Of a stretch of DNA of 64,000 nt, positions 1 through 64,000 are shown one piece after another. Numbering within the stretch: position 1 is the stretch's first letter; each line of letters starts with the position of its first letter. Under the pieces are notes generated by a model, which had not been told where the DNA came from, made no database searches, and saw only the letters and a program-made list of their open reading frames with translations. The DNA is from Escherichia coli. Lineage in GTDB: Bacteria; Pseudomonadota; Gammaproteobacteria; Enterobacterales; Enterobacteriaceae. The position numbers were made by a program, and so were the translations under genes. The stretch lies in assembly GCA_002099625.1 (NCBI GenBank), contig GCA_002099625.1_4857.1, one strand, 5' to 3'.

Positions 1-611
1 GTGATTGCGCGGTTGTAAGCCCAATCGGTAGTGAACTGTTTTTGCAGTTCAGTCCAATCGTAACCATACGCCACATACTCAGCCTGTGGTTTACTAGCAA
101 CCACGAACGGCGCGATGATTGCGCTGAGGTCAACATCCGTCACCACATCCGCCAAGTTCGGGAAGAACTTCGCAAAGCGTAAACGGAAACCACCTTGCCA
201 GGCCAAGCAACCAGGCTTAATAGTCACATCGATTAACCAGCTTTCTCCCAAATCTTTTACTGACTGGTCAACGATATCGTCGGCAACTAAAGACAAGCCG
301 TATTTCGCATTCAGAAACGGCAACAACTCAGAGAGTTTATTTACCGGGTCGGCAACGACTACCGGTATTACGTTCCTGAACAGAATTTCCATTTCGATAC
401 GGTCGTATTCGAGCGTAACGTTGCCTTTGTAGCCCTTGCCGTTCAACCCGTATAAGAGCACACGCGTATTCCGGTCAGCGCCAGGCGTTTGGACAGACTC
501 AGGGAAGCCAGTTGCAACCTGCTCCCATGTGAGTGGATTGGCCGTTAATCCGTTCTGTCGGTTAATAGCATCTAACAACATCTCTTTCGAGGGCTTATCG
601 TAAATAGACAC
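1..611 (-). CDS. hypothetical protein, 3' end beyond window edge
   Basis: Minus frame open from GTG at 611-609 to position 1, checked codon by codon. SD AGGAGG lies 5 nt upstream and overlaps the stop of the upstream gene. Absent from ORF track because no stop lies in the window. Confidence 0.5.
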   Translation of the reverse strand, partial: MSIYDKPSKEMLLDAINRQNGLTANPLTWEQVATGFPESVQTPGADRNTRVLLYGLNGKGYKGNVTLEYDRIEMEILFRNVIPVVVADPVNKLSELLPFLNAKYGLSLVADDIVDQSVKDLGESWLIDVTIKPGCLAWQGGFRLRFAKFFPNLADVVTDVDLSAIIAPFVVASKPQAEYVAYGYDWTELQKQFTTDWAYNRAI

Positions 612-621
612 CTATACCCTC

Positions 622-1419
622 CTAGTTGTTAAAGTGTAGGTTGAGGGTGCCCTGGAAGTTCGTACATTTATCGGTCAGTTGCACTGACACGACTTTCGCG
701 AACGCCGTATTTGCTCCCGGCAAGTCTGCAGGTACGCCGTCGAATACGACAGTGGCACCACGCAGGTTATACGGGGATGGGGTATCTTCAGCTACCCAAA
801 TCTCAGGAACACATTTGTTGAGTTCGATTGCCAACGCCGTGTCATCTACCTCGATACCGACCGCTAAGAGGCTCAGGAAACGAGAGATGTGGCTACAATC
901 GATGTCACGCGAATAGATATACGCCTGACCCAACTGGATGTCCTGGTGATCCGGGTACAGAAGACCGCTCAACTCTGTATTGGTTACTACTTCTGCCAGA
1001 GGTGTAGCAGGTTTCAGCTCGATGACCGCTTGACTTCGCCACTCGTGGGAAGTTTCAACAGCAACGACTGTGTGCGTCTGTCCATCAATGGGGTTATCTT
1101 CGATATCCTCAGGTAAGATAGACAGATTAAAACGCTCGTTAATCGCCGCGAGTAAGTCGTGCGTGGTTTGCACGTCCTCGTCTCCAAAGGCAACATCGCC
1201 TTTAAGGTAGTCCTCTAATGGACGACGATGGTAGTCCACAATCACTTGCGTACCTTCATCACCGCGCATCTTCGAGGTAAGGACTACCTCCGAATCACGA
1301 CCGTCTACTGACACAACCTCCGGCAGTCCGATATCAACATCGTCAAAGGTAAGCGGTGGGCTTATCTTATTCTCTTCGTTGATGAGTTTTAGCAGATTCT
1401 GTTTTGAAGTAAAAGACAT
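622..1419 (-). CDS. hypothetical protein
   Basis: 265-aa ORF; stop TAG overlaps SD of next gene (coupled). Confidence 0.6.
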   Translation of the reverse strand: MSFTSKQNLLKLINEENKISPPLTFDDVDIGLPEVVSVDGRDSEVVLTSKMRGDEGTQVIVDYHRRPLEDYLKGDVAFGDEDVQTTHDLLAAINERFNLSILPEDIEDNPIDGQTHTVVAVETSHEWRSQAVIELKPATPLAEVVTNTELSGLLYPDHQDIQLGQAYIYSRDIDCSHISRFLSLLAVGIEVDDTALAIELNKCVPEIWVAEDTPSPYNLRGATVVFDGVPADLPGANTAFAKVVSVQLTDKCTNFQGTLNLHFNN

Positions 1420-1540
1420 CGCGTTAACTCGAGTTAAGGGATTATTGAGGTCGTAAGATTTTTAGACCCCCTGCCAGCATATTAAAAGCGTAGTGCGTAC
1501 CAGAATCCGAACAAGAGCAAACAAAAAAAGAAAAGGAAAC

Positions 1541-1575
1541 AAAAAAGAAGGGGAGCCGAAGCTCCCTTTTCTTCA
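1541..1575 (-). terminator. intrinsic terminator hairpin
   Basis: Stem gggagc/gctccc with cgaa loop, T-run follows on minus strand; sits after stop of 1573..2004. Confidence 0.55.
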
Positions 1576-2004
1576 CGACTTCGACTGCTCCCATTCAGGA
1601 TAGACGAAGTTTCCATTGTGTTCTTTGTAGTGTTTGTAGAGTTCCTGGACAAGATCAGAAATCTTATCCCCGCAATCATGAAACCAACTATCCCAGCAAA
1701 AGTGCGGGAAGTCGTTCCACGAATAAGATACCTTGTCATTGAAAGCTTCCCAACTGACATACCACCAATAGCCCTTCTGCAGTTCATAGGCATCCCAGAA
1801 CTTATACCCACTAGACGTTTCGTATACCACGATAATCCATTTGACATCGTTCGTCCCTTCGTCGCAGATACCGAAAGCGTGGTCAGTGGTGTCGAACGTG
1901 TAGTCCGTCTTATAGGGTTTGTTTTTGTTGTTTATCCGAATACGTGCACCCTTCGGCATCAGAGCATGGAAAGTATCGCCGTTCAGCTTTTTGATTACGT
2001 TCAC
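1573..2004 (-). CDS. hypothetical protein
   Basis: 143-aa ORF, W/Y-rich; the overlapping 1482..1847 and plus-strand 1618..2379 ORFs are judged spurious. Confidence 0.55.
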   Translation of the reverse strand: MNVIKKLNGDTFHALMPKGARIRINNKNKPYKTDYTFDTTDHAFGICDEGTNDVKWIIVVYETSSGYKFWDAYELQKGYWWYVSWEAFNDKVSYSWNDFPHFCWDSWFHDCGDKISDLVQELYKHYKEHNGNFVYPEWEQSKS

Positions 2005-2025
2005 GACTTTATCCTCAATCGTCGA

Positions 2026-2244
2026 TTAACAGACCCACACAAGGCCGTTATTCTTTGGGCGGTCTTTAACACCGTAGGTTACTTCAACGTTGTCAATCAT
2101 TTTATCGCCGTCTTTCATTGTTTTCATGAAAGCTTTGGCTTCTGCTGCAGACATTTTCAGCAGCAGGTCAATCATGTCAGGCTTACGTTTGGCGGTGGTT
2201 TCAACAACAGGTTTGATTTCAGATTTGGAGAAGAGGTTGCGCAT
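2026..2244 (-). CDS. small hypothetical protein
   Basis: 72-aa ORF in minus operon. Confidence 0.45.
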   Translation of the reverse strand: MRNLFSKSEIKPVVETTAKRKPDMIDLLLKMSAAEAKAFMKTMKDGDKMIDNVEVTYGVKDRPKNNGLVWVC

Positions 2245-2305
2245 GGGATATTCCTTTTTTGTAGATTGCAGGTTGATTGGCGGGACTTTGCCCGCCGGGT
2301 TATTG

Positions 2306-2752
2306 TTAGTGTACTTCTTTTTCTAAACGCAGGCGATGCGTCGCTAAGGCGATTGCACGGTTTTCGAATTCAAGACTGAATGGGCTGATTTGTGCCATGT
2401 ATTTCTTTACGATGTCGTCAGAGACAACTTGACGACGATAATCACGAATCATTTCAGCAAAGCTGCTAGTAGGAAGTTCATCGTATTCGATTTCCATACC
2501 ACGTCTATTGATGTAGTACGAAGCAACCATGTCGTTAAACATTACATCGCCGGCTTCACCTAGAGGGAACTCGTCGCGAGTAGGTTCTGTGGTCTGGAAC
2601 GTGGCTTCTTTGGCGTTGGCGATAATCTCTTCGAAGTCCTCAGTAGTGAATTCGCTAGGGTCTTGTTTGTTGGCCGCCATCACGATTAGGAAAGAAATCA
2701 TAATCGGGTTTTTGCTAGCGTATTTAGTAAGTTCGTTATTCAGAATGTACAT
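2306..2752 (-). CDS. hypothetical protein, first gene after class A promoter
   Basis: 148-aa ORF; SD AAGGAG; class A promoter, hairpin and conserved leader lie about 50 nt upstream. Confidence 0.6.
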   Translation of the reverse strand: MYILNNELTKYASKNPIMISFLIVMAANKQDPSEFTTEDFEEIIANAKEATFQTTEPTRDEFPLGEAGDVMFNDMVASYYINRRGMEIEYDELPTSSFAEMIRDYRRQVVSDDIVKKYMAQISPFSLEFENRAIALATHRLRLEKEVH

Positions 2753-2805
2753 GTTAAAACTCCTTAAGATAATGGTCGATTAGATAAGAGTTAATTGTTA
2801 ACTCT

Positions 2806-2829
2806 CACCTAAGTAATATATATCTGAAA
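2806..2829 (-). promoter_or_regulatory. class A phage promoter-like motif
   Basis: Minus-strand TTTCAGATATATATTACTTAGGTG; near-identical copies at 24757, 54641 and 63146, each about 50 nt upstream of a minus gene start. Confidence 0.6.
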
Positions 2830-2849
2830 ATAATTGTAATCGGACTAGG

Positions 2850-2888
2850 CAAAAAAAGAAGAAACCCTACTCCCGAAGGAGTAGGGTA
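2850..2888 (-). terminator. intrinsic terminator
   Basis: Stem ccctactcc/ggagtaggg with cgaa loop, then T-run on minus strand; after stop of 2924..3352. Confidence 0.75.
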
Positions 2889-2923
2889 CTGCTTTATTCG
2901 CCACCCTTGGGATAAGCGTCATC

Positions 2924-3352
2924 CTAGTTGATGTGGAGTAGAGTGTCCTTCAACGCCTTCTGCTTTTCGTACGACTGACGACACAAGGAAGTCAGCGTCG
3001 AATACGCCGTGCCGGTACGCACCGGTAATTCGCCACCCGCTTCGGTGGGTTCTGTACGAACAAAAGACCCTTCTTCAAACGGCGGCGCTGCGTGTGGGAA
3101 GTTCTTTTTCATGTATCGCTTATACCAGCCGGCCACAACACGGATAACTTTTGGCATCTGAGATCGTCGGTCACGTACTTTCTTCCCGTGCATCTGATTC
3201 ATCTCGGAAGACATGCATAGCGAGGTGTACTGACTGAATCCGTCACTGACCCACTTACCGTCCTGGACCAGTAATTTCTTACCAACTGCTACAGCGATTC
3301 TCGGAGAGAAAATGACCGCACCATCTTTACGTTTCTTAGGCTTAAGCATCAT
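2924..3352 (-). CDS. hypothetical protein
   Basis: 142-aa ORF. Confidence 0.5.
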   Translation of the reverse strand: MMLKPKKRKDGAVIFSPRIAVAVGKKLLVQDGKWVSDGFSQYTSLCMSSEMNQMHGKKVRDRRSQMPKVIRVVAGWYKRYMKKNFPHAAPPFEEGSFVRTEPTEAGGELPVRTGTAYSTLTSLCRQSYEKQKALKDTLLHIN

Positions 3353-4145
3353 TATCGTCCTTGTATAGGGAGTCGTAAGGGCTGTTAGTGTTCATGTTAA
3401 ATTCTTGTTCTACTTCAGGATGTTGTGAAAGGGAATCCAGAAAGATCGGTTGATATCCACCCTCTGTACGTTTCTTTATCATTTCAAGGAACGACTTTCC
3501 ATCAGGAACATCAGGTGTTGATACTAACACCGTGTCAGAGACTGTCGGTAAACGCGTGCAGCCTTCAGTGTTCAGCTGTAGTACCGCGTCTGGTGCGATG
3601 TGTCTGATGTTAGGAAACTTCAACGCGATCTCTTCCATCTTCGCTTTCAATGCATCACCGTTTAGCAGCGGTACAGTCGGCGTCATATAAGCGAACTCAA
3701 CATCTCGATCGGCCACATAATCGCGTAAGTGTTTTCGGGCTGCTACTGTAGCAGAAACTTGCTCTTTATTAGCGTTTATGCCGATGCCATTAAAACGTTT
3801 TAGTTTGTCTAAGAAAACGTTAATGTTTTCCTTCGGCATAGGGCGTGGGAACTTACGCAGAAAATAAAGTTGTTCGCGGCCAGGCACCCAGCTGAGCACC
3901 CAGCACGCTTTTAGTGTACGGAAGATATCACGATAGGGTTTCTTCTCTTGAAAGAAATCCCCTTTTAACTGGCAACGGTCTTCAACCATTGCCTGGAGTT
4001 GGGTGGCTACGTTGGCCATTGCCGACCAGGTGATAAGACGACTACGGTGTTTACCCACGTAGAGACGTCCACCTGTAATACGACGAGACTGTGGATGTAC
4101 TATTTTGACAAACTGTAATCTTTTCTGCTTGCGTGGTTTTAACAT
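3342..4145 (-). CDS. hypothetical protein
   Basis: 267-aa ORF; SD AAGGAG upstream. Confidence 0.55.
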   Translation of the reverse strand: MLKPRKQKRLQFVKIVHPQSRRITGGRLYVGKHRSRLITWSAMANVATQLQAMVEDRCQLKGDFFQEKKPYRDIFRTLKACWVLSWVPGREQLYFLRKFPRPMPKENINVFLDKLKRFNGIGINANKEQVSATVAARKHLRDYVADRDVEFAYMTPTVPLLNGDALKAKMEEIALKFPNIRHIAPDAVLQLNTEGCTRLPTVSDTVLVSTPDVPDGKSFLEMIKKRTEGGYQPIFLDSLSQHPEVEQEFNMNTNSPYDSLYKDDNDA

Positions 4146-4190
4146 TTGAATACTCCTTAAGGTCGTATCTAATTTGAAACTGTTGTTTTT

Positions 4191-4562
4191 TTAAGGATTA
4201 ACGAACAGTCTGCCAACCTCGTAAGATGGCGGTGCCTCGGTACTTTTGCGTTCGGGGCTAATGGGGAAATCGAACACAGGTGTTTCCATAATGTCCGGCG
4301 GCATAACCCCGTCGTTCATTTCCAGAACTCGTCTGCGTACCTTGTCCCTGAACTCGGTATCCTCGCCTTGCCACAATACGGTCAGGATTTCCTCCCGTGT
4401 AAAATCCTTACGAAGCATGTATTCTAGCGCTGCATAAATGAACACTTTTTCTTCATGTAACTGTGCTTCGTATTCTTTCCTGGCAGACAACGCTTGTTTA
4501 TAAAGTTCGCGCTCCTCATGCCCAAAGAACAGACGCCGCCACCACACCATTAATTTACTCAT
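4191..4562 (-). CDS. hypothetical protein
   Basis: 123-aa ORF. Confidence 0.5.
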   Translation of the reverse strand: MSKLMVWWRRLFFGHEERELYKQALSARKEYEAQLHEEKVFIYAALEYMLRKDFTREEILTVLWQGEDTEFRDKVRRRVLEMNDGVMPPDIMETPVFDFPISPERKSTEAPPSYEVGRLFVNP

Positions 4563-4971
4563 CTTTTACCTCGTATCCATGACTACGAAAATACTCGATG
4601 GCCGCAGAACGTTTACCTACACAGGAGAGTTTTTCATAGAGTAACTCAAGGAGTGTCTTTGGTTCCCAACGCCGCTCTATGAAATAGATTAGGGCACCCA
4701 GGTTCCATCCTAACATCTTGTCACGCAGATCCGCATCTCGTCGGGCATCCCGTAGCTCATCTTCGAGTTTCCGGTTCTTAGACTGTTCCTCAGAAAGTAG
4801 TCGTGTAAGCTTACGGCGTTCTTCGAAAGATTCATCAAGATTTCTCTTCCACGCTTCTTTCGAAATTTCTAACTCAGTCTTTGATAGGCTGAGTTCCAAT
4901 TCCAGTATTTCTAATTGGCGGCGCAATTGTTTTTTCTCCTGAAACAGGCCGAACATGTTTTCTCCTTGCAA
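4555..4971 (-). CDS. hypothetical coiled-coil protein
   Basis: 138-aa ORF, E/K/R/L-rich heptad-like sequence. Confidence 0.5.
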   Translation of the reverse strand: MQGENMFGLFQEKKQLRRQLEILELELSLSKTELEISKEAWKRNLDESFEERRKLTRLLSEEQSKNRKLEDELRDARRDADLRDKMLGWNLGALIYFIERRWEPKTLLELLYEKLSCVGKRSAAIEYFRSHGYEVKDE

Positions 4972-5021
4972 TAGCCCTATCGATTCTGTTACGAACTTCT
5001 GCTAACGATAACGTTTCCCAC

Positions 5022-5342
5022 TTAAAATCCATTGCGACCTCCCTGTGCGATGTATAACGCACATTTCGCATTGAGTGCTTCGATATTAGCGATAAGTATC
5101 ATCACGCCGCCGAGTGTTCGTGGTACGCGAACTGCTTCGTACTCGCGACTTTGTGTACGGACACAATATTCATCGCCCAGGAACGCGATTTCGTAATACT
5201 CAGCACGTAACGGCACAAATGACTGTAGCAACATATCTGCGGTTTGATAGTCGTCAGTCAGTTTTCCGCCCTCGAGTAAATATTTCTGAATCTCGTGAAT
5301 GGTCAATCCCTGTAATGAAATAGACACCAGCTTCTCCTTCAT
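5022..5342 (-). CDS. hypothetical protein, start uncertain
   Basis: ORF track 106 aa. Leader motif TAATCGACCAT spans the ATG at 5342; AAGGAG plus 6 nt then GTG at 5327 is an alternative start. Confidence 0.45.
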   Translation of the reverse strand: MKEKLVSISLQGLTIHEIQKYLLEGGKLTDDYQTADMLLQSFVPLRAEYYEIAFLGDEYCVRTQSREYEAVRVPRTLGGVMILIANIEALNAKCALYIAQGGRNGF

Positions 5343-5679
5343 GGTCGATTAATAACAGTTCAGGTGGCACGTCATAGTCGATGGGTGCGGACTCCTCCAT
5401 CACGCTATACAATCGCTGATAGAACTCTCTGGAGGTTTCCAGGTGCCCTCTTGACACGTGTCTGACATGCGGTGTATTAGGATGATAAAACTCGCCGTAG
5501 GTTATCGCTAACTCGACAAACCATAGACATAGTTCTCTTGGCCCGTACCGGTTATAAAACTTTATCACCCCAACATCAAACATCTTGTTGTAATGCGGTA
5601 AATCACGATAACGAAGTTTTAGTGTACCTACACCGATGCGTTGAAGCTCGATAGAGATAGCTACGTCTATGGTTACCAT
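5254..5679 (-). CDS. hypothetical protein
   Basis: 141-aa ORF; 3' end overlaps next gene by 74-89 nt in another frame. Confidence 0.5.
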   Translation of the reverse strand: MVTIDVAISIELQRIGVGTLKLRYRDLPHYNKMFDVGVIKFYNRYGPRELCLWFVELAITYGEFYHPNTPHVRHVSRGHLETSREFYQRLYSVMEESAPIDYDVPPELLLIDHEGEAGVYFITGIDHSRDSEIFTRGRKTD

Positions 5680-5702
5680 TCACAATCACCCTTATCCGCA
5701 GA

Positions 5703-6086
5703 TCATTTAAATCCGCTGTATTCGTCAATGGTGCCGTCTTTGATGTACACGCCCGGCGTCAGTGCGACTTTACGCGGATCTTTATCAGCACGCTCGCCGT
5801 TACACTGGACATTCCATTCGTTGGTTAAACGTTCCATTTCACGACTTGCATACAGCCGCACATTCGTAACTAACTCGCTGGCTTCGCCCAGGTGCGACGC
5901 ATGAAGCACGCTGTTTTCCAGCCCGTAAAGTTTAGCGAGTAGAATCTTGTTAAGTTCTAACGCTGCTTTTGCAACGAGCGCATACCCTTGACGTTGCCCT
6001 TCTGTGCCTGCATTCAGTAACGTCAGCTGATGGTTTTTCATGTGTTCGATTGCCAGTGCTAAGTCGGTGTTCGTTGGCATTTCCAT
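5703..6086 (-). CDS. hypothetical protein
   Basis: 127-aa ORF. Confidence 0.5.
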   Translation of the reverse strand: MEMPTNTDLALAIEHMKNHQLTLLNAGTEGQRQGYALVAKAALELNKILLAKLYGLENSVLHASHLGEASELVTNVRLYASREMERLTNEWNVQCNGERADKDPRKVALTPGVYIKDGTIDEYSGFK

Positions 6087-6406
6087 TAGTATTTATCCTC
6101 ACGTTTGCTAAACTCTTCTAACATCTCGTCGTACGCATTCCTGGTATCTTTTAATCCCTGGACGGCCGCGTCATAGACGCGACGCGCAGGAGACGTAAGA
6201 TGGTAGTGTCCAATACGTTCGATGATATCGTGGCAGCGGCTAATGTGCGTGCAAAGCCTACTCGCGTTAACACCTAGTTTCGCGAGGTCGTGTCTTAACT
6301 GCAAGTTATCGGCCTGTACACGACGGATAGCGGCAGCTAATTCTCGATTTTCTTCGTACAGTTGTTTTTGTCGCTTGTTAATCAGCGCAAGTAACCAGTT
6401 CAACAT
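6086..6406 (-). CDS. hypothetical protein
   Basis: 106-aa ORF; start overlaps upstream stop. Confidence 0.5.
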   Translation of the reverse strand: MLNWLLALINKRQKQLYEENRELAAAIRRVQADNLQLRHDLAKLGVNASRLCTHISRCHDIIERIGHYHLTSPARRVYDAAVQGLKDTRNAYDEMLEEFSKREDKY

Positions 6407-6416
6407 CCTGTCCCCC

Positions 6417-6935
6417 TTAACGCTTCAGATAGATAACGTTATGGTTTTCGTACTTCGCGTCTACCCAGGAAAATTCCCAGTAGTGGCGAGGACGATCGGC
6501 GATTTTCATGTCCAGTTCCAGTATACCGTCTAAAGGTACCTGTCTGAGCACCTCTACGATGCTCTGCAGCTCGTTACGAGGCCGGTCGTGGATTAGCTCC
6601 AGATAACGCTCCAAACGCGCAGGCGTCGCTACAGTGCGAATATGAGTACGTTTATCATCGTCGTGCAGGTAAAGGAAGTTTGGTGTGCGTGGAACGTACC
6701 AGTGCCAGGTACCGATGTACGGGCCAGGCTGATAATCAGACAGTTGCTTGATTGCATTTAATACCGACGAACAACGGAAATACCAGATGTCCCATTCATC
6801 ACGAGGGAACAGTTCCGCGACTTTCACTTTCAGTGGGTCGATACTAATATCCCCCGCAGCCAATACTTCTGGGGCAACGCCAGATTCTAAAACGTTACGT
6901 TCCCGTTTGGTGTACAGGTTCATGATAATATTCAC
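6417..6935 (-). CDS. hypothetical protein
   Basis: 172-aa ORF. Confidence 0.5.
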   Translation of the reverse strand: MNIIMNLYTKRERNVLESGVAPEVLAAGDISIDPLKVKVAELFPRDEWDIWYFRCSSVLNAIKQLSDYQPGPYIGTWHWYVPRTPNFLYLHDDDKRTHIRTVATPARLERYLELIHDRPRNELQSIVEVLRQVPLDGILELDMKIADRPRHYWEFSWVDAKYENHNVIYLKR

Positions 6936-6962
6936 TTAATGCTCCTTAGGATTTAAACTAGC

Positions 6963-7316
6963 TTACTGTTTAGCCCAGTATTCGGCCAACGTTTGGTCAC
7001 CTTTACCGATGCGAGCATGAATGCCCATTTTACGCAACCGGTACAGTTCAAGGGACATGGTGTTTAGTTTGATAAGATTTACGTCCGTTGGACTCTTAAG
7101 GCAATCGTCTAATACATTAACGAATTTATCCAGCGCCTCTTGCGGAACTTTACCTTCTGGGTAGTCGTACAGTGTTATCACTTTAAAGGTGTAACCGTCG
7201 ATATTCGACAACTGTTTTACAGCTTCACTGATATCACGATTTATCATTGGTGTCCTATTGAGACGCATTGGTCTGGCAACACCGACTACTCTACTCATTG
7301 ACCACCCCCAAACCAC
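6963..7316 (-). CDS. hypothetical protein
   Basis: 117-aa ORF. Confidence 0.5.
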   Translation of the reverse strand: MVWGWSMSRVVGVARPMRLNRTPMINRDISEAVKQLSNIDGYTFKVITLYDYPEGKVPQEALDKFVNVLDDCLKSPTDVNLIKLNTMSLELYRLRKMGIHARIGKGDQTLAEYWAKQ

Positions 7317-7623
7317 TTACAGTGGATGCTGCGGGGACATCCAGGTTATTCATCCATAACGACAGCTTGTTCATCTTCGCTGCGGTCTCTGGGCTAGGGT
7401 TATTGCGCAATTCACTTAAAGCCATCGCATACTGGGTTGCCAGTATTTGACTGCCGTAGAAAGCACCACGGCTTACAGGCAACGCTTCGAAGCGTGCATC
7501 GAAATTGTTTGCTTGGTTAAGTTCTTTAACAGTGCTCAGAATGGCTTCCTGCATTCGAAGTTCACCGTCACCTTCAAGGTCAGTTGCCTGACGCAATACC
7601 GCTATGTGATAGACTTTGGACAT
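7291..7623 (-). CDS. hypothetical protein
   Basis: 110-aa ORF; SD TAAGGAG; class B promoter about 60 nt upstream. Confidence 0.5.
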   Translation of the reverse strand: MSKVYHIAVLRQATDLEGDGELRMQEAILSTVKELNQANNFDARFEALPVSRGAFYGSQILATQYAMALSELRNNPSPETAAKMNKLSLWMNNLDVPAASTVSGLGVVNE

Positions 7624-7682
7624 TTTAATTGCTCCTTAATACATGACATAAGTTCTGATTGAAACGTAAATTTCAGAGGTTC

Positions 7683-7706
7683 ACTGAGATAACATCTATC
7701 TGAAAT
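7683..7706 (-). promoter_or_regulatory. class B phage promoter-like motif
   Basis: Minus-strand TTTCAGATAGATGTTATCTCAGTG; related copies at 18184, 26453, 46767 and 47567. Confidence 0.55.
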
Positions 7707-7745
7707 AAAATAAAGCGTACCAGCCACCCCGAAGGATAGCTGGTA
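7704..7745 (-). terminator. intrinsic terminator
   Basis: Stem accagc/gctggt around ccccgaagg, T-run on minus strand; after stop of 7751..10768. Confidence 0.6.
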
Positions 7746-7750
7746 TACAC

Positions 7751-10700
7751 TTAGTTAGTTTCGAGTGGATCGTCTGGAATAGTAAACGTTATATCAAGTG
7801 AAGCTGTTGTGTGGTCGGGGATTGCCAAGTCGTGATAGATATCATGCCCTGCACCATGTTCTTTATAGAGGAGATACAAGCCGATTGCACGCATCGCTTC
7901 CCCGGTATAAAACCCAAAGGCTTGACCGTTATCCGTAGTAGGGTTTGCCCACGGAGACCAGGCACCGTTAATGGCTTTTCCTGGAATGTCTGTGACGGTG
8001 AAGTTGTCACCCATCTCTTTCATCCCCATATCCATAATACGGCTCAACCCTTCCACTGTACAGCCAGCCATTGCTGCATAAGCGCTGCCTGCTATCCAGA
8101 GCGCACACATATGTGCTGTGAAATCGTTCTCTACCCACACCGGTTTATTTGGTGCCGTAGGGAATTCATTCGGCGTGTGGTTGTCAAAGCGGTCTAAGAA
8201 CCCTACGAGCCACTTAGCCCAATTTTCAACGTACACTACTAGCTCAGGTGGAACCTCTTTACCACGCACAACTAATTCGTACCAACAACGCGCAGCGGCG
8301 TTATACGCGCGCGGCTGATAACCTGCCCACGGATGTCCATCTCCCCAATGGAACGTTGTCCACGTATCTGCCGGGCCGTAAGAGTAATTATCCCAACGGT
8401 TCCAAATATACGCCGCACAACCTGGACCTAACTCACCTATCTGCTTTTGGTAGTTGGTTTGTGAATCGTGCATAAACCGAATCTGATTTAAGAGCCAGTC
8501 TTTGTAGCGATCATCGGTGTGTATGGTGTACATAAACGGATACTGATAGCCAGGATACGGCATCCCGTGCCATGCACCTAGCTGATACGTTCCTTCCGAA
8601 TAGATGTTCGAGAACGGTATCGTTCCTGGGCAATACGCGAGCGAGTCAAGACGGTAATCTTTTATCGTACAATCGCCCACTTTACCCGTAAATGCAGAAC
8701 CTCCCCGAATTACAATACGGAACGTTAATGTCCAGCCATCGTCTGCATTAAACAGTGGCGGAACATCGTTTACGCAATACCAGCTAAAGTGCGCATTCTC
8801 CACAGCCGAATCGGGCAGTATGGTTACCTGATCGATAGTTGTATAGTTTGGCGCAGCCGGTTTTGGTTCGACGTCGGTATCGTGGTCAGGTTGATAGCCC
8901 GAGAGTGTTGCGTCTTCAGGGCGAATAATAACCTGTTTCCATTCCCCGTTAGTCGCGGGCAACATCCACCACCAACGCCACTTGTCGGTATCTTCGAAAC
9001 GGAAGTTGAAATCAGCATCAGCACGATAGACAATTGACTGTGGGGGTGCAACTCCGGCATCGGTTAACCAGAAGCCGATAATGAAACCCGCATCGTCGTT
9101 CGGGAATAACGCTTCTACGATTGTGCCTGAACGACCATCGTAAATGTTGTTCTCAAACTTCTCCTGCCACGTACACCCACCGTAGTCCGAACATGCTCGC
9201 GCATCGGCAATGATGTAATCTTCGCCGTTGGCCGGATTGGTCATTCTGGCCAGATGCCCTAAATCGATGTCATGCTGTTCTACTTCCATCGATGTTGATC
9301 CCGGAAGCGTACAGCCGTACCAGTTTACTTCTTCAGTATCCGCTTTGACGGGGTTAATATCCACCATCACTTTACACGCAAGTGCATCACCGTTGTCGCA
9401 AACACCGCCATACGTCACACGTAACTTCGATTGACTGTTTATCCTGAAACGCACGGCTTGCTGTTCCATAAAGTTCTGCACAGCTTTCTCAGAACGGAAC
9501 ACAATATCACCATTTTCATCACGACTGTAAGCGACCTCAACAGTGCTGGGGTATTTATAGTCGTACGAGATACCGTCTGTAAATGGTGTTTCGGCTAGCT
9601 TAGAACGTCGGAAAAACTTGTCCTTCGCATCGATATACGTGTATTCGTGCGCTGTATAGAACACAGAGTCTAGTGCGGCTTTATAGCGCGCTTCACCTGT
9701 GATACGCCAGAGCAGATAGCAGGCATCAATAAACCACACTTCCGCATCTGCCGCGTTACCCATCTGGTTAACAGACCCTTTTAACGGGGTATGAACCGGA
9801 CGGTTGTGCCACGGCTCATTGCGGTCAAACAAATAACCGCCGTGCTCTACAGGTACCTGGGAAGCGTAGTTAATCAAATATACACCGTTAATACTGGTGT
9901 CCTTTAATTGTACGGTTCCTTTCTGGGCATCAGGTAAACCGGATTCGATGACATCGCCGTCTTGAACCTTCTCACCCGTCCACACAACAAACCAGTCAGG
10001 TTCGTACCGCGGACCTTTCGAGGTAGAACCGCCCCACATTGGTGTATATCCGGTTGGGTCGTTTAACATCCTGTTCCAGTCCACCCATGCTTTTACATCG
10101 TAAGGTTTCTCTGGATTGGTGATTAAGTAATCAGGGACTTTAGACCAGTCAATTAACCCGTTTTCCGATTCCTTAATTTTCTGTACGTCGGCATTAACCG
10201 CACCCCAGGTAGGATGGCCACGGTGCGCAGAAAAGAAATTGTTCAGATACTCACCAAAGAATGGTGCGCCTTGGGGTATCTGGCAACGCCCGTTCGTAAA
10301 CGTTACCGGTACACACTTGTAACCACCGTGGGTTGGCTCGGTCGGATGCACTGGATAGTCTGCCAGCACCGGTTCTTTACCGTTAACTAGCCAGTTACAA
10401 ATCCATCGTTGCGGTGAATCGGGAATGGCCTGACCTGCGTAATAGTAGGTAGCGTACGCTTCCCATGCATGAATCGCCGCATCTAACCACATCTGGTTTT
10501 TGGTAGCAATGTACATGTGACAGTAGCCAATAATCAGCAACGATTGACCTTCTGTGGTGGCGTCACCATTAGGTTGATACACTGCCATGGAGTCAGCAAT
10601 GAAATGCCGGTTATTAGATAGCACCCCTTCTGGGTTAATCAGATAATGGTCATTGTGGGCGTCGTTAGTTAAGCCGGTGTTTCGACGAACAAAGTCCTGA

Positions 10701-10768
10701 TGTCCGTAAGCCAGCGACAGTGCGTAGTTCAGCGCATGTCGTTTAGCAGAGATTTTAAATTTGCGCAT
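7751..10768 (-). CDS. large multidomain protein, glycoside-hydrolase-like (alpha/alpha toroid) candidate
   Basis: 1005-aa ORF, W/Y/G-rich with repeated aromatic motifs typical of six-hairpin glycosidases; fold assignment by eye only. Confidence 0.6.
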   Translation of the reverse strand: MRKFKISAKRHALNYALSLAYGHQDFVRRNTGLTNDAHNDHYLINPEGVLSNNRHFIADSMAVYQPNGDATTEGQSLLIIGYCHMYIATKNQMWLDAAIHAWEAYATYYYAGQAIPDSPQRWICNWLVNGKEPVLADYPVHPTEPTHGGYKCVPVTFTNGRCQIPQGAPFFGEYLNNFFSAHRGHPTWGAVNADVQKIKESENGLIDWSKVPDYLITNPEKPYDVKAWVDWNRMLNDPTGYTPMWGGSTSKGPRYEPDWFVVWTGEKVQDGDVIESGLPDAQKGTVQLKDTSINGVYLINYASQVPVEHGGYLFDRNEPWHNRPVHTPLKGSVNQMGNAADAEVWFIDACYLLWRITGEARYKAALDSVFYTAHEYTYIDAKDKFFRRSKLAETPFTDGISYDYKYPSTVEVAYSRDENGDIVFRSEKAVQNFMEQQAVRFRINSQSKLRVTYGGVCDNGDALACKVMVDINPVKADTEEVNWYGCTLPGSTSMEVEQHDIDLGHLARMTNPANGEDYIIADARACSDYGGCTWQEKFENNIYDGRSGTIVEALFPNDDAGFIIGFWLTDAGVAPPQSIVYRADADFNFRFEDTDKWRWWWMLPATNGEWKQVIIRPEDATLSGYQPDHDTDVEPKPAAPNYTTIDQVTILPDSAVENAHFSWYCVNDVPPLFNADDGWTLTFRIVIRGGSAFTGKVGDCTIKDYRLDSLAYCPGTIPFSNIYSEGTYQLGAWHGMPYPGYQYPFMYTIHTDDRYKDWLLNQIRFMHDSQTNYQKQIGELGPGCAAYIWNRWDNYSYGPADTWTTFHWGDGHPWAGYQPRAYNAAARCWYELVVRGKEVPPELVVYVENWAKWLVGFLDRFDNHTPNEFPTAPNKPVWVENDFTAHMCALWIAGSAYAAMAGCTVEGLSRIMDMGMKEMGDNFTVTDIPGKAINGAWSPWANPTTDNGQAFGFYTGEAMRAIGLYLLYKEHGAGHDIYHDLAIPDHTTASLDITFTIPDDPLETN

Positions 10769-10771
10769 GGC

Positions 10772-11245
10772 CTAGTATCCTGTTCCGCAAATGGCCCCTT
10801 TCCAGGTTGTACCGCCATCCGTAGATGACAAAGACAACACATCCTCGGCGTCCAGCTTGTACGATAACGGAGGTTCTGCACCGTTAGGCCATTTAACCGA
10901 AGTCGGCCAGGTGATTTTGTTTGCACCGGTACCCTGACGTAGCGTCAGTAATAATTCATATCGCGTACCCGGAACCGGGTCGGTAATAGGTGTGATAGAA
11001 AGCGCAGTGGTGGGGTCACCTAAACGGATGATGAAGTCGTCCGCAACATTGGGATCTATTTCAACGATACCGTCAGCACCGGATAAGTTTTGGATAGGGT
11101 TTGCGTCTGCCCCACCACCGCCGATTTCACTGAGGGGAAGTTTGTACTCCTTTTCATCAACGCTGATAAGCGCTACTGCGCTCGACTTATCGCCGTTGTA
11201 AGAATCGAGTTCATGCAAACGTTTCTTTTTGACTACAGTTGCCAT
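10772..11245 (-). CDS. hypothetical protein, possible small adhesin or Ig-like structural protein
   Basis: 157-aa ORF, G/T/P-rich; start overlaps stop of upstream gene. Confidence 0.5.
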   Translation of the reverse strand: MATVVKKKRLHELDSYNGDKSSAVALISVDEKEYKLPLSEIGGGGADANPIQNLSGADGIVEIDPNVADDFIIRLGDPTTALSITPITDPVPGTRYELLLTLRQGTGANKITWPTSVKWPNGAEPPLSYKLDAEDVLSLSSTDGGTTWKGAICGTGY

Positions 11246-13194
11246 TATGCATCGTCTCCGTAGGTTAACACTGCATCATCACCGATGCATAAAACAGTTT
11301 CTTCATCCAGACTTGCCACAGCTTCTTTTTCATTAAACGCCGTGAATGTAAAGGTAGCCGTCCATGCCGGCGAATCGTCACTCATCGGTGCAATCAACGG
11401 CTCGTTTGTTGGTGTAATAACCCCTGTCGAGATGTCTTCACGTGACAAGTTTAAACCGCACAACTGGTTTACAACTGTCGCTAAATCAGCATAGGTGTCG
11501 CCGGGAGCTACAGTAACTAGTATCGGTCCTTGCGGGTCGATAATTTTATTAGCGACTAGACGGTCGTAATAGACGGTAACCTTCTTGCCGTTAGGTTTAC
11601 GTGCTTTTGCAATGTACGCTTGCGTGGTACGGGCACTTTCAACACCTAAGTCGATAGGCCCCACTCCGCTTATTACAATCTCGTCAGGCGATAATGACAA
11701 TCCGTTATCGTGATTAATTAACGCCACAACGAGGCCCTTGGAGTCTAATCTAAGGTCAGGTGTAAAACGATTAGGGGGACTGTATTTTGCATTCAGTGCA
11801 GGTTTATCAACTAACCAAAAGCCGCTTGGTACGCAGGCCAAAATCACCCAGGCGGTATTTGTTGTCGACGGCCAATTAGGTAAAGTGTCGTAAGTTGGGT
11901 CATCGCACGAATCGCGATAACCGTGTTCACCCAGGAGAACATCGATATTATTAATTAGTTCAATTGCCCTAGTATCGTTCCCTAATTGTCTTTCAAATAA
12001 GGCAACACCGGCAGTTCCTTCAACCCAAACGCCGTCGACCGCAGTCGGATAACCCAATTCAACCTTATAAGGTGTGTAACCGCTGCATTCGGACGTTACT
12101 GCTCGAAACTTTTCCATGTAGCTGTGACACTGCGAAGCCAGCTCCGGTTTGAACTTAGCGATAAACAATCCACCCCAGCTTGACTGGTCTAAAGCGGCAG
12201 CGTCGTCATCGACATCGGCTCTAACGCCTTGACGCAATCGACCCTCTTCTTCTATCCAAAACTTGTCTAAAATTAGATTGCCTAACTCTATCGCCTTCGC
12301 GGCGTAGCTATCAAATCCAACCCTTCCCAATATCTCGAATAAAAACCACAAATCAACACAATGTTCCAAGGCCGAGAACGGTGCTACATAATTTTCATCG
12401 AACGTTTGCGTACCATCGGGGTTTGTAATAAAGCGGCCTTTACCCCCGAGATATAAGCCGTATCTCCTATCGTTTACATCGCTAACACGGAATCCTTCAA
12501 CCCAACTGAGCGAAAGAGTGAGCTTACTCCTAACTTGACCAACTAAGGTGCCGTTTGGATATTTCTCTAGGTAAAAAGCAAGGGCGTATAATACCCATGC
12601 CACATTGCCCATCCGATAATAGTTACGTGGAGACTTGGCAGACAAACGATTTACATAAAACTTAATACCACCGTCTGTGTCCACTAAAGCACAAAGCCCT
12701 TTAACATATTTCTCAACGGCTCCGTGATCTATAGCCATTAGTGCTAAAGCTGCCACCGCCTGATCGTACGTGTAACATCGATCTTTCATTACCTTGATAA
12801 CATCAGGTTCGGCGTCGCTGGGCATTAAGTAACTGCGTATACATAGAGGAAATTCCAGGGTTGTAATCCACTCTCCAGTTGATATATTGATTAGTCTAAA
12901 CTGTTTAGCACCGGCCCACGTACGTTTAAAAGAAAACGCCCCTGAGGCATCAAGAGGGGCTTCACCTAGCAAATACTCCCCGGTGGTGTAAGCATACATT
13001 ACCACTTTGTGGTTTGTGGGGTTGGTAACGTTGCTTTTTCCCGTCACGACCCCGATATAATCGTAGTCTACATTCTGATCTACGGACAGACTTACACTCG
13101 GGTCGTAGACCTCAGGAAGATCCAAGGTTAGCATTGTCTCTGTAGTATATTCGACCAACTCAGCAAAGTTGCGGATTATAGGTTTCGTCGTCAC
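11245..13194 (-). CDS. glycosidase-like (alpha/alpha)6 toroid protein candidate
   Basis: Start reassigned to GTG at 13194 (SD GGAGG 5 nt upstream); the ORF track start at 13290 would read through the terminator at 13223..13250. Contains YDQAVAALAL-like motifs. Confidence 0.55.
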   Translation of the reverse strand: MTTKPIIRNFAELVEYTTETMLTLDLPEVYDPSVSLSVDQNVDYDYIGVVTGKSNVTNPTNHKVVMYAYTTGEYLLGEAPLDASGAFSFKRTWAGAKQFRLINISTGEWITTLEFPLCIRSYLMPSDAEPDVIKVMKDRCYTYDQAVAALALMAIDHGAVEKYVKGLCALVDTDGGIKFYVNRLSAKSPRNYYRMGNVAWVLYALAFYLEKYPNGTLVGQVRSKLTLSLSWVEGFRVSDVNDRRYGLYLGGKGRFITNPDGTQTFDENYVAPFSALEHCVDLWFLFEILGRVGFDSYAAKAIELGNLILDKFWIEEEGRLRQGVRADVDDDAAALDQSSWGGLFIAKFKPELASQCHSYMEKFRAVTSECSGYTPYKVELGYPTAVDGVWVEGTAGVALFERQLGNDTRAIELINNIDVLLGEHGYRDSCDDPTYDTLPNWPSTTNTAWVILACVPSGFWLVDKPALNAKYSPPNRFTPDLRLDSKGLVVALINHDNGLSLSPDEIVISGVGPIDLGVESARTTQAYIAKARKPNGKKVTVYYDRLVANKIIDPQGPILVTVAPGDTYADLATVVNQLCGLNLSREDISTGVITPTNEPLIAPMSDDSPAWTATFTFTAFNEKEAVASLDEETVLCIGDDAVLTYGDDA

Positions 13195-13207
13195 AATTTC
13201 CTCCAGA

Positions 13208-13252
13208 AACAAAAAAAAATAAGCTACCACACATATGATCGTGTGGTAGCCT
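13208..13252 (-). terminator. intrinsic terminator
   Basis: Stem gctaccacac/gtgtggtagc, T-run on minus strand; after stop of 13265..13660. Confidence 0.7.
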
Positions 13253-13264
13253 ACTCGTACGCTG

Positions 13265-13660
13265 TTAGTGCAGTGTAGCACTGTGCACAACAGTTAACCC
13301 GCGACGTTTGATCTCATCCGCGATGGATTGCAACAGCTTATCGTAACCCACCTTTACAAATTCAGGTAAGCCACGGTCAACCATCTCCATCTCGGTGATT
13401 TCTTCACGGAAAACTTGACAACAGCCTTCTAAATAACGTTTAGCTTCTGTCACGTCATCGACATACCGCGCATAACTCAGGGCGATCGCGTAACCTTCTG
13501 CAATAAACGCATACTTCATGAAGACTTCTGGGTCGAGTTCTTCAACTGCCACGTCTAGACGTGAAGCGGTCTGACGTACAGAGTTACGTAATGATTCAGA
13601 AAACAGTGTAGTCGTAACCATATCCTGATTAGGAACGGTTTTAGGCATAATCAATTTCAC
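13265..13660 (-). CDS. hypothetical protein
   Basis: 131-aa ORF. Confidence 0.5.
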   Translation of the reverse strand: MKLIMPKTVPNQDMVTTTLFSESLRNSVRQTASRLDVAVEELDPEVFMKYAFIAEGYAIALSYARYVDDVTEAKRYLEGCCQVFREEITEMEMVDRGLPEFVKVGYDKLLQSIADEIKRRGLTVVHSATLH

Positions 13661-13671
13661 GAGGACTCTCC

Positions 13672-14055
13672 TTACGATAACTCGCCCATGTAAATTACTT
13701 CATAACCGAACCACTCACCGATTTCAATAAGGTAAGAAACTAGCAAGTGGCGATGACAGAATTTCCCCGGTGGGCAATAGCACATTAGTACGACCTCGCC
13801 CCGGCGGAGAATCTCTATCAGCTTATCAGTGTCTTCATCAAACAACCGACTAAGTTTCTGCAGGTAGCGTTTGGTATACGCAGCTTCTGCGTCGGGGCCT
13901 TTGTCAGACTTCTTGTAGTCCATCAGAAAGTCCCAGTCGGGTGCCAAATATTTCAGCCCCGACTTAACCGTTATATCCAGCTTTGGCAAATTCCGTTTTT
14001 CAGCTATCCGCCACTTCGCCAGTTGGAGCGTCCACAGCTTTACTTGCTTTGGCAT
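13672..14055 (-). CDS. DUF488-like protein
   Basis: Motif VVLMCYCPPGKFCHRHLL (C..C....CHR) and LAPDW region resemble the DUF488/YeaO family; start taken at ATG 14055 (MPKQ); overlaps 3' end of upstream gene. Confidence 0.45.
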   Translation of the reverse strand: MPKQVKLWTLQLAKWRIAEKRNLPKLDITVKSGLKYLAPDWDFLMDYKKSDKGPDAEAAYTKRYLQKLSRLFDEDTDKLIEILRRGEVVLMCYCPPGKFCHRHLLVSYLIEIGEWFGYEVIYMGELS

Positions 14056-15007
14056 TATTCGCTCTCTCTTTTTCTTTCTCCTGAAGCGCTTTAAAATGCG
14101 GTGCATATTCGCACCACTCTTCTGCTGTAAATGACGTGATAAACAGTCTTTCGGTATCTTCAGTTACCGTAAAGGTTGTGTGATTTCTTTTCGGGTCCTT
14201 AAAGTTAGCAAAAGTCGGTACGTCCAAACCCATAGCAGAAATAGCACCACCAAGAGCAGAGCACCATACCCGTCTGTAAGCATCGTTGATTTTAATCTCC
14301 CATCCCACAGACGGTGTAATACCAAGACTACGATAATTCTGCGACTTTGCCGACGGATGGGCATAAACGATGAGCATGTTATTCTCACGGTCTATCGCGA
14401 ATTCGTAGTTGTTGTAGTTACTGACCTGCACCAATCTACGAATGTCTTCCGGCAACTCCTGCCACATTTCCAGTTTCTCTTTATCCCACGCAGGTGTTAG
14501 AAGCGGTGGAACGCGGCCGGCATGATCTTGGAAATACATCAGTTCGCTATAAAGGTTCTTTAAGCGAGCGTACTCGTCTAATGTCCAATCTCCCAGCTCT
14601 AGACTATTCTCCAACGCATCTAACTTATTCCAGCCAACAACTGCATAGGCGTGGTGCTGTTTGCGTGTAATGTCGCACATCAGTTTAGCGAGGCCGTTAA
14701 CAACATTGCCTTGCTGAACCAGAGGCGACCAGCCGTTAGCGTAGCCGGCGCTAACGACAGGCGGAAAGTTCTCTTCCCCGAGCACCGCCCATGTAACACG
14801 ATCGGTTTGTGCGTGGTATCTGTCCATTAACCGTTCAACAATGGCCACACTACAAAGAATTTCCATGAAGTTCGCGTTACCTCCATTCCACATGGAGAAA
14901 TATGCAGGACGGACATGTCGTGCTTCATTGGCCGGTGCTTTGCACAACAGCTGATACATTATCCAGGTGGAATCCAACCCTGCTGAAAACGAAACGAGCT
15001 TCGTCAT
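14000..15007 (-). CDS. PP-loop ATP pyrophosphatase superfamily protein
   Basis: N-terminal SFSAGLDST matches the PP-loop SGGxDS motif (QueC, PAPS reductase, asparagine synthase class); 335 aa. Confidence 0.5.
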   Translation of the reverse strand: MTKLVSFSAGLDSTWIMYQLLCKAPANEARHVRPAYFSMWNGGNANFMEILCSVAIVERLMDRYHAQTDRVTWAVLGEENFPPVVSAGYANGWSPLVQQGNVVNGLAKLMCDITRKQHHAYAVVGWNKLDALENSLELGDWTLDEYARLKNLYSELMYFQDHAGRVPPLLTPAWDKEKLEMWQELPEDIRRLVQVSNYNNYEFAIDRENNMLIVYAHPSAKSQNYRSLGITPSVGWEIKINDAYRRVWCSALGGAISAMGLDVPTFANFKDPKRNHTTFTVTEDTERLFITSFTAEEWCEYAPHFKALQEKEKERANNAKASKAVDAPTGEVADS

Positions 15008-15015
15008 CCTTTACC

Positions 15016-15348
15016 TCACTTTTGTTTCTGTTTTTCTTCACGCATCAACTTAGCGTTCAGGTCGACCATGTAACCCGGTTTTTCCATCACCTGCACTTCT
15101 TCCCAGTTGCTTCCCACCGCCATTTTGAGGGTTCCTTGACGTACCGCGATTTCTTTTGCAGTGTCACGGCAGACCTCTAACGCTTCGTCCAAATCGTTAA
15201 AAGTTGTCTTCTGTGGTCCGTTAAAGGTTTTAGCGCATTCCAGGAATACACGTTCGTAAACATCCTGGTCGAGTAAGAGTGGTTTGTCCGCAGCGTGGGC
15301 AACCATAGGCGCAACGAGTGCGCCTAACAGAACTAAAACTTTCTTCAT
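15016..15348 (-). CDS. secreted small protein with Sec signal peptide
   Basis: Start at ATG 15348 (MKKVLVLLGALVAPMVAHA-AD, AXA cleavage site); ATGA overlap with upstream stop. Confidence 0.5.
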   Translation of the reverse strand: MKKVLVLLGALVAPMVAHAADKPLLLDQDVYERVFLECAKTFNGPQKTTFNDLDEALEVCRDTAKEIAVRQGTLKMAVGSNWEEVQVMEKPGYMVDLNAKLMREEKQKQK

Positions 15349-15830
15349 TGTTTCACCGTACGTAGAAATTGATAACGTGGGGTTTCTTCTGCCACAACAT
15401 CGAAAGATGGGATGCAAACAATCTTCCCATATCCATCGAGTTCTATACGTGGAGAAATCGTGATGGTGCCTGCACGCATCACTTCAATCGCTAACGCTTT
15501 GAGTGGGCCGTATGGTGTGAATTCACCGCGGAGTTGAAAGTAACCATCGACAACGCCATAGCAGACATTCGATACATAACCGCAAACGCGTACGAGTTCA
15601 ATACAACGTATCCGATCAATGGCGGCCTTTACTTCCCCGAACGATTGACACGGTTTAATCACAGGCGCGTCGAATTCACAGAAAACGTGTCCGCGACGTA
15701 ATGCTAACGATATCGTTTCGTCGGGACGGGCCGAGTCTTTAAATTCGTCGCACGGTATAGACAGTAGCAGTCCACTCGCGGATGCCACGGTTTGTGCGGG
15801 TATTTCCTTAACCTCGGTTTGTAGTTTCAT
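15345..15830 (-). CDS. hypothetical protein
   Basis: 161-aa ORF. Confidence 0.5.
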   Translation of the reverse strand: MKLQTEVKEIPAQTVASASGLLLSIPCDEFKDSARPDETISLALRRGHVFCEFDAPVIKPCQSFGEVKAAIDRIRCIELVRVCGYVSNVCYGVVDGYFQLRGEFTPYGPLKALAIEVMRAGTITISPRIELDGYGKIVCIPSFDVVAEETPRYQFLRTVKQ

Positions 15831-15920
15831 TTATTCACTCGATAATTAATGGGGTTAAAATCAAATCCATGTAACCTAGGGTCAATAGCGCCACTATCTC
15901 AATCGGCGTTAAATTCTCCA

Positions 15921-16130
15921 TTAATTTTCCTCTTTGAGTATCATGGCAACCGCTTTACGACACGCATCCACCGCATCAGGATAAGTGTCACTGTTCGGGT
16001 CCACACGGTCAATGCACATCCTAAACGTGCTGGTTGCGGTCTCTCGACGTTCCGCAGTACGAGTGCTGGTACTGATTGCGATATAAATACAAAACAGCAC
16101 CGCCGCGGCGATAGGCCAACGTAAGTTCAT
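15921..16130 (-). CDS. small membrane protein
   Basis: 69-aa ORF with N-terminal hydrophobic segment WPIAAAVLFCIYIAIS; coupled to upstream stop. Confidence 0.45.
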   Translation of the reverse strand: MNLRWPIAAAVLFCIYIAISTSTRTAERRETATSTFRMCIDRVDPNSDTYPDAVDACRKAVAMILKEEN

Positions 16131-16828
16131 CAGTAATCCCCCGTTGCCCCTATCGCAGTCGCTACTTTACTGGCAACCTCGTCAACCGGAAGCACCACCT
16201 CGTCTTTCTTGCTCACAATCTCTGGCACTTCTTTGACATGTTCAACGGTCACGTCAAATTTCCGAGTATAACCAACAAGTAACTTTGCCATATCTGCACG
16301 ACTAACGAACTGTTGTTCTTCTGACAGATGCAACGACGTATCAAGTAGTCCGGAATGCATGAAGTTTTCAATGAGTTGGTCTTCTTCTGCTTTGAAGTCG
16401 TACCGCTCGTTCGGTGCAGCCACAAATGCATAACCGAAATACTTCCCCTCTTCCTGTTCAGGGCGTAACGATTTAACTAACTCCTCAGCGTGTTCACAGA
16501 AGTCCGCCAAAGTATAATCGTCAAGTGTGGCAACTGCGGTTTCTGTTACAATTTCACCGCTGTCGAGTTCGGTGAGGTGCATCACCCACAGGTGCCATGG
16601 GCGCGGTTGGTCGAACAATCCGCCGACTAACATGTCTGTGGCGATAGCACGAATACGTGGACTTGCTGTAAAGTGAAAACCGCGGCCCGCGTACGGGCCG
16701 AGACGGCGAATGGAGCTGCCAATAAAGGTGATGCGGTTCAGCGCGTTTTCAGCGATGGTGTGCGCTGTACGCTCTGTAGCAGCTTTTGGGTTATACTTTT
16801 TGTTACGGGGTTTCTTTTGCTTAGCCAT
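16130..16828 (-). CDS. hypothetical protein
   Basis: 232-aa ORF. Confidence 0.5.
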   Translation of the reverse strand: MAKQKKPRNKKYNPKAATERTAHTIAENALNRITFIGSSIRRLGPYAGRGFHFTASPRIRAIATDMLVGGLFDQPRPWHLWVMHLTELDSGEIVTETAVATLDDYTLADFCEHAEELVKSLRPEQEEGKYFGYAFVAAPNERYDFKAEEDQLIENFMHSGLLDTSLHLSEEQQFVSRADMAKLLVGYTRKFDVTVEHVKEVPEIVSKKDEVVLPVDEVASKVATAIGATGDY

Positions 16829-17298
16829 TACTTAAAAACCTTTTTACAGACAGTGTGGAATACTTTACGAATTTCGCGAAGAGTTTGTTCGGTATGCAGA
16901 TGCCGATACGTTATTTTCCATGCGTTATACGTGTTCTTCAGGGTGATCTCGCTGAGGTCGTAGACGAAATCCTCATCAGGGTACAAGAGTCTCGCCATGC
17001 ACAAATCCCACAGTGGCGGAATATCCGCTTTCATTAACTCAGCGACAAGCTCATGTGCTTTGTGTTCAAAGCCGATGCCAAGAACGAACACCACATGAAA
17101 TTCCCCCGGTGTGTTCTTTTTAGAATATGGTCCGTGTCCATGACACGACCACATTGTCGTGGCACCAGGATAACTACAAATGACCTCACACGCATCCCGT
17201 ACGCCTTTCTCAACCCAACCGTTTACGAGCGCCTTAGACGTTCGTAGTTTAAACCGACCCAGAACATCCAGGTCCACGCCACCGTATAAAACTGGCAT
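16828..17298 (-). CDS. hypothetical protein
   Basis: 156-aa ORF. Confidence 0.5.
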   Translation of the reverse strand: MPVLYGGVDLDVLGRFKLRTSKALVNGWVEKGVRDACEVICSYPGATTMWSCHGHGPYSKKNTPGEFHVVFVLGIGFEHKAHELVAELMKADIPPLWDLCMARLLYPDEDFVYDLSEITLKNTYNAWKITYRHLHTEQTLREIRKVFHTVCKKVFK

Positions 17299-17326
17299 CT
17301 TTAATTCTCCTTAAGGGTGTCTTCAT

Positions 17327-17779
17327 TTAATGGTTATGTTCTGTAAAAATTGCGAGTGCGAGCCAGTGCTCCATCACTCTTTCCATCACATCCGGGTCAG
17401 GTCGATAGTTGAGTCTAAACGTCCAGCTTGGATAACAGAGGTTCGCGTTGCCTTCTTGACGCAGCCAAGTAAAGTTTAACTGAAAACGTTTCCCGTATTC
17501 GTGCGGCTGCCATCCTTCTAATAAATGATTAATGTCTTTAAGACCCGCCTCGGTTGCCACAAATGTTAAGCTGTGGTGTCTACGTGTACGAAGCTTGTCT
17601 CCGTCTTTGCGAACTTCTCCCGTGAATGCCCAAACGGTTGCGATATTCGGCCATTCGCTAAATGCCCTAATGATTGCACGCGTTTTAACATCGACTGGTT
17701 TTTCAGCATCCAGCGCCCGGATTGTGCGCTGCTTGTACGCGGCCAATTCCGCATCATTGACGACTGAACATTGAAACAT
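17327..17779 (-). CDS. hypothetical protein
   Basis: 150-aa ORF. Confidence 0.5.
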   Translation of the reverse strand: MFQCSVVNDAELAAYKQRTIRALDAEKPVDVKTRAIIRAFSEWPNIATVWAFTGEVRKDGDKLRTRRHHSLTFVATEAGLKDINHLLEGWQPHEYGKRFQLNFTWLRQEGNANLCYPSWTFRLNYRPDPDVMERVMEHWLALAIFTEHNH

Positions 17780-17799
17780 GGTATACCCCCCAAAGGGTT

Positions 17800-17840
17800 A
17801 AAAATAAAAAGAACCCTACCTAACCGAAGTTAGGTAGGGG
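17800..17840 (-). terminator. intrinsic terminator
   Basis: Stem ccctacctaa/ttaggtaggg with ccgaag loop, T-run on minus strand. Confidence 0.7.
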
Positions 17841-17845
17841 ACTAT

Positions 17846-18151
17846 TTAAGCGACAACGCGTTTGCGTTTATCGACGACTTTCTTGGTTGCTTTCGCTACC
17901 TTCTTAGTGGCAGGGATGGTATCAACCGGGGTGTCGGCTACCAAGGCACGTTCTACGCCGTCTGCGCGGAGAACACGCAGATTCTTCGCCTGTGGTAAAC
18001 CTTTGAAAGTGATGGTCAAACCCGCGCGGAGACCTTGATACAGAAACCCTTGCAGGTTCAGTTTCTTGGTGGTTGCAGTGCTCTCACAACCTTTCTCCAC
18101 GTACAGCAGAGTCGTACCTGCACGTTTGACAATTGTGTATTGTTTAGCCAT
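17846..18151 (-). CDS. small basic protein, possible nucleic-acid binding
   Basis: 101-aa ORF with K/R-rich C-terminus; class B promoter 33 nt upstream. Confidence 0.5.
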   Translation of the reverse strand: MAKQYTIVKRAGTTLLYVEKGCESTATTKKLNLQGFLYQGLRAGLTITFKGLPQAKNLRVLRADGVERALVADTPVDTIPATKKVAKATKKVVDKRKRVVA

Positions 18152-18183
18152 CTACTTTTTCCTTTCTTTACAGTTAGGTTCAG

Positions 18184-18205
18184 TAAAATAACATCTATCT
18201 GAAAA
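18184..18205 (-). promoter_or_regulatory. class B phage promoter-like motif
   Basis: Minus-strand TTTTCAGATAGATGTTATTTTA. Confidence 0.5.
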
Positions 18206-18213
18206 GTCGTGCG

Positions 18214-18528
18214 TTAAACCACCATCTCTAAGCGCACATACTCCTTACGGCTAGGATGTACCTGCGCCCTAATCCGATGATGCACACGGTCGATGAGTAG
18301 CGTTTCGTTTACGCGCGGAATAAACCGAAATACGTTTAACAGTAACGTGAACTCAACACCCGTCACAATATTAGACAGTGTCATTAGTTCTTCGCCGATA
18401 CCTTTAACTTCTGCAACCACGGAACGATCGTGTACCTCACCACCTAACGGGGGTGTGAACGCCCGAATAAAACGGACGTGCAGTTCCTGGTGCGTCAGTG
18501 TGGGCTCAATGGGGTTTAGGTTCGACAT
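18214..18528 (-). CDS. hypothetical protein
   Basis: Start reassigned to ATG 18528 (MSNLNP); the longer ORF track version overlaps the next gene in another frame. Confidence 0.45.
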   Translation of the reverse strand: MSNLNPIEPTLTHQELHVRFIRAFTPPLGGEVHDRSVVAEVKGIGEELMTLSNIVTGVEFTLLLNVFRFIPRVNETLLIDRVHHRIRAQVHPSRKEYVRLEMVV

Positions 18529-18823
18529 GAAGCTGTCCTGGGGCATACGCGGTACCTTTTTCATTGGTTGTGTTAGCAACGCACCACATCCACTGTTTAG
18601 TTTCTTTGTCTTGCCAAGAAAACAAGATAGAACCCTCGCGGATTTCAGACGCATCAACTTCGGGATGGAATAACATGAATTCGTTTTCATCGTTGTCCAC
18701 CACGACATACTGCCCTTCTTCCATACGGTCGAAGTTAGCGACACCAACGGTAATCGGTTCCGCATCGACAGAAAGGGTCACTTCACGTTTTGGCAGGTCA
18801 CGATGAATAGCACTTAACCACAT
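18506..18823 (-). CDS. hypothetical protein
   Basis: 105-aa ORF. Confidence 0.5.
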   Translation of the reverse strand: MWLSAIHRDLPKREVTLSVDAEPITVGVANFDRMEEGQYVVVDNDENEFMLFHPEVDASEIREGSILFSWQDKETKQWMWCVANTTNEKGTAYAPGQLHVEPKPH

Positions 18824-18875
18824 TCTCTTAATTCCTCTTTACGTGGGTTGTTTCACATAAGTTAGTGGACTGATG

Positions 18876-18918
18876 TAAATAAAAAGGGACCTCCTCACCC
18901 GTGGGCAAGGAGGCGGGC
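18876..18918 (-). terminator. GC-rich hairpin, probable terminator
   Basis: Hairpin cctcc...ggagg preceded on plus strand by A-run; after stop of 18920..19414. Confidence 0.45.
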
Positions 18919-18919
18919 C

Positions 18920-19414
18920 TTACAGTTGGTTTTCTTCACGGTCGTCTGTCAGGACGGCAGCACAGATAAAGCGTGCGAGTTTCAATTTCGCAGCTGCAGT
19001 CTCCTCTGCAGACGGATTCGGGTCAACCGGCGCAGCCAAATCGACATCTGCCAGCTCTTCCGCGTATTTCTCAGCAGCTTCATCGAAGCCTGCACGGATA
19101 CCTGCCAGAAGGTCTTGTACTTCATCACTTGGCACAGGACCATCGATAAGAATCTTCTGAGCATCTGATGGCTCTACATCGGCAAAGTTCATTTCGTTCA
19201 ACATGCCAATGCGTTCTGCGTTAGAGGTGATGAGTTGTGCCAACAGTTTTTCAAAACGGTTGATATGTTCATCGTCCAACGGTTGACCGGTCAGTAGCTC
19301 GTAGTAGCGGGCCATAAGTGTGTTCGCGTCGGCCCCTTCCTCATGACGCACGCCTAAATCAAAATCGTGCTGAGGGAGCTGACCTAATTCGATCATATCC
19401 ATAGTTAACCTCAA
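18920..19414 (-). CDS. acidic hypothetical protein
   Basis: 164-aa ORF, D/E-rich. Confidence 0.5.
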   Translation of the reverse strand: MRLTMDMIELGQLPQHDFDLGVRHEEGADANTLMARYYELLTGQPLDDEHINRFEKLLAQLITSNAERIGMLNEMNFADVEPSDAQKILIDGPVPSDEVQDLLAGIRAGFDEAAEKYAEELADVDLAAPVDPNPSAEETAAAKLKLARFICAAVLTDDREENQL

Positions 19415-19442
19415 CGGTGTTTAAGGGTCATACAATGACGAA

Positions 19443-19733
19443 TTACGCCGTTACCGGAACAGGGGTGATTAACAGCTCCCCTTCCACCTCACGTAACTGA
19501 TAACCGTGCATAACGTTGTAGGATTTAATGCCGTCGCGTTGTTTGGCTTTCGCGACGAGTTTTTCCAACACGCGGCTATGTGCACGAGTCATCTCTTCTT
19601 TCGAATAAACAACTTGGAGTACGTGCTGTTCGTCAATAACGGCACGGAACTGCAGTACATCACCGTCTTCAACGTTGTAAACGACTTCTTTAGACTTCGA
19701 CACTGTACGATTAATTTGCATTATTTTCTCCAT
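19443..19733 (-). CDS. hypothetical protein
   Basis: 96-aa ORF. Confidence 0.5.
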   Translation of the reverse strand: MEKIMQINRTVSKSKEVVYNVEDGDVLQFRAVIDEQHVLQVVYSKEEMTRAHSRVLEKLVAKAKQRDGIKSYNVMHGYQLREVEGELLITPVPVTA

Positions 19734-20523
19734 TAGTAGTTTTCAGGGCACGTCCGTAGACATAACTTTCGGGTAGCCAACCGTTTTCTAATAACCACAT
19801 TGCGGCAGGCCCCCCAGTATATTGGTGGTAGGTGTAAATCAGTTCATCCCCCACCGGTATTTCAGACTGGATACAGTGCATCAACAGCCCGAACTCCTCT
19901 CGGCTTAGAGTAACCACCCCTTCTGCGGTAAACCATCCACCGATAACCCAGCGATGCCCACGGTGCGAAAGCACTGTCAACTTGTAGCTATCAGCGTTTC
20001 GCCACGACATCAGCCTCCCGCCCGTAACGAGCGTTGAGTAGATAGAGCTTGTACCGTAAAGCATTCTAACCCAATCCAAGAACGCTTTCTTACTATCGAA
20101 CAACGAACTGACATCCCCACAGAAATCCTCATCGTGGCTAGGCACCGATGAATTAATTTTGCGGTAGTTTATCGTTTCGCAACAAAAGCCCATGCGAGCA
20201 TATTCGTCCCCTTCCGAACGAGTAAAATGCATCGCGTAGTTACACCCCGCTGAGCGGAGTAAAGCATCCGCAAGCGAGGTTAACTGGGCGTCTAAAGCAC
20301 GAACCATGTTGATAACTTCTAACATGTATCCGTGGTCCAGACAGAGCACGATCGCGTCAGGCGCAACCGTGTCCCGACTGAATACTTCAAAGATTCGGTA
20401 GTAAAGACGGCGTTCATCTTGTAACGTGGAAGGATCGATATCATTTAACAACGATAACGCTTTACGGTCTTCCAACCACGTTCGGTCCAGAATCCTCTCC
20501 GTGCGTTCGATAACTCTCAGCAT
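19711..20523 (-). CDS. hypothetical protein
   Basis: 270-aa ORF. Confidence 0.5.
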   Translation of the reverse strand: MLRVIERTERILDRTWLEDRKALSLLNDIDPSTLQDERRLYYRIFEVFSRDTVAPDAIVLCLDHGYMLEVINMVRALDAQLTSLADALLRSAGCNYAMHFTRSEGDEYARMGFCCETINYRKINSSVPSHDEDFCGDVSSLFDSKKAFLDWVRMLYGTSSIYSTLVTGGRLMSWRNADSYKLTVLSHRGHRWVIGGWFTAEGVVTLSREEFGLLMHCIQSEIPVGDELIYTYHQYTGGPAAMWLLENGWLPESYVYGRALKTTNGENNAN

Positions 20524-20532
20524 ATTCTCTCC

Positions 20533-21336
20533 TTACGCAAGGGTGTAGTGATGTGTGATTACACGATACTCCAACCCTTCGATAGAAGGAAACTCGTGCT
20601 CTATCGCAACGCCCATGTTGACCTTTTTACCTTTCTGTCCCGCCAAATGCAAAATAGCGTGGTAGTGTTTTAGAAACTCTACCGAGTAAGCAACCGGGTC
20701 AAAAGTTTGGCAGCAGAATTGCTCAGTAATGATGCTCTTCGGGAATTCCTTATAAAGCATTAATGAAAACGGTTTCTGGCCGTGCAACCCCACGAACGCA
20801 GAGACAAAACCATTTGCTAATTCACCCAACATCTCACGCGTTCCTGCGTCTTTTAGCGTAGGTCGCATTAGATAGCAAACATCCTGGGTTTGTTCTAATG
20901 ACAATGTCTCCAACGGGACAACCGATGGGTCTGACGTAAAACCGTATTTCGGACTGACAGTAATCTCCACACGCTTCGTTACAGCTTCGAACCCCAGGCG
21001 CTGGTATAGTGCTGCGTGCTCAGTGTCGTGCGGAAAGCAGGTAATATCGAGCATCTGCACTTCCAGGAGTCGCGTTAAACGCTTCCACTCGTGGAACAGG
21101 GGCTCGGAGAGCACGTGAAGCTCGTAGATGTAGTAAACAATACCTGAACGACATCCACGAAAATACATTTGCGCACGACCGCTATTGCTCAACACTAACC
21201 AATGATCGTCTTCTTGGTCTGCGACGGGTCGCAAATCTTGAATCCGTTCGCGGAGTTGCCCCAAGGTGGTCAACCGACCACTAAACTCTACGGTCAGGTC
21301 GTTTTTGTCCATACCGTATAGATTAAATAGTTGCAT
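20533..21336 (-). CDS. hypothetical protein, possible N-terminal acetyltransferase-like domain
   Basis: 267-aa ORF; weak GNAT-like C-terminal motif HAALYQRLGFE, no clear motif A. Confidence 0.4.
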   Translation of the reverse strand: MQLFNLYGMDKNDLTVEFSGRLTTLGQLRERIQDLRPVADQEDDHWLVLSNSGRAQMYFRGCRSGIVYYIYELHVLSEPLFHEWKRLTRLLEVQMLDITCFPHDTEHAALYQRLGFEAVTKRVEITVSPKYGFTSDPSVVPLETLSLEQTQDVCYLMRPTLKDAGTREMLGELANGFVSAFVGLHGQKPFSLMLYKEFPKSIITEQFCCQTFDPVAYSVEFLKHYHAILHLAGQKGKKVNMGVAIEHEFPSIEGLEYRVITHHYTLA

Positions 21337-21345
21337 GTTGGTACC

Positions 21346-22164
21346 TTATAAGGTGCCGATTAGCTCCGTCACCGCTTTACGCTTATTCGCATCCGCAGAC
21401 ATATATCGACCTACTTGAACTTCGCGCCAAGTAAAGCCGTAATAAATATCGCGTGTGAGTAACGTATCTGCGTTTGACAGAACGACCTTATTGCCATCGG
21501 CAGCTTGTTGTTTTAAAAGTTTCGCTAACTCGCGGTGGTCAGCTTGTGAAAATTCTTTGCTGTGATACTGCGCGTGTTTAGCCGTATCCGAAAGTGGGAT
21601 GTAGGGCGGGTCGGCGTATATCACAGCGTTAGATGGGCACTTATTTAGGATGTCGCGGAAGTCCGCGCAGAGCAGCTCGACGTTGGTTTCCGAACAACGT
21701 TTTGCCCACGCCAGAATTTCCTCTTCAGGGAAATAGACACCGTTCGGGTGTTGACCATAGGGCACGTTAAACCCACCCGACTGATTGTATCTGCACAAAC
21801 CATTGTAACCATGACGTGTAAGATACAGGAACATCGCGGCGCGCTGGAGATTAGGTTTCCCCGTGGTTGCTTCGCTGTTAAATCCCTCGCGTCGTTCCAT
21901 GTAGAGACCGCGGTCCGTCCCATTTGCAAAGAGCGCCTTTGCTTCCAGAATCAGCGCTTCCGGACGATCGCGCGCCATGGTCAGTAACTCGATTAAGTCC
22001 GGGTTCGTGTCGCCGAGAATATAGTTCGGGTATTTAGTGTTTAAAAACACTGACCCTGCGCCCACAAAAGGTTCAACGAAATACTCAGCATCCGGAAACA
22101 CCTGTAGCAGCTCGGGCAGTACACGACTCTTACCACCCATCCATTTTAAAATTGGTTTTATCAC
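21346..22164 (-). CDS. dam: DNA adenine methyltransferase (Dam-like, GATC-type)
   Basis: Motifs FVGAGSVFLNT (SAM binding), LYLTRHGYNGLCRYN and DPPY catalytic motif; 272 aa. Confidence 0.85.
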   Translation of the reverse strand: MIKPILKWMGGKSRVLPELLQVFPDAEYFVEPFVGAGSVFLNTKYPNYILGDTNPDLIELLTMARDRPEALILEAKALFANGTDRGLYMERREGFNSEATTGKPNLQRAAMFLYLTRHGYNGLCRYNQSGGFNVPYGQHPNGVYFPEEEILAWAKRCSETNVELLCADFRDILNKCPSNAVIYADPPYIPLSDTAKHAQYHSKEFSQADHRELAKLLKQQAADGNKVVLSNADTLLTRDIYYGFTWREVQVGRYMSADANKRKAVTELIGTL

Positions 22165-22167
22165 CCG

Positions 22168-23169
22168 TTAACATCCTCTCATGCCAGATTGAAACATATC
22201 ACTGATAGTCAGCCTGGTTGTAGTCTCCACCGGAATGCTAGGTTCTTCTTTCAGCACTCGATCGGCGCGGTTCCCATTCACCCGTTTCCAGCTAATAAGT
22301 TCAGGATCGCGTTTCAACGTTAGTGTACGCAGTACCTGCTTGCAACGTAAGATGTTACCGTACAGGTGATTTGCTGGATTATTATCAGCAGCTGTTTCAA
22401 TATAGACTTGGTCGGAATGACGTTGTGCGAAATCGAATAGCGCGCCCATTAGCCGGCGGCCAATGCCACGTTTACGGTGCGTGGGTGCAACGGTTAAACC
22501 AGAAAGTTCAACGACGCCTGGTGTAACCAAGCGCATCTGGGCAATACCGACGATATCATGGCCGTCTCGCCAAATTGCAGTCTCCACATTAGCGTGCTGA
22601 ATTCTTGCTATTACTGTTTCTGCTAACGGACCAATGTGTGTATAGTAGCCACGCATATCGTATTCTAGCTCTTCGCAAATTGCACCGCTAATCAAATTCA
22701 GGATAACGTCTTTATCTTCCTTGGTAAGTTCTGCGTATGCATCACCAGAAATAATCTTGATTTCTGATGCGGTGATTACTTTGTCAAACAGTTTAGAATG
22801 ACATGCCCAAACGATATCTGAAAGAACAAACCCTTTTTCGACCAGTTTTTGTTCAACATCGTCAGTAGGTGCTGGGCACGACATATATTCGAATCCGGTA
22901 TGGTCGAGCACAAGGGCCAAACCAACTTTATCGAATGCCCCAGGTACAAACTCCTCAAAATAGTGACAGGTTAGCGTAGGGTCACCGTGTCGATAGGTGG
23001 CCACTAAATAACCCTCCCAGGTTTCTTTATTCTTCACCACGTAAACAGAATAAGTCTCGTCCTTTAGAAACTCTTTTAGGCGGCGTGCTCGTACAGTATC
23101 GCTACCGACGTTATTTCGGAACTCGGCAGTGCGGATGCTGGTGCGAAACAATTTAGCCACAGTTTTCAT
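22168..23169 (-). CDS. GNAT-family acetyltransferase domain protein
   Basis: C-terminal motif A HRKRGIGRRLMGALFDF; start set at ATG 23169 (MKTVAKLF) so the ORF does not run through the terminator at 23221..23255. Confidence 0.5.
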   Translation of the reverse strand: MKTVAKLFRTSIRTAEFRNNVGSDTVRARRLKEFLKDETYSVYVVKNKETWEGYLVATYRHGDPTLTCHYFEEFVPGAFDKVGLALVLDHTGFEYMSCPAPTDDVEQKLVEKGFVLSDIVWACHSKLFDKVITASEIKIISGDAYAELTKEDKDVILNLISGAICEELEYDMRGYYTHIGPLAETVIARIQHANVETAIWRDGHDIVGIAQMRLVTPGVVELSGLTVAPTHRKRGIGRRLMGALFDFAQRHSDQVYIETAADNNPANHLYGNILRCKQVLRTLTLKRDPELISWKRVNGNRADRVLKEEPSIPVETTTRLTISDMFQSGMRGC

Positions 23170-23220
23170 TGTAATGCCCTCAAAAGGTATTGCTGTCACA
23201 ACATGAGGATAATGCGTAAA

Positions 23221-23255
23221 AAGACAAAAAATTAAGGGGTCCGAAGACCCCTTAA
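23221..23255 (-). terminator. intrinsic terminator
   Basis: Stem aaggggtc/gacccctt with cgaa loop, T-run on minus strand. Confidence 0.7.
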
Positions 23256-23258
23256 TGA

Positions 23259-23915
23259 TTACAGTTCCGGTTTGGAGACAAGCGTCGTCCAAGTTTCGGA
23301 ATGTTTGACACTGACGTGTGCTAGGCGATTCACCATGAACGCAAATTTGTCCATATGTTTCTGCACTTCGTTATCAGTCAGATTGCCAGCGATAACTTTA
23401 CCGTCTTTGGTCAGCACGATATAGCCGTGGTTGTTGTCTACCGTAGTGAACGCCACATCAATCGTAACCGGGTAAAGTTTCACCAGCGTCGGCAGAATGT
23501 GGCCAACACGATCGGCCATACCCGCAAGCTGGCCACAAAGGTCGGCTTTATCCTGCATGAACAAACGCAACATCGCTACTGCAAACACCGGATAGATGTT
23601 TTCGATTTGCGTGTCGTAACGAGACAGGCCGATAACTTCATCACCGCGGGTTAGCACCATGTTGTTCAGATGCGCTCCTTTATAGATGGTAAAGCGTACG
23701 TCGCTACCAAGGTTAACCGAAACGATTTCCTGACCAAGGTCAATCGGAAATTCACGTTCGATGTGAATCGTTTTCAGACGCTCACTGATCGGTACAATCA
23801 CATCCGGCTTCGGAATGCTAGATGTACGCGTGGATTCAGTAGTGCGCGTTTTTGTGGATTTAACCGCGCTGCTTGCCATTGAATCTTTTGCTACAGTTTT
23901 AGGGGCCTTCGCCAT
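23259..23915 (-). CDS. hypothetical protein
   Basis: 218-aa ORF with S/T-rich N-terminus. Confidence 0.5.
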   Translation of the reverse strand: MAKAPKTVAKDSMASSAVKSTKTRTTESTRTSSIPKPDVIVPISERLKTIHIEREFPIDLGQEIVSVNLGSDVRFTIYKGAHLNNMVLTRGDEVIGLSRYDTQIENIYPVFAVAMLRLFMQDKADLCGQLAGMADRVGHILPTLVKLYPVTIDVAFTTVDNNHGYIVLTKDGKVIAGNLTDNEVQKHMDKFAFMVNRLAHVSVKHSETWTTLVSKPEL

Positions 23916-23941
23916 GGTATACTCCTTAAGGTTTACACTAG

Positions 23942-24328
23942 TTAATCCCAGAAAGCTGCTTCTGGAAAGTCGTGTTCAAATGCCCGACGGTCATTCTCTA
24001 CACGGTTTAAATGTGTCGGTAAAGACACGCAGTTATTACAGATACAAAGTTCTTTATCCCCTTGACTGGGGTCAAAGTCGTACCATTTCCATTCAACGGT
24101 ATCTCGTTTCGGGAAGGTACCTTTGCAGTCGTCGCAGACCACTTCTTCAGCTGCAATTTCAGCCTGCAGTTTTTCCCAGCAGTTCTCGCACATGTAGTAC
24201 GTTTCGCGGCCCCATGGGTCGCACTCTGCCGTATAACGTGGAGCTATAGAGCCCACTTTAAGATGTTTACATCGTTCATCCTCTTCCGTCATCACGCGAC
24301 GGGTGATACCATTTACAAACCAATTCAT
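23942..24328 (-). CDS. Cys-rich putative zinc-binding protein
   Basis: Several CxxC pairs (CENCW, CDDCK, CICNNC) in 128 aa. Confidence 0.5.
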   Translation of the reverse strand: MNWFVNGITRRVMTEEDERCKHLKVGSIAPRYTAECDPWGRETYYMCENCWEKLQAEIAAEEVVCDDCKGTFPKRDTVEWKWYDFDPSQGDKELCICNNCVSLPTHLNRVENDRRAFEHDFPEAAFWD

Positions 24329-24339
24329 ACGTTTGCTCC

Positions 24340-24705
24340 CTACATCACTGCAGAAGGTTTACGTGCCATGACTTTAAGTCCCGTATCTCGTACCCGGATA
24401 GGACAATTATTCATGTAATCAATGCAGGATTCAATTTTGAAGCTGTGTCGACATTTACCGTTGATGGAACGGTAGACGATTTCGTAATTCAGGCGCAGTG
24501 TATCGGCAACCCGCATTAACGTTTCAATAGTCACGGCCTTCTCACGTTCATTTTTAATCGCAGATATTTGTGACGGCGAGCAACCTACTAATAACGCAAC
24601 GTCTTTCTGCGTAACGTCCTTCGCAGTAACACGTGTAATAATGTAAGAAAGACGAACCAAAAACGCTTTCTTTGCCAACACAACTGTTTGATGTTTAAAA
24701 CGCAT
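24340..24705 (-). CDS. HTH (XRE/Cro-like) transcriptional regulator
   Basis: Helix-turn-helix signature TQKDVALLVGCSPSQISAIKN; first gene after class A promoter. Confidence 0.55.
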   Translation of the reverse strand: MRFKHQTVVLAKKAFLVRLSYIITRVTAKDVTQKDVALLVGCSPSQISAIKNEREKAVTIETLMRVADTLRLNYEIVYRSINGKCRHSFKIESCIDYMNNCPIRVRDTGLKVMARKPSAVM

Positions 24706-24756
24706 TAGAATACTCCTTTAGATTAATAGTCGATTAGAGAGTTTAGTAGTAACTCT

Positions 24757-24780
24757 CACCTAGGTAATATATATCTGAAA
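24757..24780 (-). promoter_or_regulatory. class A phage promoter-like motif
   Basis: Minus-strand TTTCAGATATATATTACCTAGGTG, followed by hairpin GAGAGTT/AACTCTC and leader TAATCGAC. Confidence 0.6.
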
Positions 24781-24821
24781 TTTAGTGGACTGGAAGCAAA
24801 AAAGCATAAGACTGTTCTGAT

Positions 24822-24866
24822 CTGTAAAAAAGGCAATACCCTCTTACCCGAAGGTAAGAGGGGGTA
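24822..24866 (-). terminator. intrinsic terminator
   Basis: Stem accctcttacc/ggtaagagggggt with cgaagg loop, T-run on minus strand. Confidence 0.75.
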
Positions 24867-24869
24867 CAA

Positions 24870-25493
24870 CTAACCTGCCAAAATTCGTTCAACGATACGG
24901 GCGGCCTGTAACGCCATATCGTCGTCTGCTGCGATTCGCATCAGTGGGAATTTATCACCACCGTCTGTAGTGATGTGGAACGCAAAACGGTAATGGTCGC
25001 GTAATGCGTCCCAATCGGTCTGTGAGCGCAGATACTTCGCTGTCAGTACCTCATCATCCCAGTTCTTACCTTGTGCTTCTACGCGCTTCTTAAAGCGTTC
25101 TGTGGCGGTTTCGTAAGATACATCGGTTGCCACGTAAAGCTTTGGTGCGTTAATGTGGTCTAATACCCGCGAACGGAAAACTTCCCCTTTACCATCTACG
25201 CCCTGGTAGACAATGGTCGATTGACAAAAACGGTCAAAAATAACGACATCGTGCTCTGGTACAACGAAGTCCATTGTATATTGGAAATCCAGACACATCG
25301 CTTTGGCAATACGTTCACTAGAGGCGTGCTGGATAACCAGAGAGCGTGCACTAATACCGGCTTCAGTGGTATTCGTCGGGTGATTGACGATGATGGCATT
25401 AACGCCAGCGGAGCGCAACATCGCTTGAATCATTTTAGCGAGTGTTGATTTGCCAGAAAAATCTGGACCATCCAGCGCCACTGAGTTTAACAT
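24870..25493 (-). CDS. tmk: thymidylate (dTMP) kinase-like P-loop kinase
   Basis: P-loop GPDFSGKST and DRF...YQG motif; start at ATG 25493. Confidence 0.6.
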   Translation of the reverse strand: MLNSVALDGPDFSGKSTLAKMIQAMLRSAGVNAIIVNHPTNTTEAGISARSLVIQHASSERIAKAMCLDFQYTMDFVVPEHDVVIFDRFCQSTIVYQGVDGKGEVFRSRVLDHINAPKLYVATDVSYETATERFKKRVEAQGKNWDDEVLTAKYLRSQTDWDALRDHYRFAFHITTDGGDKFPLMRIAADDDMALQAARIVERILAG

Positions 25494-25549
25494 TTTATTC
25501 TTCCCCAAAAGTTTAATTAATTGTAGTGGTGTCACAATATAGCGACCAG

Positions 25550-25594
25550 ACGTAAAGAAAAAAAATAAAACAGGCACCCCGAAGGATGCCTGAC
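25550..25594 (-). terminator. intrinsic terminator
   Basis: Hairpin caggca..ccccgaagg..tgcctg with long A-run on plus strand (T-run on minus). Confidence 0.6.
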
Positions 25595-25605
25595 ATTAGA
25601 TGTTA

Positions 25606-26364
25606 TTACTCGATAGCCTTGTGGTTCTTCATTTCTGGTGTCCAGGTGTGCTCAATCCATGCTTCGATGACCGGCTTGATGCCCGGACTTTTGAAGAATG
25701 CATTTAATGACGGCCATTCCCCTAACGCGTACTTGTTAGTGAAATTGAGCGACATTACACTGAAGCCTTCGCGTTTGTTAAACAACGCAGAAGGGGCCAA
25801 GGAATAAGACAACATGGCCTGCGGCGTATCCGATTCGGGACGCAGCAGTGTCATGCGGCGGGTGACACGCAGTTCAATATCGTTGAAGTTAGCCCGGAGG
25901 TCTTCTTTAAATTTGACACTGCGGAAGAAACGATTTCCTGTTTCGGATGCTTTATTTACCAATCGCTCGGTTTGCATCACGTCTTTAAAATACGCATTGA
26001 TACATTCTTCAATGAAGACATAGCGTGGTGCAGCTTCACGCAGTGCTTCTAAGTCGAACTCTTTCCACGCGGGTATGAGTTCAGGCTTACGAGCGATGTG
26101 TTTAAAGAACATCCTGGCTGAGACTTCACGCAGTGCTTTCAGCAACCCGCGAATAACATCTTCCCGCGTTGCGTTAGTTGCGAAGAACTCAGTCGTGCCG
26201 TGTACAAAGGTAGCGCCAGTTTTAGCGCTGATGAGCTTATGCTCTATCATAATCGGCATCCCGCCCTTACCGATCATCTCTTCGTTATACAAAAACACAT
26301 AACGATATTCGCCACAGGCAGTGGGGACGGACAGGAACTCTTTCTTCGTAGTATTAACAGTCAT
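25606..26364 (-). CDS. hypothetical protein
   Basis: 252-aa ORF; class B promoter about 90 nt upstream. Confidence 0.5.
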   Translation of the reverse strand: MTVNTTKKEFLSVPTACGEYRYVFLYNEEMIGKGGMPIMIEHKLISAKTGATFVHGTTEFFATNATREDVIRGLLKALREVSARMFFKHIARKPELIPAWKEFDLEALREAAPRYVFIEECINAYFKDVMQTERLVNKASETGNRFFRSVKFKEDLRANFNDIELRVTRRMTLLRPESDTPQAMLSYSLAPSALFNKREGFSVMSLNFTNKYALGEWPSLNAFFKSPGIKPVIEAWIEHTWTPEMKNHKAIE

Positions 26365-26452
26365 GGTATTTCTCTCTTAGTTTAAGTTGGTGAGTTTTAA
26401 CCGACTCACAACGGCTTCTAGCATATGCTAAGGATGAAACGTAAATTTTGCA

Positions 26453-26482
26453 CGTCTCCCTAAGATAATATCTATCCGAAAA
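26453..26482 (-). promoter_or_regulatory. class B phage promoter-like motif
   Basis: Minus-strand TTTTCGGATAGATATTATCTTAGGGAGACGTG. Confidence 0.5.
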
Positions 26483-26518
26483 ACAATAGAGTCGACCCAC
26501 TCCCGAAGGAGTGGGTAT
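26478..26518 (-). terminator. intrinsic terminator
   Basis: Stem acccactcc/ggagtgggt with cgaa loop. Confidence 0.6.
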
Positions 26519-26521
26519 AAC

Positions 26522-27121
26522 TCACTGATGATCAACTTTCGGTTCAGACCACTCGGGGACTGGCGGAAGTTTAATATCAGTTGCGTATTCTGAAGGCACC
26601 GCGAGTGTGGTAAAGCCACGACACGCTAAATAGTGCTGCATTCGTGCTGCCTGATTCGCTGTATCGGTGATCACCAAATGGGTCTTACGCATAAGCGCGA
26701 GTACCGCCTGTCCTTCTTGCGGCGTGGGTGTACGTGGATGCTTACTGATAATACTCATTAACCAGTCACGTGCAATACCACCCACATTACAACTGGCCTC
26801 GCGCAAATCAACCACACCTTCACCCTCGCCCACCACCTGTTTGGTAGAGTTAGGATAAAAGCGATACGGTGCACGACGACGCTTACGACGTACTTCTGAA
26901 ATAGCACGTCCAAGTATCATCTGTGCGTGTTTAACGCTACAGCCGTCCACCGGTCTACGCATGTTCGTTACTAAACAGGCAATTTCTAACACCTTACCGA
27001 TTTGATAGCGACGCTTAAAGCCATGACGACTTATGTCTACGTATTCTGGAAGATTGCCGTTTTTATTGATGTTTGCAACCGTAATCAAAAACAGCGAATC
27101 GAGAATCATCTCAGACATCAC
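26522..27121 (-). CDS. hypothetical protein
   Basis: 199-aa ORF. Confidence 0.5.
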   Translation of the reverse strand: MMSEMILDSLFLITVANINKNGNLPEYVDISRHGFKRRYQIGKVLEIACLVTNMRRPVDGCSVKHAQMILGRAISEVRRKRRRAPYRFYPNSTKQVVGEGEGVVDLREASCNVGGIARDWLMSIISKHPRTPTPQEGQAVLALMRKTHLVITDTANQAARMQHYLACRGFTTLAVPSEYATDIKLPPVPEWSEPKVDHQ

Positions 27122-27130
27122 AGTTTCCCC

Positions 27131-27502
27131 TTAAAACCCCGCAACGACTGCAGACATAAAGTCATGAACGACTTTACGTTGTTCTGCAAGCGGGTAGCCA
27201 AATTTAGTAATGTCGTGCATCCACCGAACCCGGTGAGTCCGACCATCGTGACTGAATGTGGAGCGCAGTACCAGGAAATAATCCGCACTGACTCGGAAAT
27301 GTAACGAGCAGCTGCCATGTTTGGCTCGCACGGTCAACTGAATACGCTTTACGCCGTCGCCTAAATATTTAGCGTCGATGTCGACCTGGTCAACCTCCGG
27401 CACAGCCCGTAAGGCTTGCGCGACGTCTTCCAGGTCCCCGTTCTTGCTCACATTAGCGCCATGGAGCGCTGCGGTACAGAGTTGAAGCTCTCGATAGAAC
27501 AT
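27131..27502 (-). CDS. hypothetical protein
   Basis: 123-aa ORF. Confidence 0.45.
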   Translation of the reverse strand: MFYRELQLCTAALHGANVSKNGDLEDVAQALRAVPEVDQVDIDAKYLGDGVKRIQLTVRAKHGSCSLHFRVSADYFLVLRSTFSHDGRTHRVRWMHDITKFGYPLAEQRKVVHDFMSAVVAGF

Positions 27503-28056
27503 CCTTCTAGTCTCCTGTCCCTCCCATAGTTCAAGGGATTTTTATAATACCAATCTTCATGCACAGGAGTCACGCGGATATACCGGCTGTAAAACAACAA
27601 GTATTTGTAGAAGGTATCAATACTGACGTCTTTGTCTACCGATAAAAAGTAGTTTAAAGACGGGTCGTCTGGGAACGACACAAAGATACCGGTGAAGTAC
27701 GCATCGGCATAGGGGCCATTAAACGGCGTCACTTCACACTTCAGGCAAGGTAAGCCAACCTGAAACGCGTTCTGTCCTGTCCAGTAAATTCCACGTGTGG
27801 TTGCATCGCGTGTTTTCCCATCGGGACGACAAACAACCCCTGCCATAAAACTGGACCGTTGACTTGGGTCAGCCGCATTTAAGAACTGGGCTATTCTGTC
27901 TACTGAAAAATATTTTAACGTGCCGGGCGGTAATTGCCAGAACTGTCCCATCGCACGTACCACCTTCCAACCAGGGCGATTTCTTGCCCCAAAACGCTTT
28001 ACACAAAAAGTATATCGCGAGCCAGTCTGATGTGGCACGCTGCGGACAGCTACCAT
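27448..28056 (-). CDS. hypothetical protein
   Basis: 202-aa ORF; 3' end overlaps next gene. Confidence 0.5.
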   Translation of the reverse strand: MVAVRSVPHQTGSRYTFCVKRFGARNRPGWKVVRAMGQFWQLPPGTLKYFSVDRIAQFLNAADPSQRSSFMAGVVCRPDGKTRDATTRGIYWTGQNAFQVGLPCLKCEVTPFNGPYADAYFTGIFVSFPDDPSLNYFLSVDKDVSIDTFYKYLLFYSRYIRVTPVHEDWYYKNPLNYGRDRRLEGCSIESFNSVPQRSMALM

Positions 28057-28057
28057 G

Positions 28058-28534
28058 TTAAAGCTCCTTTACCATATCCTGGTATTCAGTTCGGAATCCG
28101 AAACGTTCATAAAACGCAATAGCACGGTCGTTATTACCGAGCACGTTAAGCTGCATCCATGCGCAGCCTTTTGATTTGCCATAGTTCTCTACGGCTTCGA
28201 TCAGTTCATGGCCAACGCCTTGTGAACGAACCGATTCATCTACAAAAAAGTTATATACCCAGAGGAAACGTTGTCCCTTTTTGGTGTAGCCAAAGGTGAT
28301 GAAGCCAACAGCCACACCACGGTCATCAACGGCGCAAGCGCACAGCGTACCTTCACCCCAAACCTCCTCCAGTTTTGAGATTTGATTAAACCCTTCACGA
28401 CCGTTTAAGTCGGCGAGTTTTATTTTCTGATCGTCGTATAACTTGTTGTGTAGTCCTAACAAATCCGCGTAGTATTTCTTTCCATACGGGGAGTTGGGCT
28501 TGGTGACAAAAACGATTTTCATCACACCCTCCAA
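28058..28534 (-). CDS. GNAT-family N-acetyltransferase
   Basis: Motif A RSQGVGHELIEAV and motif B AIAFYERFGF; 158 aa. Confidence 0.65.
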   Translation of the reverse strand: MEGVMKIVFVTKPNSPYGKKYYADLLGLHNKLYDDQKIKLADLNGREGFNQISKLEEVWGEGTLCACAVDDRGVAVGFITFGYTKKGQRFLWVYNFFVDESVRSQGVGHELIEAVENYGKSKGCAWMQLNVLGNNDRAIAFYERFGFRTEYQDMVKEL

Positions 28535-29016
28535 TACATCTGGTAAGCACCTACCTTAAAGCCAGCTTTGTCGTAGAGCGACTTCGCGGCAGCGTTACCG
28601 GCGTTCACGGACAGGTGAACAACTGTACACCCTTTTTCCGTTGCGGATTTCTTTACCGCATCCATCAACGCGGTGCCGTAACCTTTACCACGTGCGCTGC
28701 TGCTAACGACCAGTGAGGATACCGACATCATCGTCACACCCTCTTCAGTCATCGTGCGGTATTGCGCAAAGCCATACAAGACACCGTCGTCCACGACCGC
28801 CAGTAAACGACCCCGGAAGCGCTCGGCTAACGATTTAGCCGGCGTAAAACGGACATTAATACCCGTCTCTTTTCGATAGCTTTCTATTTCGCTTTTGTCC
28901 AGCTCGTTATAAAGCGCGAGGATATCTGTGGAATATTTCCTGCCGTTAGCCGTGTCTGGCCCCACTATGGTAATAATCTTCATCAGTTCACCTCGGCCAG
29001 CGATTGCTTCGTCCAC
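28522..29016 (-). CDS. GNAT-family N-acetyltransferase
   Basis: Motif A ARGKGYGTALMDAV and motif B KSLYDKAGF; 164 aa; tandem with 28058..28534. Confidence 0.65.
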   Translation of the reverse strand: MDEAIAGRGELMKIITIVGPDTANGRKYSTDILALYNELDKSEIESYRKETGINVRFTPAKSLAERFRGRLLAVVDDGVLYGFAQYRTMTEEGVTMMSVSSLVVSSSARGKGYGTALMDAVKKSATEKGCTVVHLSVNAGNAAAKSLYDKAGFKVGAYQMYWRV

Positions 29017-30116
29017 TCCATTAGACCCTCCGCCACGCGTACCAACGCCGTGGTGAATGCGTCTTCCATCGCCATTGCATTACGGTAACGTAACGTGGCC
29101 TCCTTCAGCTCATCCCCTTCTAGGTTCTTAAGCTCGGACTTCATCGCTTCCACTTCTTCGTAAATGCCGGTGTAGCCCACAACACGGTTCTTTGTTCCAC
29201 GTGCAGCAATAGATTTGATAAGTGCTTCCACAGCCTCTATTGCTTTCCCACACTGATGCATATCCAGCGATTTAATGGTTTCACCATACTCACCGTCACG
29301 CGCAATTGCCCAACTGACCTTACCACTATGGTGCTCAACCACAACGATATTTCCAGGGACAGGAAAAGCTTCCACCTTTTTAAAGGGATCGATGATGCCA
29401 AGCAACCCAGCAGCACGCTTAACTGCCCAGTTCGTGGACTTGCTGATTTGTTTTAAGCCTGGCCCTTCGAATGCTTTGCTTTTCTTCAGAGCGGTGCGTG
29501 TGTAAACCGTGTACTTTTGCACGACGCCTTCGTACGCATTTGTTTGTTTAGAAAACTTAACACACGCTTCAAAATCGGGTCGATCTTCAAAGCAAACTTT
29601 AGACGTCCAGCTGCTCGTGTGAACGTCGACCGCAGCGAGTGTTTTGTGGTCATCCAATAACGACATTCGTGCTTTGAGCTTATTGAGCTTACGCTCCATG
29701 AAAGCAGCTTTCGAAGTTATTTCTTTCAAACGGTCGGCTTGTTCTTTCGCTAGCGCTTCCGCGAAATCGTAAAAGCGTAATGCGAGCTTTTTCGAAAGTT
29801 TACCCGCGCCCTTTGCGGTTGCGCCTAGTCCAGCACCCACTAACTTTCCAGTACCTTTAACAGCTTTCGCAGTAATGCGCCCTGCTGCGCGATGGATGCC
29901 AGCCCGCGGGTCAGTATCAGTCATAAACTGAGCACGCTCCATCGCTTCGCGCGATTCACGAGCAACCAACATATCTTCACCGTCGTCGGTTAAGCACCAA
30001 CGCTGACGAATCGCGCAAACCGCAGGGAAGTCGGGCTTAACTCCCAGACCTTCGAGTGCGACCAGGCGATCGTAGTCGTCAGTCAGGACTTCTAAATCTA
30101 AATCGAGCGTCGACAT
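28983..30116 (-). CDS. hypothetical protein
   Basis: 377-aa ORF with K/A/G-rich segment. Confidence 0.5.
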   Translation of the reverse strand: MSTLDLDLEVLTDDYDRLVALEGLGVKPDFPAVCAIRQRWCLTDDGEDMLVARESREAMERAQFMTDTDPRAGIHRAAGRITAKAVKGTGKLVGAGLGATAKGAGKLSKKLALRFYDFAEALAKEQADRLKEITSKAAFMERKLNKLKARMSLLDDHKTLAAVDVHTSSWTSKVCFEDRPDFEACVKFSKQTNAYEGVVQKYTVYTRTALKKSKAFEGPGLKQISKSTNWAVKRAAGLLGIIDPFKKVEAFPVPGNIVVVEHHSGKVSWAIARDGEYGETIKSLDMHQCGKAIEAVEALIKSIAARGTKNRVVGYTGIYEEVEAMKSELKNLEGDELKEATLRYRNAMAMEDAFTTALVRVAEGLMEWTKQSLAEVN

Positions 30117-30126
30117 CCCCTGCTCC

Positions 30127-30399
30127 TTACATCCGCGTCAAAGTATAGTAGTAGTTGCGATGTGGCCATCGAACACACAAGGCAAATATCTCTCCCGTAT
30201 CCGGCGTGGTGTAAACTGTCTGAATTGGGTCATTTTCTTGTGGTGCGACTTTCGAATCAAAACCGTGATGTTCCAGGTAATCGAAGAACTCATCTTCAGT
30301 GCCTGGGAACAGACGAAGGCTGGTCACCTTCTTAATCGGTTTTGACGGCGTAGGGAAGAATGCTTCCCACAAACGACGAGCTAAACTGGTAGTTTGCAT
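30127..30399 (-). CDS. hypothetical protein
   Basis: 90-aa ORF. Confidence 0.45.
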   Translation of the reverse strand: MQTTSLARRLWEAFFPTPSKPIKKVTSLRLFPGTEDEFFDYLEHHGFDSKVAPQENDPIQTVYTTPDTGEIFALCVRWPHRNYYYTLTRM

Positions 30400-30429
30400 A
30401 ATAGCGACCTCTGATTAAAGGCAACGTGG

Positions 30430-31029
30430 TCATAATAAGCACAAGCTCTCAAGCCACAGATGTCCTTCAAGCGCATGGTGGTAACAAGGAATACCACACT
30501 GCTTAGCGTATTTCACGCCCATGGCAGTACCGCCGGTCGGATTACCTTGTTTATCTAAAGGCGCAGAGTAATAAACTGCGTCTACAGGCGTTGCTAAATC
30601 ATCGCCCATAATTATATTCAGATTACGGCCATGAAGCGCCCAGGCGAACTCCTGGAGCTTTTCTGGCGCGGGATGAAGCTTACCTACTATCTCACGATAG
30701 CGGTCATCCTGAGGGATTACACGGAACTCTACGTTGGGATTCTGTTTCTTGAGCCAGAGCTTTTTCTCATCGGGTAGGTAACAAATGAACTCATCATCCC
30801 ACACCACTTTCTTGCCGGTATCTTGGTCGATTGTATTCGCCCACTGTCGGGCAAATCGGAATTGCAATTGGTCTGGACCACACCAGCAGCCGCCAGAAGA
30901 AAAATGAATCGTGTAATCCTTGGCGTGCAGCGCATTAAACCCACGTAACAATCGCATGTACATTTCAGACATGGTATCTTCATCAGTCTTCCGAGAACCG
31001 ATTACCGCAATTTTATAAATCTTTTTCAT
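30430..31029 (-). CDS. SLOG/DprA/LOG-like Rossmann-fold protein
   Basis: IAVIGSRK...HFSSGGCWCGPD pattern (GSR plus SGGxxG) typical of DprA/Smf, LOG and SLOG families; 199 aa. Confidence 0.45.
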   Translation of the reverse strand: MKKIYKIAVIGSRKTDEDTMSEMYMRLLRGFNALHAKDYTIHFSSGGCWCGPDQLQFRFARQWANTIDQDTGKKVVWDDEFICYLPDEKKLWLKKQNPNVEFRVIPQDDRYREIVGKLHPAPEKLQEFAWALHGRNLNIIMGDDLATPVDAVYYSAPLDKQGNPTGGTAMGVKYAKQCGIPCYHHALEGHLWLESLCLL

Positions 31030-31062
31030 GGACTTACCTCCTATACGGAGTGGACGATTCGT

Positions 31063-31106
31063 AAGAAAAAAATAAATACCTACCCTCGCTAAACGGGCGA
31101 GGGTAG
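31063..31106 (-). terminator. intrinsic terminator
   Basis: Stem taccctcgc/gcgagggta, A-run on plus strand upstream. Confidence 0.7.
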
Positions 31107-31110
31107 TGTC

Positions 31111-31761
31111 TTAAACAAACACACGATAACGAAAACCGCTAAGCTTCGAGATAGTCACTTCTTCTAACAGCTTACGCCCCCAGAAACCAGCCAAGTCGTA
31201 TTCCAGACCAGGCAGCGTTGTCTTGGTTAAGTCTTGGCCGATATGGTACGGTAGCGTAATACGTGTGCGCGATTCGTAAACAAACGATTCACATTCATAG
31301 ACGAGGATGTATCGATCGGTCAGGATGTCGTACTCTACGTGGCATTGCGCGGGGTTTTCCCACGCCTTACTTACAACGATGCCACGTTCTGCACACGCCG
31401 ATTCAAAACTGGCCATTGCAGGTTCAGACCATACGCGCAAATCGGCCGGTTTACCTTTCGACAAATCAAACCACGTGAGATGATCAGGTCCCAATGTGAT
31501 TATATCATTTAAGCTCAATTTGCGGTAACGCACAACCACATAGTCATCTGGCTTACTCTTATTAGTCAGCAAAGCACTTACACGACCGTCCGGTTCCGGT
31601 GGACCATAACTCTCCACACGGATACGTTCTGTGTTCAGGGGCGTATAAACGGTTTCAGCATTAAAAGCATTGACTAAATCGAGCAAGGTTTGACTATGAT
31701 GGTGGTTAAAGTCAATAACAAAAGACATGCCTCGCTCCTGGTATTTGATTAAGGGGGTCAT
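31111..31761 (-). CDS. hypothetical protein
   Basis: 216-aa ORF. Confidence 0.5.
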   Translation of the reverse strand: MTPLIKYQERGMSFVIDFNHHHSQTLLDLVNAFNAETVYTPLNTERIRVESYGPPEPDGRVSALLTNKSKPDDYVVVRYRKLSLNDIITLGPDHLTWFDLSKGKPADLRVWSEPAMASFESACAERGIVVSKAWENPAQCHVEYDILTDRYILVYECESFVYESRTRITLPYHIGQDLTKTTLPGLEYDLAGFWGRKLLEEVTISKLSGFRYRVFV

Positions 31762-31818
31762 AATACTTCACAGGAAAATAATAAACAGTATAGGGGCCGA
31801 AGCCCCTATACGCTGTGT

Positions 31819-32208
31819 TTAATAATCGTACAAAGGATACCGTGCGGAAATTTCTTTACCTACCCAAAAAGTTAACTGGTGGGTATTAACGCTGCGGTGT
31901 GTTCGTACTGACGGGACAATTTTCGCTTTAACTTTCGGCGAACATGTACCGGCATCTATTGGCTGGTACGTCTTGCGCTTTGTGTTAACGAGATAAAAGC
32001 CACCGCCCGGACACAGTTCAGAACGCCCGTAGTTGACCACGGCAAACTCACCCTTCTCCACTGTCACGACTGGTTCATCTTTGTCGCTAAATTTTACAGG
32101 TGCGTCGGTTTCCCACATCGGTTTATACTGCGGGAAGTCCTGAATGGTAAAGGCGTTTACTGGCGCAGTAACGCAGAGTATAAACACAGCTAATACAGCA
32201 CGCATCAT
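31819..32208 (-). CDS. secreted protein with Sec signal peptide
   Basis: N-terminus MMRAVLAVFILCVTAPVNA-F; 129 aa. Confidence 0.5.
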   Translation of the reverse strand: MMRAVLAVFILCVTAPVNAFTIQDFPQYKPMWETDAPVKFSDKDEPVVTVEKGEFAVVNYGRSELCPGGGFYLVNTKRKTYQPIDAGTCSPKVKAKIVPSVRTHRSVNTHQLTFWVGKEISARYPLYDY

Positions 32209-32210
32209 AT

Positions 32211-32687
32211 CTAGTCCTCTTCCAGATAGGGTAGAAGCCAGTCCATTTTCTCCAAACGGTGAATCATGTTGCGAGTGTTTGGCGATACCTGTAAGGCATC
32301 ATGGAACTGTTTTTTGAAGTGATGCCAGTGATAAGAGAAAGGTTTTGTTGGATAGCCCGCTTCCTTGAGAACTTCTTCCCACTCCAACCTCTGGATAAGG
32401 TGCTCGTCGACCAAAACCTCAACTAAAGCCTTCCAGGCACTCCGACGAAAATGCCGGGACAACCGACGTTTTAAATCGGCATAACTTTTTCTTTTACTGG
32501 ACCGTATTGCTGGTGATGTCTTACTGTGATGAAAAGAACGTCTCGTAAGATTCAGAATCTTAACAGGAGTGCCCCTAAGCGAACTGTCTGCAATATTCAG
32601 TTCATGCTGAGGAACAAGCTCCACACGGCGGATGACGTTTATACGGGTTCCATCCGTATCTCGTGTTTCGTAAGCAACACGTATCAT
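32211..32687 (-). CDS. basic hypothetical protein
   Basis: 158-aa ORF, R/K/H-rich. Confidence 0.5.
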   Translation of the reverse strand: MIRVAYETRDTDGTRINVIRRVELVPQHELNIADSSLRGTPVKILNLTRRSFHHSKTSPAIRSSKRKSYADLKRRLSRHFRRSAWKALVEVLVDEHLIQRLEWEEVLKEAGYPTKPFSYHWHHFKKQFHDALQVSPNTRNMIHRLEKMDWLLPYLEED

Positions 32688-32704
32688 TATACACTCTCGC
32701 TCGT

Positions 32705-33190
32705 TTAGACGAAATGACCTTCTGCCATCGAAAGAAAAATGGGAACGCTTTCGGCGTAATGTGTTAAAAGCTTTTCCTCCGGTGGCGTGTGTGACGAAAT
32801 AACATTGTAGTTCGTCATACGAAAATACCGTTGGCCGTCAGCAGCAATATACCATCGGTCAATCTGGAAGCCTTGTTGGTGAAAGAATCCTAGCGCGGGA
32901 ATGTTGGTCGGGTGAACACGACAGCTGACGTGTTTACGATCGGAGTTCTGCTGAAGATACTTAAGCATAAATCTGCCGACACCGCCCCGGCGCGATTCTT
33001 CGGGCACAACCATATAGACCAAATGGCCAGGTTCCCATGCCATGATTCCCCGCACGATATCATCCTCAACAAACATCGTGAGTTTAATAGGCTCCTCACG
33101 GATACTGTTTAAGTCGCGCACCCATTCAACCAGTTCAGGATAAACATTCGCGGGAATCTTATCCTCGACCACATTAATAACAAGCATCAC
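32705..33190 (-). CDS. GNAT-family N-acetyltransferase
   Basis: Motif A SRRGGVGRFMLKYL and motif B ALGFFHQQGF. Confidence 0.55.
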   Translation of the reverse strand: MMLVINVVEDKIPANVYPELVEWVRDLNSIREEPIKLTMFVEDDIVRGIMAWEPGHLVYMVVPEESRRGGVGRFMLKYLQQNSDRKHVSCRVHPTNIPALGFFHQQGFQIDRWYIAADGQRYFRMTNYNVISSHTPPEEKLLTHYAESVPIFLSMAEGHFV

Positions 33191-33825
33191 TTCTCTCCAC
33201 TAAGCAGGTATCTGGCTTCTGCCAATGACAGGGACGGTTTTAACAGCATGTGTAGCGGCAGGATTGTTGAACGGTGAAACTGTGCCGGTGTTTTTGCCAG
33301 GTGTTCCAGATAGCGATTGACCGACATTTCTTGCCAATCGATAGTAGGACGAACCCAACTTATCTGTAACCATTTCCCCAATGAGACGTCACGCTTACCG
33401 CGTGGCATAATTATACTTAACTTGTACCCGTGGTCAAACTGTCGCGGTGGATGACCCGGCACCCAAGGAACCTCGGGACCTAGCACATCTGTGAGAAACC
33501 CTTCTTTAATTAACACATTTCTGATGGTAGCGAATATCCGTCCTCGTTGCACGGTGATCTCTTTGACATGCGCCATGGCATTTAGTTTACGTTTGGTAAT
33601 CGCAGTAGAGAGTGCACTAACAAACTGCCCTTCAACATACGGCGCGTTCAAACAGCTACGAAACGGCACGACGTAAAACGCTTCCCACAACACTTCTTCA
33701 ACCGCCGACAATAACAACGCTTCTTTCTCAGCTGCAGTAAAATCCACAGACAACATTTTGGTAAACGAACCTAATATAGTGCTAAACGGTAGTAGTACAG
33801 ACCGTTGACGAAATTGTAATTGCAT
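33187..33825 (-). CDS. hypothetical protein
   Basis: 212-aa ORF. Confidence 0.5.
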   Translation of the reverse strand: MQLQFRQRSVLLPFSTILGSFTKMLSVDFTAAEKEALLLSAVEEVLWEAFYVVPFRSCLNAPYVEGQFVSALSTAITKRKLNAMAHVKEITVQRGRIFATIRNVLIKEGFLTDVLGPEVPWVPGHPPRQFDHGYKLSIIMPRGKRDVSLGKWLQISWVRPTIDWQEMSVNRYLEHLAKTPAQFHRSTILPLHMLLKPSLSLAEARYLLSGEK

Positions 33826-33871
33826 TTTTATATTCCTTTTGGTCTTGCTTACACAGTAATTTACGTAGACG

Positions 33872-33917
33872 TAATAAAAAAAATAAGAAGCCTCTTCTCC
33901 CGGAGGAGAAGAGGGCT
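33872..33917 (-). terminator. intrinsic terminator
   Basis: Stem gcctcttctcc/ggagaagagggc, long A-run on plus strand upstream. Confidence 0.75.
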
Positions 33918-33920
33918 TAA

Positions 33921-34493
33921 TTACTCTTTAGGTGCGGTAGTCTGTTGCTTCGCGTTGCTCTTATTCAGCTTATACTCAACGACTTTGGCACCAATGGCCA
34001 TCGAATTGTAAGCAAGCGTCTTAATCGGCCATGTAAAGAACACGGCCTGAGCAAACAAAGGTAAGAGCGCCACAATCAACACATCCGTCAATTCTTGCGG
34101 ATAGTGCAGGTGTGTATCCCAGGCCATTGCTGCGGAGACCAGTACGGTGGTAAGCACCAGTAAAGCGATAAGGACTTTCTGAGGACCTTTTAAATTCGGC
34201 CACAGGGTCAATAACGTTTCTTTGGCGAGCTTTTCATCCATACTCTCCACAGCTGCTTTCGCCTGCGATTCAAACGTCTTCGCCATATTCCCAACCTGTT
34301 CAAGAATCAGGGGGCGCAATGACGTAAGAATCACGTTAGCGGGTTTAGTAACATCAATTTCGACATCACTTCCCAAAGCGGTCTGAGCGGCTGCTTTTAG
34401 TCGGGTGCTCTCTTCCAGGCTTAATTTATTGGTGCCCGCCTGGATAAGAACATCCAACACATCCGTCGAGGCTTCTTGCAAAGACTGCGACAT
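33921..34493 (-). CDS. membrane protein with two predicted TM helices
   Basis: Hydrophobic segments LIALLVLTTVLVSAAMAW and VLIVALLPLFAQAVFFTW. Confidence 0.5.
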   Translation of the reverse strand: MSQSLQEASTDVLDVLIQAGTNKLSLEESTRLKAAAQTALGSDVEIDVTKPANVILTSLRPLILEQVGNMAKTFESQAKAAVESMDEKLAKETLLTLWPNLKGPQKVLIALLVLTTVLVSAAMAWDTHLHYPQELTDVLIVALLPLFAQAVFFTWPIKTLAYNSMAIGAKVVEYKLNKSNAKQQTTAPKE

Positions 34494-34495
34494 CG

Positions 34496-35146
34496 CTATT
34501 TCCTCCGGCGTCTTCCTTTCTGCTTACCGGCCTTAGCTTTAGGAACTTTAACCTTGGGCGGAAGGAGACTATTTAGGTTTAATAAGTTGACCCTGACGAA
34601 GATATTACCCACCGCCACGGCATCGATACTGTGTTCATCCAATACCGATAAGTCGCACCGGGTATGGTTCGCGTAGAGTTTGGTCACCGCTTGTTGCATA
34701 TGCGATTTATCTGTACCCTTTGCTTCCACACCAACGTACGACTTCACAATAATAGGATTAAACCCATGGAGATATTTTTCGGGAAACACGTCCCAAAGCG
34801 TTCGCCGCAACATCAGTTGCAATTCCACCCCAGATTCGTACGCTGAGAGCTTAGCTCTTCGCATGAACGGAGTTTCGGTAGCGACAAAAGTCGGCCTTGC
34901 CAGTTTTAAAAACTCACGAAAGCGTTCTTCTAATTCTACCAAACGCGCATCGCGTTTCCCTACGCACTCACCAAAAGAGCCATTGTGCGTAGGGTCCGCA
35001 ACATGAGCCGTGCCCGCCCAGACAACTTCACCTTGAGGTTGGCCAAATTCCCAGTCGATAACCGCCATCCCAAGATGGGCAGTACCGGGGTCAACAGCCG
35101 CAATCCTCACCATACTGTCGGGTAACCTCGGCTCAGGAATCAGCAT
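34496..35146 (-). CDS. RuvC-like Holliday junction resolvase
   Basis: IAAVDPGTAHLGMAV (catalytic Asp region), ATETPF and DAVAVG motifs; basic C-terminal tail; start may be ATG 35113. Confidence 0.55.
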   Translation of the reverse strand: MLIPEPRLPDSMVRIAAVDPGTAHLGMAVIDWEFGQPQGEVVWAGTAHVADPTHNGSFGECVGKRDARLVELEERFREFLKLARPTFVATETPFMRRAKLSAYESGVELQLMLRRTLWDVFPEKYLHGFNPIIVKSYVGVEAKGTDKSHMQQAVTKLYANHTRCDLSVLDEHSIDAVAVGNIFVRVNLLNLNSLLPPKVKVPKAKAGKQKGRRRRK

Positions 35147-36033
35147 CAGTTAGCTGTCCCTAAAAACCACGGTGCCGGCTGGCCGATACGGATGGTCAGT
35201 GACAGACGATCGTTGGTCTGTGCCAGGTTAGTGAACAGGGAGATGTAGTACAACGCCTGCACACCGATAGCTTCGTCGTAGCTGAACTGTGAACCGGTAG
35301 CCGACTCACCCGTTTCAGGGGTATCAACGCCAGAGCACAGCGCAATTTCAGAGATAATCGAACTGCGTGGCGTACCACGTAGAATCGCCGTCACGTTCAT
35401 GTATTCCTGAACATCAAACTCAGTCCATGGAATCACCAGGTCCGCGCCCGATTCAACATAACGACCGTCGGGGATCTCTACAGTGCCGTCATCGTCGTAA
35501 TCGTAGTCTGGGAGTTCTTTCGGTACCGGGTTCAGTTCCGCATCGGTATAGACGAAATCTTTGACGGTTTCAACACCGTTTTCGCGAGTGATATCCAGGT
35601 CAGTGGTCTTCACTGCGCGCATGTCGATACGTTTCAGATAATACGCCCAGTAATCCCGCGCGCCGATAGTTTCACGAGTACGGAAAGCGTACTGTTTACG
35701 TTGCTCATCAGATAAGTCATTATCCAATGTACGCAGTACCAATGGAACGCGCGAGAACATCCCTGACGTAATCGGGGATTTCGCGACAGGAACAACGTCT
35801 GCCACAACATCAGACTGATCAACGATGTGACCACGGTTACCCACGCACATGTATCCTAAATGCGGACGTGTAGCGCCATCGGGAACTTTCGAGGTCATGA
35901 GTTTATAAAACTCGTTCATCGTGGATTTCTGTGGGTACTGCACGTCAGCACCTGTCAATAACGCGGTCGTAAGTCGCATCGCGTTAAGAGTCACTGTTGA
36001 CAGTTTACCGTCGTAAACTTTGGTGTTAGCCAT
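35146..36033 (-). CDS. hypothetical protein, possible virion protein
   Basis: 295-aa ORF. Confidence 0.5.
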   Translation of the reverse strand: MANTKVYDGKLSTVTLNAMRLTTALLTGADVQYPQKSTMNEFYKLMTSKVPDGATRPHLGYMCVGNRGHIVDQSDVVADVVPVAKSPITSGMFSRVPLVLRTLDNDLSDEQRKQYAFRTRETIGARDYWAYYLKRIDMRAVKTTDLDITRENGVETVKDFVYTDAELNPVPKELPDYDYDDDGTVEIPDGRYVESGADLVIPWTEFDVQEYMNVTAILRGTPRSSIISEIALCSGVDTPETGESATGSQFSYDEAIGVQALYYISLFTNLAQTNDRLSLTIRIGQPAPWFLGTAN

Positions 36034-36553
36034 TTAAAAATTCTCCTGGGCGAAACCCGTCGAGTGCCCGTTTAGTTACCAGCTGCGCCAGCTTACGGGG
36101 AGTTGGGTCAACAAAAGTAATCGCAATCGTGCCTTTGAAAGATAGATGGTGCGGGATTAAGCGCGCCTCATACGATTCCATTTCCGGGGTAATCGGTTCA
36201 ACCATGATATCGTAGGTGTCAAGCTGGAGACCCAGCTCATCGACAATATACGGAACTAATTCATGGCTCCATTCTGCCGCACCCTTCGGGACTTCAACCG
36301 TTACGTCTTTAAGTAACTTGTTTAAGTCCGCACGAGTCAGGTAAAACTCTTGGGTGCCGTGTACCCCATTTACAAAGCGCGCCGCAACTTTAGACTCCAC
36401 ACCTTTAGCGCGTCGCTCTGCTTGGGTTAACGGCCACACCCCACGTGGGTTAAACTCGTAGTTATTTTCACTATACGATAACTTAAAAACGTAATTGATT
36501 CTCTCAACCAGAATCTGTTTCGGGGTTTTTGATAAATCTATACGGTATCCCAT
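36026..36553 (-). CDS. hypothetical protein
   Basis: 175-aa ORF. Confidence 0.5.
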   Translation of the reverse strand: MGYRIDLSKTPKQILVERINYVFKLSYSENNYEFNPRGVWPLTQAERRAKGVESKVAARFVNGVHGTQEFYLTRADLNKLLKDVTVEVPKGAAEWSHELVPYIVDELGLQLDTYDIMVEPITPEMESYEARLIPHHLSFKGTIAITFVDPTPRKLAQLVTKRALDGFRPGEFLNG

Positions 36554-36560
36554 AAGTCTC

Positions 36561-38744
36561 TCACTTTGGTAATTGGTCTAGCCGGAAGCCATCCATGTCA
36601 CGGTCGGCCACGCGCTCGGCAAGCGTCCACTCCTCAAATGACGTCCGCACACGGATAACATCAATAGGCGGCTGTACCATATCGATCACAACATCCTGCT
36701 CGACCTTCACGCGGATACCAGGGTAGACATTCATCCGCAACTTAATACGTTGCGGGATTGCCATTTCCTTTATCACGGGAGCGACAGGGATGGGCTTATC
36801 CGTCGTCATGAATGAACTACGGCTCACACGCTGCACGTCTGTCAGAGGGTAAATGATATTTGTTGTATCGGCAGCCTCTGCGAGAATATCATCCAGAATC
36901 GGGATGACTGGGTCGGTGACATCGTAGGTGTCAGAACCCATACGTGCGGCAAAATGGACAGTGTACGACGAGAGTTTCGTCATTAACCGCACCATCGCGC
37001 GTTGTATTTCAGCTTGTGAGACAGACGCACGTGTTTCCAGATTAGTGGCCACGTTTAAAGCGTCGGTGGCGATGTCCTGCCAGGTTTCCGCGGAGACTAA
37101 CTCGTAATCAAAACCAAACGTTTTGAAGAACTCGTCGTAATCGCGGTAAGGTAGGTCAAGATCGCACTTATAGTCACGGTAATGGTAGGTAAACAGCATT
37201 GTGCCGGCAGCACGGTCGGCTAGCTTGTGTCGATTATACGAGTAACGGTAACGACGACGCTTCTGCACCATGATTTCGCTGATTTCATCGTACAGCTCAT
37301 CTGCAGACATCAAATTGCCGATAACTTCATGATGCGTGTCCGTGTAATAGTTAATCAACGCATTAAAACGGCCGGGCCATGAGCTTGGCAGATGCTGCTC
37401 CATCTCATCAAAACCAACCCAGCGTTTGATTAGCACACCAAACACGTTCCACACCGGGATTTTATCCAGTGCTACACCCGAATAACCTTTGAAGCTCGCA
37501 TACAAGAACAGTGCCAGCAGCTCTTTTGAAGTGAGCTTTAGCGTGTCCCCGTTCGTTGGGTTAAGAATTTCGTGGTAAATGTTGTACTGTCCACGTGCCA
37601 CGATATGCATCCACTCGTTGAACAAGCCATGCATAAATTCCCAACGTTCGATGGCCTCTGGGTCAATCGCCGTTACCTCAACTAACTTCGTTGGCAGGTT
37701 CGGATACTGCGTCAAGCTCAAACGCCGATCGAGGTCTTCCTGATAGTCAGGTTCGTGCACTGGGTTATTGTACGCCAGATTGATTTCTTTCTGGATGATG
37801 TCAGTTGTGCTAACAATGTCCAGGTCACGACCCGAGTCACGTTCAGTATAGTTAAGCGATGACTGGTAGCCGATCGGGAGAGGTGTCAGGTCATCATCAC
37901 TGCCCGTCGTCGGGTCGTGAATCTGCTGGGCGACCTTATATCCAACAGCAGGCATACCCCAACCCGTCAGCAGGGTGTCAATCATCCAGGTAAAGATTTC
38001 TTCCTTACCAGAGTTACGTTCCCAGTAACGGATGTTGCGATACAGTGTGAATTTCTGCTTGAGGGTCAGGTACGGCATGAACTCGTGCAGTTCTTGGTGC
38101 GAAGCCAAGAACTCGGTCACGTAGTAGGAGTGCGTTTCGGTCGTAAACTGTAACCGTTTGCGGATGTACATGATAAGCCCCGGCCACACCGGGTACTGCT
38201 GCATGTAAAAGGCCAGTACGAAACAGTCGTTGTGAACTTTCCAGCCATCGGCCATGAACCGCACATGTGCCGCACGAATAAAGTTCTCAATATGTGTAAT
38301 TAACGACGTCTCCTGCGGTTCAACTAAAGCAGGATCGTAATACAAAATTGAGCAGTCATCGACACGTATCGCGTATGCAATATCAATCGGATTGAAAGTG
38401 CCTCGAATATATACTGCGTAGTCCGGATACTCGGCGATTAAGTCGTCGATATACTCCGGGTTAGAACGATATACGTTTGAGGTCTTTTTATGACGGGAGA
38501 GGTTCTGCGTCGTTAACTCTATCTGCTCTTGCGTGTCGAGTGACGTAATGTATATCGGCTTGTCGATTGCATGTCGTTTACCTGCTAAGTGTAGGTAATA
38601 CCGCCACGTCTCACGGTTCTCGGAAACGAAACCGCCGTTTTTGGTTATTGCCAGGTTCATCTGTTGTGCGATGCTCTCTGATTTGACAATCAGGGATTTC
38701 GCTAACTGGATAGCCTGGTCACGAAAAATGTTAAATCTCTGCAT
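36561..38744 (-). CDS. large hypothetical protein, possible virion protein
   Basis: Start at ATG 38744 (MQRFNIF); head-to-head with plus gene starting at 38756. Confidence 0.55.
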   Translation of the reverse strand: MQRFNIFRDQAIQLAKSLIVKSESIAQQMNLAITKNGGFVSENRETWRYYLHLAGKRHAIDKPIYITSLDTQEQIELTTQNLSRHKKTSNVYRSNPEYIDDLIAEYPDYAVYIRGTFNPIDIAYAIRVDDCSILYYDPALVEPQETSLITHIENFIRAAHVRFMADGWKVHNDCFVLAFYMQQYPVWPGLIMYIRKRLQFTTETHSYYVTEFLASHQELHEFMPYLTLKQKFTLYRNIRYWERNSGKEEIFTWMIDTLLTGWGMPAVGYKVAQQIHDPTTGSDDDLTPLPIGYQSSLNYTERDSGRDLDIVSTTDIIQKEINLAYNNPVHEPDYQEDLDRRLSLTQYPNLPTKLVEVTAIDPEAIERWEFMHGLFNEWMHIVARGQYNIYHEILNPTNGDTLKLTSKELLALFLYASFKGYSGVALDKIPVWNVFGVLIKRWVGFDEMEQHLPSSWPGRFNALINYYTDTHHEVIGNLMSADELYDEISEIMVQKRRRYRYSYNRHKLADRAAGTMLFTYHYRDYKCDLDLPYRDYDEFFKTFGFDYELVSAETWQDIATDALNVATNLETRASVSQAEIQRAMVRLMTKLSSYTVHFAARMGSDTYDVTDPVIPILDDILAEAADTTNIIYPLTDVQRVSRSSFMTTDKPIPVAPVIKEMAIPQRIKLRMNVYPGIRVKVEQDVVIDMVQPPIDVIRVRTSFEEWTLAERVADRDMDGFRLDQLPK

Positions 38745-38755
38745 CGGAGACCCCA

Positions 38756-41500
38756 ATGGAAGATATTAGTAAATTAACGGGCGACCCCGCGGTAGCTGCC
38801 ATACTGCGTAAGTCCACGAGCCCGTCGGCTCAGCAGCAACGCGGTAAGCGTGAAGATGGCGGCGTTACACCAACCCGTACAGAACTCACGGGCATTGCGA
38901 GTAGCCGCATTCGCACCGTTAAAAATGCCGAACGTATCTTTGATGCGCTCCCTGAGTTAGAGGTCATTGTTACCATCGCGACCTCCTCACTCCTGTCCAC
39001 AAAAGATTTGATTAACACCACGCTGATTTACGACAACGTGGCTGATATCCCGATCGACCTGCGTCAACAGTTGTTGGAACCTGTGCGTGAATTCCATGAC
39101 CACACGCGCCAGTTACCCAACAAACTGTATCAGTGGATTTACGATGCACTGAAATCCAAAGGCGCGAGCCCGGTGTTGCTGATTTCAGATACCGGATTCG
39201 ATGAACTCTTCGGCTTAAAGCCGTCTGTTGCAACCGAATCGTTGCGCCGTAGCCAATCTGACTTCTTTGAACGTCAGTTGGGTATCCTGGGCAAGATTGG
39301 CGGTGAAAACAAACCGAAGGTTGGTGTAGAAAGTATTCTGGGCCGTGCACGTGGCGCTGACAAGCCCACCAAGCCACAAACCATTAAACTTAACTTTGCA
39401 GCAGCCCCTAACAGTCCGTTTAAAGCAGACGGTATGTTAGCTTCCCTGGATATCGTTATCACCGACAACCCGCGTATTACCCTGCTACCAGAGGCTTATC
39501 GCCGTGTGGCACAGGAGAATGCTCGCACCGGCCTGTTCGGTCAGTTAGAGCAGTACGCATATGAACAACCTTCTACGCCGACAGGTGCGTCAGAGTATAA
39601 CGCTGACCAGTTCACAGACAGTGAACAAGAGAAGGCAAAACTCGGTTTAATCAACATCGGCGACCTCAACGAAGCGTACCAGAAAACGCCTGAGCAAAAG
39701 CTTTACGGCGAAGTACCGAAGATGAGTTTCTCCGATGCCAACAAAATCGAATACACGGAACGATTACTGCCAGCAGAGTCCACACTCCCGCTCGTTATCG
39801 GCGACGATGTTCGTAACCCCATAGGTTATCTGGCCATCGTTGACGAAATGGGTAACTTCATTAACTCGCGCTCCACACTTTACGGTGATGCGAACTTCAT
39901 GAACTACCTGAACAACGACGGTATGGTGGATTCAACAATCAACCGTGCGAATCTGGGGATGGGCAACACAACCCGAATCACACCAGACATTGCTAACCGC
40001 TTAACAGCGCGTTATGGTGAAATTGCTGAAGACCAGCTAACCAAAGCTCTGGGTGAGGCGTTGGGTGGTGCTGAGATTAGCATGACAGTAACCGAAACGT
40101 TCAGCCGTATCATGCTGGCGCGCCATCTGGCAAAACGTCATACGCAGGTTATCTATATTCCTGCGGAAAACCTTTGCTATTTTGCCACGGACTTTGATGA
40201 AGATGGTATCGGTGTATCTATTACCGAACGCTCGTTCGTTATCTCTACTGTCCGTATGGCGCTGTTGTTCGCTACCATGAACTCTGCGGTGTTGAACTCT
40301 GCACGTCACATGCAGTACGACATTGAGTTGGCACCAGATGACATGAACGGTCAGAAAACAATTGACCAGCTGAAAACAGACATCATGAACTCCTATAACC
40401 GTCGTCAACCGATGTGGGGGGACATGAACGACACCTGGGCAATGACGACAAACGCAGGTATTGCGTTTAACGTTATTGGTAACGACTACTACGGTAGTAC
40501 CAAAGTGTCTGTGTCGGACACTACGCCGGATTATAAATACCCGGATAAGGATTTCGACGAAGGTCTGTTACGACGTACTTGTCACATCGCAGGTGTTGAC
40601 CCTGACCTGGTAATGACCCCCGAGAACATCGAGTTTGCTTCACAGATCTTCTCTAAATCGTTACTGGTCACCCAGCAGGTTGTTAAGAAGCAAGAGATTC
40701 TCTCTAAGCCACTGACACGTTACGTAGTTAATGGGATGTTGGCCTCTCCGTCGTTGCAATCAGCGATGATTAAAATCATTGCAGAGTACATCAATGCTAA
40801 CGGCAATGGGATGACTACTGACCAGATTACGAAAAAGGTCTCTGAGTATCTGGCTGCGTTTATCAACGGTATGAAAGTAACCTTACCACCGCCAGACACC
40901 TCTGCAGCAGCTTCGCAGATGGAGCTGTTCGATAAACGTACGGAGTTCTTTGAGAAGCTGGCTGATCTGGTTGTAACGGATGACATTGCTGCGCAACTCC
41001 AGCAAGAAGGTATCTCGATGGACCCGAACGATCTGAAGACGATGATCAAATCCTTCTATACGCGCAACTGGCTGCGTAAACAAGGTATTGAAACCGACTT
41101 CTTCGATCTGGTTTACGACGATGATTCTCGTCAGGACAACATCACCATGATGACTGATGAAGCGATGGCTGCTTCGAAAACGCTGATTCAATTGGCGAAA
41201 CGTTTCACCGGGCGACTGGAAACGTTAGCGAAGAATGCCGACCTTGATCCTAACGATGCTTCCGGCGGATTCGGTGGTGGTTTTGATGCGGGCGGTGACA
41301 CCGGCGGTGGTGATGGGGATCTCGGCGGTGGGGGTGACGATGATTTAGACCTCGATCTCGATACGGATAACGGCACCGGTGGTGATAGTACAGAGGAAAC
41401 TACTGAGTCGACCGAAACCACGGAAACAACTACCGAGGGAACGGAAGGCACAGAAGGCGGTGAAGGAACTACCGACGACAACCCAGACAACGTCCTCTAA
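38756..41500 (+). CDS. large virion-associated protein, portal-like candidate
   Basis: Continuous 914-aa plus-strand ORF while minus frames are fragmented; C-terminal Gly/Asp/Thr/Glu low-complexity tail; portal assignment is speculative. Confidence 0.55.
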   Translation: MEDISKLTGDPAVAAILRKSTSPSAQQQRGKREDGGVTPTRTELTGIASSRIRTVKNAERIFDALPELEVIVTIATSSLLSTKDLINTTLIYDNVADIPIDLRQQLLEPVREFHDHTRQLPNKLYQWIYDALKSKGASPVLLISDTGFDELFGLKPSVATESLRRSQSDFFERQLGILGKIGGENKPKVGVESILGRARGADKPTKPQTIKLNFAAAPNSPFKADGMLASLDIVITDNPRITLLPEAYRRVAQENARTGLFGQLEQYAYEQPSTPTGASEYNADQFTDSEQEKAKLGLINIGDLNEAYQKTPEQKLYGEVPKMSFSDANKIEYTERLLPAESTLPLVIGDDVRNPIGYLAIVDEMGNFINSRSTLYGDANFMNYLNNDGMVDSTINRANLGMGNTTRITPDIANRLTARYGEIAEDQLTKALGEALGGAEISMTVTETFSRIMLARHLAKRHTQVIYIPAENLCYFATDFDEDGIGVSITERSFVISTVRMALLFATMNSAVLNSARHMQYDIELAPDDMNGQKTIDQLKTDIMNSYNRRQPMWGDMNDTWAMTTNAGIAFNVIGNDYYGSTKVSVSDTTPDYKYPDKDFDEGLLRRTCHIAGVDPDLVMTPENIEFASQIFSKSLLVTQQVVKKQEILSKPLTRYVVNGMLASPSLQSAMIKIIAEYINANGNGMTTDQITKKVSEYLAAFINGMKVTLPPPDTSAAASQMELFDKRTEFFEKLADLVVTDDIAAQLQQEGISMDPNDLKTMIKSFYTRNWLRKQGIETDFFDLVYDDDSRQDNITMMTDEAMAASKTLIQLAKRFTGRLETLAKNADLDPNDASGGFGGGFDAGGDTGGGDGDLGGGGDDDLDLDLDTDNGTGGDSTEETTESTETTETTTEGTEGTEGGEGTTDDNPDNVL

Positions 41501-41565
41501 ACAAAAAAGAAAAAGAAATAAGGTTTACCTCTCCCTTCGGGGAGAGGTACCTTTTCTTTTTTAAT
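41500..41565. terminator. bidirectional intrinsic terminator
   Basis: Stem tacctctccc/gggagaggta with ttcg loop, flanked by A-run upstream and T-run downstream; sits between convergent genes. Confidence 0.75.
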
Positions 41566-41863
41566 CTTCTGTAGCAGCTTTGGGTTTATTAACCAGTTCG
41601 TCGAGCATGATACCAATCGCCAGAGGGTCGTTCTGGAAAGGTTCTAGCTTTTCCAATACCTTTGTATCCTTTGCTGCTTTTAACGCCTTCAGGAGGCCTT
41701 TACGGGCGTTATAGAAGATTTGCCAGCGACGTCCATGACTGATCGCTGTTTTGGCTTTGTGGAAGTCGGCTAAGAAAGCTTCAGTCGCTTTGTTTTCAGG
41801 TAACTCAAAGCGAAAACGCACACTACGCTCAAAATCCATGTTGACAACAATGAACTTTACCAT
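41561..41863 (-). CDS. hypothetical protein
   Basis: 100-aa ORF. Confidence 0.5.
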   Translation of the reverse strand: MVKFIVVNMDFERSVRFRFELPENKATEAFLADFHKAKTAISHGRRWQIFYNARKGLLKALKAAKDTKVLEKLEPFQNDPLAIGIMLDELVNKPKAATED

Positions 41864-41897
41864 GCTCGAACCTCATTATAGAGCTACTCTATAATAA

Positions 41898-42182
41898 TTA
41901 CGCCAGCGTAATGTGGTACTTATCAATGTCAGGGAATCGCTCTTTGATCATCCCGCAGAACATATCTAGCACCGGATCAGTTTTTGCGGCCTTCTCCATC
42001 TCAGGAAAAACGCTACGCAGTGGCACGCCAGGGTTCTGCCCTGCCGTTTTCTTAAGCTCTTCTTTATACTTTGCCAACAGAGATTTAACCCCTGTTGTCT
42101 TCGGGAAGCCACACCCTGCGACCCCATCGTTTTCAAAATAGATTACTGCTTCAACACTAGACATTTTAATACTCCATTTCAC
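41898..42182 (-). CDS. hypothetical protein
   Basis: 94-aa ORF. Confidence 0.45.
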   Translation of the reverse strand: MKWSIKMSSVEAVIYFENDGVAGCGFPKTTGVKSLLAKYKEELKKTAGQNPGVPLRSVFPEMEKAAKTDPVLDMFCGMIKERFPDIDKYHITLA

Positions 42183-42187
42183 GGTAG

Positions 42188-42224
42188 AATAAAAAATAAT
42201 AATAGGAGACCCGAAGGTCTCCGT
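42188..42224 (-). terminator. intrinsic terminator
   Basis: Stem ggagac/gtctcc with ccgaag loop; A-run on plus strand. Confidence 0.7.
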
Positions 42225-42229
42225 ATTAC

Positions 42230-43906
42230 TTAGTACAACACTGGTGCAGTTTTCTCACCATTGCTCAGAAGCAGATAGGTGTGCTGCGGCAGCTGCATCA
42301 ATACAATTGCATGTGGCACGTTTTCCTGCACAGCTTCGTAGATAGATACAACAGGGTCTGCGGTATTGCCCAAAGACGCTACCGTAACCACATCATGCTT
42401 ATCAACGGAATGGTACATGCCTGGAATTACAATAGTGAACTGGCTCTGAATCAGATTAACTACTTTGCCGGAATCGCTCAGCTTAATAGTCAGTTTGCGC
42501 AGAGAGTTCGCCACCATCAAGAACAGGTCACGGAACCAGTCTTCATATTCACTGACGCCGTTGTCGCCAGCGGTTGCAGTGAACAGATCTTTTACGAAGA
42601 AATCAATATCGCTGATTTTGCGTTCGAAATCGATGGCTTTGAACTTCGGCACATCTTTACCGCGCTTAGTGCCCAGCGACAGCGCATTGTGTACCAAGAA
42701 CGTGATGTTCGCCAGGTACGCATTAGCAAAGCGAGAAATCTCACTGATAACCACTTCTGCTTCGCTGCTGTTCGCAATCGCATAATCGTGCAGTTCTTTC
42801 GTGTTCTTACGCAGTTCATCGATCGTACGTTTCACCTTAGCCATGATAGTTTCAACATCTTCTACCAGCGCCAGGCTGTCGAGATCGGATTTCAACGCGT
42901 CGTGCTTAGCAACAAATTGCTTCATGCGTTCGCACATATCAGTGTTAACACCGACCAGATACGCGCGATAACTATCCCGTGCACGCACAATCAGGTCAGC
43001 CCCGTCGTAGAAAACAACCTCTTCATTACCGTTAAAGATATCTTGCAACGGTGTAGCCCAATCACGCGTTTCCGCGTAAACAGATTGCTTAATGCGACTG
43101 TTAGCTTCCTTCGCTGGAATCGACATTTTAAGCTCGGGGGTTTTCAGCTCGTGAAGTGCGTAGTCTTCCATCAAATCAATCTCCTGCAGAATGTTGTTAA
43201 TTGGGCCATTGGTAGTGTCCTTCTCGGTTTCTTCTGTTGCGCCGAGTGGGGAAAGCACTGGGTTATTAACTGTAGCATTAGACACCGGCATTGGTTGTAC
43301 AGGCACCTGTGCTGGTTCAGGCTGGGGCTGTTGTGCTGTGGCTGGGACTACTTGCGCCGGTTGTGGGTTCAGGATAGGATCACTAACCAGGTTAAGACCT
43401 GCACCGCCAGCAATCACGGTTAGTGCCGCATCCGTGTTACCAATCTTAACGCCACCGGATGGCGCAGAAGACATGGTCAAGCCATCAGTAACACGCACAC
43501 CGCCAGAACTGTTACCGCCCAGTAACCCGCCTGCGTTGCTACCACCACCTAAACCACCACTGCCACCCAAACCGCCGGACTGCTGAGAACGAATTTCGGC
43601 AAGAATCTTACCGACTTGTTCCCAAGCATTAACCAGTTTGGTGTGACGATCGTCGTTATACGCGTCGCCTGCGTTATGCACCTGCTGATAGGCAGCTGCT
43701 TTATACGCATCGACTGCATATGCGATAACCTGTGCTTCACTACCCCCTTTGGATGCTGCCCATGCCGCAACATACGTCGCAATCTTTAACGCCTGATCTG
43801 GCGGAATGCTACGACTACGCATCACGTTATTCAACTGCGACAGTACCGCGTCCTGATCGAGGTGTTTAACGATGACGTTTTTGATTTGTTCAACAGTAAT
43901 GCTCAT
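42230..43906 (-). CDS. hypothetical protein with Gly-rich and Pro/Gln-rich low-complexity regions
   Basis: 558-aa ORF; the antisense 380-aa plus ORF is judged spurious. Confidence 0.55.
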   Translation of the reverse strand: MSITVEQIKNVIVKHLDQDAVLSQLNNVMRSRSIPPDQALKIATYVAAWAASKGGSEAQVIAYAVDAYKAAAYQQVHNAGDAYNDDRHTKLVNAWEQVGKILAEIRSQQSGGLGGSGGLGGGSNAGGLLGGNSSGGVRVTDGLTMSSAPSGGVKIGNTDAALTVIAGGAGLNLVSDPILNPQPAQVVPATAQQPQPEPAQVPVQPMPVSNATVNNPVLSPLGATEETEKDTTNGPINNILQEIDLMEDYALHELKTPELKMSIPAKEANSRIKQSVYAETRDWATPLQDIFNGNEEVVFYDGADLIVRARDSYRAYLVGVNTDMCERMKQFVAKHDALKSDLDSLALVEDVETIMAKVKRTIDELRKNTKELHDYAIANSSEAEVVISEISRFANAYLANITFLVHNALSLGTKRGKDVPKFKAIDFERKISDIDFFVKDLFTATAGDNGVSEYEDWFRDLFLMVANSLRKLTIKLSDSGKVVNLIQSQFTIVIPGMYHSVDKHDVVTVASLGNTADPVVSIYEAVQENVPHAIVLMQLPQHTYLLLSNGEKTAPVLY

Positions 43907-43937
43907 TGTAAATAATACTCCTTAAGAGATGTAATAA

Positions 43938-45716
43938 TTAGCGGCCGATTTTAGCAATGTCTTCTTCGGTCGGTCTGATGTACGGGTCCAGTTTAGGATT
44001 CCGCATCATTACCAAACTTGGGTTGGTCTTCATGTACGGGTTGAGGATGTTCGCCTTAAACGGTGCCGACTTAGGAATATAATAGACGTTACCACATTCC
44101 AGATGCGACGCGGATGCGTGCTTAGTACGGTCGTTCAAGTTAACGGTCTTGCCTCCTTTCTTCGAACGCTTAGCATCGGTTTCGGTTTGACCGATGGCGT
44201 GCGTAGACACTGCCAATACCATTGATTCTGTAGAGGCATTGAAGAAACTGATACCGCCGTTGCTCGTAATGGTGCGCATCACCAGATTGAGCACGATCTG
44301 TTTGTTCAGTGCGTCTCGAATAGACTTCGCCGCTGTCTCTGGAGTCCGATGTTCCAACTGCCCCAGCTTCCAACGTATTTTCGAGATCGTTGTGGTAAAG
44401 CCACGTTGGCCCAACAGTAAGTAATCGGTTACCGTGAGACGTTTTCCGTACATAGACGGAATATCATCTTGTTTGGTAAGACGAGTACGCACCATCAGCT
44501 GCGTGGTATACCAGAGGAAATCAAACATATCCAAATCATCAGGGATGGACGGATCGTTTGCCATCAGCTCACCACGGAAGGTGCTGTTGACATAGCGTTC
44601 ACATTCCTGGAAGTGGCTGTCCATACTGCGACTCAGTTCGATATCCGAAGGCTTCAGTCCGCGAATACTGCGGCCCAACACTTCACGCCAAGACGCTGCA
44701 GAGTTGAGGTTTGCAATATCTTCGTCCATTGCCATTTCATTAATCTGTGTAAACAGCCCCGGCAGTGTTGGTGCACGACCGTTCTTACTGTTCTGTTTAC
44801 CTGCGTAATAGTGCGCCGCTTTGAAGAATGCGGCAGTCGCTACCAGCAACAGATGTTCGTTTTGATCCCAACGCCCTGCATCGGTGTTAGGCATATCTTC
44901 ACGTTTAACCAACAGCACGTACTGGATGGTCTTCGCGAGTTGTGGCTCACCGGATTGAATCACCACATACTTCGTTAAGTCCACATCACGTACTTTAATT
45001 GCTGGCCAAATCGCCACATCAACGCCCGCATAACGCTTCACGGCTTGTTTAAAGCCATAACGCCCAAAGAGCCAATACATCAGTGGCTTCTCATCGGTGT
45101 CGTGTCCAATCTGTCCGGTTGAGACAAACAGATTCGATGTACCTGGCAAGAACAGCTGCTCAGGGCGACCATTCACCAGAATCTTCGTTGGTTTCTTACA
45201 GAACTTGATCGACACCTTGCGAGTGAAGTCAAAGTTAATAAAGATACCACCATGCTCACGACATATACCAGGTTGATGGATTACAGGTGCTACGTGGTAC
45301 GTTGTACCATAGTAGTTCATTAAGCCGCCACGACGAATAAACGGCAGGCTCATTGGTCGTTGTACCGGGCGAGGATCACCTGGAACTCGGAACGAGGCCA
45401 TTACCATATACGTGTCAGTGGATGAGATGTTAATAATTGACCGGCCACGATTATTTCGTGAATTGTTATCCGACTTCGATAACTTAAAGATAAAAGCTTC
45501 AAACGGCGACATTTGGCGACAACCTAGTACCGTTAACCCTTCTGGTAATTTCGGGTTATCGATTTCATCATACGTCAACTCACGACGTAGAATGGTTGCC
45601 ACACGATCATGTATCCCATCTTTAGCTTGTGTGTACCCAACTCCTTCTGCAATTGCACGATTAAAAGGCACTATTTCGCCTGCCTCTTTAATCTTCCTAA
45701 TCGCATCTTTAAACAC
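43938..45716 (-). CDS. large hypothetical protein, possible virion protein
   Basis: 592-aa ORF. Confidence 0.55.
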   Translation of the reverse strand: MFKDAIRKIKEAGEIVPFNRAIAEGVGYTQAKDGIHDRVATILRRELTYDEIDNPKLPEGLTVLGCRQMSPFEAFIFKLSKSDNNSRNNRGRSIINISSTDTYMVMASFRVPGDPRPVQRPMSLPFIRRGGLMNYYGTTYHVAPVIHQPGICREHGGIFINFDFTRKVSIKFCKKPTKILVNGRPEQLFLPGTSNLFVSTGQIGHDTDEKPLMYWLFGRYGFKQAVKRYAGVDVAIWPAIKVRDVDLTKYVVIQSGEPQLAKTIQYVLLVKREDMPNTDAGRWDQNEHLLLVATAAFFKAAHYYAGKQNSKNGRAPTLPGLFTQINEMAMDEDIANLNSAASWREVLGRSIRGLKPSDIELSRSMDSHFQECERYVNSTFRGELMANDPSIPDDLDMFDFLWYTTQLMVRTRLTKQDDIPSMYGKRLTVTDYLLLGQRGFTTTISKIRWKLGQLEHRTPETAAKSIRDALNKQIVLNLVMRTITSNGGISFFNASTESMVLAVSTHAIGQTETDAKRSKKGGKTVNLNDRTKHASASHLECGNVYYIPKSAPFKANILNPYMKTNPSLVMMRNPKLDPYIRPTEEDIAKIGR

Positions 45717-45727
45717 ACCGGCCTCCC

Positions 45728-46732
45728 TCAGAGAATCATCCCAACGAGTGCTACCCCTGCAGCCAAATACGCGGGAATGGATTTCAAGAACTCCGAGCTA
45801 TCTTTTCGCTGATAAGCTCGGGACTCGTATTGGTCTTTACGAACATCGGAACGCAACTTAAGCTCATTCGTCTGGATTGCGTTAAGGGTGTTAATCCTCT
45901 CCTTCTCCAGCGCCAGATTATTAAGTTGCGTACGATAATCGAGGTCTTGCCGATTCTTTTTCTCATCGAGATCTTGCAACTTGGCCTGATACGTGGCTTC
46001 CAGCTTCGCACGAACATCTCGCAACTCTGGAATGTTATCGAGCCACCGATAACGCCTCGCTTCATCTTCAGATGCAAACGCCCGGAACGGGGACATCGGG
46101 TCATCGAAAGCGTACATTATCATCTTACCCCCTTCGACACACTCCGCACCACCGATTACCATGTAAATACCCTCGTCGTAATACTTCGATCGAATCGGTT
46201 CGACTTCCAACATCGTTGTATAGAACCTCAGCCACTTTAAAGGTGCTGGGTCTTCGTACTTCTGCACAACTACCACGCCCAAGGCAAATTCTTTACGATC
46301 CCCTCCAGGCTTACCAATAACCTCAGAATCGAGTTTTACTGGTTGGGTAGAGAAAGCCATTCCTAGCTTCTTCAACACCACCAAGTCGCCTCGCATTAAT
46401 GCACCGATATCATCAACTACATACATCAGCGTTGTTTCGCCGTTCGTAGTTAATTCCTTACATATCTGCGCATACTGCTTTGGCGAATGTGCGTCGCGCA
46501 AACCAGATAGGTTAGCACCGTTCGCAAACACCGTATAGGTCACGTAAATAACAATCCCAAATTCCGCCGCTGTGGTGGACGACGGGGCTAAAACAAAATG
46601 CCCGCCACTGAGTTCAGTGACGTAAATGGGAAACCCGGTATTATTTTCGTACGTGATAGTCTTCGACACGGCACCACGGTGCATGGGCCGCTGGGTTAGC
46701 GTTGGCTGAACGTCTAAATCATAACGGTTCAT
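45728..46732 (-). CDS. hypothetical protein with C-terminal TM anchor
   Basis: Start at ATG 46732 (MNRYDL); C-terminus IPAYLAAGVALVGMIL; class B promoter 35 nt upstream. Confidence 0.5.
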   Translation of the reverse strand: MNRYDLDVQPTLTQRPMHRGAVSKTITYENNTGFPIYVTELSGGHFVLAPSSTTAAEFGIVIYVTYTVFANGANLSGLRDAHSPKQYAQICKELTTNGETTLMYVVDDIGALMRGDLVVLKKLGMAFSTQPVKLDSEVIGKPGGDRKEFALGVVVVQKYEDPAPLKWLRFYTTMLEVEPIRSKYYDEGIYMVIGGAECVEGGKMIMYAFDDPMSPFRAFASEDEARRYRWLDNIPELRDVRAKLEATYQAKLQDLDEKKNRQDLDYRTQLNNLALEKERINTLNAIQTNELKLRSDVRKDQYESRAYQRKDSSEFLKSIPAYLAAGVALVGMIL

Positions 46733-46766
46733 TGAGCATCCCAGTAATAATACCAAAAGAATTATT

Positions 46767-46790
46767 CACGTAGATAATATCTATCTCAGA
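46767..46790 (-). promoter_or_regulatory. class B phage promoter-like motif
   Basis: Minus-strand TCTGAGATAGATATTATCTACGTG. Confidence 0.5.
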
Positions 46791-46837
46791 TTACTTTGGG
46801 CACGGGTTCATACCCAGTGCCCGTAACGTAAAAAACT

Positions 46838-47536
46838 TTAGGGTATTAGGCGTTGGGCTATTTCGCGGAGTTGGTCGCGGGTTAAATCAGCCAACTTCTG
46901 GTCGCCGAAGCCCAACTTCAGACCCAGCTCGTATCCAGCTTGCGGATACGTGTTCGTGTTTGCTACTGAGAGGAGTGCATCGGCTATCTTTACCATCGTT
47001 AACTCGAGAGACGCATACGGGGCGGGGATCGGCTGATTCACGATTTGGTAATTATAACGCACTGCGGCGTTATCGTAGTCAAACTCCATCCTTCTGCCGA
47101 GAACGTTAAACGACTCCGCAGAATAACTACCAAATGGGTGATTGGCTTTTTCCCACAAATCTTTCCGTTCAGTAAACCCAGTCGCGAAGTTCTGACGTAT
47201 GGTGTCGAATATTTGCGTTGCCTGGCTAGGGTGTATATTTTTCAGCTCATTGTAGTCGTAGTCGGCGATGGAATATAGAGTGAACACAACACCGTTTATA
47301 TTTAACTGCGGATAATCCATCCGCAGACTATCATCACCTTGTAAATGAAGTTCCCACATCCTCACCCACTGCAATATCGCACTTACCGCATCGTGACTGA
47401 GATAAAAATTAGTAGGTTCTTCAGAATTTTCACGGAAGGGAACAGAGCATTCCGATGCAAAAAAGCCGGCTGCCATAAATCCTCTGCCGTCGAACATAGG
47501 CGCAACTAATCTTGATTTTTCTAAATTGATTACCAT
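46838..47536 (-). CDS. hypothetical protein
   Basis: 232-aa ORF; SD TAAGGAG; class B promoter 30 nt upstream. Confidence 0.55.
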   Translation of the reverse strand: MVINLEKSRLVAPMFDGRGFMAAGFFASECSVPFRENSEEPTNFYLSHDAVSAILQWVRMWELHLQGDDSLRMDYPQLNINGVVFTLYSIADYDYNELKNIHPSQATQIFDTIRQNFATGFTERKDLWEKANHPFGSYSAESFNVLGRRMEFDYDNAAVRYNYQIVNQPIPAPYASLELTMVKIADALLSVANTNTYPQAGYELGLKLGFGDQKLADLTRDQLREIAQRLIP

Positions 47537-47566
47537 TACTGTCTCCTTAAGTTAAAACCGAACGAC

Positions 47567-47595
47567 TCTCTCCCTAAGATAATATCTATCTATAA
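47567..47595 (-). promoter_or_regulatory. class B phage promoter-like motif
   Basis: Minus-strand TTTATAGATAGATATTATCTTAGGGAGAG. Confidence 0.55.
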
Positions 47596-47599
47596 ATTT

Positions 47600-47642
47600 T
47601 TAGAAAAAAAGAAAAAGCTTACTCCCCGAAGGGAGTAAGCTA
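47600..47642 (-). terminator. intrinsic terminator
   Basis: Stem gcttactccc/gggagtaagc with cgaa loop; T-run on minus strand. Confidence 0.75.
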
Positions 47643-47671
47643 ATCTTAGGCAACGTAATCCTTACGGATTA

Positions 47672-49969
47672 TTAGCCGCCAGCGCCTTCACCGCCAGTAC
47701 CTGGCTGGGTACCGCCGCCAACATCACCAGCATTACCACCGTCAGTACCGCCGGTACCGTTGGAAGTAGTAGTGACGTTGAACGCCAGTTTCTCTTCCAC
47801 GAACTTGGTGATACCTTTAATCCAGATCAGACCAGTGATCGGGCAGTGGCAGATGTGCGCGTTACGAGGCTGTACTGCCAGCTCTTTGCTGGTAGCGCCG
47901 TTACGCTGGATGTTGATGTTGGTTACCATGATCGGAGACCAGAAGTGGTTACCCCAGTTCAGAACACAGTAAGAACCATCATCAGCGGTTGGAACTTTCA
48001 GAACCCACTGCAGGCGGCGAGTCCAGCTGCCGTCAGCTTCGTTCTTCACACGCCAGCGGTCATCGTTGGTGGTGATAACTTCGTACTCGTAGCGATCGCC
48101 CAGCAGACGCTGGTCACCCTGAACCAGCAGCAGCATTGCAGCAGTCGGTTCGTCAGTTGCGATAACAACTTTCGGCAGTGCGTTCGGGTCCGCAGTCAGC
48201 AGGCGCAGAGCCGGCATGAAGCGAGAGTCCTGGATAGCACGAGTTACCTGGTCACCGATACGCTGTACCAGACCCTGACGGGCGTTGATGAGCGCATCTT
48301 TGGTATCCAGAGACTGGATCACTTTGTCCACTTCGTAGTCGCTTTCGCTGTACCACGGAGCAACCCAGTGACGGCCCAGGCCGCGGATAGCAGGTTTGTC
48401 CCACGGAGTGATCATGGACGCAGCTGCGTTCTTAACCGCTTCGGTGTAAGACAGAGTCTGAGTGATAGCCAGCATTTCGTTACGGATGTTAACCGCAGAA
48501 ACGAGGTCGTCCAGACGTTCGGTGTCGTCGTATTCAACGCCAACCGGAGATTTGGTCATGATCGGAGAACCGTACTGCAGTTTGTAGTTCTCTTGTTCCC
48601 AAATCGGGTCGAGCAGAAGGCCCTGGGTTCTCCGGTTCTCGTTGGTACGAGTACCGTCGAAGCGCCAGCCCAGCAGCTCCAGTTTCAGGTTGTCGATGAT
48701 CACTTTACCGGTGCCGCTTTCGATATCAACAGCAGTACCAGTTGCGTCGTACAGACCTTCGATTTCCAGAGACGGTGCAGTCACGTCAACACGACCAGAG
48801 AACTGACCGTTGGTGAACAGAGACATGCTGATGTTCATGGAATAACGAATGGTGTAATCGTTCTGTGCCAGAGCGGCCAGTGCCGGGATTTCAGCACCTT
48901 TCCAGTCCAGAGACTTGGCGTTCAGGGAGAACACGGTGCGACGGAACTGCAGGACCAGCTCACGGCCATCACCTTCAGGAGGACGCTGGAAAGTAGCGAA
49001 CTGCATGTCGCGTACGTTCAGTTTGATCAGCGCACCATCTTTCGCTTCTTCGGTCGGCTTACGCACAGACAGCAGCAGGCTACCCAGCGCCGCACCCGGT
49101 GCGATTTCGTCGGTTTCATCGTAACCTTCCTGCACGATACCCGGATGGGCAGACAGCTGGAACAGGTTCAGACGACGTTCAGAGAAGCTCAGGTAGTTGG
49201 TCGGATACGCCGGCACACGACCCAGCTGAACGTTTTCGTTTTCGATGATGTCTTCGGATACGAAGAACTTCGCGTTCTCGCCGGTTTCCATCACGTAAGG
49301 AACGATACGGATAGCATCGTCCTGCAGGACTTTGTGGTTAGACAGCGCGTTATGCAGCGGCTGACGGTTGTCTTCAACCACGTCTTTGGTCAGCAGGGCG
49401 TTCAGGATACCACGAGTTACAGTAGTAACTTTGGTACGAACGGTGATGCCGACGTCGTTGGTGTCCACAGTGATGGTCGGGAACAGGGTTTCTGCAAACT
49501 TGGATTGAGTTTCCAGAGCACGCACGTTCAGCGTCCAGGTCAGACCCAGGTTTTTGTCCAGGTCTTTGTTGGTGTAGTATTCGGTTGCGACCAGCGGAGT
49601 TTTACCGTAGTCAGCAGCCAGAGATGCTGCACCGGAAATAGCGATCGGCATGTAGCTGGCATATTCCGGCTTCGCGCTCTCAGCAGCAACACGGGTCATG
49701 AAGTCATCTTCGTGACCGGCAGCAGCCAGAATCATCGCAGAAGCAACCTGAGCAGCGTGGCTCATGGTTTTGCCAGGGTTTACAGCTTCGTAGTGCTGCT
49801 GAGCAGTGTCACGCAGGTTGGTGAAGCCGGCAGCATTTTTACGTACAGATTCGCCAACGGCTACGGTTTGCCATACGTCATTAGCGGAAGAGCCTGCCTT
49901 GGCAGCAGCGACCAGAGCATTGCCCTGCTGAACCAGCTGGTCCAGACTAGCGATACGGGTATCTTTCAT
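47672..49969 (-). CDS. abundant large structural protein, major capsid or sheath candidate
   Basis: 765-aa ORF with strongly biased codon usage, strong downstream terminator, Gly-rich C-terminal tail; the antisense 715-aa plus ORF has R/V/F/Q-rich junk-like composition. Confidence 0.55.
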   Translation of the reverse strand: MKDTRIASLDQLVQQGNALVAAAKAGSSANDVWQTVAVGESVRKNAAGFTNLRDTAQQHYEAVNPGKTMSHAAQVASAMILAAAGHEDDFMTRVAAESAKPEYASYMPIAISGAASLAADYGKTPLVATEYYTNKDLDKNLGLTWTLNVRALETQSKFAETLFPTITVDTNDVGITVRTKVTTVTRGILNALLTKDVVEDNRQPLHNALSNHKVLQDDAIRIVPYVMETGENAKFFVSEDIIENENVQLGRVPAYPTNYLSFSERRLNLFQLSAHPGIVQEGYDETDEIAPGAALGSLLLSVRKPTEEAKDGALIKLNVRDMQFATFQRPPEGDGRELVLQFRRTVFSLNAKSLDWKGAEIPALAALAQNDYTIRYSMNISMSLFTNGQFSGRVDVTAPSLEIEGLYDATGTAVDIESGTGKVIIDNLKLELLGWRFDGTRTNENRRTQGLLLDPIWEQENYKLQYGSPIMTKSPVGVEYDDTERLDDLVSAVNIRNEMLAITQTLSYTEAVKNAAASMITPWDKPAIRGLGRHWVAPWYSESDYEVDKVIQSLDTKDALINARQGLVQRIGDQVTRAIQDSRFMPALRLLTADPNALPKVVIATDEPTAAMLLLVQGDQRLLGDRYEYEVITTNDDRWRVKNEADGSWTRRLQWVLKVPTADDGSYCVLNWGNHFWSPIMVTNINIQRNGATSKELAVQPRNAHICHCPITGLIWIKGITKFVEEKLAFNVTTTSNGTGGTDGGNAGDVGGGTQPGTGGEGAGG

Positions 49970-49981
49970 TTCAAGTTTACC

Positions 49982-50506
49982 TTATTTAGATAAATGACAT
50001 GCGTACAACTGCGTCAGCACTTCGTGCGCAGCAAACTGCGTCGACGTACTGAACGTATCATCCACGACACGAGTCTTGGGACGCATATATTTAAAAAGTT
50101 CTGCGCAGAACATCTTTTTCGCAGCGTGGTCTTCACTTAAAGAAAAACCCGGTCCGGATTTAGCTTCTGCAAAAGACGCCACAACAACATCGCCACGTTG
50201 TGAGAACACCCAACGTAAACGACCGTCGAATGATTCCCCATATAAATCAGCAAGGGTTTCATTCGTACCTTTCTCAACCAGGTTTAAGACCTGGTCATAA
50301 TAAAGAGTCGGAAGTGCAGGTGGTGCCATAATCGATTTATAAATCGAAATAGGGTCACTCACTGGCAGTATGATGGAACTAAAGCCCGACGAGCAGTCAT
50401 ATAACCAGTTAAAGAAGCTTGCTTGGAGTTCCTCCAACTTTTTAACGCCAGCCCCTTTATCTATGTTAGATTGAACTTCCCACGGTGGACTAAAACGAAT
50501 TTGCAT
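49982..50506 (-). CDS. hypothetical protein
   Basis: Start at ATG 50506 (MQIRFSPPW), 15 nt from the divergent plus-strand start. Confidence 0.5.
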   Translation of the reverse strand: MQIRFSPPWEVQSNIDKGAGVKKLEELQASFFNWLYDCSSGFSSIILPVSDPISIYKSIMAPPALPTLYYDQVLNLVEKGTNETLADLYGESFDGRLRWVFSQRGDVVVASFAEAKSGPGFSLSEDHAAKKMFCAELFKYMRPKTRVVDDTFSTSTQFAAHEVLTQLYACHLSK

Positions 50507-50520
50507 TTTAAGGATGCTCC

Positions 50521-52083
50521 ATGAATAGTAAAATGATGTTGATAACCGCCTTAGCCGCACTGTATACAGAATCTATGCTGACGGACCCTAGCAAGGATCA
50601 TGATGTCATAAGAAAAGTTCTGATGCAGATCAAGCTTCCGGAATATGCGGAAGATGGCGAAGAGCGCTTTGCACTCATCGAGATCAAGGACATTATCACA
50701 TCTATCATAGACGGCGGCATGGAATACGACCACGCGAGCGTTATGAAGCGCTTGAAGCTGGCCACCACTCAAGTACGTCCTCTATACGATACGATTACCA
50801 AATTCCTCGAAGACGATTTGCCCGAGGAAGAAGACAAACGTACCGAGCATCTTAATCGACAACTGTCTCAATATTATTTCCAATTACGTCAATGTTTACA
50901 GAGCGTCGAACTCAAAACAAAAATGGGTCGCGCGTTCGGAGCATTGAATGGAACTGAGACACGTGTTGATCTGAACACCGCAGTGCTCGAACTCAAAGAG
51001 GCGCTATCTACGTTCGGTGAACGCTCTCATAATAAGATTCCATCACTGGTTGGTGAGCTGGTTACGGATAATCGTGCTCCGTTTGTTAAAGTGTTCGACT
51101 CGATTAACAAGAAAGCAGCAGGTAATGGTTTGCAGACGGGCTGGAAAGCCATTAACCAAATGCTCGGTTGTAACAAAGGGATTACCGAAGAACTGTGGCT
51201 AATGCCGGCGTTACCTTTTAACTGTAAGTCTTTGTTCAGTCTCTTACTGAGCTTGTCGATTCCTATCTTCAACACGCCTGAGAAAGTAATGGCGGATGTG
51301 AAGGGCACACTGCAACCAATTATTCTTGACTTGAGTTTAGAAAACGAACTCGACGTTAACTTAGCTTACGGCTATCAAGCACTGTACGGTCATTTTGAAG
51401 GACAAGTTCCACAGATGACCATTGCCCAAGATGCGACCGCTGAAGAGAAGTTAGCACACACAACAGCAATGTCTGATTACCTCTGTGGTAAGATTCGCGC
51501 AAACGGTTGGGACTACGTTTTCCAAAAGCACACCAACTCCGATTTTAAAGTGCACTACATCAACGACCTTATTCTCGACTTACGTCGTCGCGGTTATCAT
51601 GTTGTTGGCATTCGCGCAGACTACTTAGGCACAATCAGCAAAGCAGGACACGGCAACGGTATTGCCGGGAGTGATATCAAAGAAATTTATCGTATTGCTC
51701 GTAACATCCAAGTGGTACGCAACCGTGGGTTCTTAATTGCCCCACACCAGATTTCCCCAGAAGGTAAGCGCTTAAAAGCGTTAGACCCGGTAGGTTTCTG
51801 TAAGAACTTACCTGGTCGTGGTCTTTACGATAGTTGTTCGAGCCTTGATAACGAGGCCGATGGTGAAATGTATTTTAACAAGCGTGTGGTCAACGGCCAT
51901 AGCTTCTTAGAAGTTCAACGCGGTAAGCACCGCACCATTATCGATACTAAAGAATCTTATCACTACACAGTGATACCTTTCCAGGATGTTGGCATCCTGC
52001 CTTGGGATTGTGATAAAGAAGAAACCGTAACAGCGTCGTCTATCAACTTCTTCACCGGTGGAATGGGTGATGATTTGTTCTAA
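50521..52083 (+). CDS. hypothetical protein, plus-strand
   Basis: Continuous 520-aa plus ORF with SD AAGGA; minus frames fragmented. Confidence 0.55.
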   Translation: MNSKMMLITALAALYTESMLTDPSKDHDVIRKVLMQIKLPEYAEDGEERFALIEIKDIITSIIDGGMEYDHASVMKRLKLATTQVRPLYDTITKFLEDDLPEEEDKRTEHLNRQLSQYYFQLRQCLQSVELKTKMGRAFGALNGTETRVDLNTAVLELKEALSTFGERSHNKIPSLVGELVTDNRAPFVKVFDSINKKAAGNGLQTGWKAINQMLGCNKGITEELWLMPALPFNCKSLFSLLLSLSIPIFNTPEKVMADVKGTLQPIILDLSLENELDVNLAYGYQALYGHFEGQVPQMTIAQDATAEEKLAHTTAMSDYLCGKIRANGWDYVFQKHTNSDFKVHYINDLILDLRRRGYHVVGIRADYLGTISKAGHGNGIAGSDIKEIYRIARNIQVVRNRGFLIAPHQISPEGKRLKALDPVGFCKNLPGRGLYDSCSSLDNEADGEMYFNKRVVNGHSFLEVQRGKHRTIIDTKESYHYTVIPFQDVGILPWDCDKEETVTASSINFFTGGMGDDLF

Positions 52084-52216
52084 CGAACACTGGGGAGCTT
52101 AGGCTCCCCTACGGGCAGTTTATGCGTCCTGCCAAGATCAAAAAAAAATACGACGAACTATTTATATGCATGGAATTACCCGAGTGTTCCAGCACTCGGG
52201 TAAGAGTTATTTCATG

Positions 52217-52363
52217 TTAACTTTTGTTTAGTAGTATTTCACCTCCTAAACCCTTGATACGACGAACAGTGTTCTGCTTGGGCGCAGTCAACTGTTGTAC
52301 ACGTTGGTTGAATTGGGTTTGCTTAACGTAATAGTTAAGTATTTGCGAACGTAGTTGTTCCAT
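52217..52363 (-). CDS. micro-protein, paralog A (48 aa)
   Basis: ATG 52363 with SD AAGGAGG; ends IKGLGGEILLNKS; paralog of 52476..52622. Confidence 0.5.
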   Translation of the reverse strand: MEQLRSQILNYYVKQTQFNQRVQQLTAPKQNTVRRIKGLGGEILLNKS

Positions 52364-52379
52364 GTAGTGCCTCCTTAGG

Positions 52380-52400
52380 CAGGTTGTTAATATATCGCTG
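52380..52400 (-). promoter_or_regulatory. class A-like promoter variant
   Basis: Minus-strand CAGCGATATATTAACAACCTG shares the ATATATTA core; low confidence. Confidence 0.3.
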
Positions 52401-52439
52401 CGCTGTGGTGGTACACAATGCACCGATATACTGTCACGG

Positions 52440-52468
52440 GAGTTAAAAGGGGTGCTCGAACACCCCTG
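52440..52468 (-). terminator. intrinsic terminator
   Basis: Stem aggggtg/cacccct; T-run on minus strand; after stop of micro-ORF B. Confidence 0.6.
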
Positions 52469-52475
52469 GTTAGTG

Positions 52476-52622
52476 TTACTTCTTATTGAAGATGATGTCA
52501 CCTCCTAGTCCTTTAATGGTACGGGTGGAAGTCTGCGTTGGGCGGCTAACCTCTTGCAGACGTTGTTGAAAAGCGACTTGTTTCAGCTGTTGCTGACGCA
52601 GTTGTTGCATAAAGGTATTCAT
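52476..52622 (-). CDS. micro-protein, paralog B (48 aa)
   Basis: ATG 52622 with SD AGAGG; ends IKGLGGDIIFNKK; below the 60-aa cutoff of the ORF track. Confidence 0.5.
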   Translation of the reverse strand: MNTFMQQLRQQQLKQVAFQQRLQEVSRPTQTSTRTIKGLGGDIIFNKK

Positions 52623-52648
52623 GTTAACCTCTAAGTGGATGTGAATAA

Positions 52649-52690
52649 GCTCTCTCCTTCGGGAGAGAGCGCCTTTTATTTTCTTTTCGG
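52649..52690 (+). terminator. hairpin with plus-strand T-run
   Basis: Stem gctctctcc/ggagagagc with ttcg loop followed by ttttattttcttttc on plus strand; also lies in the 5' UTR of micro-ORF B. Confidence 0.4.
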
Positions 52691-52731
52691 AAAATAAATA
52701 TAAAACCCTCTTACCCGAAGGTAAGAGGGGT
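52690..52731 (-). terminator. intrinsic terminator
   Basis: Stem ccctcttac/gtaagaggg with ccgaagg loop; A-run on plus strand. Confidence 0.7.
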
Positions 52732-52735
52732 ACTA

Positions 52736-53596
52736 CTACGGTTTATAATCAACTTCGTTGATCTTGCCGCAAGCCGGACAAGCAATGTTCATTGTCTGCG
52801 AAGTATAGCGATGGGTTCTCGGTACTGTAGCGACATGGTTGCGGTTACAGCCGGAACACGTCCAGCCAACCACTGGTGCCTTCGATTGTTTCTGGGCAGG
52901 TGTGTCTTCTTTTAACAATGCGACTACCGCGTGAAATTTACGAAGCTCTGCGTTAACATGCGCTTCCCAGTCGGCGTCCAAACGCGCCGTGAACCAACGT
53001 TGAATCTTCTGGCCAAGTCCGTCTTGATTTTCTTCTTCATGGGACATCACAAACTTGAGATTTGCACGACCCCATTGCACGACGTTCTCTACTTTAATCC
53101 CGTCTACGGTGTCGCTGATTGGCGTATAGTTAAAAGTTGGATAGGTGAGATAACAAGCTTCAGCTGTTGCAAAGACAGTATTGCCTTCAAACAGTGCCAT
53201 GGCCTCATCGCCCTTAGCATCCTTCTGTGCGGCTTCCAATCGTGGGCAATGGAAACCTTCAAGTTGCTGGATTTTGGTCGTTAGCACATTGATACCCTGT
53301 AGCACGGCAATGCGCTTTTTGCTGTCTGTGATCGTCGCCATTACCTTGCACAACGCGCGCGAGATAGCGCTATACATTGACGTTTTGCGGTTTTCATCGA
53401 GGAAACGCTCTTGCTGCTCCAGGTCGTAAGAAGACAGGCCGTAGCTCTGCCCTTCGACCAACACGACATAAGTACGACGTTTGTCGCGGTCCAGCTGGAC
53501 AATGGCCGCATCGGTTAACGGATCGCTAGCCAATACTTCGTGGTTGGGAGGTAGGGGGAAATCCGAACTTTTGATAAAATCAGTAATGCTGTACAT
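52736..53596 (-). CDS. hypothetical protein with C-terminal zinc ribbon
   Basis: 286-aa ORF; C-terminal CSGCN...CPACGK. Confidence 0.55.
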   Translation of the reverse strand: MYSITDFIKSSDFPLPPNHEVLASDPLTDAAIVQLDRDKRRTYVVLVEGQSYGLSSYDLEQQERFLDENRKTSMYSAISRALCKVMATITDSKKRIAVLQGINVLTTKIQQLEGFHCPRLEAAQKDAKGDEAMALFEGNTVFATAEACYLTYPTFNYTPISDTVDGIKVENVVQWGRANLKFVMSHEEENQDGLGQKIQRWFTARLDADWEAHVNAELRKFHAVVALLKEDTPAQKQSKAPVVGWTCSGCNRNHVATVPRTHRYTSQTMNIACPACGKINEVDYKP

Positions 53597-53599
53597 TTT

Positions 53600-54016
53600 T
53601 TAGTCCTTAAGAGAGTTAATAAAGTCATCTAAACTAATATCACGGAATGGGAAGTAAACACCTTCAAGCGGAATCGTGTAGTGTTCACTAATGGCACGTT
53701 GCCAATCCAGAACAGTTGCAGGGTAGTTCACAACCTCAAAGTTAGGATGCGTGATTGGCGGAATTGCGTTGTAAACATAGCCGTTAATATTTTTCGATGG
53801 GAACGCTGCACGGAACTTCGGCTCCATGTAGAACATTTCTTCTTTTACTTCCTGGCCTTCCCAGAAACGATAGCCACCCTTACCGTCAGGAATATAAATC
53901 GCCTTGTCACGGGGTATAGGGGAATCCTTGGATAGCGGAACAAATCGCCCGTACTGGTCAAGAACCATCCAGTCAGTGTCATTCTTTAAATACTTTTGGA
54001 GCTTCTCATTAATCAT
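53600..54016 (-). CDS. hypothetical protein
   Basis: Start probably ATG 54016 or 54022; the ORF track N-terminal extension runs through the terminator. Confidence 0.5.
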   Translation of the reverse strand: MINEKLQKYLKNDTDWMVLDQYGRFVPLSKDSPIPRDKAIYIPDGKGGYRFWEGQEVKEEMFYMEPKFRAAFPSKNINGYVYNAIPPITHPNFEVVNYPATVLDWQRAISEHYTIPLEGVYFPFRDISLDDFINSLKD

Positions 54017-54032
54017 TTTCATGTTCCTTAGG

Positions 54033-54062
54033 CAAAAAATAATACCACCCGTAGGTGGTATT
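54033..54062 (-). terminator. intrinsic terminator
   Basis: Stem accacc/ggtggt with cgta loop; A-run on plus strand. Confidence 0.6.
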
Positions 54063-54074
54063 AAATTATCTATA

Positions 54075-54263
54075 CTACTTCTTCCCGAGTTCCCCACGGA
54101 ACTTCGCCAGCTCTTCTTTCCAGTCCGGCTTCGGTAGTGCGCTTTTCGGCCCCACGATAAACGTACGTTCTGAGGTTTGCGGATTCACCTCTACTGTTTC
54201 GTTATCTTCCACTTCGCGAAGCACGATTCCGTTTTTACCATCGTAATTAACTAAAACGCCCAT
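54075..54263 (-). CDS. small hypothetical protein
   Basis: 62-aa ORF. Confidence 0.45.
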   Translation of the reverse strand: MGVLVNYDGKNGIVLREVEDNETVEVNPQTSERTFIVGPKSALPKPDWKEELAKFRGELGKK

Positions 54264-54445
54264 TAGTAAATCTCCTGCTGCATTGGAAACACATTACCTG
54301 TCGGTGAGACGAGTAAGACTTGCGCGGTAACGTGAACAATTTCTTCTTCGTCCTGATGACGAACACCGTTAGTGAGATTATCCCACTCACGTTTAACACG
54401 AGGGTGAGATAAGAACTCGGCAAACTGCGTATCAGAAAAGTCCAT
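54263..54445 (-). CDS. small hypothetical protein
   Basis: Start ATG 54445 overlaps stop of upstream micro-ORF (TAATG coupling). Confidence 0.45.
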   Translation of the reverse strand: MDFSDTQFAEFLSHPRVKREWDNLTNGVRHQDEEEIVHVTAQVLLVSPTGNVFPMQQEIY

Positions 54446-54588
54446 TAGCCGCGACCTGTGCACATGGCAACAGAGTTACCGTTATCGATGCATTTGTTGT
54501 AATCTTGAGTTACAGTGATAGACAGTACCGCGAAAGCAACAACAGCAACGATTGCGAAGATGGCACGTTTATGGTTACGAGTTAACAT
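54445..54588 (-). CDS. small membrane protein (47 aa)
   Basis: MLTRNHKRAIFAIVAVVAFAVLSITV...; single TM; first ORF after class A promoter; not in ORF track (under 60 aa). Confidence 0.45.
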   Translation of the reverse strand: MLTRNHKRAIFAIVAVVAFAVLSITVTQDYNKCIDNGNSVAMCTGRG

Positions 54589-54640
54589 GGTAATACTCCT
54601 TTAGCTTAATAGTCGATTGAGTTGATAGATTGTCTTCTAT

Positions 54641-54664
54641 CACCTAGGTAATATATATCTGAAA
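54641..54664 (-). promoter_or_regulatory. class A phage promoter-like motif
   Basis: Minus-strand TTTCAGATATATATTACCTAGGTG followed by hairpin GATAG/CTATC and leader. Confidence 0.6.
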
Positions 54665-54689
54665 TTATTTTTATTCAGAGTACACCCTC

Positions 54690-54795
54690 TATAACGCTCT
54701 CAAACGCGTTTTGAGAGCTTTTATCACTTTAGAGGGTCGTTCTACCGTTAGAGTGGCTTTAGAAGGTTGTGTGTGCGTTTAGAGGGCTAAAATAA
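54690..54795. repeat. intergenic palindrome plus four TTAGARKG direct repeats
   Basis: Inverted repeat gctctcaaa-cgcgt-tttgagagc at 54696..54718; repeats tttagaggg, gttagagtg, tttagaagg and tttagaggg follow over about 60 bp. Confidence 0.5.
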
Positions 54796-54824
54796 AGAGA
54801 CCTGGTCTCACAAGGAGACCAGGC
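54786..54824 (-). terminator. intrinsic terminator
   Basis: Stem cctggtctc/gagaccagg; A-run on plus strand upstream. Confidence 0.65.
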
Positions 54825-54830
54825 ACACTT

Positions 54831-55628
54831 TTACATCAAATCCAGGCTCTGAGAGACCGCAACTTCCGGTTCACTGATGCCGCTGGTCACTGACAATGTA
54901 AAGCGACGATCGTTAATCACTTCAACTGCCTCGCTCGCACGCAGTGAATACTTATCGGCGATTGGCAGTACACTGTTATCGTTCTGTGGCGGCAGAATCT
55001 GTGCCGGGAACGGAATGTACGAGTTGAAAGTGATATACGGACCGACTTGCATCATCGGGAACACTTCGTTCACGTTATTCGACATCCCTTCATCCGAAGA
55101 GATAACGGAGTGACGCAGACAGGCACGCAAGCCAACGGTGTACTCCGGATCGCGCGATTCGCCGATCAGTGCGAAACGGAACACGTTGAAATCGTAGTCG
55201 TCTGCAGCGAAGTGTTCTGGCAGGATACGCTGTACGTATTCAGGGTAAGTGGTCACGTCACCCGGAATAACATTCACGGCGAGTTTCTGTGCCAGGAAAT
55301 ACGCATTCGCGAAACCGTACTGCCCCGCCAGCGCAGCTGATATCGGTGCAGTGGTTACGCAGTGCAGGAACAAGTGATAACCCAGCCCGCCTTTATCTTC
55401 GATTGCCAGGTCCTTCTTACTCTGCACACCGTCAGCAGTATAAATAACTGCCACTGTTTTATCCAACGTTGATGCCATGACAAAATCCAACTGCACCTCA
55501 CCGCTTTGCGGCAGTACCTTAACCAGGCGATCCCAGAGCTTGGTCGGTTTGGTGAAGTTAGCGGCTTCGTACGCATCAATGTCGAGAACAGTTTGGCCGG
55601 TCATGCGAAAGGTGTGAATCGCTTTCAT
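54831..55628 (-). CDS. hypothetical protein, possible virion protein
   Basis: 265-aa ORF. Confidence 0.55.
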   Translation of the reverse strand: MKAIHTFRMTGQTVLDIDAYEAANFTKPTKLWDRLVKVLPQSGEVQLDFVMASTLDKTVAVIYTADGVQSKKDLAIEDKGGLGYHLFLHCVTTAPISAALAGQYGFANAYFLAQKLAVNVIPGDVTTYPEYVQRILPEHFAADDYDFNVFRFALIGESRDPEYTVGLRACLRHSVISSDEGMSNNVNEVFPMMQVGPYITFNSYIPFPAQILPPQNDNSVLPIADKYSLRASEAVEVINDRRFTLSVTSGISEPEVAVSQSLDLM

Positions 55629-55671
55629 TGCAATATTTTCCTTAAGGTTACTTACGGGTCATACTAGATGA

Positions 55672-56985
55672 CTAAGCTGTAAATTTTTCATCTTTGAGCC
55701 AAAGACTCAGTTGTGATTGGGTGTTATAGCGTCCTGATGCCATCGTTTGACCGTCGACAGCAGACTGGAACACTTCACCCACCAACGTGCCGTAGCGGGT
55801 ATAGACCCCATACTCGTTGGCAAAAACGTATTTTACTGGCATACCGGGATATAGGATGCCGTGCGTTGATCGGTTCCAGGTTGTTTGCACAATCGTACCC
55901 AGACCCATCTCCAGTTTAGACCGCTGTGGTTTATCGGTATCGCTAAAGTGCTTATCAGGATCGATTGGTGCGTTAACCACACCACCTGGATACGCAGCAG
56001 GGTCGGCCTGTGCCACAAATTTATCAGGTGTGGTCATACTGATGTCGCCAGGCGTAAATGAACTACTACGCCCATCCAACACACGTACAGACCCTACCCG
56101 GTAACCCGTACCCTGGTTAAGCGCGGCCTGGTCACGGTATTCCAAACTACTGGTGTCGCCGCCACAAATCAGATAGATAACATTACCCGCGATATCGGTG
56201 GTGCGGTCAATGTGAGCAGCCTGTTCACGAGGCAAGTTATAAATGACCAGTTTAGGCTTCGTTGTGTTATTAAACTTCAACGAGTCCCAAGGTCGATACA
56301 GATACCATCGTTGTAGGTATTGGAAGACCCCAATACCTTTGCTGTAAACACCGTAATGGTTCTGCAGATAATCAAACACGCTTAAGAAGTCTTCGGAGTC
56401 TGGTATAACGATGTCCCGATATGCCTGCTGTTCTTCTTCATCGTATTCAATCCCTTTCAACTGCCCCTCTGCAGCCACCCCTTCCGGCAACGTATCCGCC
56501 AATATCGAGCGAGCCACTGTTAACCCATCTGTTTCGTGGTAGATGCCGCCCACTTGACGATTACGCAGGAACCACATCGACTCATCCATCAGCTCCAATG
56601 TTACCAATGCGATAGATTTCTCATCAGACTGACTCAAGAACATCGTCGGTGATTCCGCGTTGTGGTCGCGGTTATTTATCACGATGCCGCGGTAGTTAAA
56701 GACCCCTGCGATTTTCTGTCCACGACGCAGTAACAGCTTTACCTTCAAATCCCCTTCTGCGGACGATGTGATCATTCGCATGTGGCTGTAGGGGATAGCC
56801 AAGGTGAGATGTGTCAATAAACAGATATCACGCGTAAAGTGACCGGTGTGAATGATAGACAGCATCTTCAACACCGTCACTGGGGCACCGTGCACCGTGA
56901 GGAATATCCCGTAGTCGATAGCCGGTAACCCCCGAGCATTAGCGATGTGACCGTTCGCCATCTGTTGTAACCGACCAAACGACAT
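55672..56985 (-). CDS. hypothetical protein, possible virion protein
   Basis: 437-aa ORF. Confidence 0.55.
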   Translation of the reverse strand: MSFGRLQQMANGHIANARGLPAIDYGIFLTVHGAPVTVLKMLSIIHTGHFTRDICLLTHLTLAIPYSHMRMITSSAEGDLKVKLLLRRGQKIAGVFNYRGIVINNRDHNAESPTMFLSQSDEKSIALVTLELMDESMWFLRNRQVGGIYHETDGLTVARSILADTLPEGVAAEGQLKGIEYDEEEQQAYRDIVIPDSEDFLSVFDYLQNHYGVYSKGIGVFQYLQRWYLYRPWDSLKFNNTTKPKLVIYNLPREQAAHIDRTTDIAGNVIYLICGGDTSSLEYRDQAALNQGTGYRVGSVRVLDGRSSSFTPGDISMTTPDKFVAQADPAAYPGGVVNAPIDPDKHFSDTDKPQRSKLEMGLGTIVQTTWNRSTHGILYPGMPVKYVFANEYGVYTRYGTLVGEVFQSAVDGQTMASGRYNTQSQLSLWLKDEKFTA

Positions 56986-57524
56986 TAGCGACCTCCTCGG
57001 GCTCTATAAGCGTACTCAATACGTTTCATAATCGTATCATTAAAACGGTGGAGTTTAGACTCCAGGCGGACCTGTCCAAATAACGACTGAACACAGTCCG
57101 CCATCGTTGCGGTGGGTTTCTTGAAATACCCGTAGCGGTTAGCCACAGGAAACAGTTTCGAAGCCAGCACATTGAACTGACGCAACCCTTCGATAGGGAC
57201 TTCCCGGTAAATCAGCGTCGGGTTCTCCAGATAGTTCAGCCAGTCCGCAAGGTGTTCCATAATCCACCCGTACACTTTAATCCCGTCATGCGGGTCGTGT
57301 ACATCCAACGCACCACCTGTCGCTAAATACTCGGCAGCTTCTGAGGGGTGCAGATAGATAGGCTTCATGTTCAGTAACAACGCTTGTCGTTTCTTCGGGT
57401 CTTCTGGCAAGAACAATCCGTGTTCCTGACTGGCGTAGGTTGTGATGGTTGCGTATTCCGGTACCCGGAAGAACACCCACGCTTTAAACAGCATAAATGC
57501 TGCACTGCGCTTCTTCTCCGACAT
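56985..57524 (-). CDS. hypothetical protein
   Basis: 179-aa ORF; coupled starts and stops. Confidence 0.5.
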   Translation of the reverse strand: MSEKKRSAAFMLFKAWVFFRVPEYATITTYASQEHGLFLPEDPKKRQALLLNMKPIYLHPSEAAEYLATGGALDVHDPHDGIKVYGWIMEHLADWLNYLENPTLIYREVPIEGLRQFNVLASKLFPVANRYGYFKKPTATMADCVQSLFGQVRLESKLHRFNDTIMKRIEYAYRARGGR

Positions 57525-57526
57525 TA

Positions 57527-58882
57527 CTACCTCGCGTATTTCAAAATCACGTAGACCATCGGGACGTAATAGAACTGACTGTCCTTCGGTAAAGCCAGCA
57601 CCAATTCTGCTAAACGCGCAGCCACTTCACTAGGTACTGGTTGTTTGTTCAGATACAGGTACAAACAATGCTCCAGAACCGAGCTATACGAGCCGCTATA
57701 GAACGTTTCGCTTAACAGGTAGGGTTTATACGTCAACGGCAGAAAAGCCACCATATCCTCGCCTGCGTTGCCCTGATACTCAGGGAACATAACCGGTTCG
57801 AATGCTTCGAACTCTGGCCACTCCCCATCGTACGTTGCCAACTGACGAATCTGTGATGTAAAGTAACGCGTTGAACTGAACTGTGACCATGCGATGGTGT
57901 TGCGGGTCTGCATCGTTCTGAACGTGCGCGGGTTAACTGCGCTGCATTCTTTCTCGACGTAAGGTAGCAGTTCTGGCTGTTGATTTAACAACACCGTGAA
58001 CAGCGTTTCGATATCTTGCACGGGTTTCGGCGGGTGCGGGTAAATACGGATATCTTTACCAACGGTTCGAAGACCGATACCCTTCACAAACATCGCCAAG
58101 AAGACGTCGTAGTAGCCGCCTGCCTTTAACCCGTCGAGTTTCCAGTCGCGTGGATAAGCAAGGGTTTCTAAACTGGTATCGTAGAAGCGACGGACAAACG
58201 TCGTCTCAATGTCCTTAATGCGGTCTCCCAGCTCCAGGAACGTACGATATTCGTTGGGGGTCAGTAAGGTATCACCACCGGTCCACGCACGCTCACGGAC
58301 GTAATGGAGCGTTCTGACGGTACACAGACGAATCGTCTCTGCAATCTGCGGCGTAATCTCGTACAACATCGTGTAACGTATTTGATACGTTGCAATTTTG
58401 TTGTTCGACATTCGGGTAACGGTAGTGATGTTAAACAGTCCGTGTCGATGATCACCTATTGGGGCAACGAAGAAGTCTCCTTCATTCGGTGTAATCGATG
58501 CTACCAAGGTCGACGTCCCGGTCAGTTCGAAAGTCTTACGTTGTTCGTCCTGCGTACGGTCGAGCGGTGCGTTAACACGTAATGACAGATTAACAATCTT
58601 AAGCAGCTGTTGCGTAGGGCTGTCATTCTGAGTATCGAACATCGTCTTCGGATCGTTACGACCCGACAACGCGTGATAAAAATCAACCGGCCATTCAGAA
58701 CCTTCGTTGTATTGCAGGAGATACTGTTTCGGAATCCTGTCGAAGTCCGTTACCGTGGTGCGGGTTGGAATCGTTACCAAGTTGCTGGCTTCTTTCACCC
58801 CGTCCTGCGGTTTATTGATAATCGGAATTTCAGGTTCAACAGGAACGAATTTAGTATCACCCCTCTTGTTCGCCTTGAGCAT
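57527..58882 (-). CDS. hypothetical protein, possible virion protein
   Basis: 451-aa ORF. Confidence 0.55.
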   Translation of the reverse strand: MLKANKRGDTKFVPVEPEIPIINKPQDGVKEASNLVTIPTRTTVTDFDRIPKQYLLQYNEGSEWPVDFYHALSGRNDPKTMFDTQNDSPTQQLLKIVNLSLRVNAPLDRTQDEQRKTFELTGTSTLVASITPNEGDFFVAPIGDHRHGLFNITTVTRMSNNKIATYQIRYTMLYEITPQIAETIRLCTVRTLHYVRERAWTGGDTLLTPNEYRTFLELGDRIKDIETTFVRRFYDTSLETLAYPRDWKLDGLKAGGYYDVFLAMFVKGIGLRTVGKDIRIYPHPPKPVQDIETLFTVLLNQQPELLPYVEKECSAVNPRTFRTMQTRNTIAWSQFSSTRYFTSQIRQLATYDGEWPEFEAFEPVMFPEYQGNAGEDMVAFLPLTYKPYLLSETFYSGSYSSVLEHCLYLYLNKQPVPSEVAARLAELVLALPKDSQFYYVPMVYVILKYAR

Positions 58883-60359
58883 TATCGGCTCCTCTGATGG
58901 CTATAATCGTGGTATTAAATTGCGTCAACAGGACACGGCGATAGAACTTCGTGATTTCATCAATCACACTTGGTGGTAACACAGGTTTATCCCACCACCA
59001 ATCCGGGCAATCCCAATCTGGGAATAACCACTCAATAAGCACTTTTGCCGCTTTTGGATAAAGATGCAGTGGCCATAAGTCCAGATTACGCCAGTCGTGT
59101 ATTGCCGACTCTGTTAAGTAGTACGCTTTCTCGACATGAACTTCACGGTTACGTAGCGAGAAGACACCGTTTTCCCAATGGTAGAAACGTGGTTCAATGA
59201 TTTGACCGTTCTCGAACAACTCCATACGGATAATGCCCGTCTGACCTGTCGGGTCTATCGTGCGGCAGTGTTCAATATAAGGAACCACCTCAGCGTTCCA
59301 AACATACGGCAGGTCGTCAATGCTACAAACTTCAGGATCGGTCATGTTTTCTTCACCGAATGCTACATCGGTGCCGAACACATGCAGAAGCTTTGCTTTT
59401 AGCGGCGAGTGTGTACGTTCAAACTGTTCTGTCGGTGACAGCAGATACGGTAGGCGTAAGAACTGGCGAGATTCATTAATCCACCAAGTACCGTCAAGGT
59501 TCTTTTGCTGTTGGTGACGTTGCACGCCCTCTTCATTACTCACAAACGGTGGGTCTATCTCAGGCCACCATTCATCAGGCAACGGTGTCTGGTTGATGAT
59601 GTACGGGTAGGTAATCACCACCTCTTCGGGTCGCTGATATGAGAAGCGTATAACGAAGCTGGTCTCGTAATGGTTTTCGTCGTTATCCCAGGTAGGAGAG
59701 ATAACATCGTAAACCGTCTCGATACGGGTTGGTGCGTAGCGTACCGCTAAGACATTCTGACCACCGGCGACATTACCTGTGGTGAAAACGTCTGGTGTGA
59801 AGTGCGCCTTTAGATAATCTTTAAAGTCGTCGTACTTCGGCACACGTGTCCCTGCGGCGATATAGCATTCGTTCAATAGCTTAAGCGCGGGCTTTGGAAT
59901 CAGGTAGTACGCTTCGGATTCCGTCATGGTCGAATAGCGACCCATGTCGATAAGTGAATCCAGGCGGTTCGCCCAACGTAACAATTCGTCGCGTGATGGG
60001 CCGACACGCCGGAGCGTGATGGTCACGTTATACATTACGCGGACAGGAGCAGCGCGTACTTGGTCTTCGGGATTATGGAAGAATGGAATCTCTGCCGCTA
60101 ACCCAACTTGACGGTTAATGCGTGCGCGTTCATCACGTTCTTCTTCCACTTCGACGTAGACACGGTTCGGTGCTGAATAGTCCACCGGTGTCTCATCGCC
60201 GAGCGTAGAGCCTGGCTGATGGGCGGTGTTGAAGCTATCCGTGAAAACAACACTGGCACGTTCAATACCAGATTCGTTTAGCACACGTTCTACGACGCCG
60301 TCGACCACAGCTTTGCGCATGGTCTTGTCCAACGACGGAATTTCAAAATACTGTTGCAT
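58857..60359 (-). CDS. hypothetical protein, possible virion protein
   Basis: 500-aa ORF. Confidence 0.55.
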   Translation of the reverse strand: MQQYFEIPSLDKTMRKAVVDGVVERVLNESGIERASVVFTDSFNTAHQPGSTLGDETPVDYSAPNRVYVEVEEERDERARINRQVGLAAEIPFFHNPEDQVRAAPVRVMYNVTITLRRVGPSRDELLRWANRLDSLIDMGRYSTMTESEAYYLIPKPALKLLNECYIAAGTRVPKYDDFKDYLKAHFTPDVFTTGNVAGGQNVLAVRYAPTRIETVYDVISPTWDNDENHYETSFVIRFSYQRPEEVVITYPYIINQTPLPDEWWPEIDPPFVSNEEGVQRHQQQKNLDGTWWINESRQFLRLPYLLSPTEQFERTHSPLKAKLLHVFGTDVAFGEENMTDPEVCSIDDLPYVWNAEVVPYIEHCRTIDPTGQTGIIRMELFENGQIIEPRFYHWENGVFSLRNREVHVEKAYYLTESAIHDWRNLDLWPLHLYPKAAKVLIEWLFPDWDCPDWWWDKPVLPPSVIDEITKFYRRVLLTQFNTTIIAIRGADNAQGEQEG

Positions 60360-60396
60360 TAGCTGTCCCTCGTTGTAGTCATATCACTGGCCTAAA

Positions 60397-60430
60397 ACGC
60401 AAAAAAAAGAAAGGGAGCCGAAACTCCCTT
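60397..60430 (-). terminator. intrinsic terminator
   Basis: Stem gggag/ctccc with ccgaaa loop, A-run on plus strand; nested in a larger imperfect inverted repeat. Confidence 0.6.
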
Positions 60431-60436
60431 CGTGTT

Positions 60437-60766
60437 TTAGTGGGCCAGCCAAGCTAGCTGCCACTTCTTACATTTTATTCCGCTGTGTCCAACCGGATTG
60501 CGGATAATGTCCATCGTTTTCCCGACAACGAATTCAATCATCTTGTCTGATAGCATTTTACCCATCGCGATAGAGAGGGCCGTAACCTGATCAGGGTCAT
60601 CGATGTACGCATAGACCGGCTCATTACTGCCGAAGATAAGATAGAAGGAACCCTCGCAGGCCACGATTGAGGTCAGTGGCACGATGCACCCGGTATACAC
60701 TCTCGCCAGTTCAGCCGCTTTTGGGGTTACTTCCATTACGTAACCCTTAACAGATTTCTTTTCCAC
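60437..60766 (-). CDS. hypothetical protein
   Basis: 109-aa ORF. Confidence 0.5.
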   Translation of the reverse strand: MEKKSVKGYVMEVTPKAAELARVYTGCIVPLTSIVACEGSFYLIFGSNEPVYAYIDDPDQVTALSIAMGKMLSDKMIEFVVGKTMDIIRNPVGHSGIKCKKWQLAWLAH

Positions 60767-60767
60767 T

Positions 60768-61319
60768 TTAAACTCCAGCGATACGATTTAAAATTTGATA
60801 CGTCCAACGGTGCGTGTGTTTCTGGCCGTCGGGTAAATGGGTCATGGTGTAGTCGACTTGAAAAACATCTCTGTCGATTTCTGGGAAGAAAGCATCGGCA
60901 CCTTCAACAGCGATGTCAATACGCGATAGATAGATACGATCCACTCGAGCGAGGGTTTGATGATAAATTGATGCGCCACCAATAATCATCACCTCTTGCT
61001 CTTTCCCGGTATCTTTCTCAATACGTTCCAGAGCTTTGATAGCTAAGTCAATACTCGTGTGATACGTCACCAAACGCATGTCCGTGTGTTCTTCCCGGCC
61101 ACTAATATAAGCTTCTGGGTTACGAGTAACGATTAAGTTACCGCGGTTAGGCAAAGGACGACAACCTAACGATTCCCAGGTCTTACTACCCATGATAACG
61201 TTCTTCCCTGTGGTAATTGCCTTAAAGTTAGCCAGGTCGGCAGGCAGACGCCACGGCAGTTCATTGTTTTTACCGATGGCATTGTTGCGGTCCATCGCGA
61301 CGATAATAGAGAGTTTCAC
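60768..61319 (-). CDS. dihydrofolate reductase
   Basis: Strong similarity to bacterial FolA signatures: IVAMDRNNAIGKNNELPW, LPADLANFK, VIMGSKTWESLG, MIIGGASIY; 183 aa. Confidence 0.85.
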   Translation of the reverse strand: MKLSIIVAMDRNNAIGKNNELPWRLPADLANFKAITTGKNVIMGSKTWESLGCRPLPNRGNLIVTRNPEAYISGREEHTDMRLVTYHTSIDLAIKALERIEKDTGKEQEVMIIGGASIYHQTLARVDRIYLSRIDIAVEGADAFFPEIDRDVFQVDYTMTHLPDGQKHTHRWTYQILNRIAGV

Positions 61320-61687
61320 GGTTTGCTCCTACGGGCTTTAGATAATTCTTTCATTGCGTGGCGTAAATGGCGACTAAATTCAAGACGGCTATACGAGAAT
61401 GTCACCGGATAGTCCAGAATCACCGACAGTGATACCGTTCTGGCATCCACATCGACCAACAGACTGTTCGTACAGCAACCTGCAAACATCCCACCACCAA
61501 CCAACGGCCTCTTAAGCCTAATAGTTAGCGTGCCAAGCCATTCCCTGTCGCCGAGCAGCAACAAGGCCTCTGCCAGGTCTTCTTCAACTATCGCTAGACA
61601 GTATTCGTCATCTCGTACACGGAGGCGAATCTGCGGTTCTACGTTTGCGGTTTCTGGCATCATCTCAAATTTAAATTTATCGGTCAT
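61316..61687 (-). CDS. hypothetical protein
   Basis: 123-aa ORF; 4-nt overlap with DHFR start. Confidence 0.5.
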   Translation of the reverse strand: MTDKFKFEMMPETANVEPQIRLRVRDDEYCLAIVEEDLAEALLLLGDREWLGTLTIRLKRPLVGGGMFAGCCTNSLLVDVDARTVSLSVILDYPVTFSYSRLEFSRHLRHAMKELSKARRSKP

Positions 61688-61696
61688 CTCACAATC

Positions 61697-61729
61697 CCAA
61701 AAAAGAAGGTGGCTTGTTAGGCCACCTTA
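61697..61729 (-). terminator. intrinsic terminator
   Basis: Stem aaggtggc/gccacctt; A-run on plus strand. Confidence 0.7.
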
Positions 61730-61734
61730 TTAAA

Positions 61735-62280
61735 TCATTGAACCATACGCTGCGCGTCGTAAGACGGTGCGAGGTTCACAACACGACCATGTAGAGTTTG
61801 CTCTGCTTCGTCTAACAGGTCATCGCGTACGAGCGTCTGGCGAATGTAAAGCGTTGCCCGTATCCCCTCAGCGCTGTAAGGCGCGGTGACCATTTTGGTC
61901 TGGTAACCTTCAATCGTCACCGGAACACGCTCGCCATTACGACGAACAAAATGCTCCAGCTTACCGTAATCGTGACTGCAGACTTTAGACATGTCAGACA
62001 ATCCCGCATCGATTAAGTATTTCCAAAGACTGACGATGCCTTCTGAGCAATGTTTGTTAAGTTCACCTTCGACGACAAACTCGTACCCACCGTACGTTAG
62101 AATGTGCGTGCCTGCTGAACGACGGTCACATTCTAAAATGAACACGCCCAGACCAATCATAACCGGACGTGGGATTGTCATGACACTGGTACTAAATTGC
62201 AGCGTAGTAACCTCATCCCAAAGGGGCGATGATTTGTCGTTGCTTACACTAATAACATCTTTGAGATTGACACGTTTCAT
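61735..62280 (-). CDS. hypothetical protein
   Basis: 181-aa ORF; conserved leader TAATCGACCATTA and SD AAGGAG upstream. Confidence 0.55.
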   Translation of the reverse strand: MKRVNLKDVISVSNDKSSPLWDEVTTLQFSTSVMTIPRPVMIGLGVFILECDRRSAGTHILTYGGYEFVVEGELNKHCSEGIVSLWKYLIDAGLSDMSKVCSHDYGKLEHFVRRNGERVPVTIEGYQTKMVTAPYSAEGIRATLYIRQTLVRDDLLDEAEQTLHGRVVNLAPSYDAQRMVQ

Positions 62281-62317
62281 TATAAATACTCCTTACGATT
62301 AATGGTCGATTACATAC

Positions 62318-62346
62318 GGTTTCAGGCTAACGTAATATTTACGCTG
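62318..62346 (-). promoter_or_regulatory. class A-like promoter variant
   Basis: Minus-strand CAGCGTAAATATTACGTTAGCCTGAAACC; overlaps the 3' end of 62339..63100. Confidence 0.4.
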
Positions 62347-63100
62347 CTGGTTCTTCAGCGGTTTTCACTTCAACTGGTTTCATCAACGAGTTCGCACAGT
62401 CGAAGATAGCATCCAGGAAACCACGGAACGGCTTCATGGCTTCACGCTGGGCGTTCTGACGTTCTTCTTCAATTGCTTCTTCTTGCGCCTGAATTTCTTC
62501 AGCAGTCAGCTCTGGGTGTTCCGTCATGCTTTCTGCCAGGGTCATCACTTTCGGCTGCGCATTCAGAATCGGAATACGGCGGATGACCTTGGTGATATTC
62601 CCGAGCTTCATGCCACCCAGCATGGTATCGAACAGCGTACCGAAATCTTGCAGTGGGTCTTCGCTGATTTCCAGTACCGCCGGAGTCGCAACCAGACCAA
62701 AGGCAATGACCAATTCAACGGCAGTGTCAGTGACGTGCGCAGCGAACGGGGTGTCTTCCATCTGCAGGTAATTGTTGCCATTATAGGTCACCGGAATGAA
62801 TTTGATTTCTTCCCCTTTCTTCAGTCGCAGTGTATCGACTGCGGCTTTGTACTGAACTTCGTACAGTTCCGGTTTAACACCGTCAACGTTATCCAGTGTA
62901 AAGAGCAGGTCACCAACCGCCATACGGCGCGGCAGTTTGCGTTTGTTGATTTCGCGCAGCCAGACTTGTAAGCCGGTGAATTGAATTGGGGACAGTCTAA
63001 TTTTAAAGCCGTTGGTTGCTTGCAGGATAGCACCGTCGTCTTCGCTACGTTCGATAGAGCCATTAGCCAGAGTAAGCAGATTGATAGTTTTCATTTTCAT
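62339..63100 (-). CDS. hypothetical protein
   Basis: 253-aa ORF, acidic C-terminus; first gene after class A promoter. Confidence 0.55.
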   Translation of the reverse strand: MKMKTINLLTLANGSIERSEDDGAILQATNGFKIRLSPIQFTGLQVWLREINKRKLPRRMAVGDLLFTLDNVDGVKPELYEVQYKAAVDTLRLKKGEEIKFIPVTYNGNNYLQMEDTPFAAHVTDTAVELVIAFGLVATPAVLEISEDPLQDFGTLFDTMLGGMKLGNITKVIRRIPILNAQPKVMTLAESMTEHPELTAEEIQAQEEAIEEERQNAQREAMKPFRGFLDAIFDCANSLMKPVEVKTAEEPAA

Positions 63101-63145
63101 ATTCCTTAAGTAATGGTCAGTTAGTAAAGCAAATCATTGTTTGCT

Positions 63146-63169
63146 CACCTAGGTAATATATATCTGAAA
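63146..63169 (-). promoter_or_regulatory. class A phage promoter-like motif
   Basis: Minus-strand TTTCAGATATATATTACCTAGGTG followed by hairpin GAGCAAA/TTTGCT. Confidence 0.6.
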
Positions 63170-63185
63170 ATTATTGTAATCGGAG

Positions 63186-63229
63186 ACAAAAAAAGAAGAG
63201 GTAAATCCCCCACCGAAGTGGGGGATTCG
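63186..63229 (-). terminator. intrinsic terminator
   Basis: Stem aatccccca/tgggggatt with ccgaag loop; T-run on minus strand. Confidence 0.75.
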
Positions 63230-63238
63230 CCAGTCTAA

Positions 63239-64000
63239 TTACTTAGACTTTTCATACGCACCGATACCAGCGCTGATGTAGCCGTTAACGCCGGCGATCA
63301 GGTTTTTCTGGCCAGTTGCAACGCAACGTTCGGTCCAGGAGATGTACTGGTTCGCAACGGTGATTGCACGACGCGCAACACGGACGTTGGAAGTCAGTTC
63401 AGCATTGTCATCGATCTTCACGCCGTCGATACGTTTCAGCAGCGCCTCAATAGCCCGCTCGTACGATTCTTGAGCCTGGTTATTTTTGTGGTACGCTTTC
63501 ACGTTCTCTTCGACTGCTTTACCCAGCTGGTTGAAGAACGCAACCAGAGAAGACAGCGTCTGAGCAGACGGAGTAGAAACAGATTTTTCTACGCTGCCTT
63601 CAGCATCGATAACGGTGAAGGAAGCTTCCAGGTCATCCCCGTTCACTTTCACGTCAGCTTTACCGATCTGGTTACCCAGCAGTTGAACTTCGCCCGCTTT
63701 GCCTGCAGTGGCTTTGTTAACCGCTGCTGCGAAGCCGCTGTTCAGTTTGCCGCCTTCAACTGCGCTGACCATGCTGGTTGCAGCTTTGACCACTGCATCC
63801 TGCTCGCCGTAGATGCTGCCGATAGTAGACAGAACACCTTTCAGTGCATTGATGTCGTCACCAACAAACTTACCACCGGTGGTCAGGTTCTTAATGAACC
63901 CACCGCTAATGGTGTCTTTCTTCTGCTTGCCCAGGCCACGCAGAGCCGCGTCATATTTCTTAGCGCGCGCCTGAATGGATTTACCCTGGTTGCTGAACTT
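63239..64000 (-). CDS. abundant-looking protein, 5' end beyond window edge
   Basis: Minus frame open from 64000 down to stop at 63239; the ORF track start at 63793 is only the first in-window GTG; biased codon usage and strong terminator. Confidence 0.55.
   Translation of the reverse strand, partial: KFSNQGKSIQARAKKYDAALRGLGKQKKDTISGGFIKNLTTGGKFVGDDINALKGVLSTIGSIYGEQDAVVKAATSMVSAVEGGKLNSGFAAAVNKATAGKAGEVQLLGNQIGKADVKVNGDDLEASFTVIDAEGSVEKSVSTPSAQTLSSLVAFFNQLGKAVEENVKAYHKNNQAQESYERAIEALLKRIDGVKIDDNAELTSNVRVARRAITVANQYISWTERCVATGQKNLIAGVNGYISAGIGAYEKSK

Follow-up and report, generated by a model that had tools for sequence, protein, structure and literature searches.

Comparison across related phages shows genes A and B, two consecutive minus-strand genes within a stretch of 64,000 nucleotides (hereafter the window), to be genuine protein-coding genes that share a real and conserved overlap. 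Gene A (5254..5679, minus strand) starts with ATG behind the Shine-Dalgarno sequence GGGTGA and encodes 141 aa; gene B (5022..5327, minus strand) starts with GTG, encodes 101 aa, and belongs to the protein family phrog_9649. The region that is read in two frames (5254..5327, minus strand) measures 74 nt and holds codons 118–141 plus the stop codon of A together with codons 1–25 of B, the frame of B being +1 relative to that of A. The pair displays the properties of a terminal overlap, that is, a common strand, different frames, shared nucleotides, retention in diverged relatives, and purifying selection. Taken as a whole, the arrangement is probably an evolutionarily old terminal overlap in which B is initiated independently within the weakly constrained tail of A; an unregulated overlap of this kind is the simplest reading, and A is best explained as a young gene whose run-on tail covers an older neighbour that initiates independently. 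In the proposed mechanism, B would be initiated at GTG 5327 through a strong and accessible AAGGAG with a 6-nt spacer, the whole initiation region lying within the 3' end of A, and ribosomes translating A would read through this region and then continue for at least 24 codons, in a frame that is −1 with respect to B, up to the stop codon.

The window derives from a Seoulvirus, an SPN3US-like jumbo phage, and shares 93–97% nucleotide identity with its relatives. A megablast search with positions 4500..6500 returned 34 phage records at 93–97% identity, all of them Seoulvirus (e.g., Salmonella phage SPN3US, SEGD1, the SPFM series, and E. coli phage EC001), and the window corresponds approximately to the reverse complement of SPN3US 53.6–117.6 kb. 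In SPN3US, gene A is YP_009153424 (RefSeq tag ACQ60_gp136) and gene B is YP_009153425 (ACQ60_gp135). The major head protein of SPN3US, gp75, served as one anchor for the ordinal numbers of the two genes. Together with gp47 as a second anchor (PMC5694885), ordinal numbering would make gene A gp130 and gene B gp131.

Nearly all genes around A and B lie on the minus strand, and the two belong to an operon of about 11 small genes between a promoter box at 7704..7687 and a terminator-like hairpin at 2887..2864 (2864..2887, minus strand), with a further terminator-like hairpin upstream of the operon (7718..7745, minus strand). The likely promoter of this operon is TTCAGATAGATGTTATCT (7687..7704, minus strand), a variant of the early-promoter box TTCAGATATATATTAC that is kept in SPN3US, SPAsTU, and pEa_SNUABM_29. 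A degenerate pattern covering the canonical and variant promoter boxes finds seven sites in SPN3US, two of which are the TTCAGATAGATGTTATCT variant, and none in 20 shuffles. The promoter-like variant, written as TTCAGATAGATGTTAT(C/T)T, occurs at 7687..7704 (minus strand) of the window and also at SPN3US 100813 and 109891; it is followed by neither a hairpin nor a pre-SD box, is conserved in SPAsTU and pEa_SNUABM_29, and may mark a different temporal promoter class. Promoters of the sigma-70 type were set aside, since the phage uses its own polymerases and a sigma-70 scan gave matches no commoner than in shuffles. An Rfam search detected no family at gathering score anywhere in the window, and a sensitive scan of 4800..5800 gave no credible match.

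As far as the searches reach, gene A is a lineage-restricted gene of unassigned function that is confined to Seoulvirus and Erskinevirus. It has no match in Pfam or PHROG, and an exhaustive profile search of 1.84 billion representative proteins yielded four matches, all from Seoulvirus; the search for remote homologues that might reveal the ancestral C-terminus, made with word-indexed as well as exhaustive profile methods, likewise returned Seoulvirus proteins only. A distant homologue in Erskinevirus was located by synteny and then by hhalign, namely gp146 of phage Asesino (169 aa; probability 94.9%, E = 4.6e-8). Within Seoulvirus, the open reading frame is intact in 12 genomes at 41–97% amino acid identity, including SPAsTU/STsAS (50%) and pEa_SNUABM_29 (41%). 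Outside the overlap, substitutions between the window and SPAsTU are biased toward the third codon position in both genes (35/30/71 at positions 1/2/3 of A and 11/6/49 of B), and the same bias is found in Erskinevirus (2/1/23 for A and 3/1/18 for B), as expected under purifying selection. Gene A is therefore regarded as real, because its reading frame is kept at 41–50% identity and its substitutions concentrate at third positions. AlphaFold models built from shallow alignments reached a mean pLDDT of 41 for A and 50 for B, too low for interpretation or for a fold search.

The sequence-only reading had described an overlap of 74–89 nt in different frames, and both open reading frames are indeed present: that of B extends over 106 aa from ATG 5342 (5022..5342), which gives 89 shared nucleotides, and over 101 aa from GTG 5327, which gives 74. 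It had further suggested that the starts might be misassigned, which proved correct for the 89-nt version and incorrect for the remainder. The in-frame ATG 5' of the GTG (5340..5342, minus strand) has no Shine-Dalgarno sequence upstream and is not conserved, being ACG in both MET_P1 and JN03 and GTG in pEa_SNUABM_29, and probably does not serve as the start of B. By contrast, the Shine-Dalgarno sequence AAGGAG of gene B (5334..5339, minus strand), which lies 6 nt before the GTG and within the Glu-Gly-Glu codons of A, forms an AAGGAG-N6-GTG unit that is invariant in all 12 genomes aligned at the A/B junction for start placement, pEa_SNUABM_29 included. Moreover, the GTG is replaced by ATG in phage Lh1B, a swap expected of a start codon, and gene B matches the phrog_9649 profile over its full length (E = 2.9e-46; residues 2–101 on positions 2–101 of 101), the function of this family being unassigned. 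Because the unit is invariant, the codon is ATG in Lh1B, the upstream ATG is unconserved, and the profile covers residues 2–101, the start of gene B is placed at GTG 5327 and the overlap is set at 74 nt; the exact N-terminus of the protein would then read (M)SISLQGLTIHEIQK. A pattern scan of IMG/VR for further B start regions returned SPN3US itself and unrelated matches only.

A later start that would abolish the overlap altogether is highly improbable. The candidate is ATG 5237 (Met36 of the long open reading frame), which sits just beyond the stop codon of A, and the records of Proteus phage 7 and pEa_SNUABM_29 do annotate a truncated, non-overlapping B. However, residues 4–35 of the long frame are conserved at 40–53% identity in homologues, phages that lack A included: tblastn matches in Erwinia and Cronobacter jumbo phages fall in this range of identity and start at residue 4–13, and about the first 35 residues of B are conserved in homologues. 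In pSal-SNUABM-04 and pEa_SNUABM_4, which have no gene A, the B homologue measures 107–108 aa, its N-terminus can be aligned, and no long overlap exists; Machinavirus-like phages also possess B homologues without gene A. Since the N-terminus of B is conserved even where A is missing, the PHROG profile spans residues 2–101, and ATG 5237 has no Shine-Dalgarno sequence whereas AAGGAG-N6-GTG is invariant, no later start can remove the overlap. The same distribution among phages indicates that gene B is older and more widely distributed than gene A.

The overlap recurs in every A-bearing genome examined, with a length that varies as the stop codon of A drifts. It measures 74 nt in the window and in SPN3US, 77 nt in pEa_SNUABM_29, and 92 nt in SPAsTU (a range of 74–92 nt for Seoulvirus), and about 170 nt in the Erskinevirus phages Asesino and phiEaH2, in which an A homologue of 169 aa and a B homologue of about 105 aa (counted from GTG) occupy positions 540..1197 of the Asesino locus (L029) and 546..1203 of the phiEaH2 locus (L030), with a GAGGT-N7-GTG start of B at the homologous place. 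In none of these genomes does A stop before the start of B, and its open reading frame always spans the initiation region of B. This persistence across two genera, together with the fact that A never ends ahead of B, could mean that the arrangement is selected and not merely tolerated. Between the window and SPAsTU, 15 of the 74 overlap sites differ, as against 42% of sites in sequence coding for A only and 29% in sequence coding for B only, and the changes fall mostly at codon position 3 of B (eight, versus four and three at the other positions). In Erskinevirus, the tail of A is 80% identical, compared with 97% for the rest of the protein. The frame of B is therefore considered dominant and the tail of A weakly constrained, because changes in the overlap favour third positions of B and because the identity of the Erskinevirus A tail is low. 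The first shared codons behave in the opposite way, as the G-(V/L)-Y-F residues of A are conserved between genera and the first five residues of B vary. The tail of A would be a translated segment that is overprinted on the conserved N-terminal coding sequence of B.

The two open frames also invite the thought of a programmed +1 ribosomal frameshift from A into B that would produce an A–B fusion protein, for the frame of B is +1 relative to that of A and both frames are open over 74 nt. Inspection of the overlap revealed no slippery site, and no conserved slippery or stop-adjacent shift site is found there. B carries a conserved Shine-Dalgarno sequence and start codon of its own and is found as an independent gene in A-less phages, and the overlap varies in both length and sequence from genus to genus, all of which argues against frameshifting. 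The fusion was rejected for want of a shift site and because B carries its own initiation signal; its probability is regarded as close to nil.

The initiation region of B, as opposed to the overlap as a whole, stands out by its conservation. Over the 24 nt that precede the GTG, the window and SPAsTU differ at a single site, compared with about ten expected from the divergence of sequence coding for A only (P(≤1) = 4.5e-5; P(≤2) = 4e-4), and at most one of the nine A-frame third positions in these 24 nt has changed (P = 1.4e-3). This comparison shows the region to be conserved beyond the coding needs of A and far above the surrounding A sequence. At the same time, the RNA at the B initiation region is predicted to have little structure, as 199 of 200 shuffles fold better (z = +2.28), and a conserved fold or pairing over the Shine-Dalgarno sequence of B was looked for around the B start and none was seen, so the Shine-Dalgarno sequence and start codon do not appear to be sequestered.

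These data bear on the proposal, also raised by the sequence-only reading, that the overlap is selected and regulated, so that translation of A would control B either by coupling (unmasking) or by occlusion. In its favour, the overlap persists in Seoulvirus and Erskinevirus with the A frame always covering the B initiation region, and two other overlaps of this phage have unchanged lengths of 56 and 55 nt across three diverged phages. However, control of this kind is unlikely. The stop codon of A (5254–5256) lies 74 nt downstream of the B start at 5327 in the window, and this distance drifts between 74 and 170 nt among genomes. Termination-reinitiation operates over distances shorter than these 74–170 nt, and an A stop in such a drifting position falls outside its range. 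A region that is less structured than nearly all shuffles and has no conserved pairing leaves nothing to unmask, and the B homologues of Machinavirus-like phages function without any A, which speaks against a B controlled by A. The proposal of a regulated overlap thus found no backing in stop-to-start distance, RNA structure, or frameshift signals. Independent initiation of B remains the favoured account: given an open and strong site, a stop codon 74–170 nt downstream of the start, and no visible frameshift signal, ribosomes would load de novo on the site of B regardless of termination on A, and the overlap would be a tolerated by-product rather than a control device.

A separate feature of the junction is a short motif, here termed the pre-SD box, with the sequence TAATCGACCAT (5341..5351, minus strand), which lies inside gene A at the codons Leu-Ile-Asp-His without a promoter or hairpin upstream; the motif ends with the first two bases, AT, of ATG 5342. 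The motif (with at most one mismatch) occurs at eight sites in the window against 0.94 expected, a number reached in none of 100 shuffles. Its consensus is TAATCGACYAT, and about ten gene starts per genome are preceded by it, mostly in early-promoter leaders; in SPN3US, for instance, eight of the ten coding-strand sites are located 24–32 nt before an annotated start. The sequence-only reading had placed this leader element exactly over the start of B. The motif is real and tied to the start region, but the real start is GTG 5327, and the exact box, separated by 1 nt from AAGGAG, spans −24 to −14 relative to this codon, that is, 14–24 nt upstream of it and beside the Shine-Dalgarno sequence.

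In its canonical context, the box forms part of a leader cassette that consists, in order, of TTTCAGATATATATTAC, TAGGTGA, a hairpin whose stem covaries between copies, TAATCGACYATTA, TAAGGAG, and ATG. About six cassettes are present per Seoulvirus genome, and others occur in Erskinevirus and Machinavirus; in the window, copies are found on the minus strand at 2753..2845, 24700..24790, 54590..54680, and 63090..63185, with a weaker copy at 62280..62340. The copies read TTTCAGATATATATTAC(C/T)TAGGTGA, then the hairpin, TAATCGACYATTA, a Shine-Dalgarno sequence, and ATG, and their hairpin stems differ yet stay complementary (GAGAGTT/AACTCTC, GATAG/CTATC, and GAGCAAA/TTTGCT). The cassette probably represents an early promoter with a structured 5' UTR behind it. 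The B site agrees with the cassette in having box, Shine-Dalgarno sequence, and start codon within 24–32 nt; the TTCAGATATATATTAC box expected 30–40 nt upstream of the pre-SD box is absent, and no hairpin lies upstream of 5351, whereas canonical copies carry one. The sequence upstream of the box at the B site is coding sequence of A and is unconserved in SPAsTU.

Four box copies of SPN3US have no promoter, namely the B site, 114783 (window 2018..2028), 167591, and 224196. The second of these (2002..2028 of the window, minus strand) has the layout of the B site, with TAATCGACGAT, T, GAGGAT, 6 nt, and GTG; the TAA of TAATCGACGAT is the stop codon of an upstream 72-aa gene, and the GTG starts a 143-aa gene. 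Both sites share the 24-nt spacing, the GTG start, and the order of box, 1 nt, Shine-Dalgarno sequence, and 6 nt. At SPN3US 167550..167622, a terminator-like hairpin (CCCTGCGG...CCGCAGGG followed by TCCTTTT) is succeeded directly by TAATCGACTAT, a Shine-Dalgarno sequence, and ATG, and no other copy agrees as well with a box that acts as a promoter or defines a 5' end. The box matches no Rfam family. A role as a translational enhancer that pairs with 16S rRNA was tried and rejected, because the best Watson-Crick run against E. coli rrsH is 5–6 nt, no better than for shuffled motifs.

Among the features of the A/B pair, the box copy embedded in A alone might conceal something new. At the B site, the box is identical in SPAsTU although the A protein is only 50% identical there, and the window and SPAsTU also agree at those of its sites that are synonymous in the A frame (P = 0.015, calculated for the box by itself). 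In pEa_SNUABM_29, the leader has TATTCGACTAT and the B site has decayed to TAATTAACCGT, so the covariation between leader and B site that was looked for in this phage was not seen; in Asesino, the box is absent at the B site. Because of this decay and absence, a role of the box at the B position is not universal. Within the favoured account, the TAATCGACCAT box probably tunes the expression of B as in early-gene leaders.

In a different role, TAATCGACCAT would be an operator, a site of RNA processing, or a promoter inside A that is recognized by a phage RNA polymerase; B would then be expressed from its own 5' end or controlled apart from A, and the need to keep the box in place would explain the conserved nucleotides inside A. 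This role is possible but doubtful. In its favour, the box is self-contained (11–13 nt) and always lies 24–32 nt before a start, with or without an early promoter; it is conserved in the leaders of three genera, and in SPN3US the copy at 167591 directly follows the terminator-like hairpin, 31 nt before the next start codon. The conserved synonymous sites inside A point the same way, and short self-contained promoters are known for the non-virion RNA polymerases of AR9 and phiKZ, as are unexplained 5'-UTR motifs in AR9 early transcripts (PMC7598289, PMC5312081). However, the box is lost at the B site of pEa_SNUABM_29 even though a related box is kept in the leaders of that phage, it is missing at the B site of Asesino, the gap between it and the Shine-Dalgarno sequence is not constant (1 or 5–7 nt), and only about ten copies exist per genome. 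A bolder version, held with comparable hesitation, sees in TAATCGACYAT a cis-acting element not described before, which could serve as an operator, as a site of RNA processing or stability, or as a short promoter recognized by a phage multisubunit RNA polymerase. In this version, it would set the expression of some ten mostly early genes, and the A/B overlap of Salmonella Seoulviruses would be maintained because the element and the ribosome-binding site of B must sit in A. If this were true, the fate of the A mRNA would be coupled to the expression of B.

The A/B pair is not unique in this phage, although long same-strand overlaps are rare in it: the SPN3US annotation contains five of at least 50 nt (113, 74, 56, 55, and 50 nt). 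The longest annotated one in SPN3US NC_027402.1 (34997..35109, 113 nt) joins a DNA helicase gene to the next hypothetical gene. Three further long overlaps had been pointed out from the letters of the window alone, and all are present and match annotated SPN3US RefSeq overlaps of 56, 23, and 55 nt. The first (14000..14055, minus strand; 56 nt) joins a 335-aa gene to a DUF488-family gene; SPN3US, SPAsTU, and pEa_SNUABM_29 all have it at this length, with both frames conserved. The DUF488-family gene (13672..14106, minus strand) has a longer open reading frame from an upstream ATG at 14106, and its conserved start is the codon of MPKQVKLW at 14055, which is GTG in pEa_SNUABM_29. The overlap of 55 nt (27448..27502, minus strand), between a 202-aa and a 123-aa gene, has the same length in four genomes, and both frames are kept in SPN3US, SPAsTU, and pEa_SNUABM_29. 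The 23-nt overlap (18506..18528, minus strand), between a 105-aa gene and the next gene (starting MSNLNPI), has a start codon whose position is not kept in SPAsTU, where an overlap of at least 20 nt remains. By these alignments, the overlaps at 14000..14055 and 27448..27502 are as conserved as that of A and B, and that at 18506..18528 is kept less exactly.

The reference annotation already contains the arrangement, as SPN3US RefSeq NC_027402.1 lists at the same locus the coding sequences 111915..112340 and 112267..112572, with 95–98% protein identity, an identical overlap of 74 nt, and an identical GTG start. Both products are listed as hypothetical proteins only; no discussion of the overlap was found in the literature searched, in which the SPN3US papers make no mention of A or B. 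Other records treat the pair unevenly. Among the ten Seoulvirus GenBank entries compared, SPN3US, EC001, and Lh1B keep both genes with the 74-nt overlap; JN03 keeps A only; SPFM4, MET_P1, SPLA1a, and SaP7 keep only a full-length B; SPAsTU has a shortened B and no A; and Proteus phage 7 and pEa_SNUABM_29 have A with a truncated B. One of the nine non-SPN3US GenBank records compared annotates neither gene. One partner is dropped or truncated in seven of the ten Seoulvirus records examined and, for gene B, in both Erskinevirus records, where it is truncated (Asesino) or omitted (phiEaH2). Because the comparative evidence shows both genes to be real, the overlap should be kept in annotation with the start of B at the GTG.

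Long out-of-frame overlaps are usually taken as annotation errors, and the A/B pair shows that the opposite can hold. It also illustrates how an overlap may originate in a large genome without obvious size pressure, as a lineage-restricted young gene extends into its older neighbour, with an end point that wanders between 74 and 170 nt. Less ordinary is an early-leader box that is embedded in coding sequence and remains constant at sites synonymous for A. If the box proves regulatory, it would offer a handle on expression control in jumbo phages that encode their own RNA polymerases, whose promoters and UTR signals are poorly known.

Several known systems provide a measure for these findings. 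Conserved 5'-UTR motifs have been described in early transcripts of the jumbo phage AR9, and AT-rich early promoters in jumbo phages that encode RNA polymerases (PMC5312081, PMC7598289). The leaders described here resemble those systems in that the AT-rich box TATATATTAC fits the class of early promoters used by virion RNA polymerases (PMC7598289) and is followed by a conserved UTR element; they differ from AR9 in that the sequences are unrelated and that one copy of the UTR element lies inside coding sequence without a promoter. Short coupling overlaps of 1–4 nt (ATGA, TAATG) likewise join same-strand operon neighbours, and many overlaps of 1, 4, and 8 nt are annotated in SPN3US; unlike in these, the A frame closes 74 nt past the B start, and reinitiation therefore cannot explain the translation of B. 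Terminal out-of-frame overlaps are established in phages, for example that of the 3' end of gene A over the 5' end of gene K in phiX174 (PMC8227390). The present pair resembles overlaps of the phiX174 A/K type in that both genes occupy the same strand and one frame is older and dominates the substitutions; in contrast to them, it resides in a 240-kb genome without obvious compaction pressure, the part that is overprinted encodes a C-terminal tail under weak constraint and no new functional protein, and its end drifts between 74 and 170 nt. The A/B pair is, in sum, a real and conserved terminal overlap of a known kind with the start of B fixed at GTG.

Follow-up and report, generated by a model that had tools for sequence, protein, structure and literature searches.

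A putative tail operon with two predicted (alpha/alpha)6 barrel proteins in an SPN3US-like jumbo phage

Gene organization of the locus

The window analyzed here, that is, the whole stretch of 64,000 nucleotides, belongs to a Seoulvirus, a jumbo phage of the SPN3US group of giant Salmonella phages. An open reading frame check of the window found three minus-strand frames, here called P3, P2 and P1, just where the original prediction had placed them. P3 (11245..13194) starts with GTG and encodes a chimeric protein of 649 aa; P2 (10772..11245) starts with ATG and encodes a small 'tail fiber protein' of 157 aa; and P1 (7751..10768), also with an ATG start, encodes 1005 aa and is the orthologue of SPN3US gp124 and a homologue of phi92 gp141. 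The large proteins had been described as rich in tryptophan and tyrosine and the small one as rich in glycine and threonine, and their composition agrees: W+Y makes up 9.8% of P1 and 8.3% of the P3 barrel module, compared with 5.7% in 24 other frames of the window, and G+T makes up 19.7% of P2 against a comparison value of 12.9%.

A strong intrinsic-terminator-like hairpin on the minus strand (13217..13256; 17 bp stem and a T-run) ends the upstream gene. It is also present in SPN3US and delimits the three-gene unit on its 5' side. The 3' boundary is a second terminator-like hairpin on the same strand (7718..7745; 12 bp stem with 6 GC pairs), 6 nt past the P1 stop. The start of P2 overlaps the stop of P3 by 1 nt and the gap between P2 and P1 is 3 nt. 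Because there are terminators on both sides and the junctions either overlap or span 3 nt, P3-P2-P1 probably form a single terminator-bracketed operon.

The same locus in SPN3US holds gp122-gp123-gp124 (SPN3US_0122 to 0124; RefSeq ACQ60_gp144 to gp142) in the same order and on the same strand, with the DNA of the stretch 96.5% identical and the flanking terminator and ribosome-binding site common to both phages. The DNA from 7751 to 11733 is 96-97% identical to SPN3US and 33 other records, and the P1 protein is 98-99% identical to its Seoulvirus orthologues (SPLA3, SPFM21).

Modular composition of P3

The P3 frame extends without a stop as far as a TTG at 13290. We place its real start at the GTG at 13194, since a GGAGG ribosome-binding site (13200..13204, minus strand), kept from the SPN3US gp122 gene, precedes this codon by 5 nt, and gene callers called the exact 649-aa product on 6 public contigs. 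The TTG was rejected as a start; it would carry the gene across the terminator and into the upstream gene. The recombination breakpoint lies directly after the GGAGG, where a cassette of 1472 nt begins (11728..13199, minus strand; GC 45.7%) that has no DNA similarity to SPN3US. P3 is 649 aa long, rather than the 177 aa of SPN3US gp122, because this cassette replaces 56 nt of SPN3US, namely 5 nt of leader and the first 17 codons of gp122. On sequence comparison, P3 is thus the small gp122 protein fused to an apparently imported N-terminal fibre-tip module (aa 1-472), a fusion that the original prediction had missed.

Phages that are near-identical elsewhere differ in whether they carry the cassette, which is absent from all 34 Seoulvirus records of the phage collection. 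In a check for other N-terminal cassettes on gp122 homologues, all four related contigs (~150-225 kb) carried short forms of 187-201 aa. A second jumbo phage carries the same fusion within a locus full of fibre genes. The fusion is lacking in the sequenced relatives searched for this phage and is the most distinctive feature of the locus.

Homology identifies aa 1-472 as a distal module of the kind found in tail fibres of enterobacterial prophages (PHROG 13714 / 7032 / 4128). P3 matches phrog_13714 at 4e-178, and aa 7-470, comprising a helix, a sandwich and a barrel, share 58-60% identity with the module at the C-terminus of PF08400, PF12571 and PF18668 tail fibres, with more than 70 clusters of prophage fibre relatives at that identity over 71% of P3. 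In the side tail fibres of these prophages (for PF08400, about 608 aa long, as in the phiSTEC1575-Stx2k tail protein) the module is C-terminal and follows an N-terminal anchor, whereas in P3 it is N-terminal and is followed by half of a DUF7941 domain. P3 thus reverses the order of receptor-binding depolymerases, which have an N-terminal anchor and a C-terminal enzyme; here the putative enzyme module is N-terminal and the conserved part C-terminal, which speaks against the role favored below. The same module is also found fused to a T4 gp5-type spike (P0358) and to a podovirus nozzle (P0359).

The C-terminal gp122 counterpart (aa 476-649; 11248..11769, minus strand) is poorly predicted, with a pLDDT of 30-69. 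This region, from about aa 476, matches Pfam DUF7941 (PF25613) with 59.1 bits against a cut-off of 27, although the match spans no more than positions 4-161 of the 276 in the profile; the window has a full-length member at 622-1419. DUF7941 is the domain of about 20 head paralogs in the SPN3US-like lineage. The P3 half belongs to SPN3US paralog family B, and gp122 resembles a family of head proteins (gp138-154).

The structure model places the helix at aa 10-24, a predicted beta-sandwich domain at aa 36-114 (12853..13089, minus strand) and, at aa 130-455 (11830..12807, minus strand), an (alpha/alpha)6 barrel with a pLDDT above 90. Residues Y143, E277, H278, W313, D336 and E392 of the barrel are invariant across its superfamily, which comprises 448 clusters at 50% identity, and E277, H278, D336 and E392 were found invariant in 35 members at 23-58% identity. 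In fold, the barrel is closest to GH15-like and clan GH-L enzymes and to MmpH (dextran dextrinase 9ju0, MmpH 7qsj, 5z3a), at 8-13% identity and with epimerases and GH76 scoring close behind. The superfamily is unannotated, with no Pfam or NCBIfam match for the P3 barrel, and PDB searches with profiles A2 and A4, including the superfamily profile, gave no relevant match. A common origin of the P1 and P3 barrels was also considered; an hhalign comparison of the two families found nothing.

Predicted fold of P1 and its pairing with P2

P1 matches phrog_2871 over its full length (E=0, 1506 bits) and by sequence is a member of the PHROG 2871, or phi92 gp141-like, tail protein family. Its identity is 43% to phi92 gp141 over the full length and 29-59% to other PHROG 2871 members. 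The family covers 540 phage records, at 26-60% identity over the full length across hosts that include Escherichia, Salmonella, Erwinia, Vibrio and others. It is thus widespread, and it had already been flagged as a glycosidase: a 2017 review, citing the 2012 phi92 study, lists phi92 gp141 as a putative 'glycosidase' of a multivalent adsorption apparatus. The phi92 cryo-EM study did not locate gp141 in the virion.

P2 is the orthologue of SPN3US gp123 and a homologue of phi92 gp140 (34% identity), with 31% identity to 4MG_049 and a match to phrog_9017 at 1.6e-59. It also resembles the product of a 207-aa gene upstream of P0197, with 36% identity in a local alignment of 83 residues (E 2e-16). 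PDB sequence and profile searches gave no match from which to assign a fold to P2. As here, the small gene lies directly upstream of the large one in phi92 (gp140-gp141), in the rV5-like, 4MG and PVP-SE1 counterparts (PHROG 2871 and 9017), and in a small Salmonella myophage. By homology, the P2-P1 pair is a module common to phi92 and to rV5-like, Felix-O1-like (Kolesnikvirus), ZCSE2-like, G17-like and Vibrio myophages. The phi92 pair belongs to the block of baseplate and fibre genes, beside gp142 and the endosialidase gp143, whereas the pair of the present phage lies in an isolated operon amid small genes of unknown function, after a DUF7941 gene.

The structure model of P1 (pLDDT 90.3, pTM 0.87) shows an (alpha/alpha)6 barrel into which two beta-rich segments are inserted; P1 has no recognizable anchor domain. 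The first barrel helix pair (aa 60-115; 10424..10591) carries an invariant T-T-E73-G-Q75-S motif and is followed by the first insertion (aa 120-330; 9779..10411). The second helix pair (aa 335-380; 9629..9766) carries N-A-A-D-A-E-V-W-F-I-D-A with invariant D341, E343 and D348, and precedes the second insertion (aa 400-705; 8654..9571), which consists of beta-sandwich domains and in part matches phrog_23426. The remaining barrel helices occupy aa 740-975 (7844..8551), all on the minus strand. E73, Q75, D341, E343, D348 and D768 do not vary even in members with 29% identity; Y738, Q742, Q770, W789, R791 and R820 are further invariant residues.

The core of P1, predicted with high confidence to be an (alpha/alpha)6 barrel, resembles GH8/GH126. 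Both the predicted structure and the fold search give P1 the barrel fold of GH8, with GH105, GH76 and GH88 scoring nearly equal to GH8/GH126. Unlike the endoglucanase-type enzymes compared (CelA 1cem, P. putida BcsZ-type 4q2b and CPF_2247 3ren), the P1 barrel is interrupted twice, by segments of about 210 and about 300 residues. GH8 enzymes are marked by a catalytic acid Glu in a T-S-E-G-Q motif and by an A-[ST]-D-[AG]-D signature. The A-A-D-A-E of P1 resembles the latter by eye only and falls outside its PROSITE pattern, and TTEGQS, six residues, was the sole hhalign match to the GH8 (BcsZ) alignment. We rejected GH8 membership by sequence. P1 had no Pfam match at E<=1, the GH8 profile PF01270 included; PDB phmmer gave no significant match and the PDB profile search was empty; and hhalign of the P1 family against E. 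coli BcsZ alone or 16 BcsZ orthologues gave a probability of about 1%, with a BcsZ profile that was shallow because the BcsZ search yielded only close orthologues (60% identity or more). A pairwise global alignment with shuffled controls had a z of about 0, but it carries no weight as a test, since end gaps cost nothing in it and hardly any residues were paired in the resulting degenerate alignment. The proposed GH8 link of P1 is drawn from the fold and the six-residue motif.

(alpha/alpha)6 toroid barrels are predicted with high confidence in both P1 and P3, matching the original impression of six-hairpin-like proteins. Among solved structures, nearly all of their closest neighbors are glycoside hydrolases, carbohydrate epimerases or isomerases, or polysaccharide lyases, with terpene cyclases also represented. 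Structure prediction thus did not return a non-glycosidase fold for either, the outcome that the original prediction had named as its refutation. The active sites of toroid glycosidases are taken to lie at the N-termini of barrel helices, and the invariant acidic and aromatic residues of P1 and P3 occur at these positions. The polysaccharide-degrading activity that had been proposed gained no backing from HMM and profile searches, in which neither barrel had significant sequence similarity to characterized glycoside hydrolases, lyases, or Pfam and NCBIfam carbohydrate families. Toroid enzymes had been expected to be unusual in phages. They are indeed rare, with 11 of 984 depolymerase-fold hits in INPHARED (1.1%) and below 1% in Klebsiella prophages, yet they are already on record, as the review entry for phi92 gp141 indicates. 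A literature search for 'six-hairpin' phage tail proteins found nothing relevant. The proposed role, a virion-borne enzyme acting on surface polysaccharide, is like that of P22-type tailspikes, which have a different fold, a right-handed beta-helix trimer.

Virion location and proposed role

Proteomics of wild-type and tailless SPN3US particles (PMC10052503 Table S2) counted 530 versus 20 PSM for gp124 and 55 versus 0 for gp123, both classed as 'Tail'. The virion association envisaged in the original prediction is supported for P1 and P2, since these tail-classed proteins are their near-identical orthologues, and is uncertain for P3, since gp122, owing to its low counts, was classed by the authors as 'Non-virion' and since it resembles a head-protein family. 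P3 may thus be absent from the virion, acting as a soluble late enzyme or assembly factor whose gp122 part anchors nothing to the tail. The low abundance of gp122 (22 versus 0 PSM) and its lack of detection in an earlier analysis fit this account, but the counts were reproducible in tailed virions (7, 7 and 8), and tailless heads contained none, unlike the head paralogs of gp122 (PMC10052503 Table S2). The P3 gene is moreover co-transcribed with two tail protein genes, and a second phage has kept the same fusion inside a fibre locus, so we regard a non-virion P3 as rather improbable.

The stronger challenge is that the barrels are non-catalytic, with P1 as a hub or arm in the structure of the fibre network and the two barrels serving at most as scaffolds or as lectin-like domains that bind carbohydrate. 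For a receptor-degrading enzyme, P1 is unusually conserved, as the 26-60% identity across many host genera attests; the barrels have no detected sequence link to active glycoside hydrolase families; the fibre I arm and the entire fibre II of phi92 lack an assigned protein; and the large beta insertions of P1 could be docking surfaces. However, a purely structural role needs none of the acidic and aromatic residues that stay invariant at the barrel-helix N-termini down to 23-29% identity, and we consider non-catalytic barrels unlikely. There is a small chance that P3-type barrels are virion-associated hydrolases of the cell wall (peptidoglycan or another envelope polymer) that serve penetration. 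The gp5-like central spike and the podovirus nozzle that bear superfamily members are typical positions of penetration enzymes, but most close relatives of the P3 module occupy the distal tips of side tail fibres (PF08400, PF12571, PF18668, PF03406), where they reach surface glycans, and the structural neighbors of the barrel are alpha-glucoside and alpha-mannoside enzymes rather than lysozymes or transglycosylases. Least probable is a metabolic role as non-glycosidase toroid enzymes (sugar epimerase/isomerase or terpenoid cyclase-like), for which the fold matches to cellobiose and N-acylglucosamine 2-epimerases, to mannose and sulfoquinovose isomerases and to squalene-hopene cyclase-like proteins could be cited.

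On balance, we favor as somewhat probable a tail operon with two glycan-acting barrels, an adaptor and a gained module. P3, P2 and P1 would be peripheral tail (baseplate or fibre) proteins, with P2 a small fibre or adaptor partner of P1, and P3 a tail-associated gp122 with an N-terminal beta-sandwich and barrel drawn from the pool of prophage tail-fibre distal modules. We infer that both barrels bind, and probably hydrolyze, cell-surface polysaccharide by means of acidic residues in the mouth of each barrel (E73, D341, E343 and D348 in P1; E277, D336 and E392 in P3). SPN3US has been reported to use flagella as receptor, and removal of polysaccharide may give the baseplate access to the outer membrane after a flagellum-mediated first contact. 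The original prediction also suggested that these enzymes may set host range. For P1 this is unlikely because it is too conserved across host genera, and it lacks the allelic variability that would track host glycan type. P1 may act instead on a glycan conserved among hosts, and targets of this kind have been proposed for conserved glycan-hydrolase fibre genes. P3 would be an addition that varies between strains and could shift host range. A bolder extension, possible but doubtful, is that the P3 barrel represents a new glycoside hydrolase family carried on interchangeable fibre, spike and nozzle mounts, that DUF7941 is a general virion-docking domain, and that the reverse-order fusion is a new way for a flagellotropic giant phage to acquire an enzymatic appendage.

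Our analysis links SPN3US gp124 to phi92 gp141 of the 'Swiss army knife' adsorption apparatus and draws attention to a large barrel superfamily, borne by phages, that has no description in current domain databases. Were the barrels inactive, the annotation would still be useful and the biology ordinary. Seoulvirus (SPN3US-like) phages are under development for Salmonella biocontrol, and the locus offers a testable tail operon with candidate catalytic residues for both barrels. The natural insertion of the cassette between near-identical phages provides a ready pair with which the effect of an enzyme module on host range may be tested.

Gene structure and predicted folds

The three open reading frames of the original prediction were borne out on the minus strand, namely those of P1 (7751..10768, 1005 aa), P2 (10772..11245, 157 aa) and P3 (11245..13194, 649 aa, with a GTG start at 13194). 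The P3 frame is open as far as a TTG at 13290, and a GGAGG site lies 5 nt ahead of the GTG; gene calls on six public contigs, among them contigs of 244 kb and 242 kb, give the identical 649-aa product. Since neighbouring genes overlap or are separated by 3 nt, and strong terminator-like hairpins lie at both flanks, just upstream of P3 (13256-13217, minus strand) and 6 nt past the P1 stop (7745-7718, minus strand), P3, P2 and P1 form a single operon. The richness of P1 in Trp and Tyr also held (9.8%, where 24 other ORFs from the window give 5.7%), as did that of P2 in Gly and Thr (19.7% versus 12.9%).

The structural models bear out the toroid fold proposed for P1 and P3. The P3 model is confident over aa 1-475 (pLDDT mostly above 90) and predicts a helix followed by a beta-sandwich at aa 36-114 and, at aa 130-455, an alpha/alpha barrel; it is unreliable for the part belonging to DUF7941 (Pfam PF25613). 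Foldseek matches for P3 were a K. oxytoca rhamnosidase, AGE-type isomerases, GH63, GH76 and GH105, and searches of Pfam, NCBIfam and PDB sequences yielded no match for either barrel. In P3, Y143, E277, H278, W313, D336 and E392 are invariant in 35 members of 23-58% identity. In P1, E73, Q75, D341, E343, D348, D768 and others are invariant across an alignment spanning phi92 gp141, 4MG, one rV5-like phage, one Vibrio phage and one 370-kb phage. The invariant residues of both proteins are predicted, from the secondary-structure strings of the models, to sit at the N-termini of barrel helices. Catalysis, the substrate and any effect on host range are inferred. The P1 hexapeptide 'TTEGQS' corresponds to the 'TSEGQS' motif of BcsZ, which bears the GH8 catalytic acid. 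Membership of P1 in GH8 is not established, because the profile comparison with BcsZ matched the hexapeptide alone (probability about 1%) and pairwise alignment, which was degenerate with almost no residues paired, scored no better than shuffles.

Other features of the window were also seen. An ORF at 13672-14106 (minus strand) overlaps by about 100 nt an upstream 335-aa gene of unknown function (14000-15007, minus strand; phrog_8825); at the position of this ORF, SPN3US and the near-identical contigs have a called protein of 127 aa from the DUF488 family, with a similar overlap. A D12-class N6-adenine DNA methyltransferase gene (21346-22164, minus strand; E 1e-53) adjoins that of a 374-aa protein whose C-terminal domain is of the GNAT acetyltransferase type (22168-23292, minus strand). 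The major head protein gene (47672-49969, minus strand; phrog_3231) is the sole GC-rich block (54.6% in 48001-50000), and the 715-aa open frame antisense to it (47846-49993, plus strand) is most likely a by-product of composition.

Tail association and distribution of P1 and P2

Over bases 7751-11733, DNA identity is 96-97% to Salmonella phage SPN3US and also to 33 further records, chiefly from the genus Seoulvirus, and none of these 34 records covers the rest of the P3 region beyond 11733. The SPN3US equivalents are gp124 (1005 aa), gp123 (156 aa) and gp122 (177 aa). In a proteomic comparison of wild-type SPN3US virions with tailless particles, gp124 gave 530 versus 20 PSM and gp123 55 versus 0, both being classed as 'Tail', and gp122 gave 22 versus 0 but was classed by the authors as 'Non-virion', the counts being low (PMC10052503 Table S2). 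Virion association is thus supported through the orthologues for P1 and P2, with the tail as their location; for P3, the location is one that we infer. Flagella are the reported receptor of SPN3US.

Phage records with a P1 homologue number 540, and Vequintavirinae, Stephanstirmvirinae, Erwinia Kolesnikvirus, ZCSE2-like, G17-like and Vibrio phages are among them. A P2-like gene lies directly upstream of the P1 homologue in phi92, 4MG and a small Salmonella myophage (contig AADECS010000022.1, 7070-15031). In the myophage, the pair is flanked by the tail-terminator gene on one side and by two Big_2 (Ig-like) proteins on the other and comes shortly before the sheath gene, whereas in phi92 and 4MG it lies in the baseplate block. 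Entries for phi92 gp141 and gp142 in a 2017 review give 'glycosidase', with reference to the 2012 phi92 study, and a 2026 phi92 cryo-EM paper left gp141 unplaced and fibre II without an assigned protein. According to the BASEL study, which proposed conserved glycan targets such as ECA, these fibre loci contain conserved genes for glycan hydrolases. Toroid folds make up 1.1% of depolymerase-fold matches in phage genomes and below 1% in Klebsiella prophages. P1 is a member of a known, widespread family previously suspected of being a glycosidase. Its conservation speaks against the suggestion that it sets host range, and argues instead that it may act on a conserved substrate or as a structural hub.

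P3 as a chimera with an imported barrel

The window is 96.5% identical to SPN3US over 7001-11727 and 99.5% over 13200-15168 (blastn). The 1472 nt between these blocks stand in for just 56 nt of SPN3US, comprising the first 17 gp122 codons and 5 leader nucleotides. The SPN3US gp122 ribosome-binding site and upstream terminator are kept, and the gp122 reading frame is taken up again in P3 from about gp122 residue 4. The step in identity from the P1/P2 side to the other falls at this cassette, which therefore coincides with a mosaic boundary. These comparisons suggest that the cassette was acquired by recombination with another Seoulvirus-like donor. Only some Seoulvirus genomes carry it. Short forms of gp122 occur in phage 1252 and in all four more distant contigs (about 150-225 kb).

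The match of P3 to DUF7941 lies in its C-terminal part and spans profile positions 4-161 of 276. A full-length DUF7941 protein (265 aa; 622-1419, minus strand; E 4e-68) presumably opens the array of SPN3US head proteins named 'paralog family B', and DUF7941 therefore corresponds to this family, of which an earlier paper suggested gp122 to be a member.

Many prophage tail fibres of E. coli, Salmonella, Citrobacter and Yersinia, with PF08400, PF12571, PF18668 or PF03406 in their N-terminal parts, have a C-terminal module that shares 58-60% identity with the imported part of P3 (aa 7-470). The same barrel-DUF7941 fusion was found in one other jumbo-phage contig, in a protein (P0001) 59% identical to P3 overall, its barrel being by eye clearly better conserved than its gp122-like part. 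It lies at the site equivalent to P3 in a related jumbo phage (Logan SRR5831594, a 59.8-kb contig, 2046-10555), together with a stand-alone DUF7941 gene, a 1532-aa fibre (Phage_fiber_2, Gp34_trimer, Peptidase_S74), a Gp38_N gene and a 206-aa protein that has in common with P2 solely P2's N-terminal ~45 residues; no P1 homologue was found close to this fibre locus. Short DUF7941 proteins seemingly lie ahead of each fibre set. The fibre, Gp38-like and DUF7941 neighbours lend support to reading the site as a receptor-binding-protein locus.

An exhaustive phmmer search found 448 clusters (at 50% identity) related to the P3 barrel, and Pfam domains are absent also from its stand-alone members. One homologue (P0358, 1050 aa) joins the barrel to the C-terminal beta-helix of the T4 gp5 central spike, and a second (P0359, 1709 aa) joins it to a podovirus nozzle protein, so the module sits at very different places in phage tails. 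What is new here is P3, in which a barrel module that comes from the pool of prophage fibres and lacks annotation is joined, in reversed domain order, to a small protein of the DUF7941 family.

Follow-up and report, generated by a model that had tools for sequence, protein, structure and literature searches.

The locus studied here carries two genes that overlap out of frame, one encoding a DUF488 protein and the other a 335-aa PP-loop protein, and this raises the question of whether their products act together. The original prediction was that the pair may form a nucleotide or DNA modification module. The window, i.e., the whole stretch of 64,000 nucleotides that was analysed, belongs to an SPN3US-like Seoulvirus, one of the giant Salmonella phages in the nucleus-forming, phiKZ-like group, and its positions 13201..16000 are 99.4% identical to the Salmonella jumbo phage SPN3US. 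The answer that we hold to be the probable one is that each gene encodes an accessory enzyme of its own, the two being co-expressed from a single minus-strand unit and overlapping at their junction without forming an obligate two-part system.

The two open reading frames are found, with the same overlap, in the RefSeq record of SPN3US, where both are annotated as CDS and ACQ60_gp146 is named "DUF488 family protein"; the gene pair that had been read from the letters is thus real, and both members lie on the minus strand (Table 1). The 335-aa frame opens with an ATG at 15007, with a GAGG Shine-Dalgarno element 8-11 nt 5' of it, and its N-terminus reads MTKLVSFSAGLDSTW. The mechanical DUF488 ORF, which contains MCYCPPGKFCHRHLL, reaches back to an ATG at 14106; the ATG at 14055 is nevertheless favoured, both by homologues and by the Shine-Dalgarno element. 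Every gene around 13265..15007 is on the minus strand, and the pair would be co-transcribed in a unit that ends at the terminator-like hairpin. The gp121-like gene at the end of this unit was considered as a conserved partner of DUF488 and rejected, as it adjoins DUF488 in Seoulvirus and Erskinevirus only.

Table 1. Features of the overlapping gene pair and its surroundings, in window coordinates
Feature	Position	Strand	Remarks
335-aa ORF	14000..15007	minus	SPN3US_0119 = ACQ60_gp147, labelled "hypothetical" in SPN3US
N-terminal adenylation domain (PP-loop, Rossmann-like), ~residues 1-195	14423..15007	minus	
PP-loop motif SFSAGLDST, residues 6-14	14966..14992	minus	G10 and S13 invariant in alignments
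Family-specific C-terminal beta-rich domain, ~residues 196-300	14108..14422	minus	in place of the QueC zinc-binding segment
C-terminal helix and disordered tail of the ATPase, ~residues 301-335, EKEKERANNAKASKAVDAPTGEVADS	14000..14107	minus	
GAGAGAG Shine-Dalgarno-like element	14062..14068	minus	6 nt 5' of the DUF488 ATG
Out-of-frame overlap, 56 nt	14000..14055	minus	DUF488 is +1 relative to the ATPase frame
127-aa DUF488-N3a ORF	13672..14055	minus	SPN3US_0120 = ACQ60_gp146; phiKZ gp151 homologue
Predicted active-site motif C92-Y-C94-PPGK-F99-C100-H101-R102	13750..13782	minus	invariant alignment columns
Downstream 131-aa gene, gp121-like, unassigned	13265..13660	minus	last gene of the apparent transcription unit
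Terminator-like hairpin	13217..13256	minus	17-bp stem followed by a T-run; closes the transcription unit

The 335-aa protein matched no model of Pfam, NCBIfam or PADLOC, and its sole library match was phrog_8825, whose function is unassigned. An AlphaFold model built from 11 sequences (pLDDT 81, pTM 0.85, with pLDDT < 50 for residues 326-335) has a Rossmann-like alpha/beta fold superposable on members of the PP-loop superfamily. The top matches of this model in the PDB, as searched with Foldseek, were PP-loop enzymes alone (LarE, GMP synthase, the nitrile synthetase ArtA, and YcfA). The nearest folds are those of the base-modifying QueC, ThiI and TilS, and the score of Cap9 is barely above the scores of QueC and ThiI. 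In profile searches of the PDB, the match was confined to the PP-loop strand of TilS, Cap9, ArtA, QueC and LarE, and weak matches to QueC and ATP_bind_3 were obtained for 7 and 5, respectively, of the 25 family members. The profile of the family aligned by hhalign with E. coli QueC over residues 1-189 (89.7% probability, E 1.8e-6). The sequence that we take to be E. coli QueC has Y35, R99, Y131, K165 and Y189 where the numbering of PMC13329287 places them. Given the model, the Foldseek matches and the alignment of the family profile with QueC, the assignment of the protein to the PP-loop enzymes is, as judged from sequence and model, right, and its nearest branch is QueC-like. The PP-loop signature noticed at its N-terminus was therefore well read, and no profile search pointed to an unrelated fold.

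The motif itself reads S8-A9-G10-L11-D12-S13, within a family consensus of [ST]-[GAS]-G-[LV]-[DE]-S-[TS] and with TLTGGLDST in relatives. Where SGGxDS has its first Gly, Seoulvirus has Ala and some relatives have Ser, and the Asp is replaced by Glu in a few. As the Seoulvirus loop is SAGLDS and not SGGxDS, activity is not guaranteed. In an alignment of 25 members, down to 18% identity, G10, S13, Q98, G125, D130, P172, K178 and K221 are invariant. Conserved segments of the adenylation domain are QQ (98-99), GW-K-D (125-130) and TPAWDK-K-EMW (171-182), the last being equivalent to TPLMWIDKAETW of QueC with K165; those of the C-terminal beta-rich domain are K221, Y225, G229 and I230. The protein would bind ATP, use it to adenylate a carboxyl or carbonyl group on its substrate, releasing PPi, and hand the activated group to a nucleophile in a reaction of the amide-ligase type. 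We infer this chemistry from the predicted fold, from the conservation of the PP-loop, and from Asp130 and Lys178, both of which have equivalents in QueC.

The canonical signature of QueC comprises SGGxDS, YxQxHxxE, VPxRN, YPDC, K165 and C(x)8CxxCxxC, and Y35, R99, Y131 and Y189 were found to be essential (PMC13329287). The Pfam family of QueC (PF06508) did not match the 335-aa protein, and the best of the 25 members reached an E of 0.0023 over the PP-loop only. When the motifs are compared one to one, hhalign maps Y35, Q37, H39 and E42 of YxQxHxxE to M39, N41, G43 and E49, so that the Glu alone is kept. Opposite VPxRN, it places "GWSPL" with a gap, the equivalent found by eye being V97-Q-Q-G-N101, and the Arg is missing either way. 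YPDC is replaced by LGDW. The surface Lys K165, which QueC has in its TPL...K.E.W segment, is retained as K178, which is aligned by hhalign and invariant in the 25 sequences. The zinc site C(x)8CxxCxxC is missing, since residues 186-250 are Cys-free and the family alignment has no conserved Cys, and there are ~140 additional C-terminal residues whose fold was unmatched. With the zinc cluster and the substrate motifs of Y35, R99 and Y131 all replaced, the sequence suggests that the protein is not a preQ0 synthase. For the family-specific C-terminal domain no structural relative is known, and it probably selects a substrate other than that of QueC.

The differences from other known systems are of the same kind. 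Cap9 and QatC systems pair a QueC-like core with a CD-NTase and Cap10 or with QatA/B/D, whereas the neighbours of the 335-aa gene are unrelated to these; no partner of the queD, queE, folE, Cap10 or QatB kind appears in the annotated surroundings, and the family has been found only in phages. PADLOC gave no match for the protein or for three relatives. Unlike ThiI, TilS, TtuA/NcsA, LarE, NAD/NMN synthetase and GMP synthase, the 335-aa protein lacks their substrate-binding domains, and we found in it no THUMP domain, TilS C-terminal domains, Fe-S cysteines or glutaminase.

The family is tiny. An index of 5.8 billion proteins contained 17 relatives, phmmer run exhaustively on 1.84 billion representatives returned 27 clusters, and a profile search gave 30 matches. 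Every member whose source is known derives from a large phage genome or contig, and two peptide patterns retrieved 0 cellular homologues from 185,579 bacterial and archaeal species genomes. These proteins would thus form a small branch of the QueC-like PP-loop ATP pyrophosphatases, one that is highly divergent and restricted to phages. The ATPase is present in 68 phage records, and identity between Seoulvirus, Machinavirus and Erskinevirus is only 31-36%. The neighbours of the more distant homologues vary: they include an SLT transglycosylase, a DNA ligase and RNase H (in AhC3_1), and an SNF2 helicase, Macro and DNA pol A (in P0083). The GenBank notes of pSal-SNUABM-04 already call the two orthologues "QueC/ExsB domain containing" and "DUF488 domain containing", and one JGI homologue was automatically named QueC; hence the domain identities are not new.

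The 127-aa protein matches the Pfam family DUF488-N3a (PF22751, the "active DUF488-N3 subclade") at 1.3e-11, with 45.3 bits for a cutoff of 27, over profile positions 26-114 of 118. It also matches DUF488 (PF04343, 3.1e-6) and, below threshold, DUF4326, a sister family. There are in addition weak matches to two PADLOC candidate-defence models, and no solved structure of a DUF488-N3a protein was found by sequence profile search. The original assignment to DUF488 by a CHR motif agrees with this score above the gathering threshold and with the alignment, in which C92, C94, F99, C100, H101 and R102 are invariant among 19 homologues, down to 37% identity. T29, G33, A38, P39, Y60, L104, G124 and E125 are invariant in the same sequences. 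All 33 homologues retrieved are single-domain, stand-alone proteins. Burroughs and Aravind reportedly placed DUF488-N3a in the rhodanese-phosphatase superfamily in 2023, and are said to have predicted that DUF488 enzymes act on nucleic-acid ends or on NAD/ADP-ribose derivatives. For DUF4326, the placement and the predicted chemistry are drawn from PMC9503650; we know of no member of DUF488-N3a that has been characterised experimentally. With its Cys...CHR active site intact, the 127-aa enzyme would act on a phosphorylated sugar or nucleotide.

DUF488-N3a is much more widespread than the ATPase. It was identified by tblastn in ~290 of 50,697 phage records, including phiKZ (gp151, 39% identity), many jumbo phages of Pseudomonas, Vibrio, Erwinia, Serratia and Klebsiella, and also the 85-kb Aeromonas phage APT65; it is widespread in jumbo phages, whether or not they have the ATPase gene. 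In a transposon screen of phiKZ, gp151 received 360 reads at 2 sites after trimming and 1380 reads at 11 sites before, and its neighbours gp149 and gp152 were nearly insertion-free. The insertions in gp151 are consistent with a dispensable gene and an accessory role. Compared with other members of DUF488-N3a, the protein has nothing distinctive save the overlap with an upstream PP-loop gene, which is restricted to the clade of Seoulvirus, Machinavirus and Erskinevirus.

Whether the two enzymes form a module was judged from the distribution of their genes. The overlapping pair is present in Seoulvirus (SPN3US, SaP7, SPAsTU, pEa_SNUABM_29), Machinavirus (Caitlin, Huxley, pEa_SNUABM_9, pSal-SNUABM-04) and Erskinevirus (Asesino, phiEaH2), and only there. 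In the Wellingtonvirus Kwan, DUF488 lies 2.5 kb from the ATPase gene, past an HslU-like ATPase gene, and an unrelated 166-aa gene overlaps the ATPase gene instead. In pEa_SNUABM_37, the two genes are 116 kb apart. No DUF488 gene was found within 4 kb of the ATPase homologues in AhC3_1, pEa_SNUABM_37 and four IMG/VR jumbo contigs, and the three Aeromonas records in which tblastn detected DUF488 (E <= 1e-3) do not include the Aeromonas phage AhC3_1, which has the ATPase. The converse case, DUF488 with no ATPase homologue, is seen in phiKZ and in three chimallivirus-like contigs from metagenomes, where the DUF488 gene lies close to the S80 head protease and to structural genes. The gene upstream of DUF488 in phiKZ, gp152, was considered as a divergent PP-loop protein and rejected because the family profile did not match it; it is the recombinase Nlp1, and its sequence looks RecA-like by eye. 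These distributions suggest that the ATPase and DUF488 have been inherited independently across phages, and they offer little evidence for joint work as a DNA-modification module. Linkage is weak evidence for a shared pathway because it is lineage-specific, in a clade with shared overall synteny. That the overlap is kept between ATPases with 31-36% identity could reflect selection for co-expression or for a shared pathway in that clade; with the synteny that the three genera share, the argument from adjacency cuts in both directions.

The overlap was originally described as unusual. It is indeed real, long and conserved. The last 18 codons and the stop of the ATPase are overprinted on the start of DUF488, and the identical 56 nt are found in SPAsTU, pEa_SNUABM_29 and SaP7. 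In Erskinevirus the overlap is longer (176 nt). In Machinavirus it extends over at least 65 nt up to a conserved Trp, and probably over 107-128 nt if translation begins at upstream ATG/GTG starts with GAGGGAG or AAGGTGG. Its length is nonetheless not unique, because gp170 and gp169 of SPN3US are annotated with an overlap of 55 nt. The GAGAGAG element encodes part of the "EKEKER" of the ATPase, so that the same purine-rich codons serve as the ribosome-binding site of DUF488. An RNA structure hiding this site was not significant (z -0.42), the GAGAGAG being mostly unpaired. The conserved end of the ATPase, D-x3-GEVA, is the other-frame reading of the DUF488 N-terminus W-T-L-Q-L-AKWR, with GEVA mirroring AKWR. 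Because this N-terminus is kept even in the DUF488 of phiKZ, where the overlap is absent, conservation of the ATPase tail is best read as imposed by the overlap. Most simply, the sequence suggests an ATPase tail overprinted on the DUF488 start, with possible translational coupling and no special mechanism; the 56 nt would have arisen as the ATPase reading frame extended past that start.

Another reading of the overlap is a programmed +1 ribosomal frameshift yielding a PP-loop-DUF488 fusion protein. DUF488 is in the +1 frame in all genomes where the genes adjoin, no stop interrupts that frame over the 116-275 nt ahead of the ATPase stop, and Machinavirus has no ATG at the conserved N-terminus of DUF488. 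We consider such a fusion extremely improbable: inspection by eye of the nine aligned overlaps, one from each of nine genomes, revealed no shared slippery or stall motif, Seoulvirus and Erskinevirus have an ATG/GTG with a Shine-Dalgarno element at the conserved position, the upstream starts of Machinavirus are themselves preceded by such elements, the RNA structure is not significant, and 33 of 33 DUF488 homologues stand alone. A two-step module, in which the PP-loop enzyme would adenylate a base or nucleotide and DUF488 would process the phosphate or ribose of the same substrate, so that phage DNA or tRNA is modified and restriction evaded, is compatible with the adjacency and overlap conserved in three genera, with the base-modifying enzymes among the nearest folds, with the DNA-metabolism genes near some distant homologues (AhC3_1, P0083), and with the substrates reportedly predicted for DUF488. 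Yet the phyletic patterns are independent (~290 versus 68 records), the genes are unlinked or single in other lineages, and the ATPase has lost the substrate motifs of QueC. No folE, queD, queE or dpdA-like product appears among the ~75 CDS annotated in SPN3US at 55.0-111.8 kb, an interval covering most of the window except its first ~7 kb. We know of no modified bases in SPN3US-like phages. The module is thus unsupported by the distribution of the two genes, and we regard it as rather unlikely.

By analogy, a role in counter-defence can also be imagined for one or both proteins. A QueC-like ligase might intercept or mimic the 7-deazaguanine-protein conjugation of type IV CBASS (Cap9) or QatABCD, or rebuild an NAD-type cofactor, with DUF488 removing a phosphate or ADP-ribose-derived signal. 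This reading is distinctly unlikely, as the ATPase has no PADLOC match and no partner resembling Cap10, CD-NTase or QatB, and its similarity to Cap9 barely exceeds that to QueC and ThiI. A related and very unlikely possibility, again by analogy, is that the jumbo-phage branch ligates an adenylated nucleobase-like or cofactor carboxylate to a macromolecule, as Cap9 and QatC do, and would act with the DUF488 phosphoesterase in counter-defence or self-marking in the clade of SPN3US and the Erwinia phages; the target would then be a protein or a nucleic-acid end, engaged through the new C-terminal domain. Finally, the 335-aa protein might be a catalytically dead PP-loop fold with a binding or structural role, as the substitutions of the first Gly and of the Asp in its loop and the location of its gene among head and tail genes could suggest. 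This is highly improbable: the invariance of G10, S13, Q98, G125, D130, P172 and K178 across 25 divergent sequences is a pattern typical of a maintained active site, and most members retain TGGLDS. Two separate accessory enzymes thus remain the reading that we prefer.

In the literature and family libraries searched, we did not find a description of QueC-superfamily proteins that form a branch confined to phages, their substrate site remodelled and their C-terminal domain new, nor evidence against a partnership with DUF488, nor an account of the overlap as overprinting. A 2026 survey of the QueC family mentions neither jumbo phages nor DUF488, and the literature on SPN3US and Asesino mentions neither gene. 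QueC-type enzymes were recently shown to act beyond queuosine precursors, bacterial defence systems using them to join deazaguanine bases to proteins. With its ATP site kept, its substrate site remodelled and its C-terminal domain unmatched, the phage-only branch is a candidate for a new adenylation chemistry on the virus side. The practical value is mostly negative: the DUF488 neighbour should not be assumed to be a partner of the ATPase, and experiments should therefore take each gene separately. The overlap also illustrates cleanly how one gene can impose apparent conservation on the tail of a protein whose gene overlaps it.

Other similarities within the window were considered as paralogy and rejected, namely gp118 and a 69-aa ORF, and two ~150-aa proteins at 16831-17779 (BLASTP E > 1 in both cases). 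Among the DUF488 homologues, the precomputed PF22751 match is present on all intact proteins and missing just on one partial fragment and on the garbled proteins of the SPFM series, whose GenBank records gave fragmented, low-identity matches and were left out as poor assemblies. The "truncated DUF488" of SaP7, SEGD1 and SPLA5c reflects a choice of annotation, the DNA being intact but for an in-frame deletion of 6 nt in a GA-rich stretch.

Long overlaps at the gene of the QueC-like PP-loop protein (hereafter, the ATPase) or at the DUF488-N3a gene recur in other lineages, where the partner is an unrelated gene. At the locus of the Wellingtonvirus Kwan (L014), the ATPase gene and the gene of an unrelated 166-aa protein overlap by 65 nt in the +1 frame, and in a metagenomic phage contig (L030) the DUF488-N3a gene is overlapped over 44 nt by an unrelated 190-aa gene. 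The remotest member of the ATPase family, P0083, is encoded on another metagenomic contig (L031) and matches the Pfam QueC profile faintly. On one side of it a Macro-domain protein and an SNF2 helicase are encoded, on the other a family A DNA polymerase, and genes for RecA and a 5'-3' exonuclease adjoin the locus. This replication and repair setting differs from that of the ATPase gene in the window.

Features at and around the gene pair in the window, and loci in other phages
Feature	Location	Strand	Remarks
681-aa ORF	window 11245..13290	-	DUF7941 (Pfam) at residues 513-661
Terminator-like hairpin	window 13217..13256	-	strong; 17-bp stem and T-run
SPN3US_0118 homologue, 111 aa	window 15019..15351	-	immediately upstream of the ATPase gene
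161-aa protein	window 15348..15830	-	'head maturation protease' in RefSeq and PHROGs (phrog_7478, 1.7e-47)
Kwan (L014)	4501..5487 / 5423..5923		ATPase gene / 166-aa gene
L030	4472..5044 / 5001..5366		190-aa gene / DUF488-N3a gene
Neighbourhood of P0083 (365 aa)	L031 3801..8783		88-kb contig

Upstream of the ATPase gene, the SPN3US_0118 product has a signal-peptide-like N-terminus (MKKVLVLLGALVAPMVAHA); it matches phrog_10627, labelled as of unknown function, and a Pfam search with it returned no match. Its gene is missing from the Salmonella phage SaP7, and in SEGD1 and SPLA5c the region containing it is covered at the same reduced level (82%) as in SaP7. The adjacent 'head maturation protease' matches Pfam Peptidase_S80 only below threshold (E 0.011) and is far shorter than this profile (229 positions). 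It may be a truncated or noncatalytic paralogue of the real prohead protease.

On the other side of the pair, the hairpin lies directly 3' of the gp121-like gene and within the 681-aa ORF, at the 5' end assigned by mechanical ORF calling; the ORF probably has its true start farther downstream. SPN3US_0122, a 177-aa 'virion structural protein' of SPN3US, matches just the C-terminal part of this ORF, and Seoulvirus coverage of the corresponding 2046-nt stretch is only 28% in all the records (37/37). Over the extra ~480 aa, identity is 57% with a 'tail protein' of the Stx2k prophage phiSTEC1575, 53% with the E. coli jumbo phage ph0011, and ~30% with minor tail proteins of Microbacterium phages. 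These residues look like a tail or receptor-binding-type domain gained by the window phage, an acquisition that could be relevant to host range.

Several SPFM records of Salmonella phages (within LR535901-LR535917) matched the window region only as many short pieces, with 50-80% protein identity, and encode garbled ATPase and DUF488 proteins. These records seem to be assemblies with many errors, not genuine variants.

What the first reader, a model, noticed from the sequence alone, without database searches (positions are those of the whole stretch)
15016..15348. Phage-encoded secreted small protein
The ORF begins with a canonical Sec signal peptide (MKKVLVLLGALVAPMVAHA-AD) and is translationally coupled (ATGA) to the upstream gene. 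Periplasmic phage proteins are often superinfection-exclusion, lysis-regulating or receptor-modifying factors.
Basis: seen in the sequence. Interest (0 to 1): 0.45.

Follow-up and report, generated by a model that had tools for sequence, protein, structure and literature searches.

The report
Exported small protein of jumbo phage
The gene is real and almost certainly makes a small protein that the phage-infected Salmonella cell exports to its periplasm. It belongs to a large family of exported phage proteins that nobody has characterised, and its function is still untested.

Summary
Window 15016-15348, minus strand, is gp118 of an SPN3US-like Salmonella jumbo phage (99.5% nucleotide identity). 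It encodes 110 aa with a textbook SPase-I signal peptide (MKK, a 13-residue hydrophobic core, AHA|AD). Its ATG overlaps the TGA stop of upstream gp117 (ATGA).

gp118 has no Pfam or NCBIfam family. It belongs to PHROG 10627, annotated as unknown function. A profile search finds 494 clusters at 50% identity. About 78% of the sampled members carry a lipoprotein lipobox instead of a signal peptide. The rest have a signal peptide or an N-terminal membrane anchor, so the domain is always exported.

The conserved core is a helical hairpin with two invariant cysteines and a GPxxTxYND(W/L)DE motif. It resembles no solved structure.

The gene is under strong purifying selection, apart from a 21-codon beta-hairpin segment that has been swapped like a cassette between close relatives. 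gp118 was not detected in virions.

Three specific ideas were tested and rejected:
- that gp117 and gp118 are the two halves of a split prohead protease (a published suggestion);
- homology to EexN entry-exclusion lipoproteins;
- a spanin role.

The most likely role is a stand-alone envelope effector, such as superinfection exclusion or envelope protection. That is inference only.

The parts
15016..15348 (-). gp118 coding sequence (110 codons plus TGA). Equivalent to SPN3US_0118 / YP_009153412.1, annotated 'hypothetical protein'.
   Evidence: Whole-gene dN/dS against relatives is 0.03-0.23.
15292..15348 (-). Signal peptide, aa 1-19: MKKVLVLLGALVAPMVAHA. Predicted SPase-I cleavage after AHA.
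   Evidence: The -3/-1 residues are conserved in homologues.
15019..15291 (-). Predicted mature periplasmic protein: 91 aa, 10.5 kDa, pI about 5.
15145..15267 (-). Conserved family core (aa 28-68): helix 1, then the GP loop, then helix 2. It holds the two invariant cysteines (C38 at 15235-15237, C60 at 15169-15171) and the NDLDE motif (15184-15198).
   Evidence: Alignments. AlphaFold models. dN/dS of 0.04-0.07 for codons 20-71, which contain this core.
15073..15135 (-). Hypervariable beta-hairpin segment (aa 72-92). It has cassette-like allelic replacement among near-identical phages.
   Evidence: dN is 0.42-0.61 with saturated dS, while the flanks are conserved. Nucleotide identity to the P0005 contig is 49% here against 91-98% in the flanks, and the P0005 allele is 84% identical to Erwinia phage pEa_SNUABM_29.
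15019..15072 (-). Conserved C-terminal tail (aa 93-110): YMVDLNAKLMREEKQKQK. Basic, with a predicted helix.
   Evidence: No non-synonymous changes against the three closest relatives compared (dN 0.16 against Erwinia phage pEa_SNUABM_29). Models.
15345..15348 (-). ATGA overlap between the gp117 stop and the gp118 start. A GGTGA SD-like element lies at 15353-15357.
15345..15830 (-). Upstream gene gp117, a diverged and truncated paralogue of the prohead protease gp245. It is context only and not functionally tied to gp118 by any evidence here.
   Evidence: PMC5694885
14000..15007 (-). Downstream gene gp119 (335 aa, PHROG 8825, unknown function). Its start is 8 nt after the gp118 stop, and its SD overlaps that stop. 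It follows the gp118 homologue in Seoulvirus, Erskinevirus and one metagenomic contig.
13217..17839 (-). Inferred transcription unit gp113 to gp121. It is bounded by two strong terminator-like hairpins at 17839-17814 and 13256-13217.
   Evidence: pattern scan only, so this is inference

Best explanation
SHOWN OR STRONGLY SUPPORTED. gp118 is a genuine, selected gene of an SPN3US-like jumbo phage, co-translated with gp117. Its product carries a cleavable Sec/SPase-I signal peptide. It should therefore end up as a soluble periplasmic protein of about 10.5 kDa in the infected Salmonella cell. It is not a virion component.

It belongs to a large, uncharacterised phage family (PHROG 10627). The conserved module is an acidic helical hairpin, presumably stapled by a disulfide between two invariant cysteines. 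In most other phages this module is tethered to a membrane as a lipoprotein.

INFERRED. The family occurs as a single gene in unrelated, fast-changing accessory contexts. These include jumbo phages, phages of about 95 kb, and the recombinase-to-integrase region of prophages. The family shares no conserved neighbour across those contexts. It therefore most likely acts alone on a component of the Gram-negative envelope.

The conserved hairpin would be the scaffold. The variable C-terminal part would supply specificity; in gp118 that part is a beta-hairpin exchanged as a cassette between close relatives. The most likely outcome is protection or exclusion at the envelope of an already infected cell, either by blocking entry of a second phage or by neutralising an envelope-acting enzyme.
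For: Identity and coordinates.

Signal peptide. Variant c-regions keep the -3/-1 rule.

Family size: 494 clusters at E<=1e-3 and 146 at E<=1e-10. PHROG 10627 match at E=9e-32.

Export signals across the family: 155 of 198 sequences have a lipobox. The others have a signal peptide or a TM anchor, apart from four with no hydrophobic N-terminus (apparently 5'-truncated ORFs) and one with a mis-annotated, truncated start. Two sources independently name relatives 'lipoprotein'.

Cysteines: two are invariant. 89% of lipoprotein members have exactly 2 or 4 Cys.

Selection: core dN/dS is 0.04-0.07. The hypervariable hairpin shows cassette exchange.

Not in virions: the GeLC-MS table of 83 virion proteins lists gp109, gp123 and gp124 but none of gp110-122 (Table S4 of PMC5105663).

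Contexts. Prophage copies lie between an exonuclease or Erf recombinase gene and the integrase gene. No neighbour family recurred across the 39 viral contigs in which the family ORF could be located (of 60 fetched); neighbours are mostly ORFs of about 90-130 aa.
Against: No experiment shows export, cleavage or any phenotype, and SignalP could not be run.

The AlphaFold models are only moderately confident (pLDDT 75.6 and 77.7; about 55 in the hairpin loop and tail). The disulfide is inferred, not seen.

No similarity, in sequence or fold, links the family to any characterised exclusion, lysis or inhibitor protein. The functional part of the statement therefore rests on analogy and context alone.

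The tight gp117-gp118-gp119-DUF488 synteny in Seoulvirus and Erskinevirus could mean a joint function that I cannot see. The hypervariable segment could also simply be unconstrained.
Confidence: 0.45

Rival explanations
1. Periplasmic inhibitor or modulator of a host envelope enzyme or machine, for example a peptidoglycan hydrolase, a periplasmic protease or a transport complex. On this reading gp118 keeps the envelope intact through the long jumbo-phage cycle. It would be host takeover rather than exclusion of other phages.
For: It rests on the same export and family evidence as the main explanation. The wide spread across phages and prophages of Salmonella, Erwinia, Pseudomonas, Xanthomonas, Mesorhizobium and Sphingopyxis hosts suggests a conserved envelope target. 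The core is acidic and highly conserved.
Against: There is no similarity to known inhibitor families such as Ivy, PliC/MliC or PliG, or to any other solved structure. A cassette-like hypervariable hairpin fits a variable partner better than a conserved host enzyme.
Confidence: 0.2
2. Lysis-associated factor: an antiholin-like periplasmic sensor, a spanin-like component or a lysis-timing regulator.
For: Small exported phage proteins often belong to lysis cassettes. One relative (P0073) has a sub-threshold hit to Rz1-like LysC (E=0.018, 15.4 bits against a cut-off of 27). One metagenomic copy lies about 1.6 kb from a holin and endolysin pair.
Confidence: 0.1
3. gp118 is the detached C-terminal part of a split prohead-protease paralogue (gp117 plus gp118 together equalling gp245). 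This was floated in Ali et al. 2017.
For: gp117 is a truncated paralogue of gp245, and gp117 plus gp118 add up to about the length of gp245 (PMC5694885). The two genes overlap by ATGA.
Against: BLASTP of gp118 against gp245 finds nothing (E 0.27). hhalign of the family profile against gp245 gives probability 0.05%. gp118 begins with a signal peptide. Its family occurs in many phages with no protease paralogue nearby. In Erskinevirus and pEa_SNUABM_29 a separate small membrane-protein gene sits between the two genes. gp117 and gp118 are not in the virion proteome.
Confidence: 0.02
4. A remote homologue of conjugative entry-exclusion lipoproteins (EexN/TrbK family).
For: Sub-threshold NCBIfam hits of several lipoprotein-type relatives to Eex_IncN (best E=7.5e-5, 22.6 bits against a cut-off of 33) and to TrbK. 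Both families are small, with two cysteines flanking a loop.
Against: The hits cover the lipoprotein signal plus a few residues. With signal sequences removed, hhalign of the family against mature R46 EexN gives probability 0.8%. The Cys-Cys spacing differs (12 against 21-22). gp118 itself has no hit.
Confidence: 0.03

Closest known systems
T4 Spackle (Sp, gp61.3) and similar soluble periplasmic superinfection-exclusion proteins
   Same: A small protein of about 10 kDa made by a virulent myovirus, with an SPase-I signal peptide and predicted to be soluble in the periplasm. This comparison to Sp rests on my own knowledge.
   Different: There is no detectable sequence or fold similarity to any PDB entry. 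The function of gp118 is untested. The gp118 family is mostly lipoproteins.
Phage exclusion lipoproteins Cor (phi80/N15) and Llp (T5)
   Same: Small exported phage accessory proteins encoded as single genes. Most relatives of gp118 are lipoproteins.
   Different: gp118 has no lipobox. Only signal-region hits to Cor models were seen, and they are non-significant (E 0.094 in NCBIfam; E 0.0069 in PHROG with no matched stretch). No receptor link is known.
EexN/TrbK plasmid entry-exclusion lipoproteins
   Same: A short exported protein with two cysteines around a loop between helices.
   Different: The mature domains are not homologous (hhalign probability 0.8%). There is no type IV secretion context.
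PHROG 10627 (uncharacterised phage protein family)
   Same: gp118 matches this family at E=9e-32, and all tested relatives match it too.
   Different: The PHROG entry has no function or description. The export signals, the cysteine pair and the hypervariable hairpin are described here.
C-terminal region of prohead protease gp245 (MEROPS S80)
   Same: Gene position after a protease-like gene, and the summed length (PMC5694885).
   Different: There is no similarity. gp118 is exported and was not found in virions.

Membership tests
Sec/SPase-I secreted proteins | Positively charged n-region | tested here: met
   K2 and K3, with no acidic residue in the first 6 aa
Sec/SPase-I secreted proteins | Uncharged hydrophobic h-region of 7-15 residues | tested here: met
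   VLVLLGALVAPMV, 13 residues
Sec/SPase-I secreted proteins | Small residues at -3 and -1, no Pro at +1, and no lipobox | tested here: met
   A-H-A|A in gp118. Variants VHA, VRA, VQA and AHG keep the rule.
Sec/SPase-I secreted proteins | Actual cleavage and periplasmic location | not testable with these tools
   This needs PhoA or BlaM fusions, cell fractionation, or an N-terminal peptide in mass spectrometry. The infected-cell proteome paper (PMC6384053) is not held.
PHROG 10627 | Significant match to the family HMM over most of its length | tested here: met
   E=9.2e-32, residues 1-83 against profile positions 1-85 of 87
o-spanin / Rz1 / LysC | Lipoprotein signal (lipobox Cys) | tested here: not met
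   The gp118 signal peptide contains no Cys.
o-spanin / Rz1 / LysC | Gene embedded in, or adjacent to, an i-spanin, holin or endolysin gene | tested here: not met
   The neighbours are gp117 (protease paralogue) and gp119. No neighbour family recurred in 39 contigs.
EexN/TrbK entry-exclusion lipoproteins | Homology of the mature domain | tested here: not met
   hhalign probability 0.8%. gp118 has no NCBIfam hit.
Prohead protease S80, C-terminal region (split-gene idea) | Sequence or profile similarity to gp245 | tested here: not met
   BLASTP E 0.27, with the match in the N-terminal part of gp245. hhalign probability 0.05%.
Prohead protease S80, C-terminal region (split-gene idea) | Presence in proheads or virions | tested here: not met
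   Not among the 83 proteins found by virion GeLC-MS (Table S4 of PMC5105663).
Known solved periplasmic phage or host effectors (Sp, RI, Llp, Ivy, PliC/MliC) | Fold or sequence similarity to a solved structure | tested here: not met
Superinfection-exclusion proteins (functional class) | Expression blocks adsorption, DNA entry or plating of a second phage | not testable with these tools
   This needs infection assays.

The most novel reading that the evidence does not exclude
gp118 may represent a previously unrecognised, very widespread family of phage envelope effectors. The family would consist of a disulfide-stapled helical-hairpin scaffold, soluble or lipid-anchored, carrying a swappable specificity segment. 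It would define a new mechanism of superinfection exclusion or envelope defence, used by jumbo phages and by many smaller phages and prophages of Proteobacteria.
Probability: 0.25. Interest if true: 0.6.

Novelty: new variant of a known kind. Interest (0 to 1): 0.4.

Why it matters
Jumbo phages of the SPN3US and phiKZ type are studied mainly for their cytoplasmic biology: the phage nucleus, their RNA polymerases and their capsids. Very little is known about what they do to the host envelope.

gp118 is a clean, testable candidate for an envelope-acting factor. It opens a family of roughly 500 sequence clusters that is currently blank in every database consulted. If the family proves to mediate exclusion or envelope protection, it would matter for phage-cocktail design, because SPN3US-like phages are used against Salmonella. 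It would also add a new fold to the list of phage periplasmic effectors.

The work also corrects the only published idea about this gene, that it is the missing half of a protease paralogue.

Tried and rejected
1. Split-protease hypothesis. gp118 and the family profile were compared with gp245. There is no similarity.

2. EexN/TrbK homology. This was suggested by sub-threshold NCBIfam hits. It disappears when signal sequences are removed.

3. gp116, a neighbouring 69-aa protein with a TM segment and two Cys, as a paralogue of gp118. BLASTP gives E 2.6.

5. Database scans.
- Pfam, NCBIfam and PADLOC scans of gp118 and its relatives gave no family above threshold.
- PHROG, NCBIfam and PDB scans of the neighbouring genes all returned 'unknown'.

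6. Search for a conserved partner gene around 60 viral-contig homologues. None was found.

7. Lipoprotein +2 sorting residue. The distribution is mixed (D 14%, E 18%, the rest other residues), so it does not say inner or outer membrane.

8. Literature. Within the searchable library (72 papers mention SPN3US), gp118 is mentioned only once in SPN3US work. The infected-cell proteome paper (PMC6384053) is not held. Two broad literature searches were uninformative.

Full report
WHAT AND WHERE

The window is an SPN3US-like Salmonella jumbo phage (genus Seoulvirus). Window 14000-16200 matches SPN3US at 99.5% identity in reverse orientation. The finding corresponds to SPN3US_0118 / YP_009153412.1, annotated 'hypothetical protein'.

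The ORF is on the minus strand, with its ATG at 15348 and its TGA stop ending at 15016, and encodes 110 aa. The upstream gene gp117 (15345-15830, minus strand) ends with TGA at 15347-15345, so the start and stop share ATGA. A GGTGA element lies 4 nt before the ATG. Downstream gp119 starts 8 nt after the gp118 stop, and its Shine-Dalgarno sequence overlaps that stop.

Terminator-like hairpins on the minus strand at 17839-17814 and 13256-13217 bracket gp113 to gp121. This suggests one transcription unit, but it rests on a pattern scan only.

THE SIGNAL PEPTIDE IS REAL AS FAR AS SEQUENCE CAN SHOW

MKKVLVLLGALVAPMVAHA|AD has a basic n-region, a 13-residue uncharged hydrophobic core and A-x-A at -3/-1. 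It has no lipobox and no later hydrophobic stretch. My crude rule filter passed only 3 of 147 ATG-ORFs of at least 60 aa in the window.

Close variants change the -2 and -3 residues (VHA, VRA, VQA) but keep the rule. Erskinevirus homologues have different but equivalent signal peptides, ending AHA or AHG. The annotated start of phiEaH2 gp041 truncates its signal peptide; the true start lies upstream.

A LARGE, UNDESCRIBED FAMILY OF EXPORTED PHAGE PROTEINS

gp118 has no Pfam or NCBIfam hit. It matches PHROG 10627, 'unknown function', at E=9e-32.

Word-indexed searches found close relatives in Seoulvirus and Erskinevirus. With a profile, they also found lipoprotein-type relatives in Pseudomonas putida phages KoPa-4 and Roomu-2 and in metagenomes. 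An exhaustive HMM search of 1.84 billion cluster representatives gave 494 clusters at E<=1e-3 and 146 at E<=1e-10.

I classified the N-termini of 198 family sequences (with reading):
- 155 have a lipobox.
- 14 have a hydrophobic N-terminus without a lipobox, which I read as a TM anchor.
- 25 were missed by my core pattern. On reading, these have SPase-I-type signal peptides or lipoboxes. One exception has a truncated start.
- Only 4 lack a hydrophobic N-terminus, and these look like 5'-truncated ORFs.

The domain is therefore always placed outside the cytoplasm. That is independent evolutionary support for export of gp118.

Invariant positions are F35, C38 and C60 in precursor numbering. The motif (L)PxGPxxTxYND(W/L)DE(V/A)(V/I)xxC is nearly invariant. 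Most lipoprotein members have 4 cysteines, and 89% have exactly 2 or 4. This is what disulfide-bonded periplasmic proteins look like.

Cultured phages that carry the family include:
- Xanthomonas jumbo phages X1 and BUDD;
- Pseudomonas phages Bitten, KoPa-4 and Roomu-2;
- the Cronobacter CR5 / Erwinia Phobos / Derbicus group.
All of these copies are annotated 'hypothetical'.

STRUCTURE

Two AlphaFold2 runs, with 21 and 55 aligned sequences, agree, with mean pLDDT 75.6 and 77.7. In mature numbering, both models give:
- helix 1: residues 9-20;
- the GP loop;
- helix 2: residues 31-49;
- a beta-hairpin: about residues 50-67;
- a C-terminal basic helix.

The two invariant cysteines sit on helices 1 and 2.

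Fold and sequence searches found no solved relative:
- Foldseek against PDB gave a best E of 0.52.
- BFVD returned only unannotated family members.
- A profile search of PDB sequences found nothing below E 1.7.

The mature protein is 10.5 kDa with pI about 5. It has an acidic core and a basic tail.

SELECTION AND A SWAPPED SEGMENT

Against four relatives, the core (codons 20-71) has dN/dS of 0-0.07. The tail (codons 93-110) has no non-synonymous change in the three closest. The ORF is therefore a working gene.

Codons 72-92, the predicted beta-hairpin, behave differently. dN is 0.42-0.61 and dS is saturated in comparisons with all three relatives that carry a different hairpin allele.

At nucleotide level, the window and the otherwise SPN3US-like contig carrying P0005 are 91-98% identical in the flanks but 49% identical in this 63-nt segment. 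The P0005 segment is 84% identical to that of the distant Erwinia phage pEa_SNUABM_29.

That pattern is recombinational replacement of a short cassette, with at least three alleles. It fits a specificity-determining surface, but it could also reflect lack of constraint.

CONTEXT

Within Seoulvirus and Erskinevirus, and in one metagenomic contig, the gene order is conserved: gp117-like, then a small membrane protein in some genomes, then the gp118 homologue, gp119-like and DUF488.

Outside that group the neighbours are unrelated. Of 60 IMG/VR loci, the family ORF could be located in 39. Among those, no neighbour family recurred beyond near-duplicate contigs, and the neighbours are mostly ORFs of about 90-130 aa.

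Only 5 of 185,579 reference bacterial genomes matched the strict motif pattern. The two examined, Mesorhizobium and Sphingopyxis, carry the gene inside prophages, between an exonuclease or Erf recombinase gene and the integrase gene. This is the behaviour of a self-sufficient accessory gene.

gp118 is not among the 83 proteins detected in SPN3US virions. gp109, gp123 and gp124 are listed, but none of gp110-122 (Table S4 of PMC5105663).

IDEAS TESTED AND REJECTED

- Split protease. Ali et al. 2017 noted that gp117, a truncated paralogue of the prohead protease gp245, plus gp118 add up to the length of gp245 (PMC5694885). gp118 and its family profile show no similarity to gp245. gp118 starts with a signal peptide. 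The family occurs without any protease paralogue in most phages.
- EexN/TrbK. Sub-threshold NCBIfam hits of relatives to these entry-exclusion lipoproteins come from the lipoprotein signal. Mature domain against mature R46 EexN gives hhalign probability 0.8%.
- Spanin. gp118 has no lipobox and no C-terminal TMD, and there are no lysis neighbours.
- PADLOC found nothing.

MOST LIKELY MECHANISM

What is well supported:
- The host Sec system exports gp118, and signal peptidase I cleaves it after Ala19.
- The 91-residue product folds in the periplasm.
- It is not a virion component.

What is inferred:
- It forms a Cys38-Cys60 disulfide.
- It acts alone on an envelope component.
- The conserved hairpin is the scaffold.
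- The variable C-terminal beta-hairpin is the recognition element.
- The outcome is exclusion of secondary infection or protection of the envelope.

I put export at about 0.85 and the exclusion or protection role at about 0.3-0.4. The nearest rival, at about 0.2, is modulation of a host envelope enzyme or machine. A lysis role is at about 0.1.

NOVELTY AND VERDICT

A phage-encoded periplasmic protein is not a surprise in itself. The class includes T4 Sp and Imm, T5 Llp and Cor.

What is new:
- this particular gene is exported, contrary to the only published suggestion about it;
- it belongs to a large family that is blank in Pfam, NCBIfam, PADLOC, PDB and PHROG annotations;
- the family switches between soluble, lipid-anchored and TM-anchored forms;
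- the SPN3US subgroup carries a cassette-like hypervariable hairpin.

Without a phenotype, this is a moderate-interest lead rather than a discovery. I score interest at 0.4 and rate it a new variant of a known kind.

Noticed in passing
window 31819-32208 (-): A second ORF in the window with an SPase-I-type signal peptide (MMRAVLAVFILCVTAPVNA|FT..., 129 aa). It matches PHROG 5248, unknown function.
   Followed up: partly
window 15921-16130 (-), gp116: A 69-aa protein with an N-terminal hydrophobic segment and two cysteines, just upstream of gp117 (PHROG 28359). It looked like a possible paralogue of gp118, but BLASTP shows no similarity.
   Followed up: partly
window 14000-15007 (-), gp119: The N-terminus MTKLVSFSAGLDST resembles the SGGxDS PP-loop ATP-pyrophosphatase motif, by my own recollection of that motif. 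No Pfam, NCBIfam or PDB match was found. The gene always lies between the gp118 homologue and a DUF488 gene in Seoulvirus and Erskinevirus.
   Followed up: partly
window 15345-15830 (-), gp117: RefSeq names this 'head maturation protease'. It is a truncated, diverged paralogue of the real prohead protease gp245 (Pfam S80 E=0.011, below threshold; BLASTP against gp245 E=0.004). It was not detected in virions (PMC5694885).
   Followed up: partly
window 16828-17298 and 17327-17779 (-), gp114 and gp113: Tandem paralogues. Both match PHROG 7413, unknown function.
   Followed up: no
GenBank records LR535903-LR535908, LR535911-LR535913 and LR535917 (Salmonella phages SPFM5-10, 12, 14, 15, 20): These records match the window in 32-35 short pieces. 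Six of their predicted 'gp118' proteins (from SPFM5/15, 7, 8, 9, 12, 20) were retrieved and are the true sequence with 20-aa (60-nt) blocks in reverse order. It looks as if the sequence lines were reversed without complementing. This is a database artefact, not biology.
   Followed up: partly
L004 (Erwinia phage phiEaH2, NC_019929.1) about 2417-2707: The annotated GTG start of gp041 cuts off the signal peptide. The full ORF begins MKRIVLVVIGVLVAPIFAHA.
   Followed up: yes
window 17814-17839 and 13217-13256 (- strand): Two strong terminator-like hairpins, with 11-bp and 17-bp stems followed by T-runs. They flank the block of non-virion genes gp113-gp121, which lies between virion-protein genes.
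   Followed up: no
L003 2257-2433 (Stratton gp137), L005 2269-2445 (Asesino gp133), L007 2242-2439, L025 2329-2514: Small proteins of 58-65 aa with apparent membrane-spanning segments are inserted between, or just before, the gp117-like and gp118-like genes in relatives. They are absent at that position in the window, and they belong to different PHROGs.
   Followed up: partly
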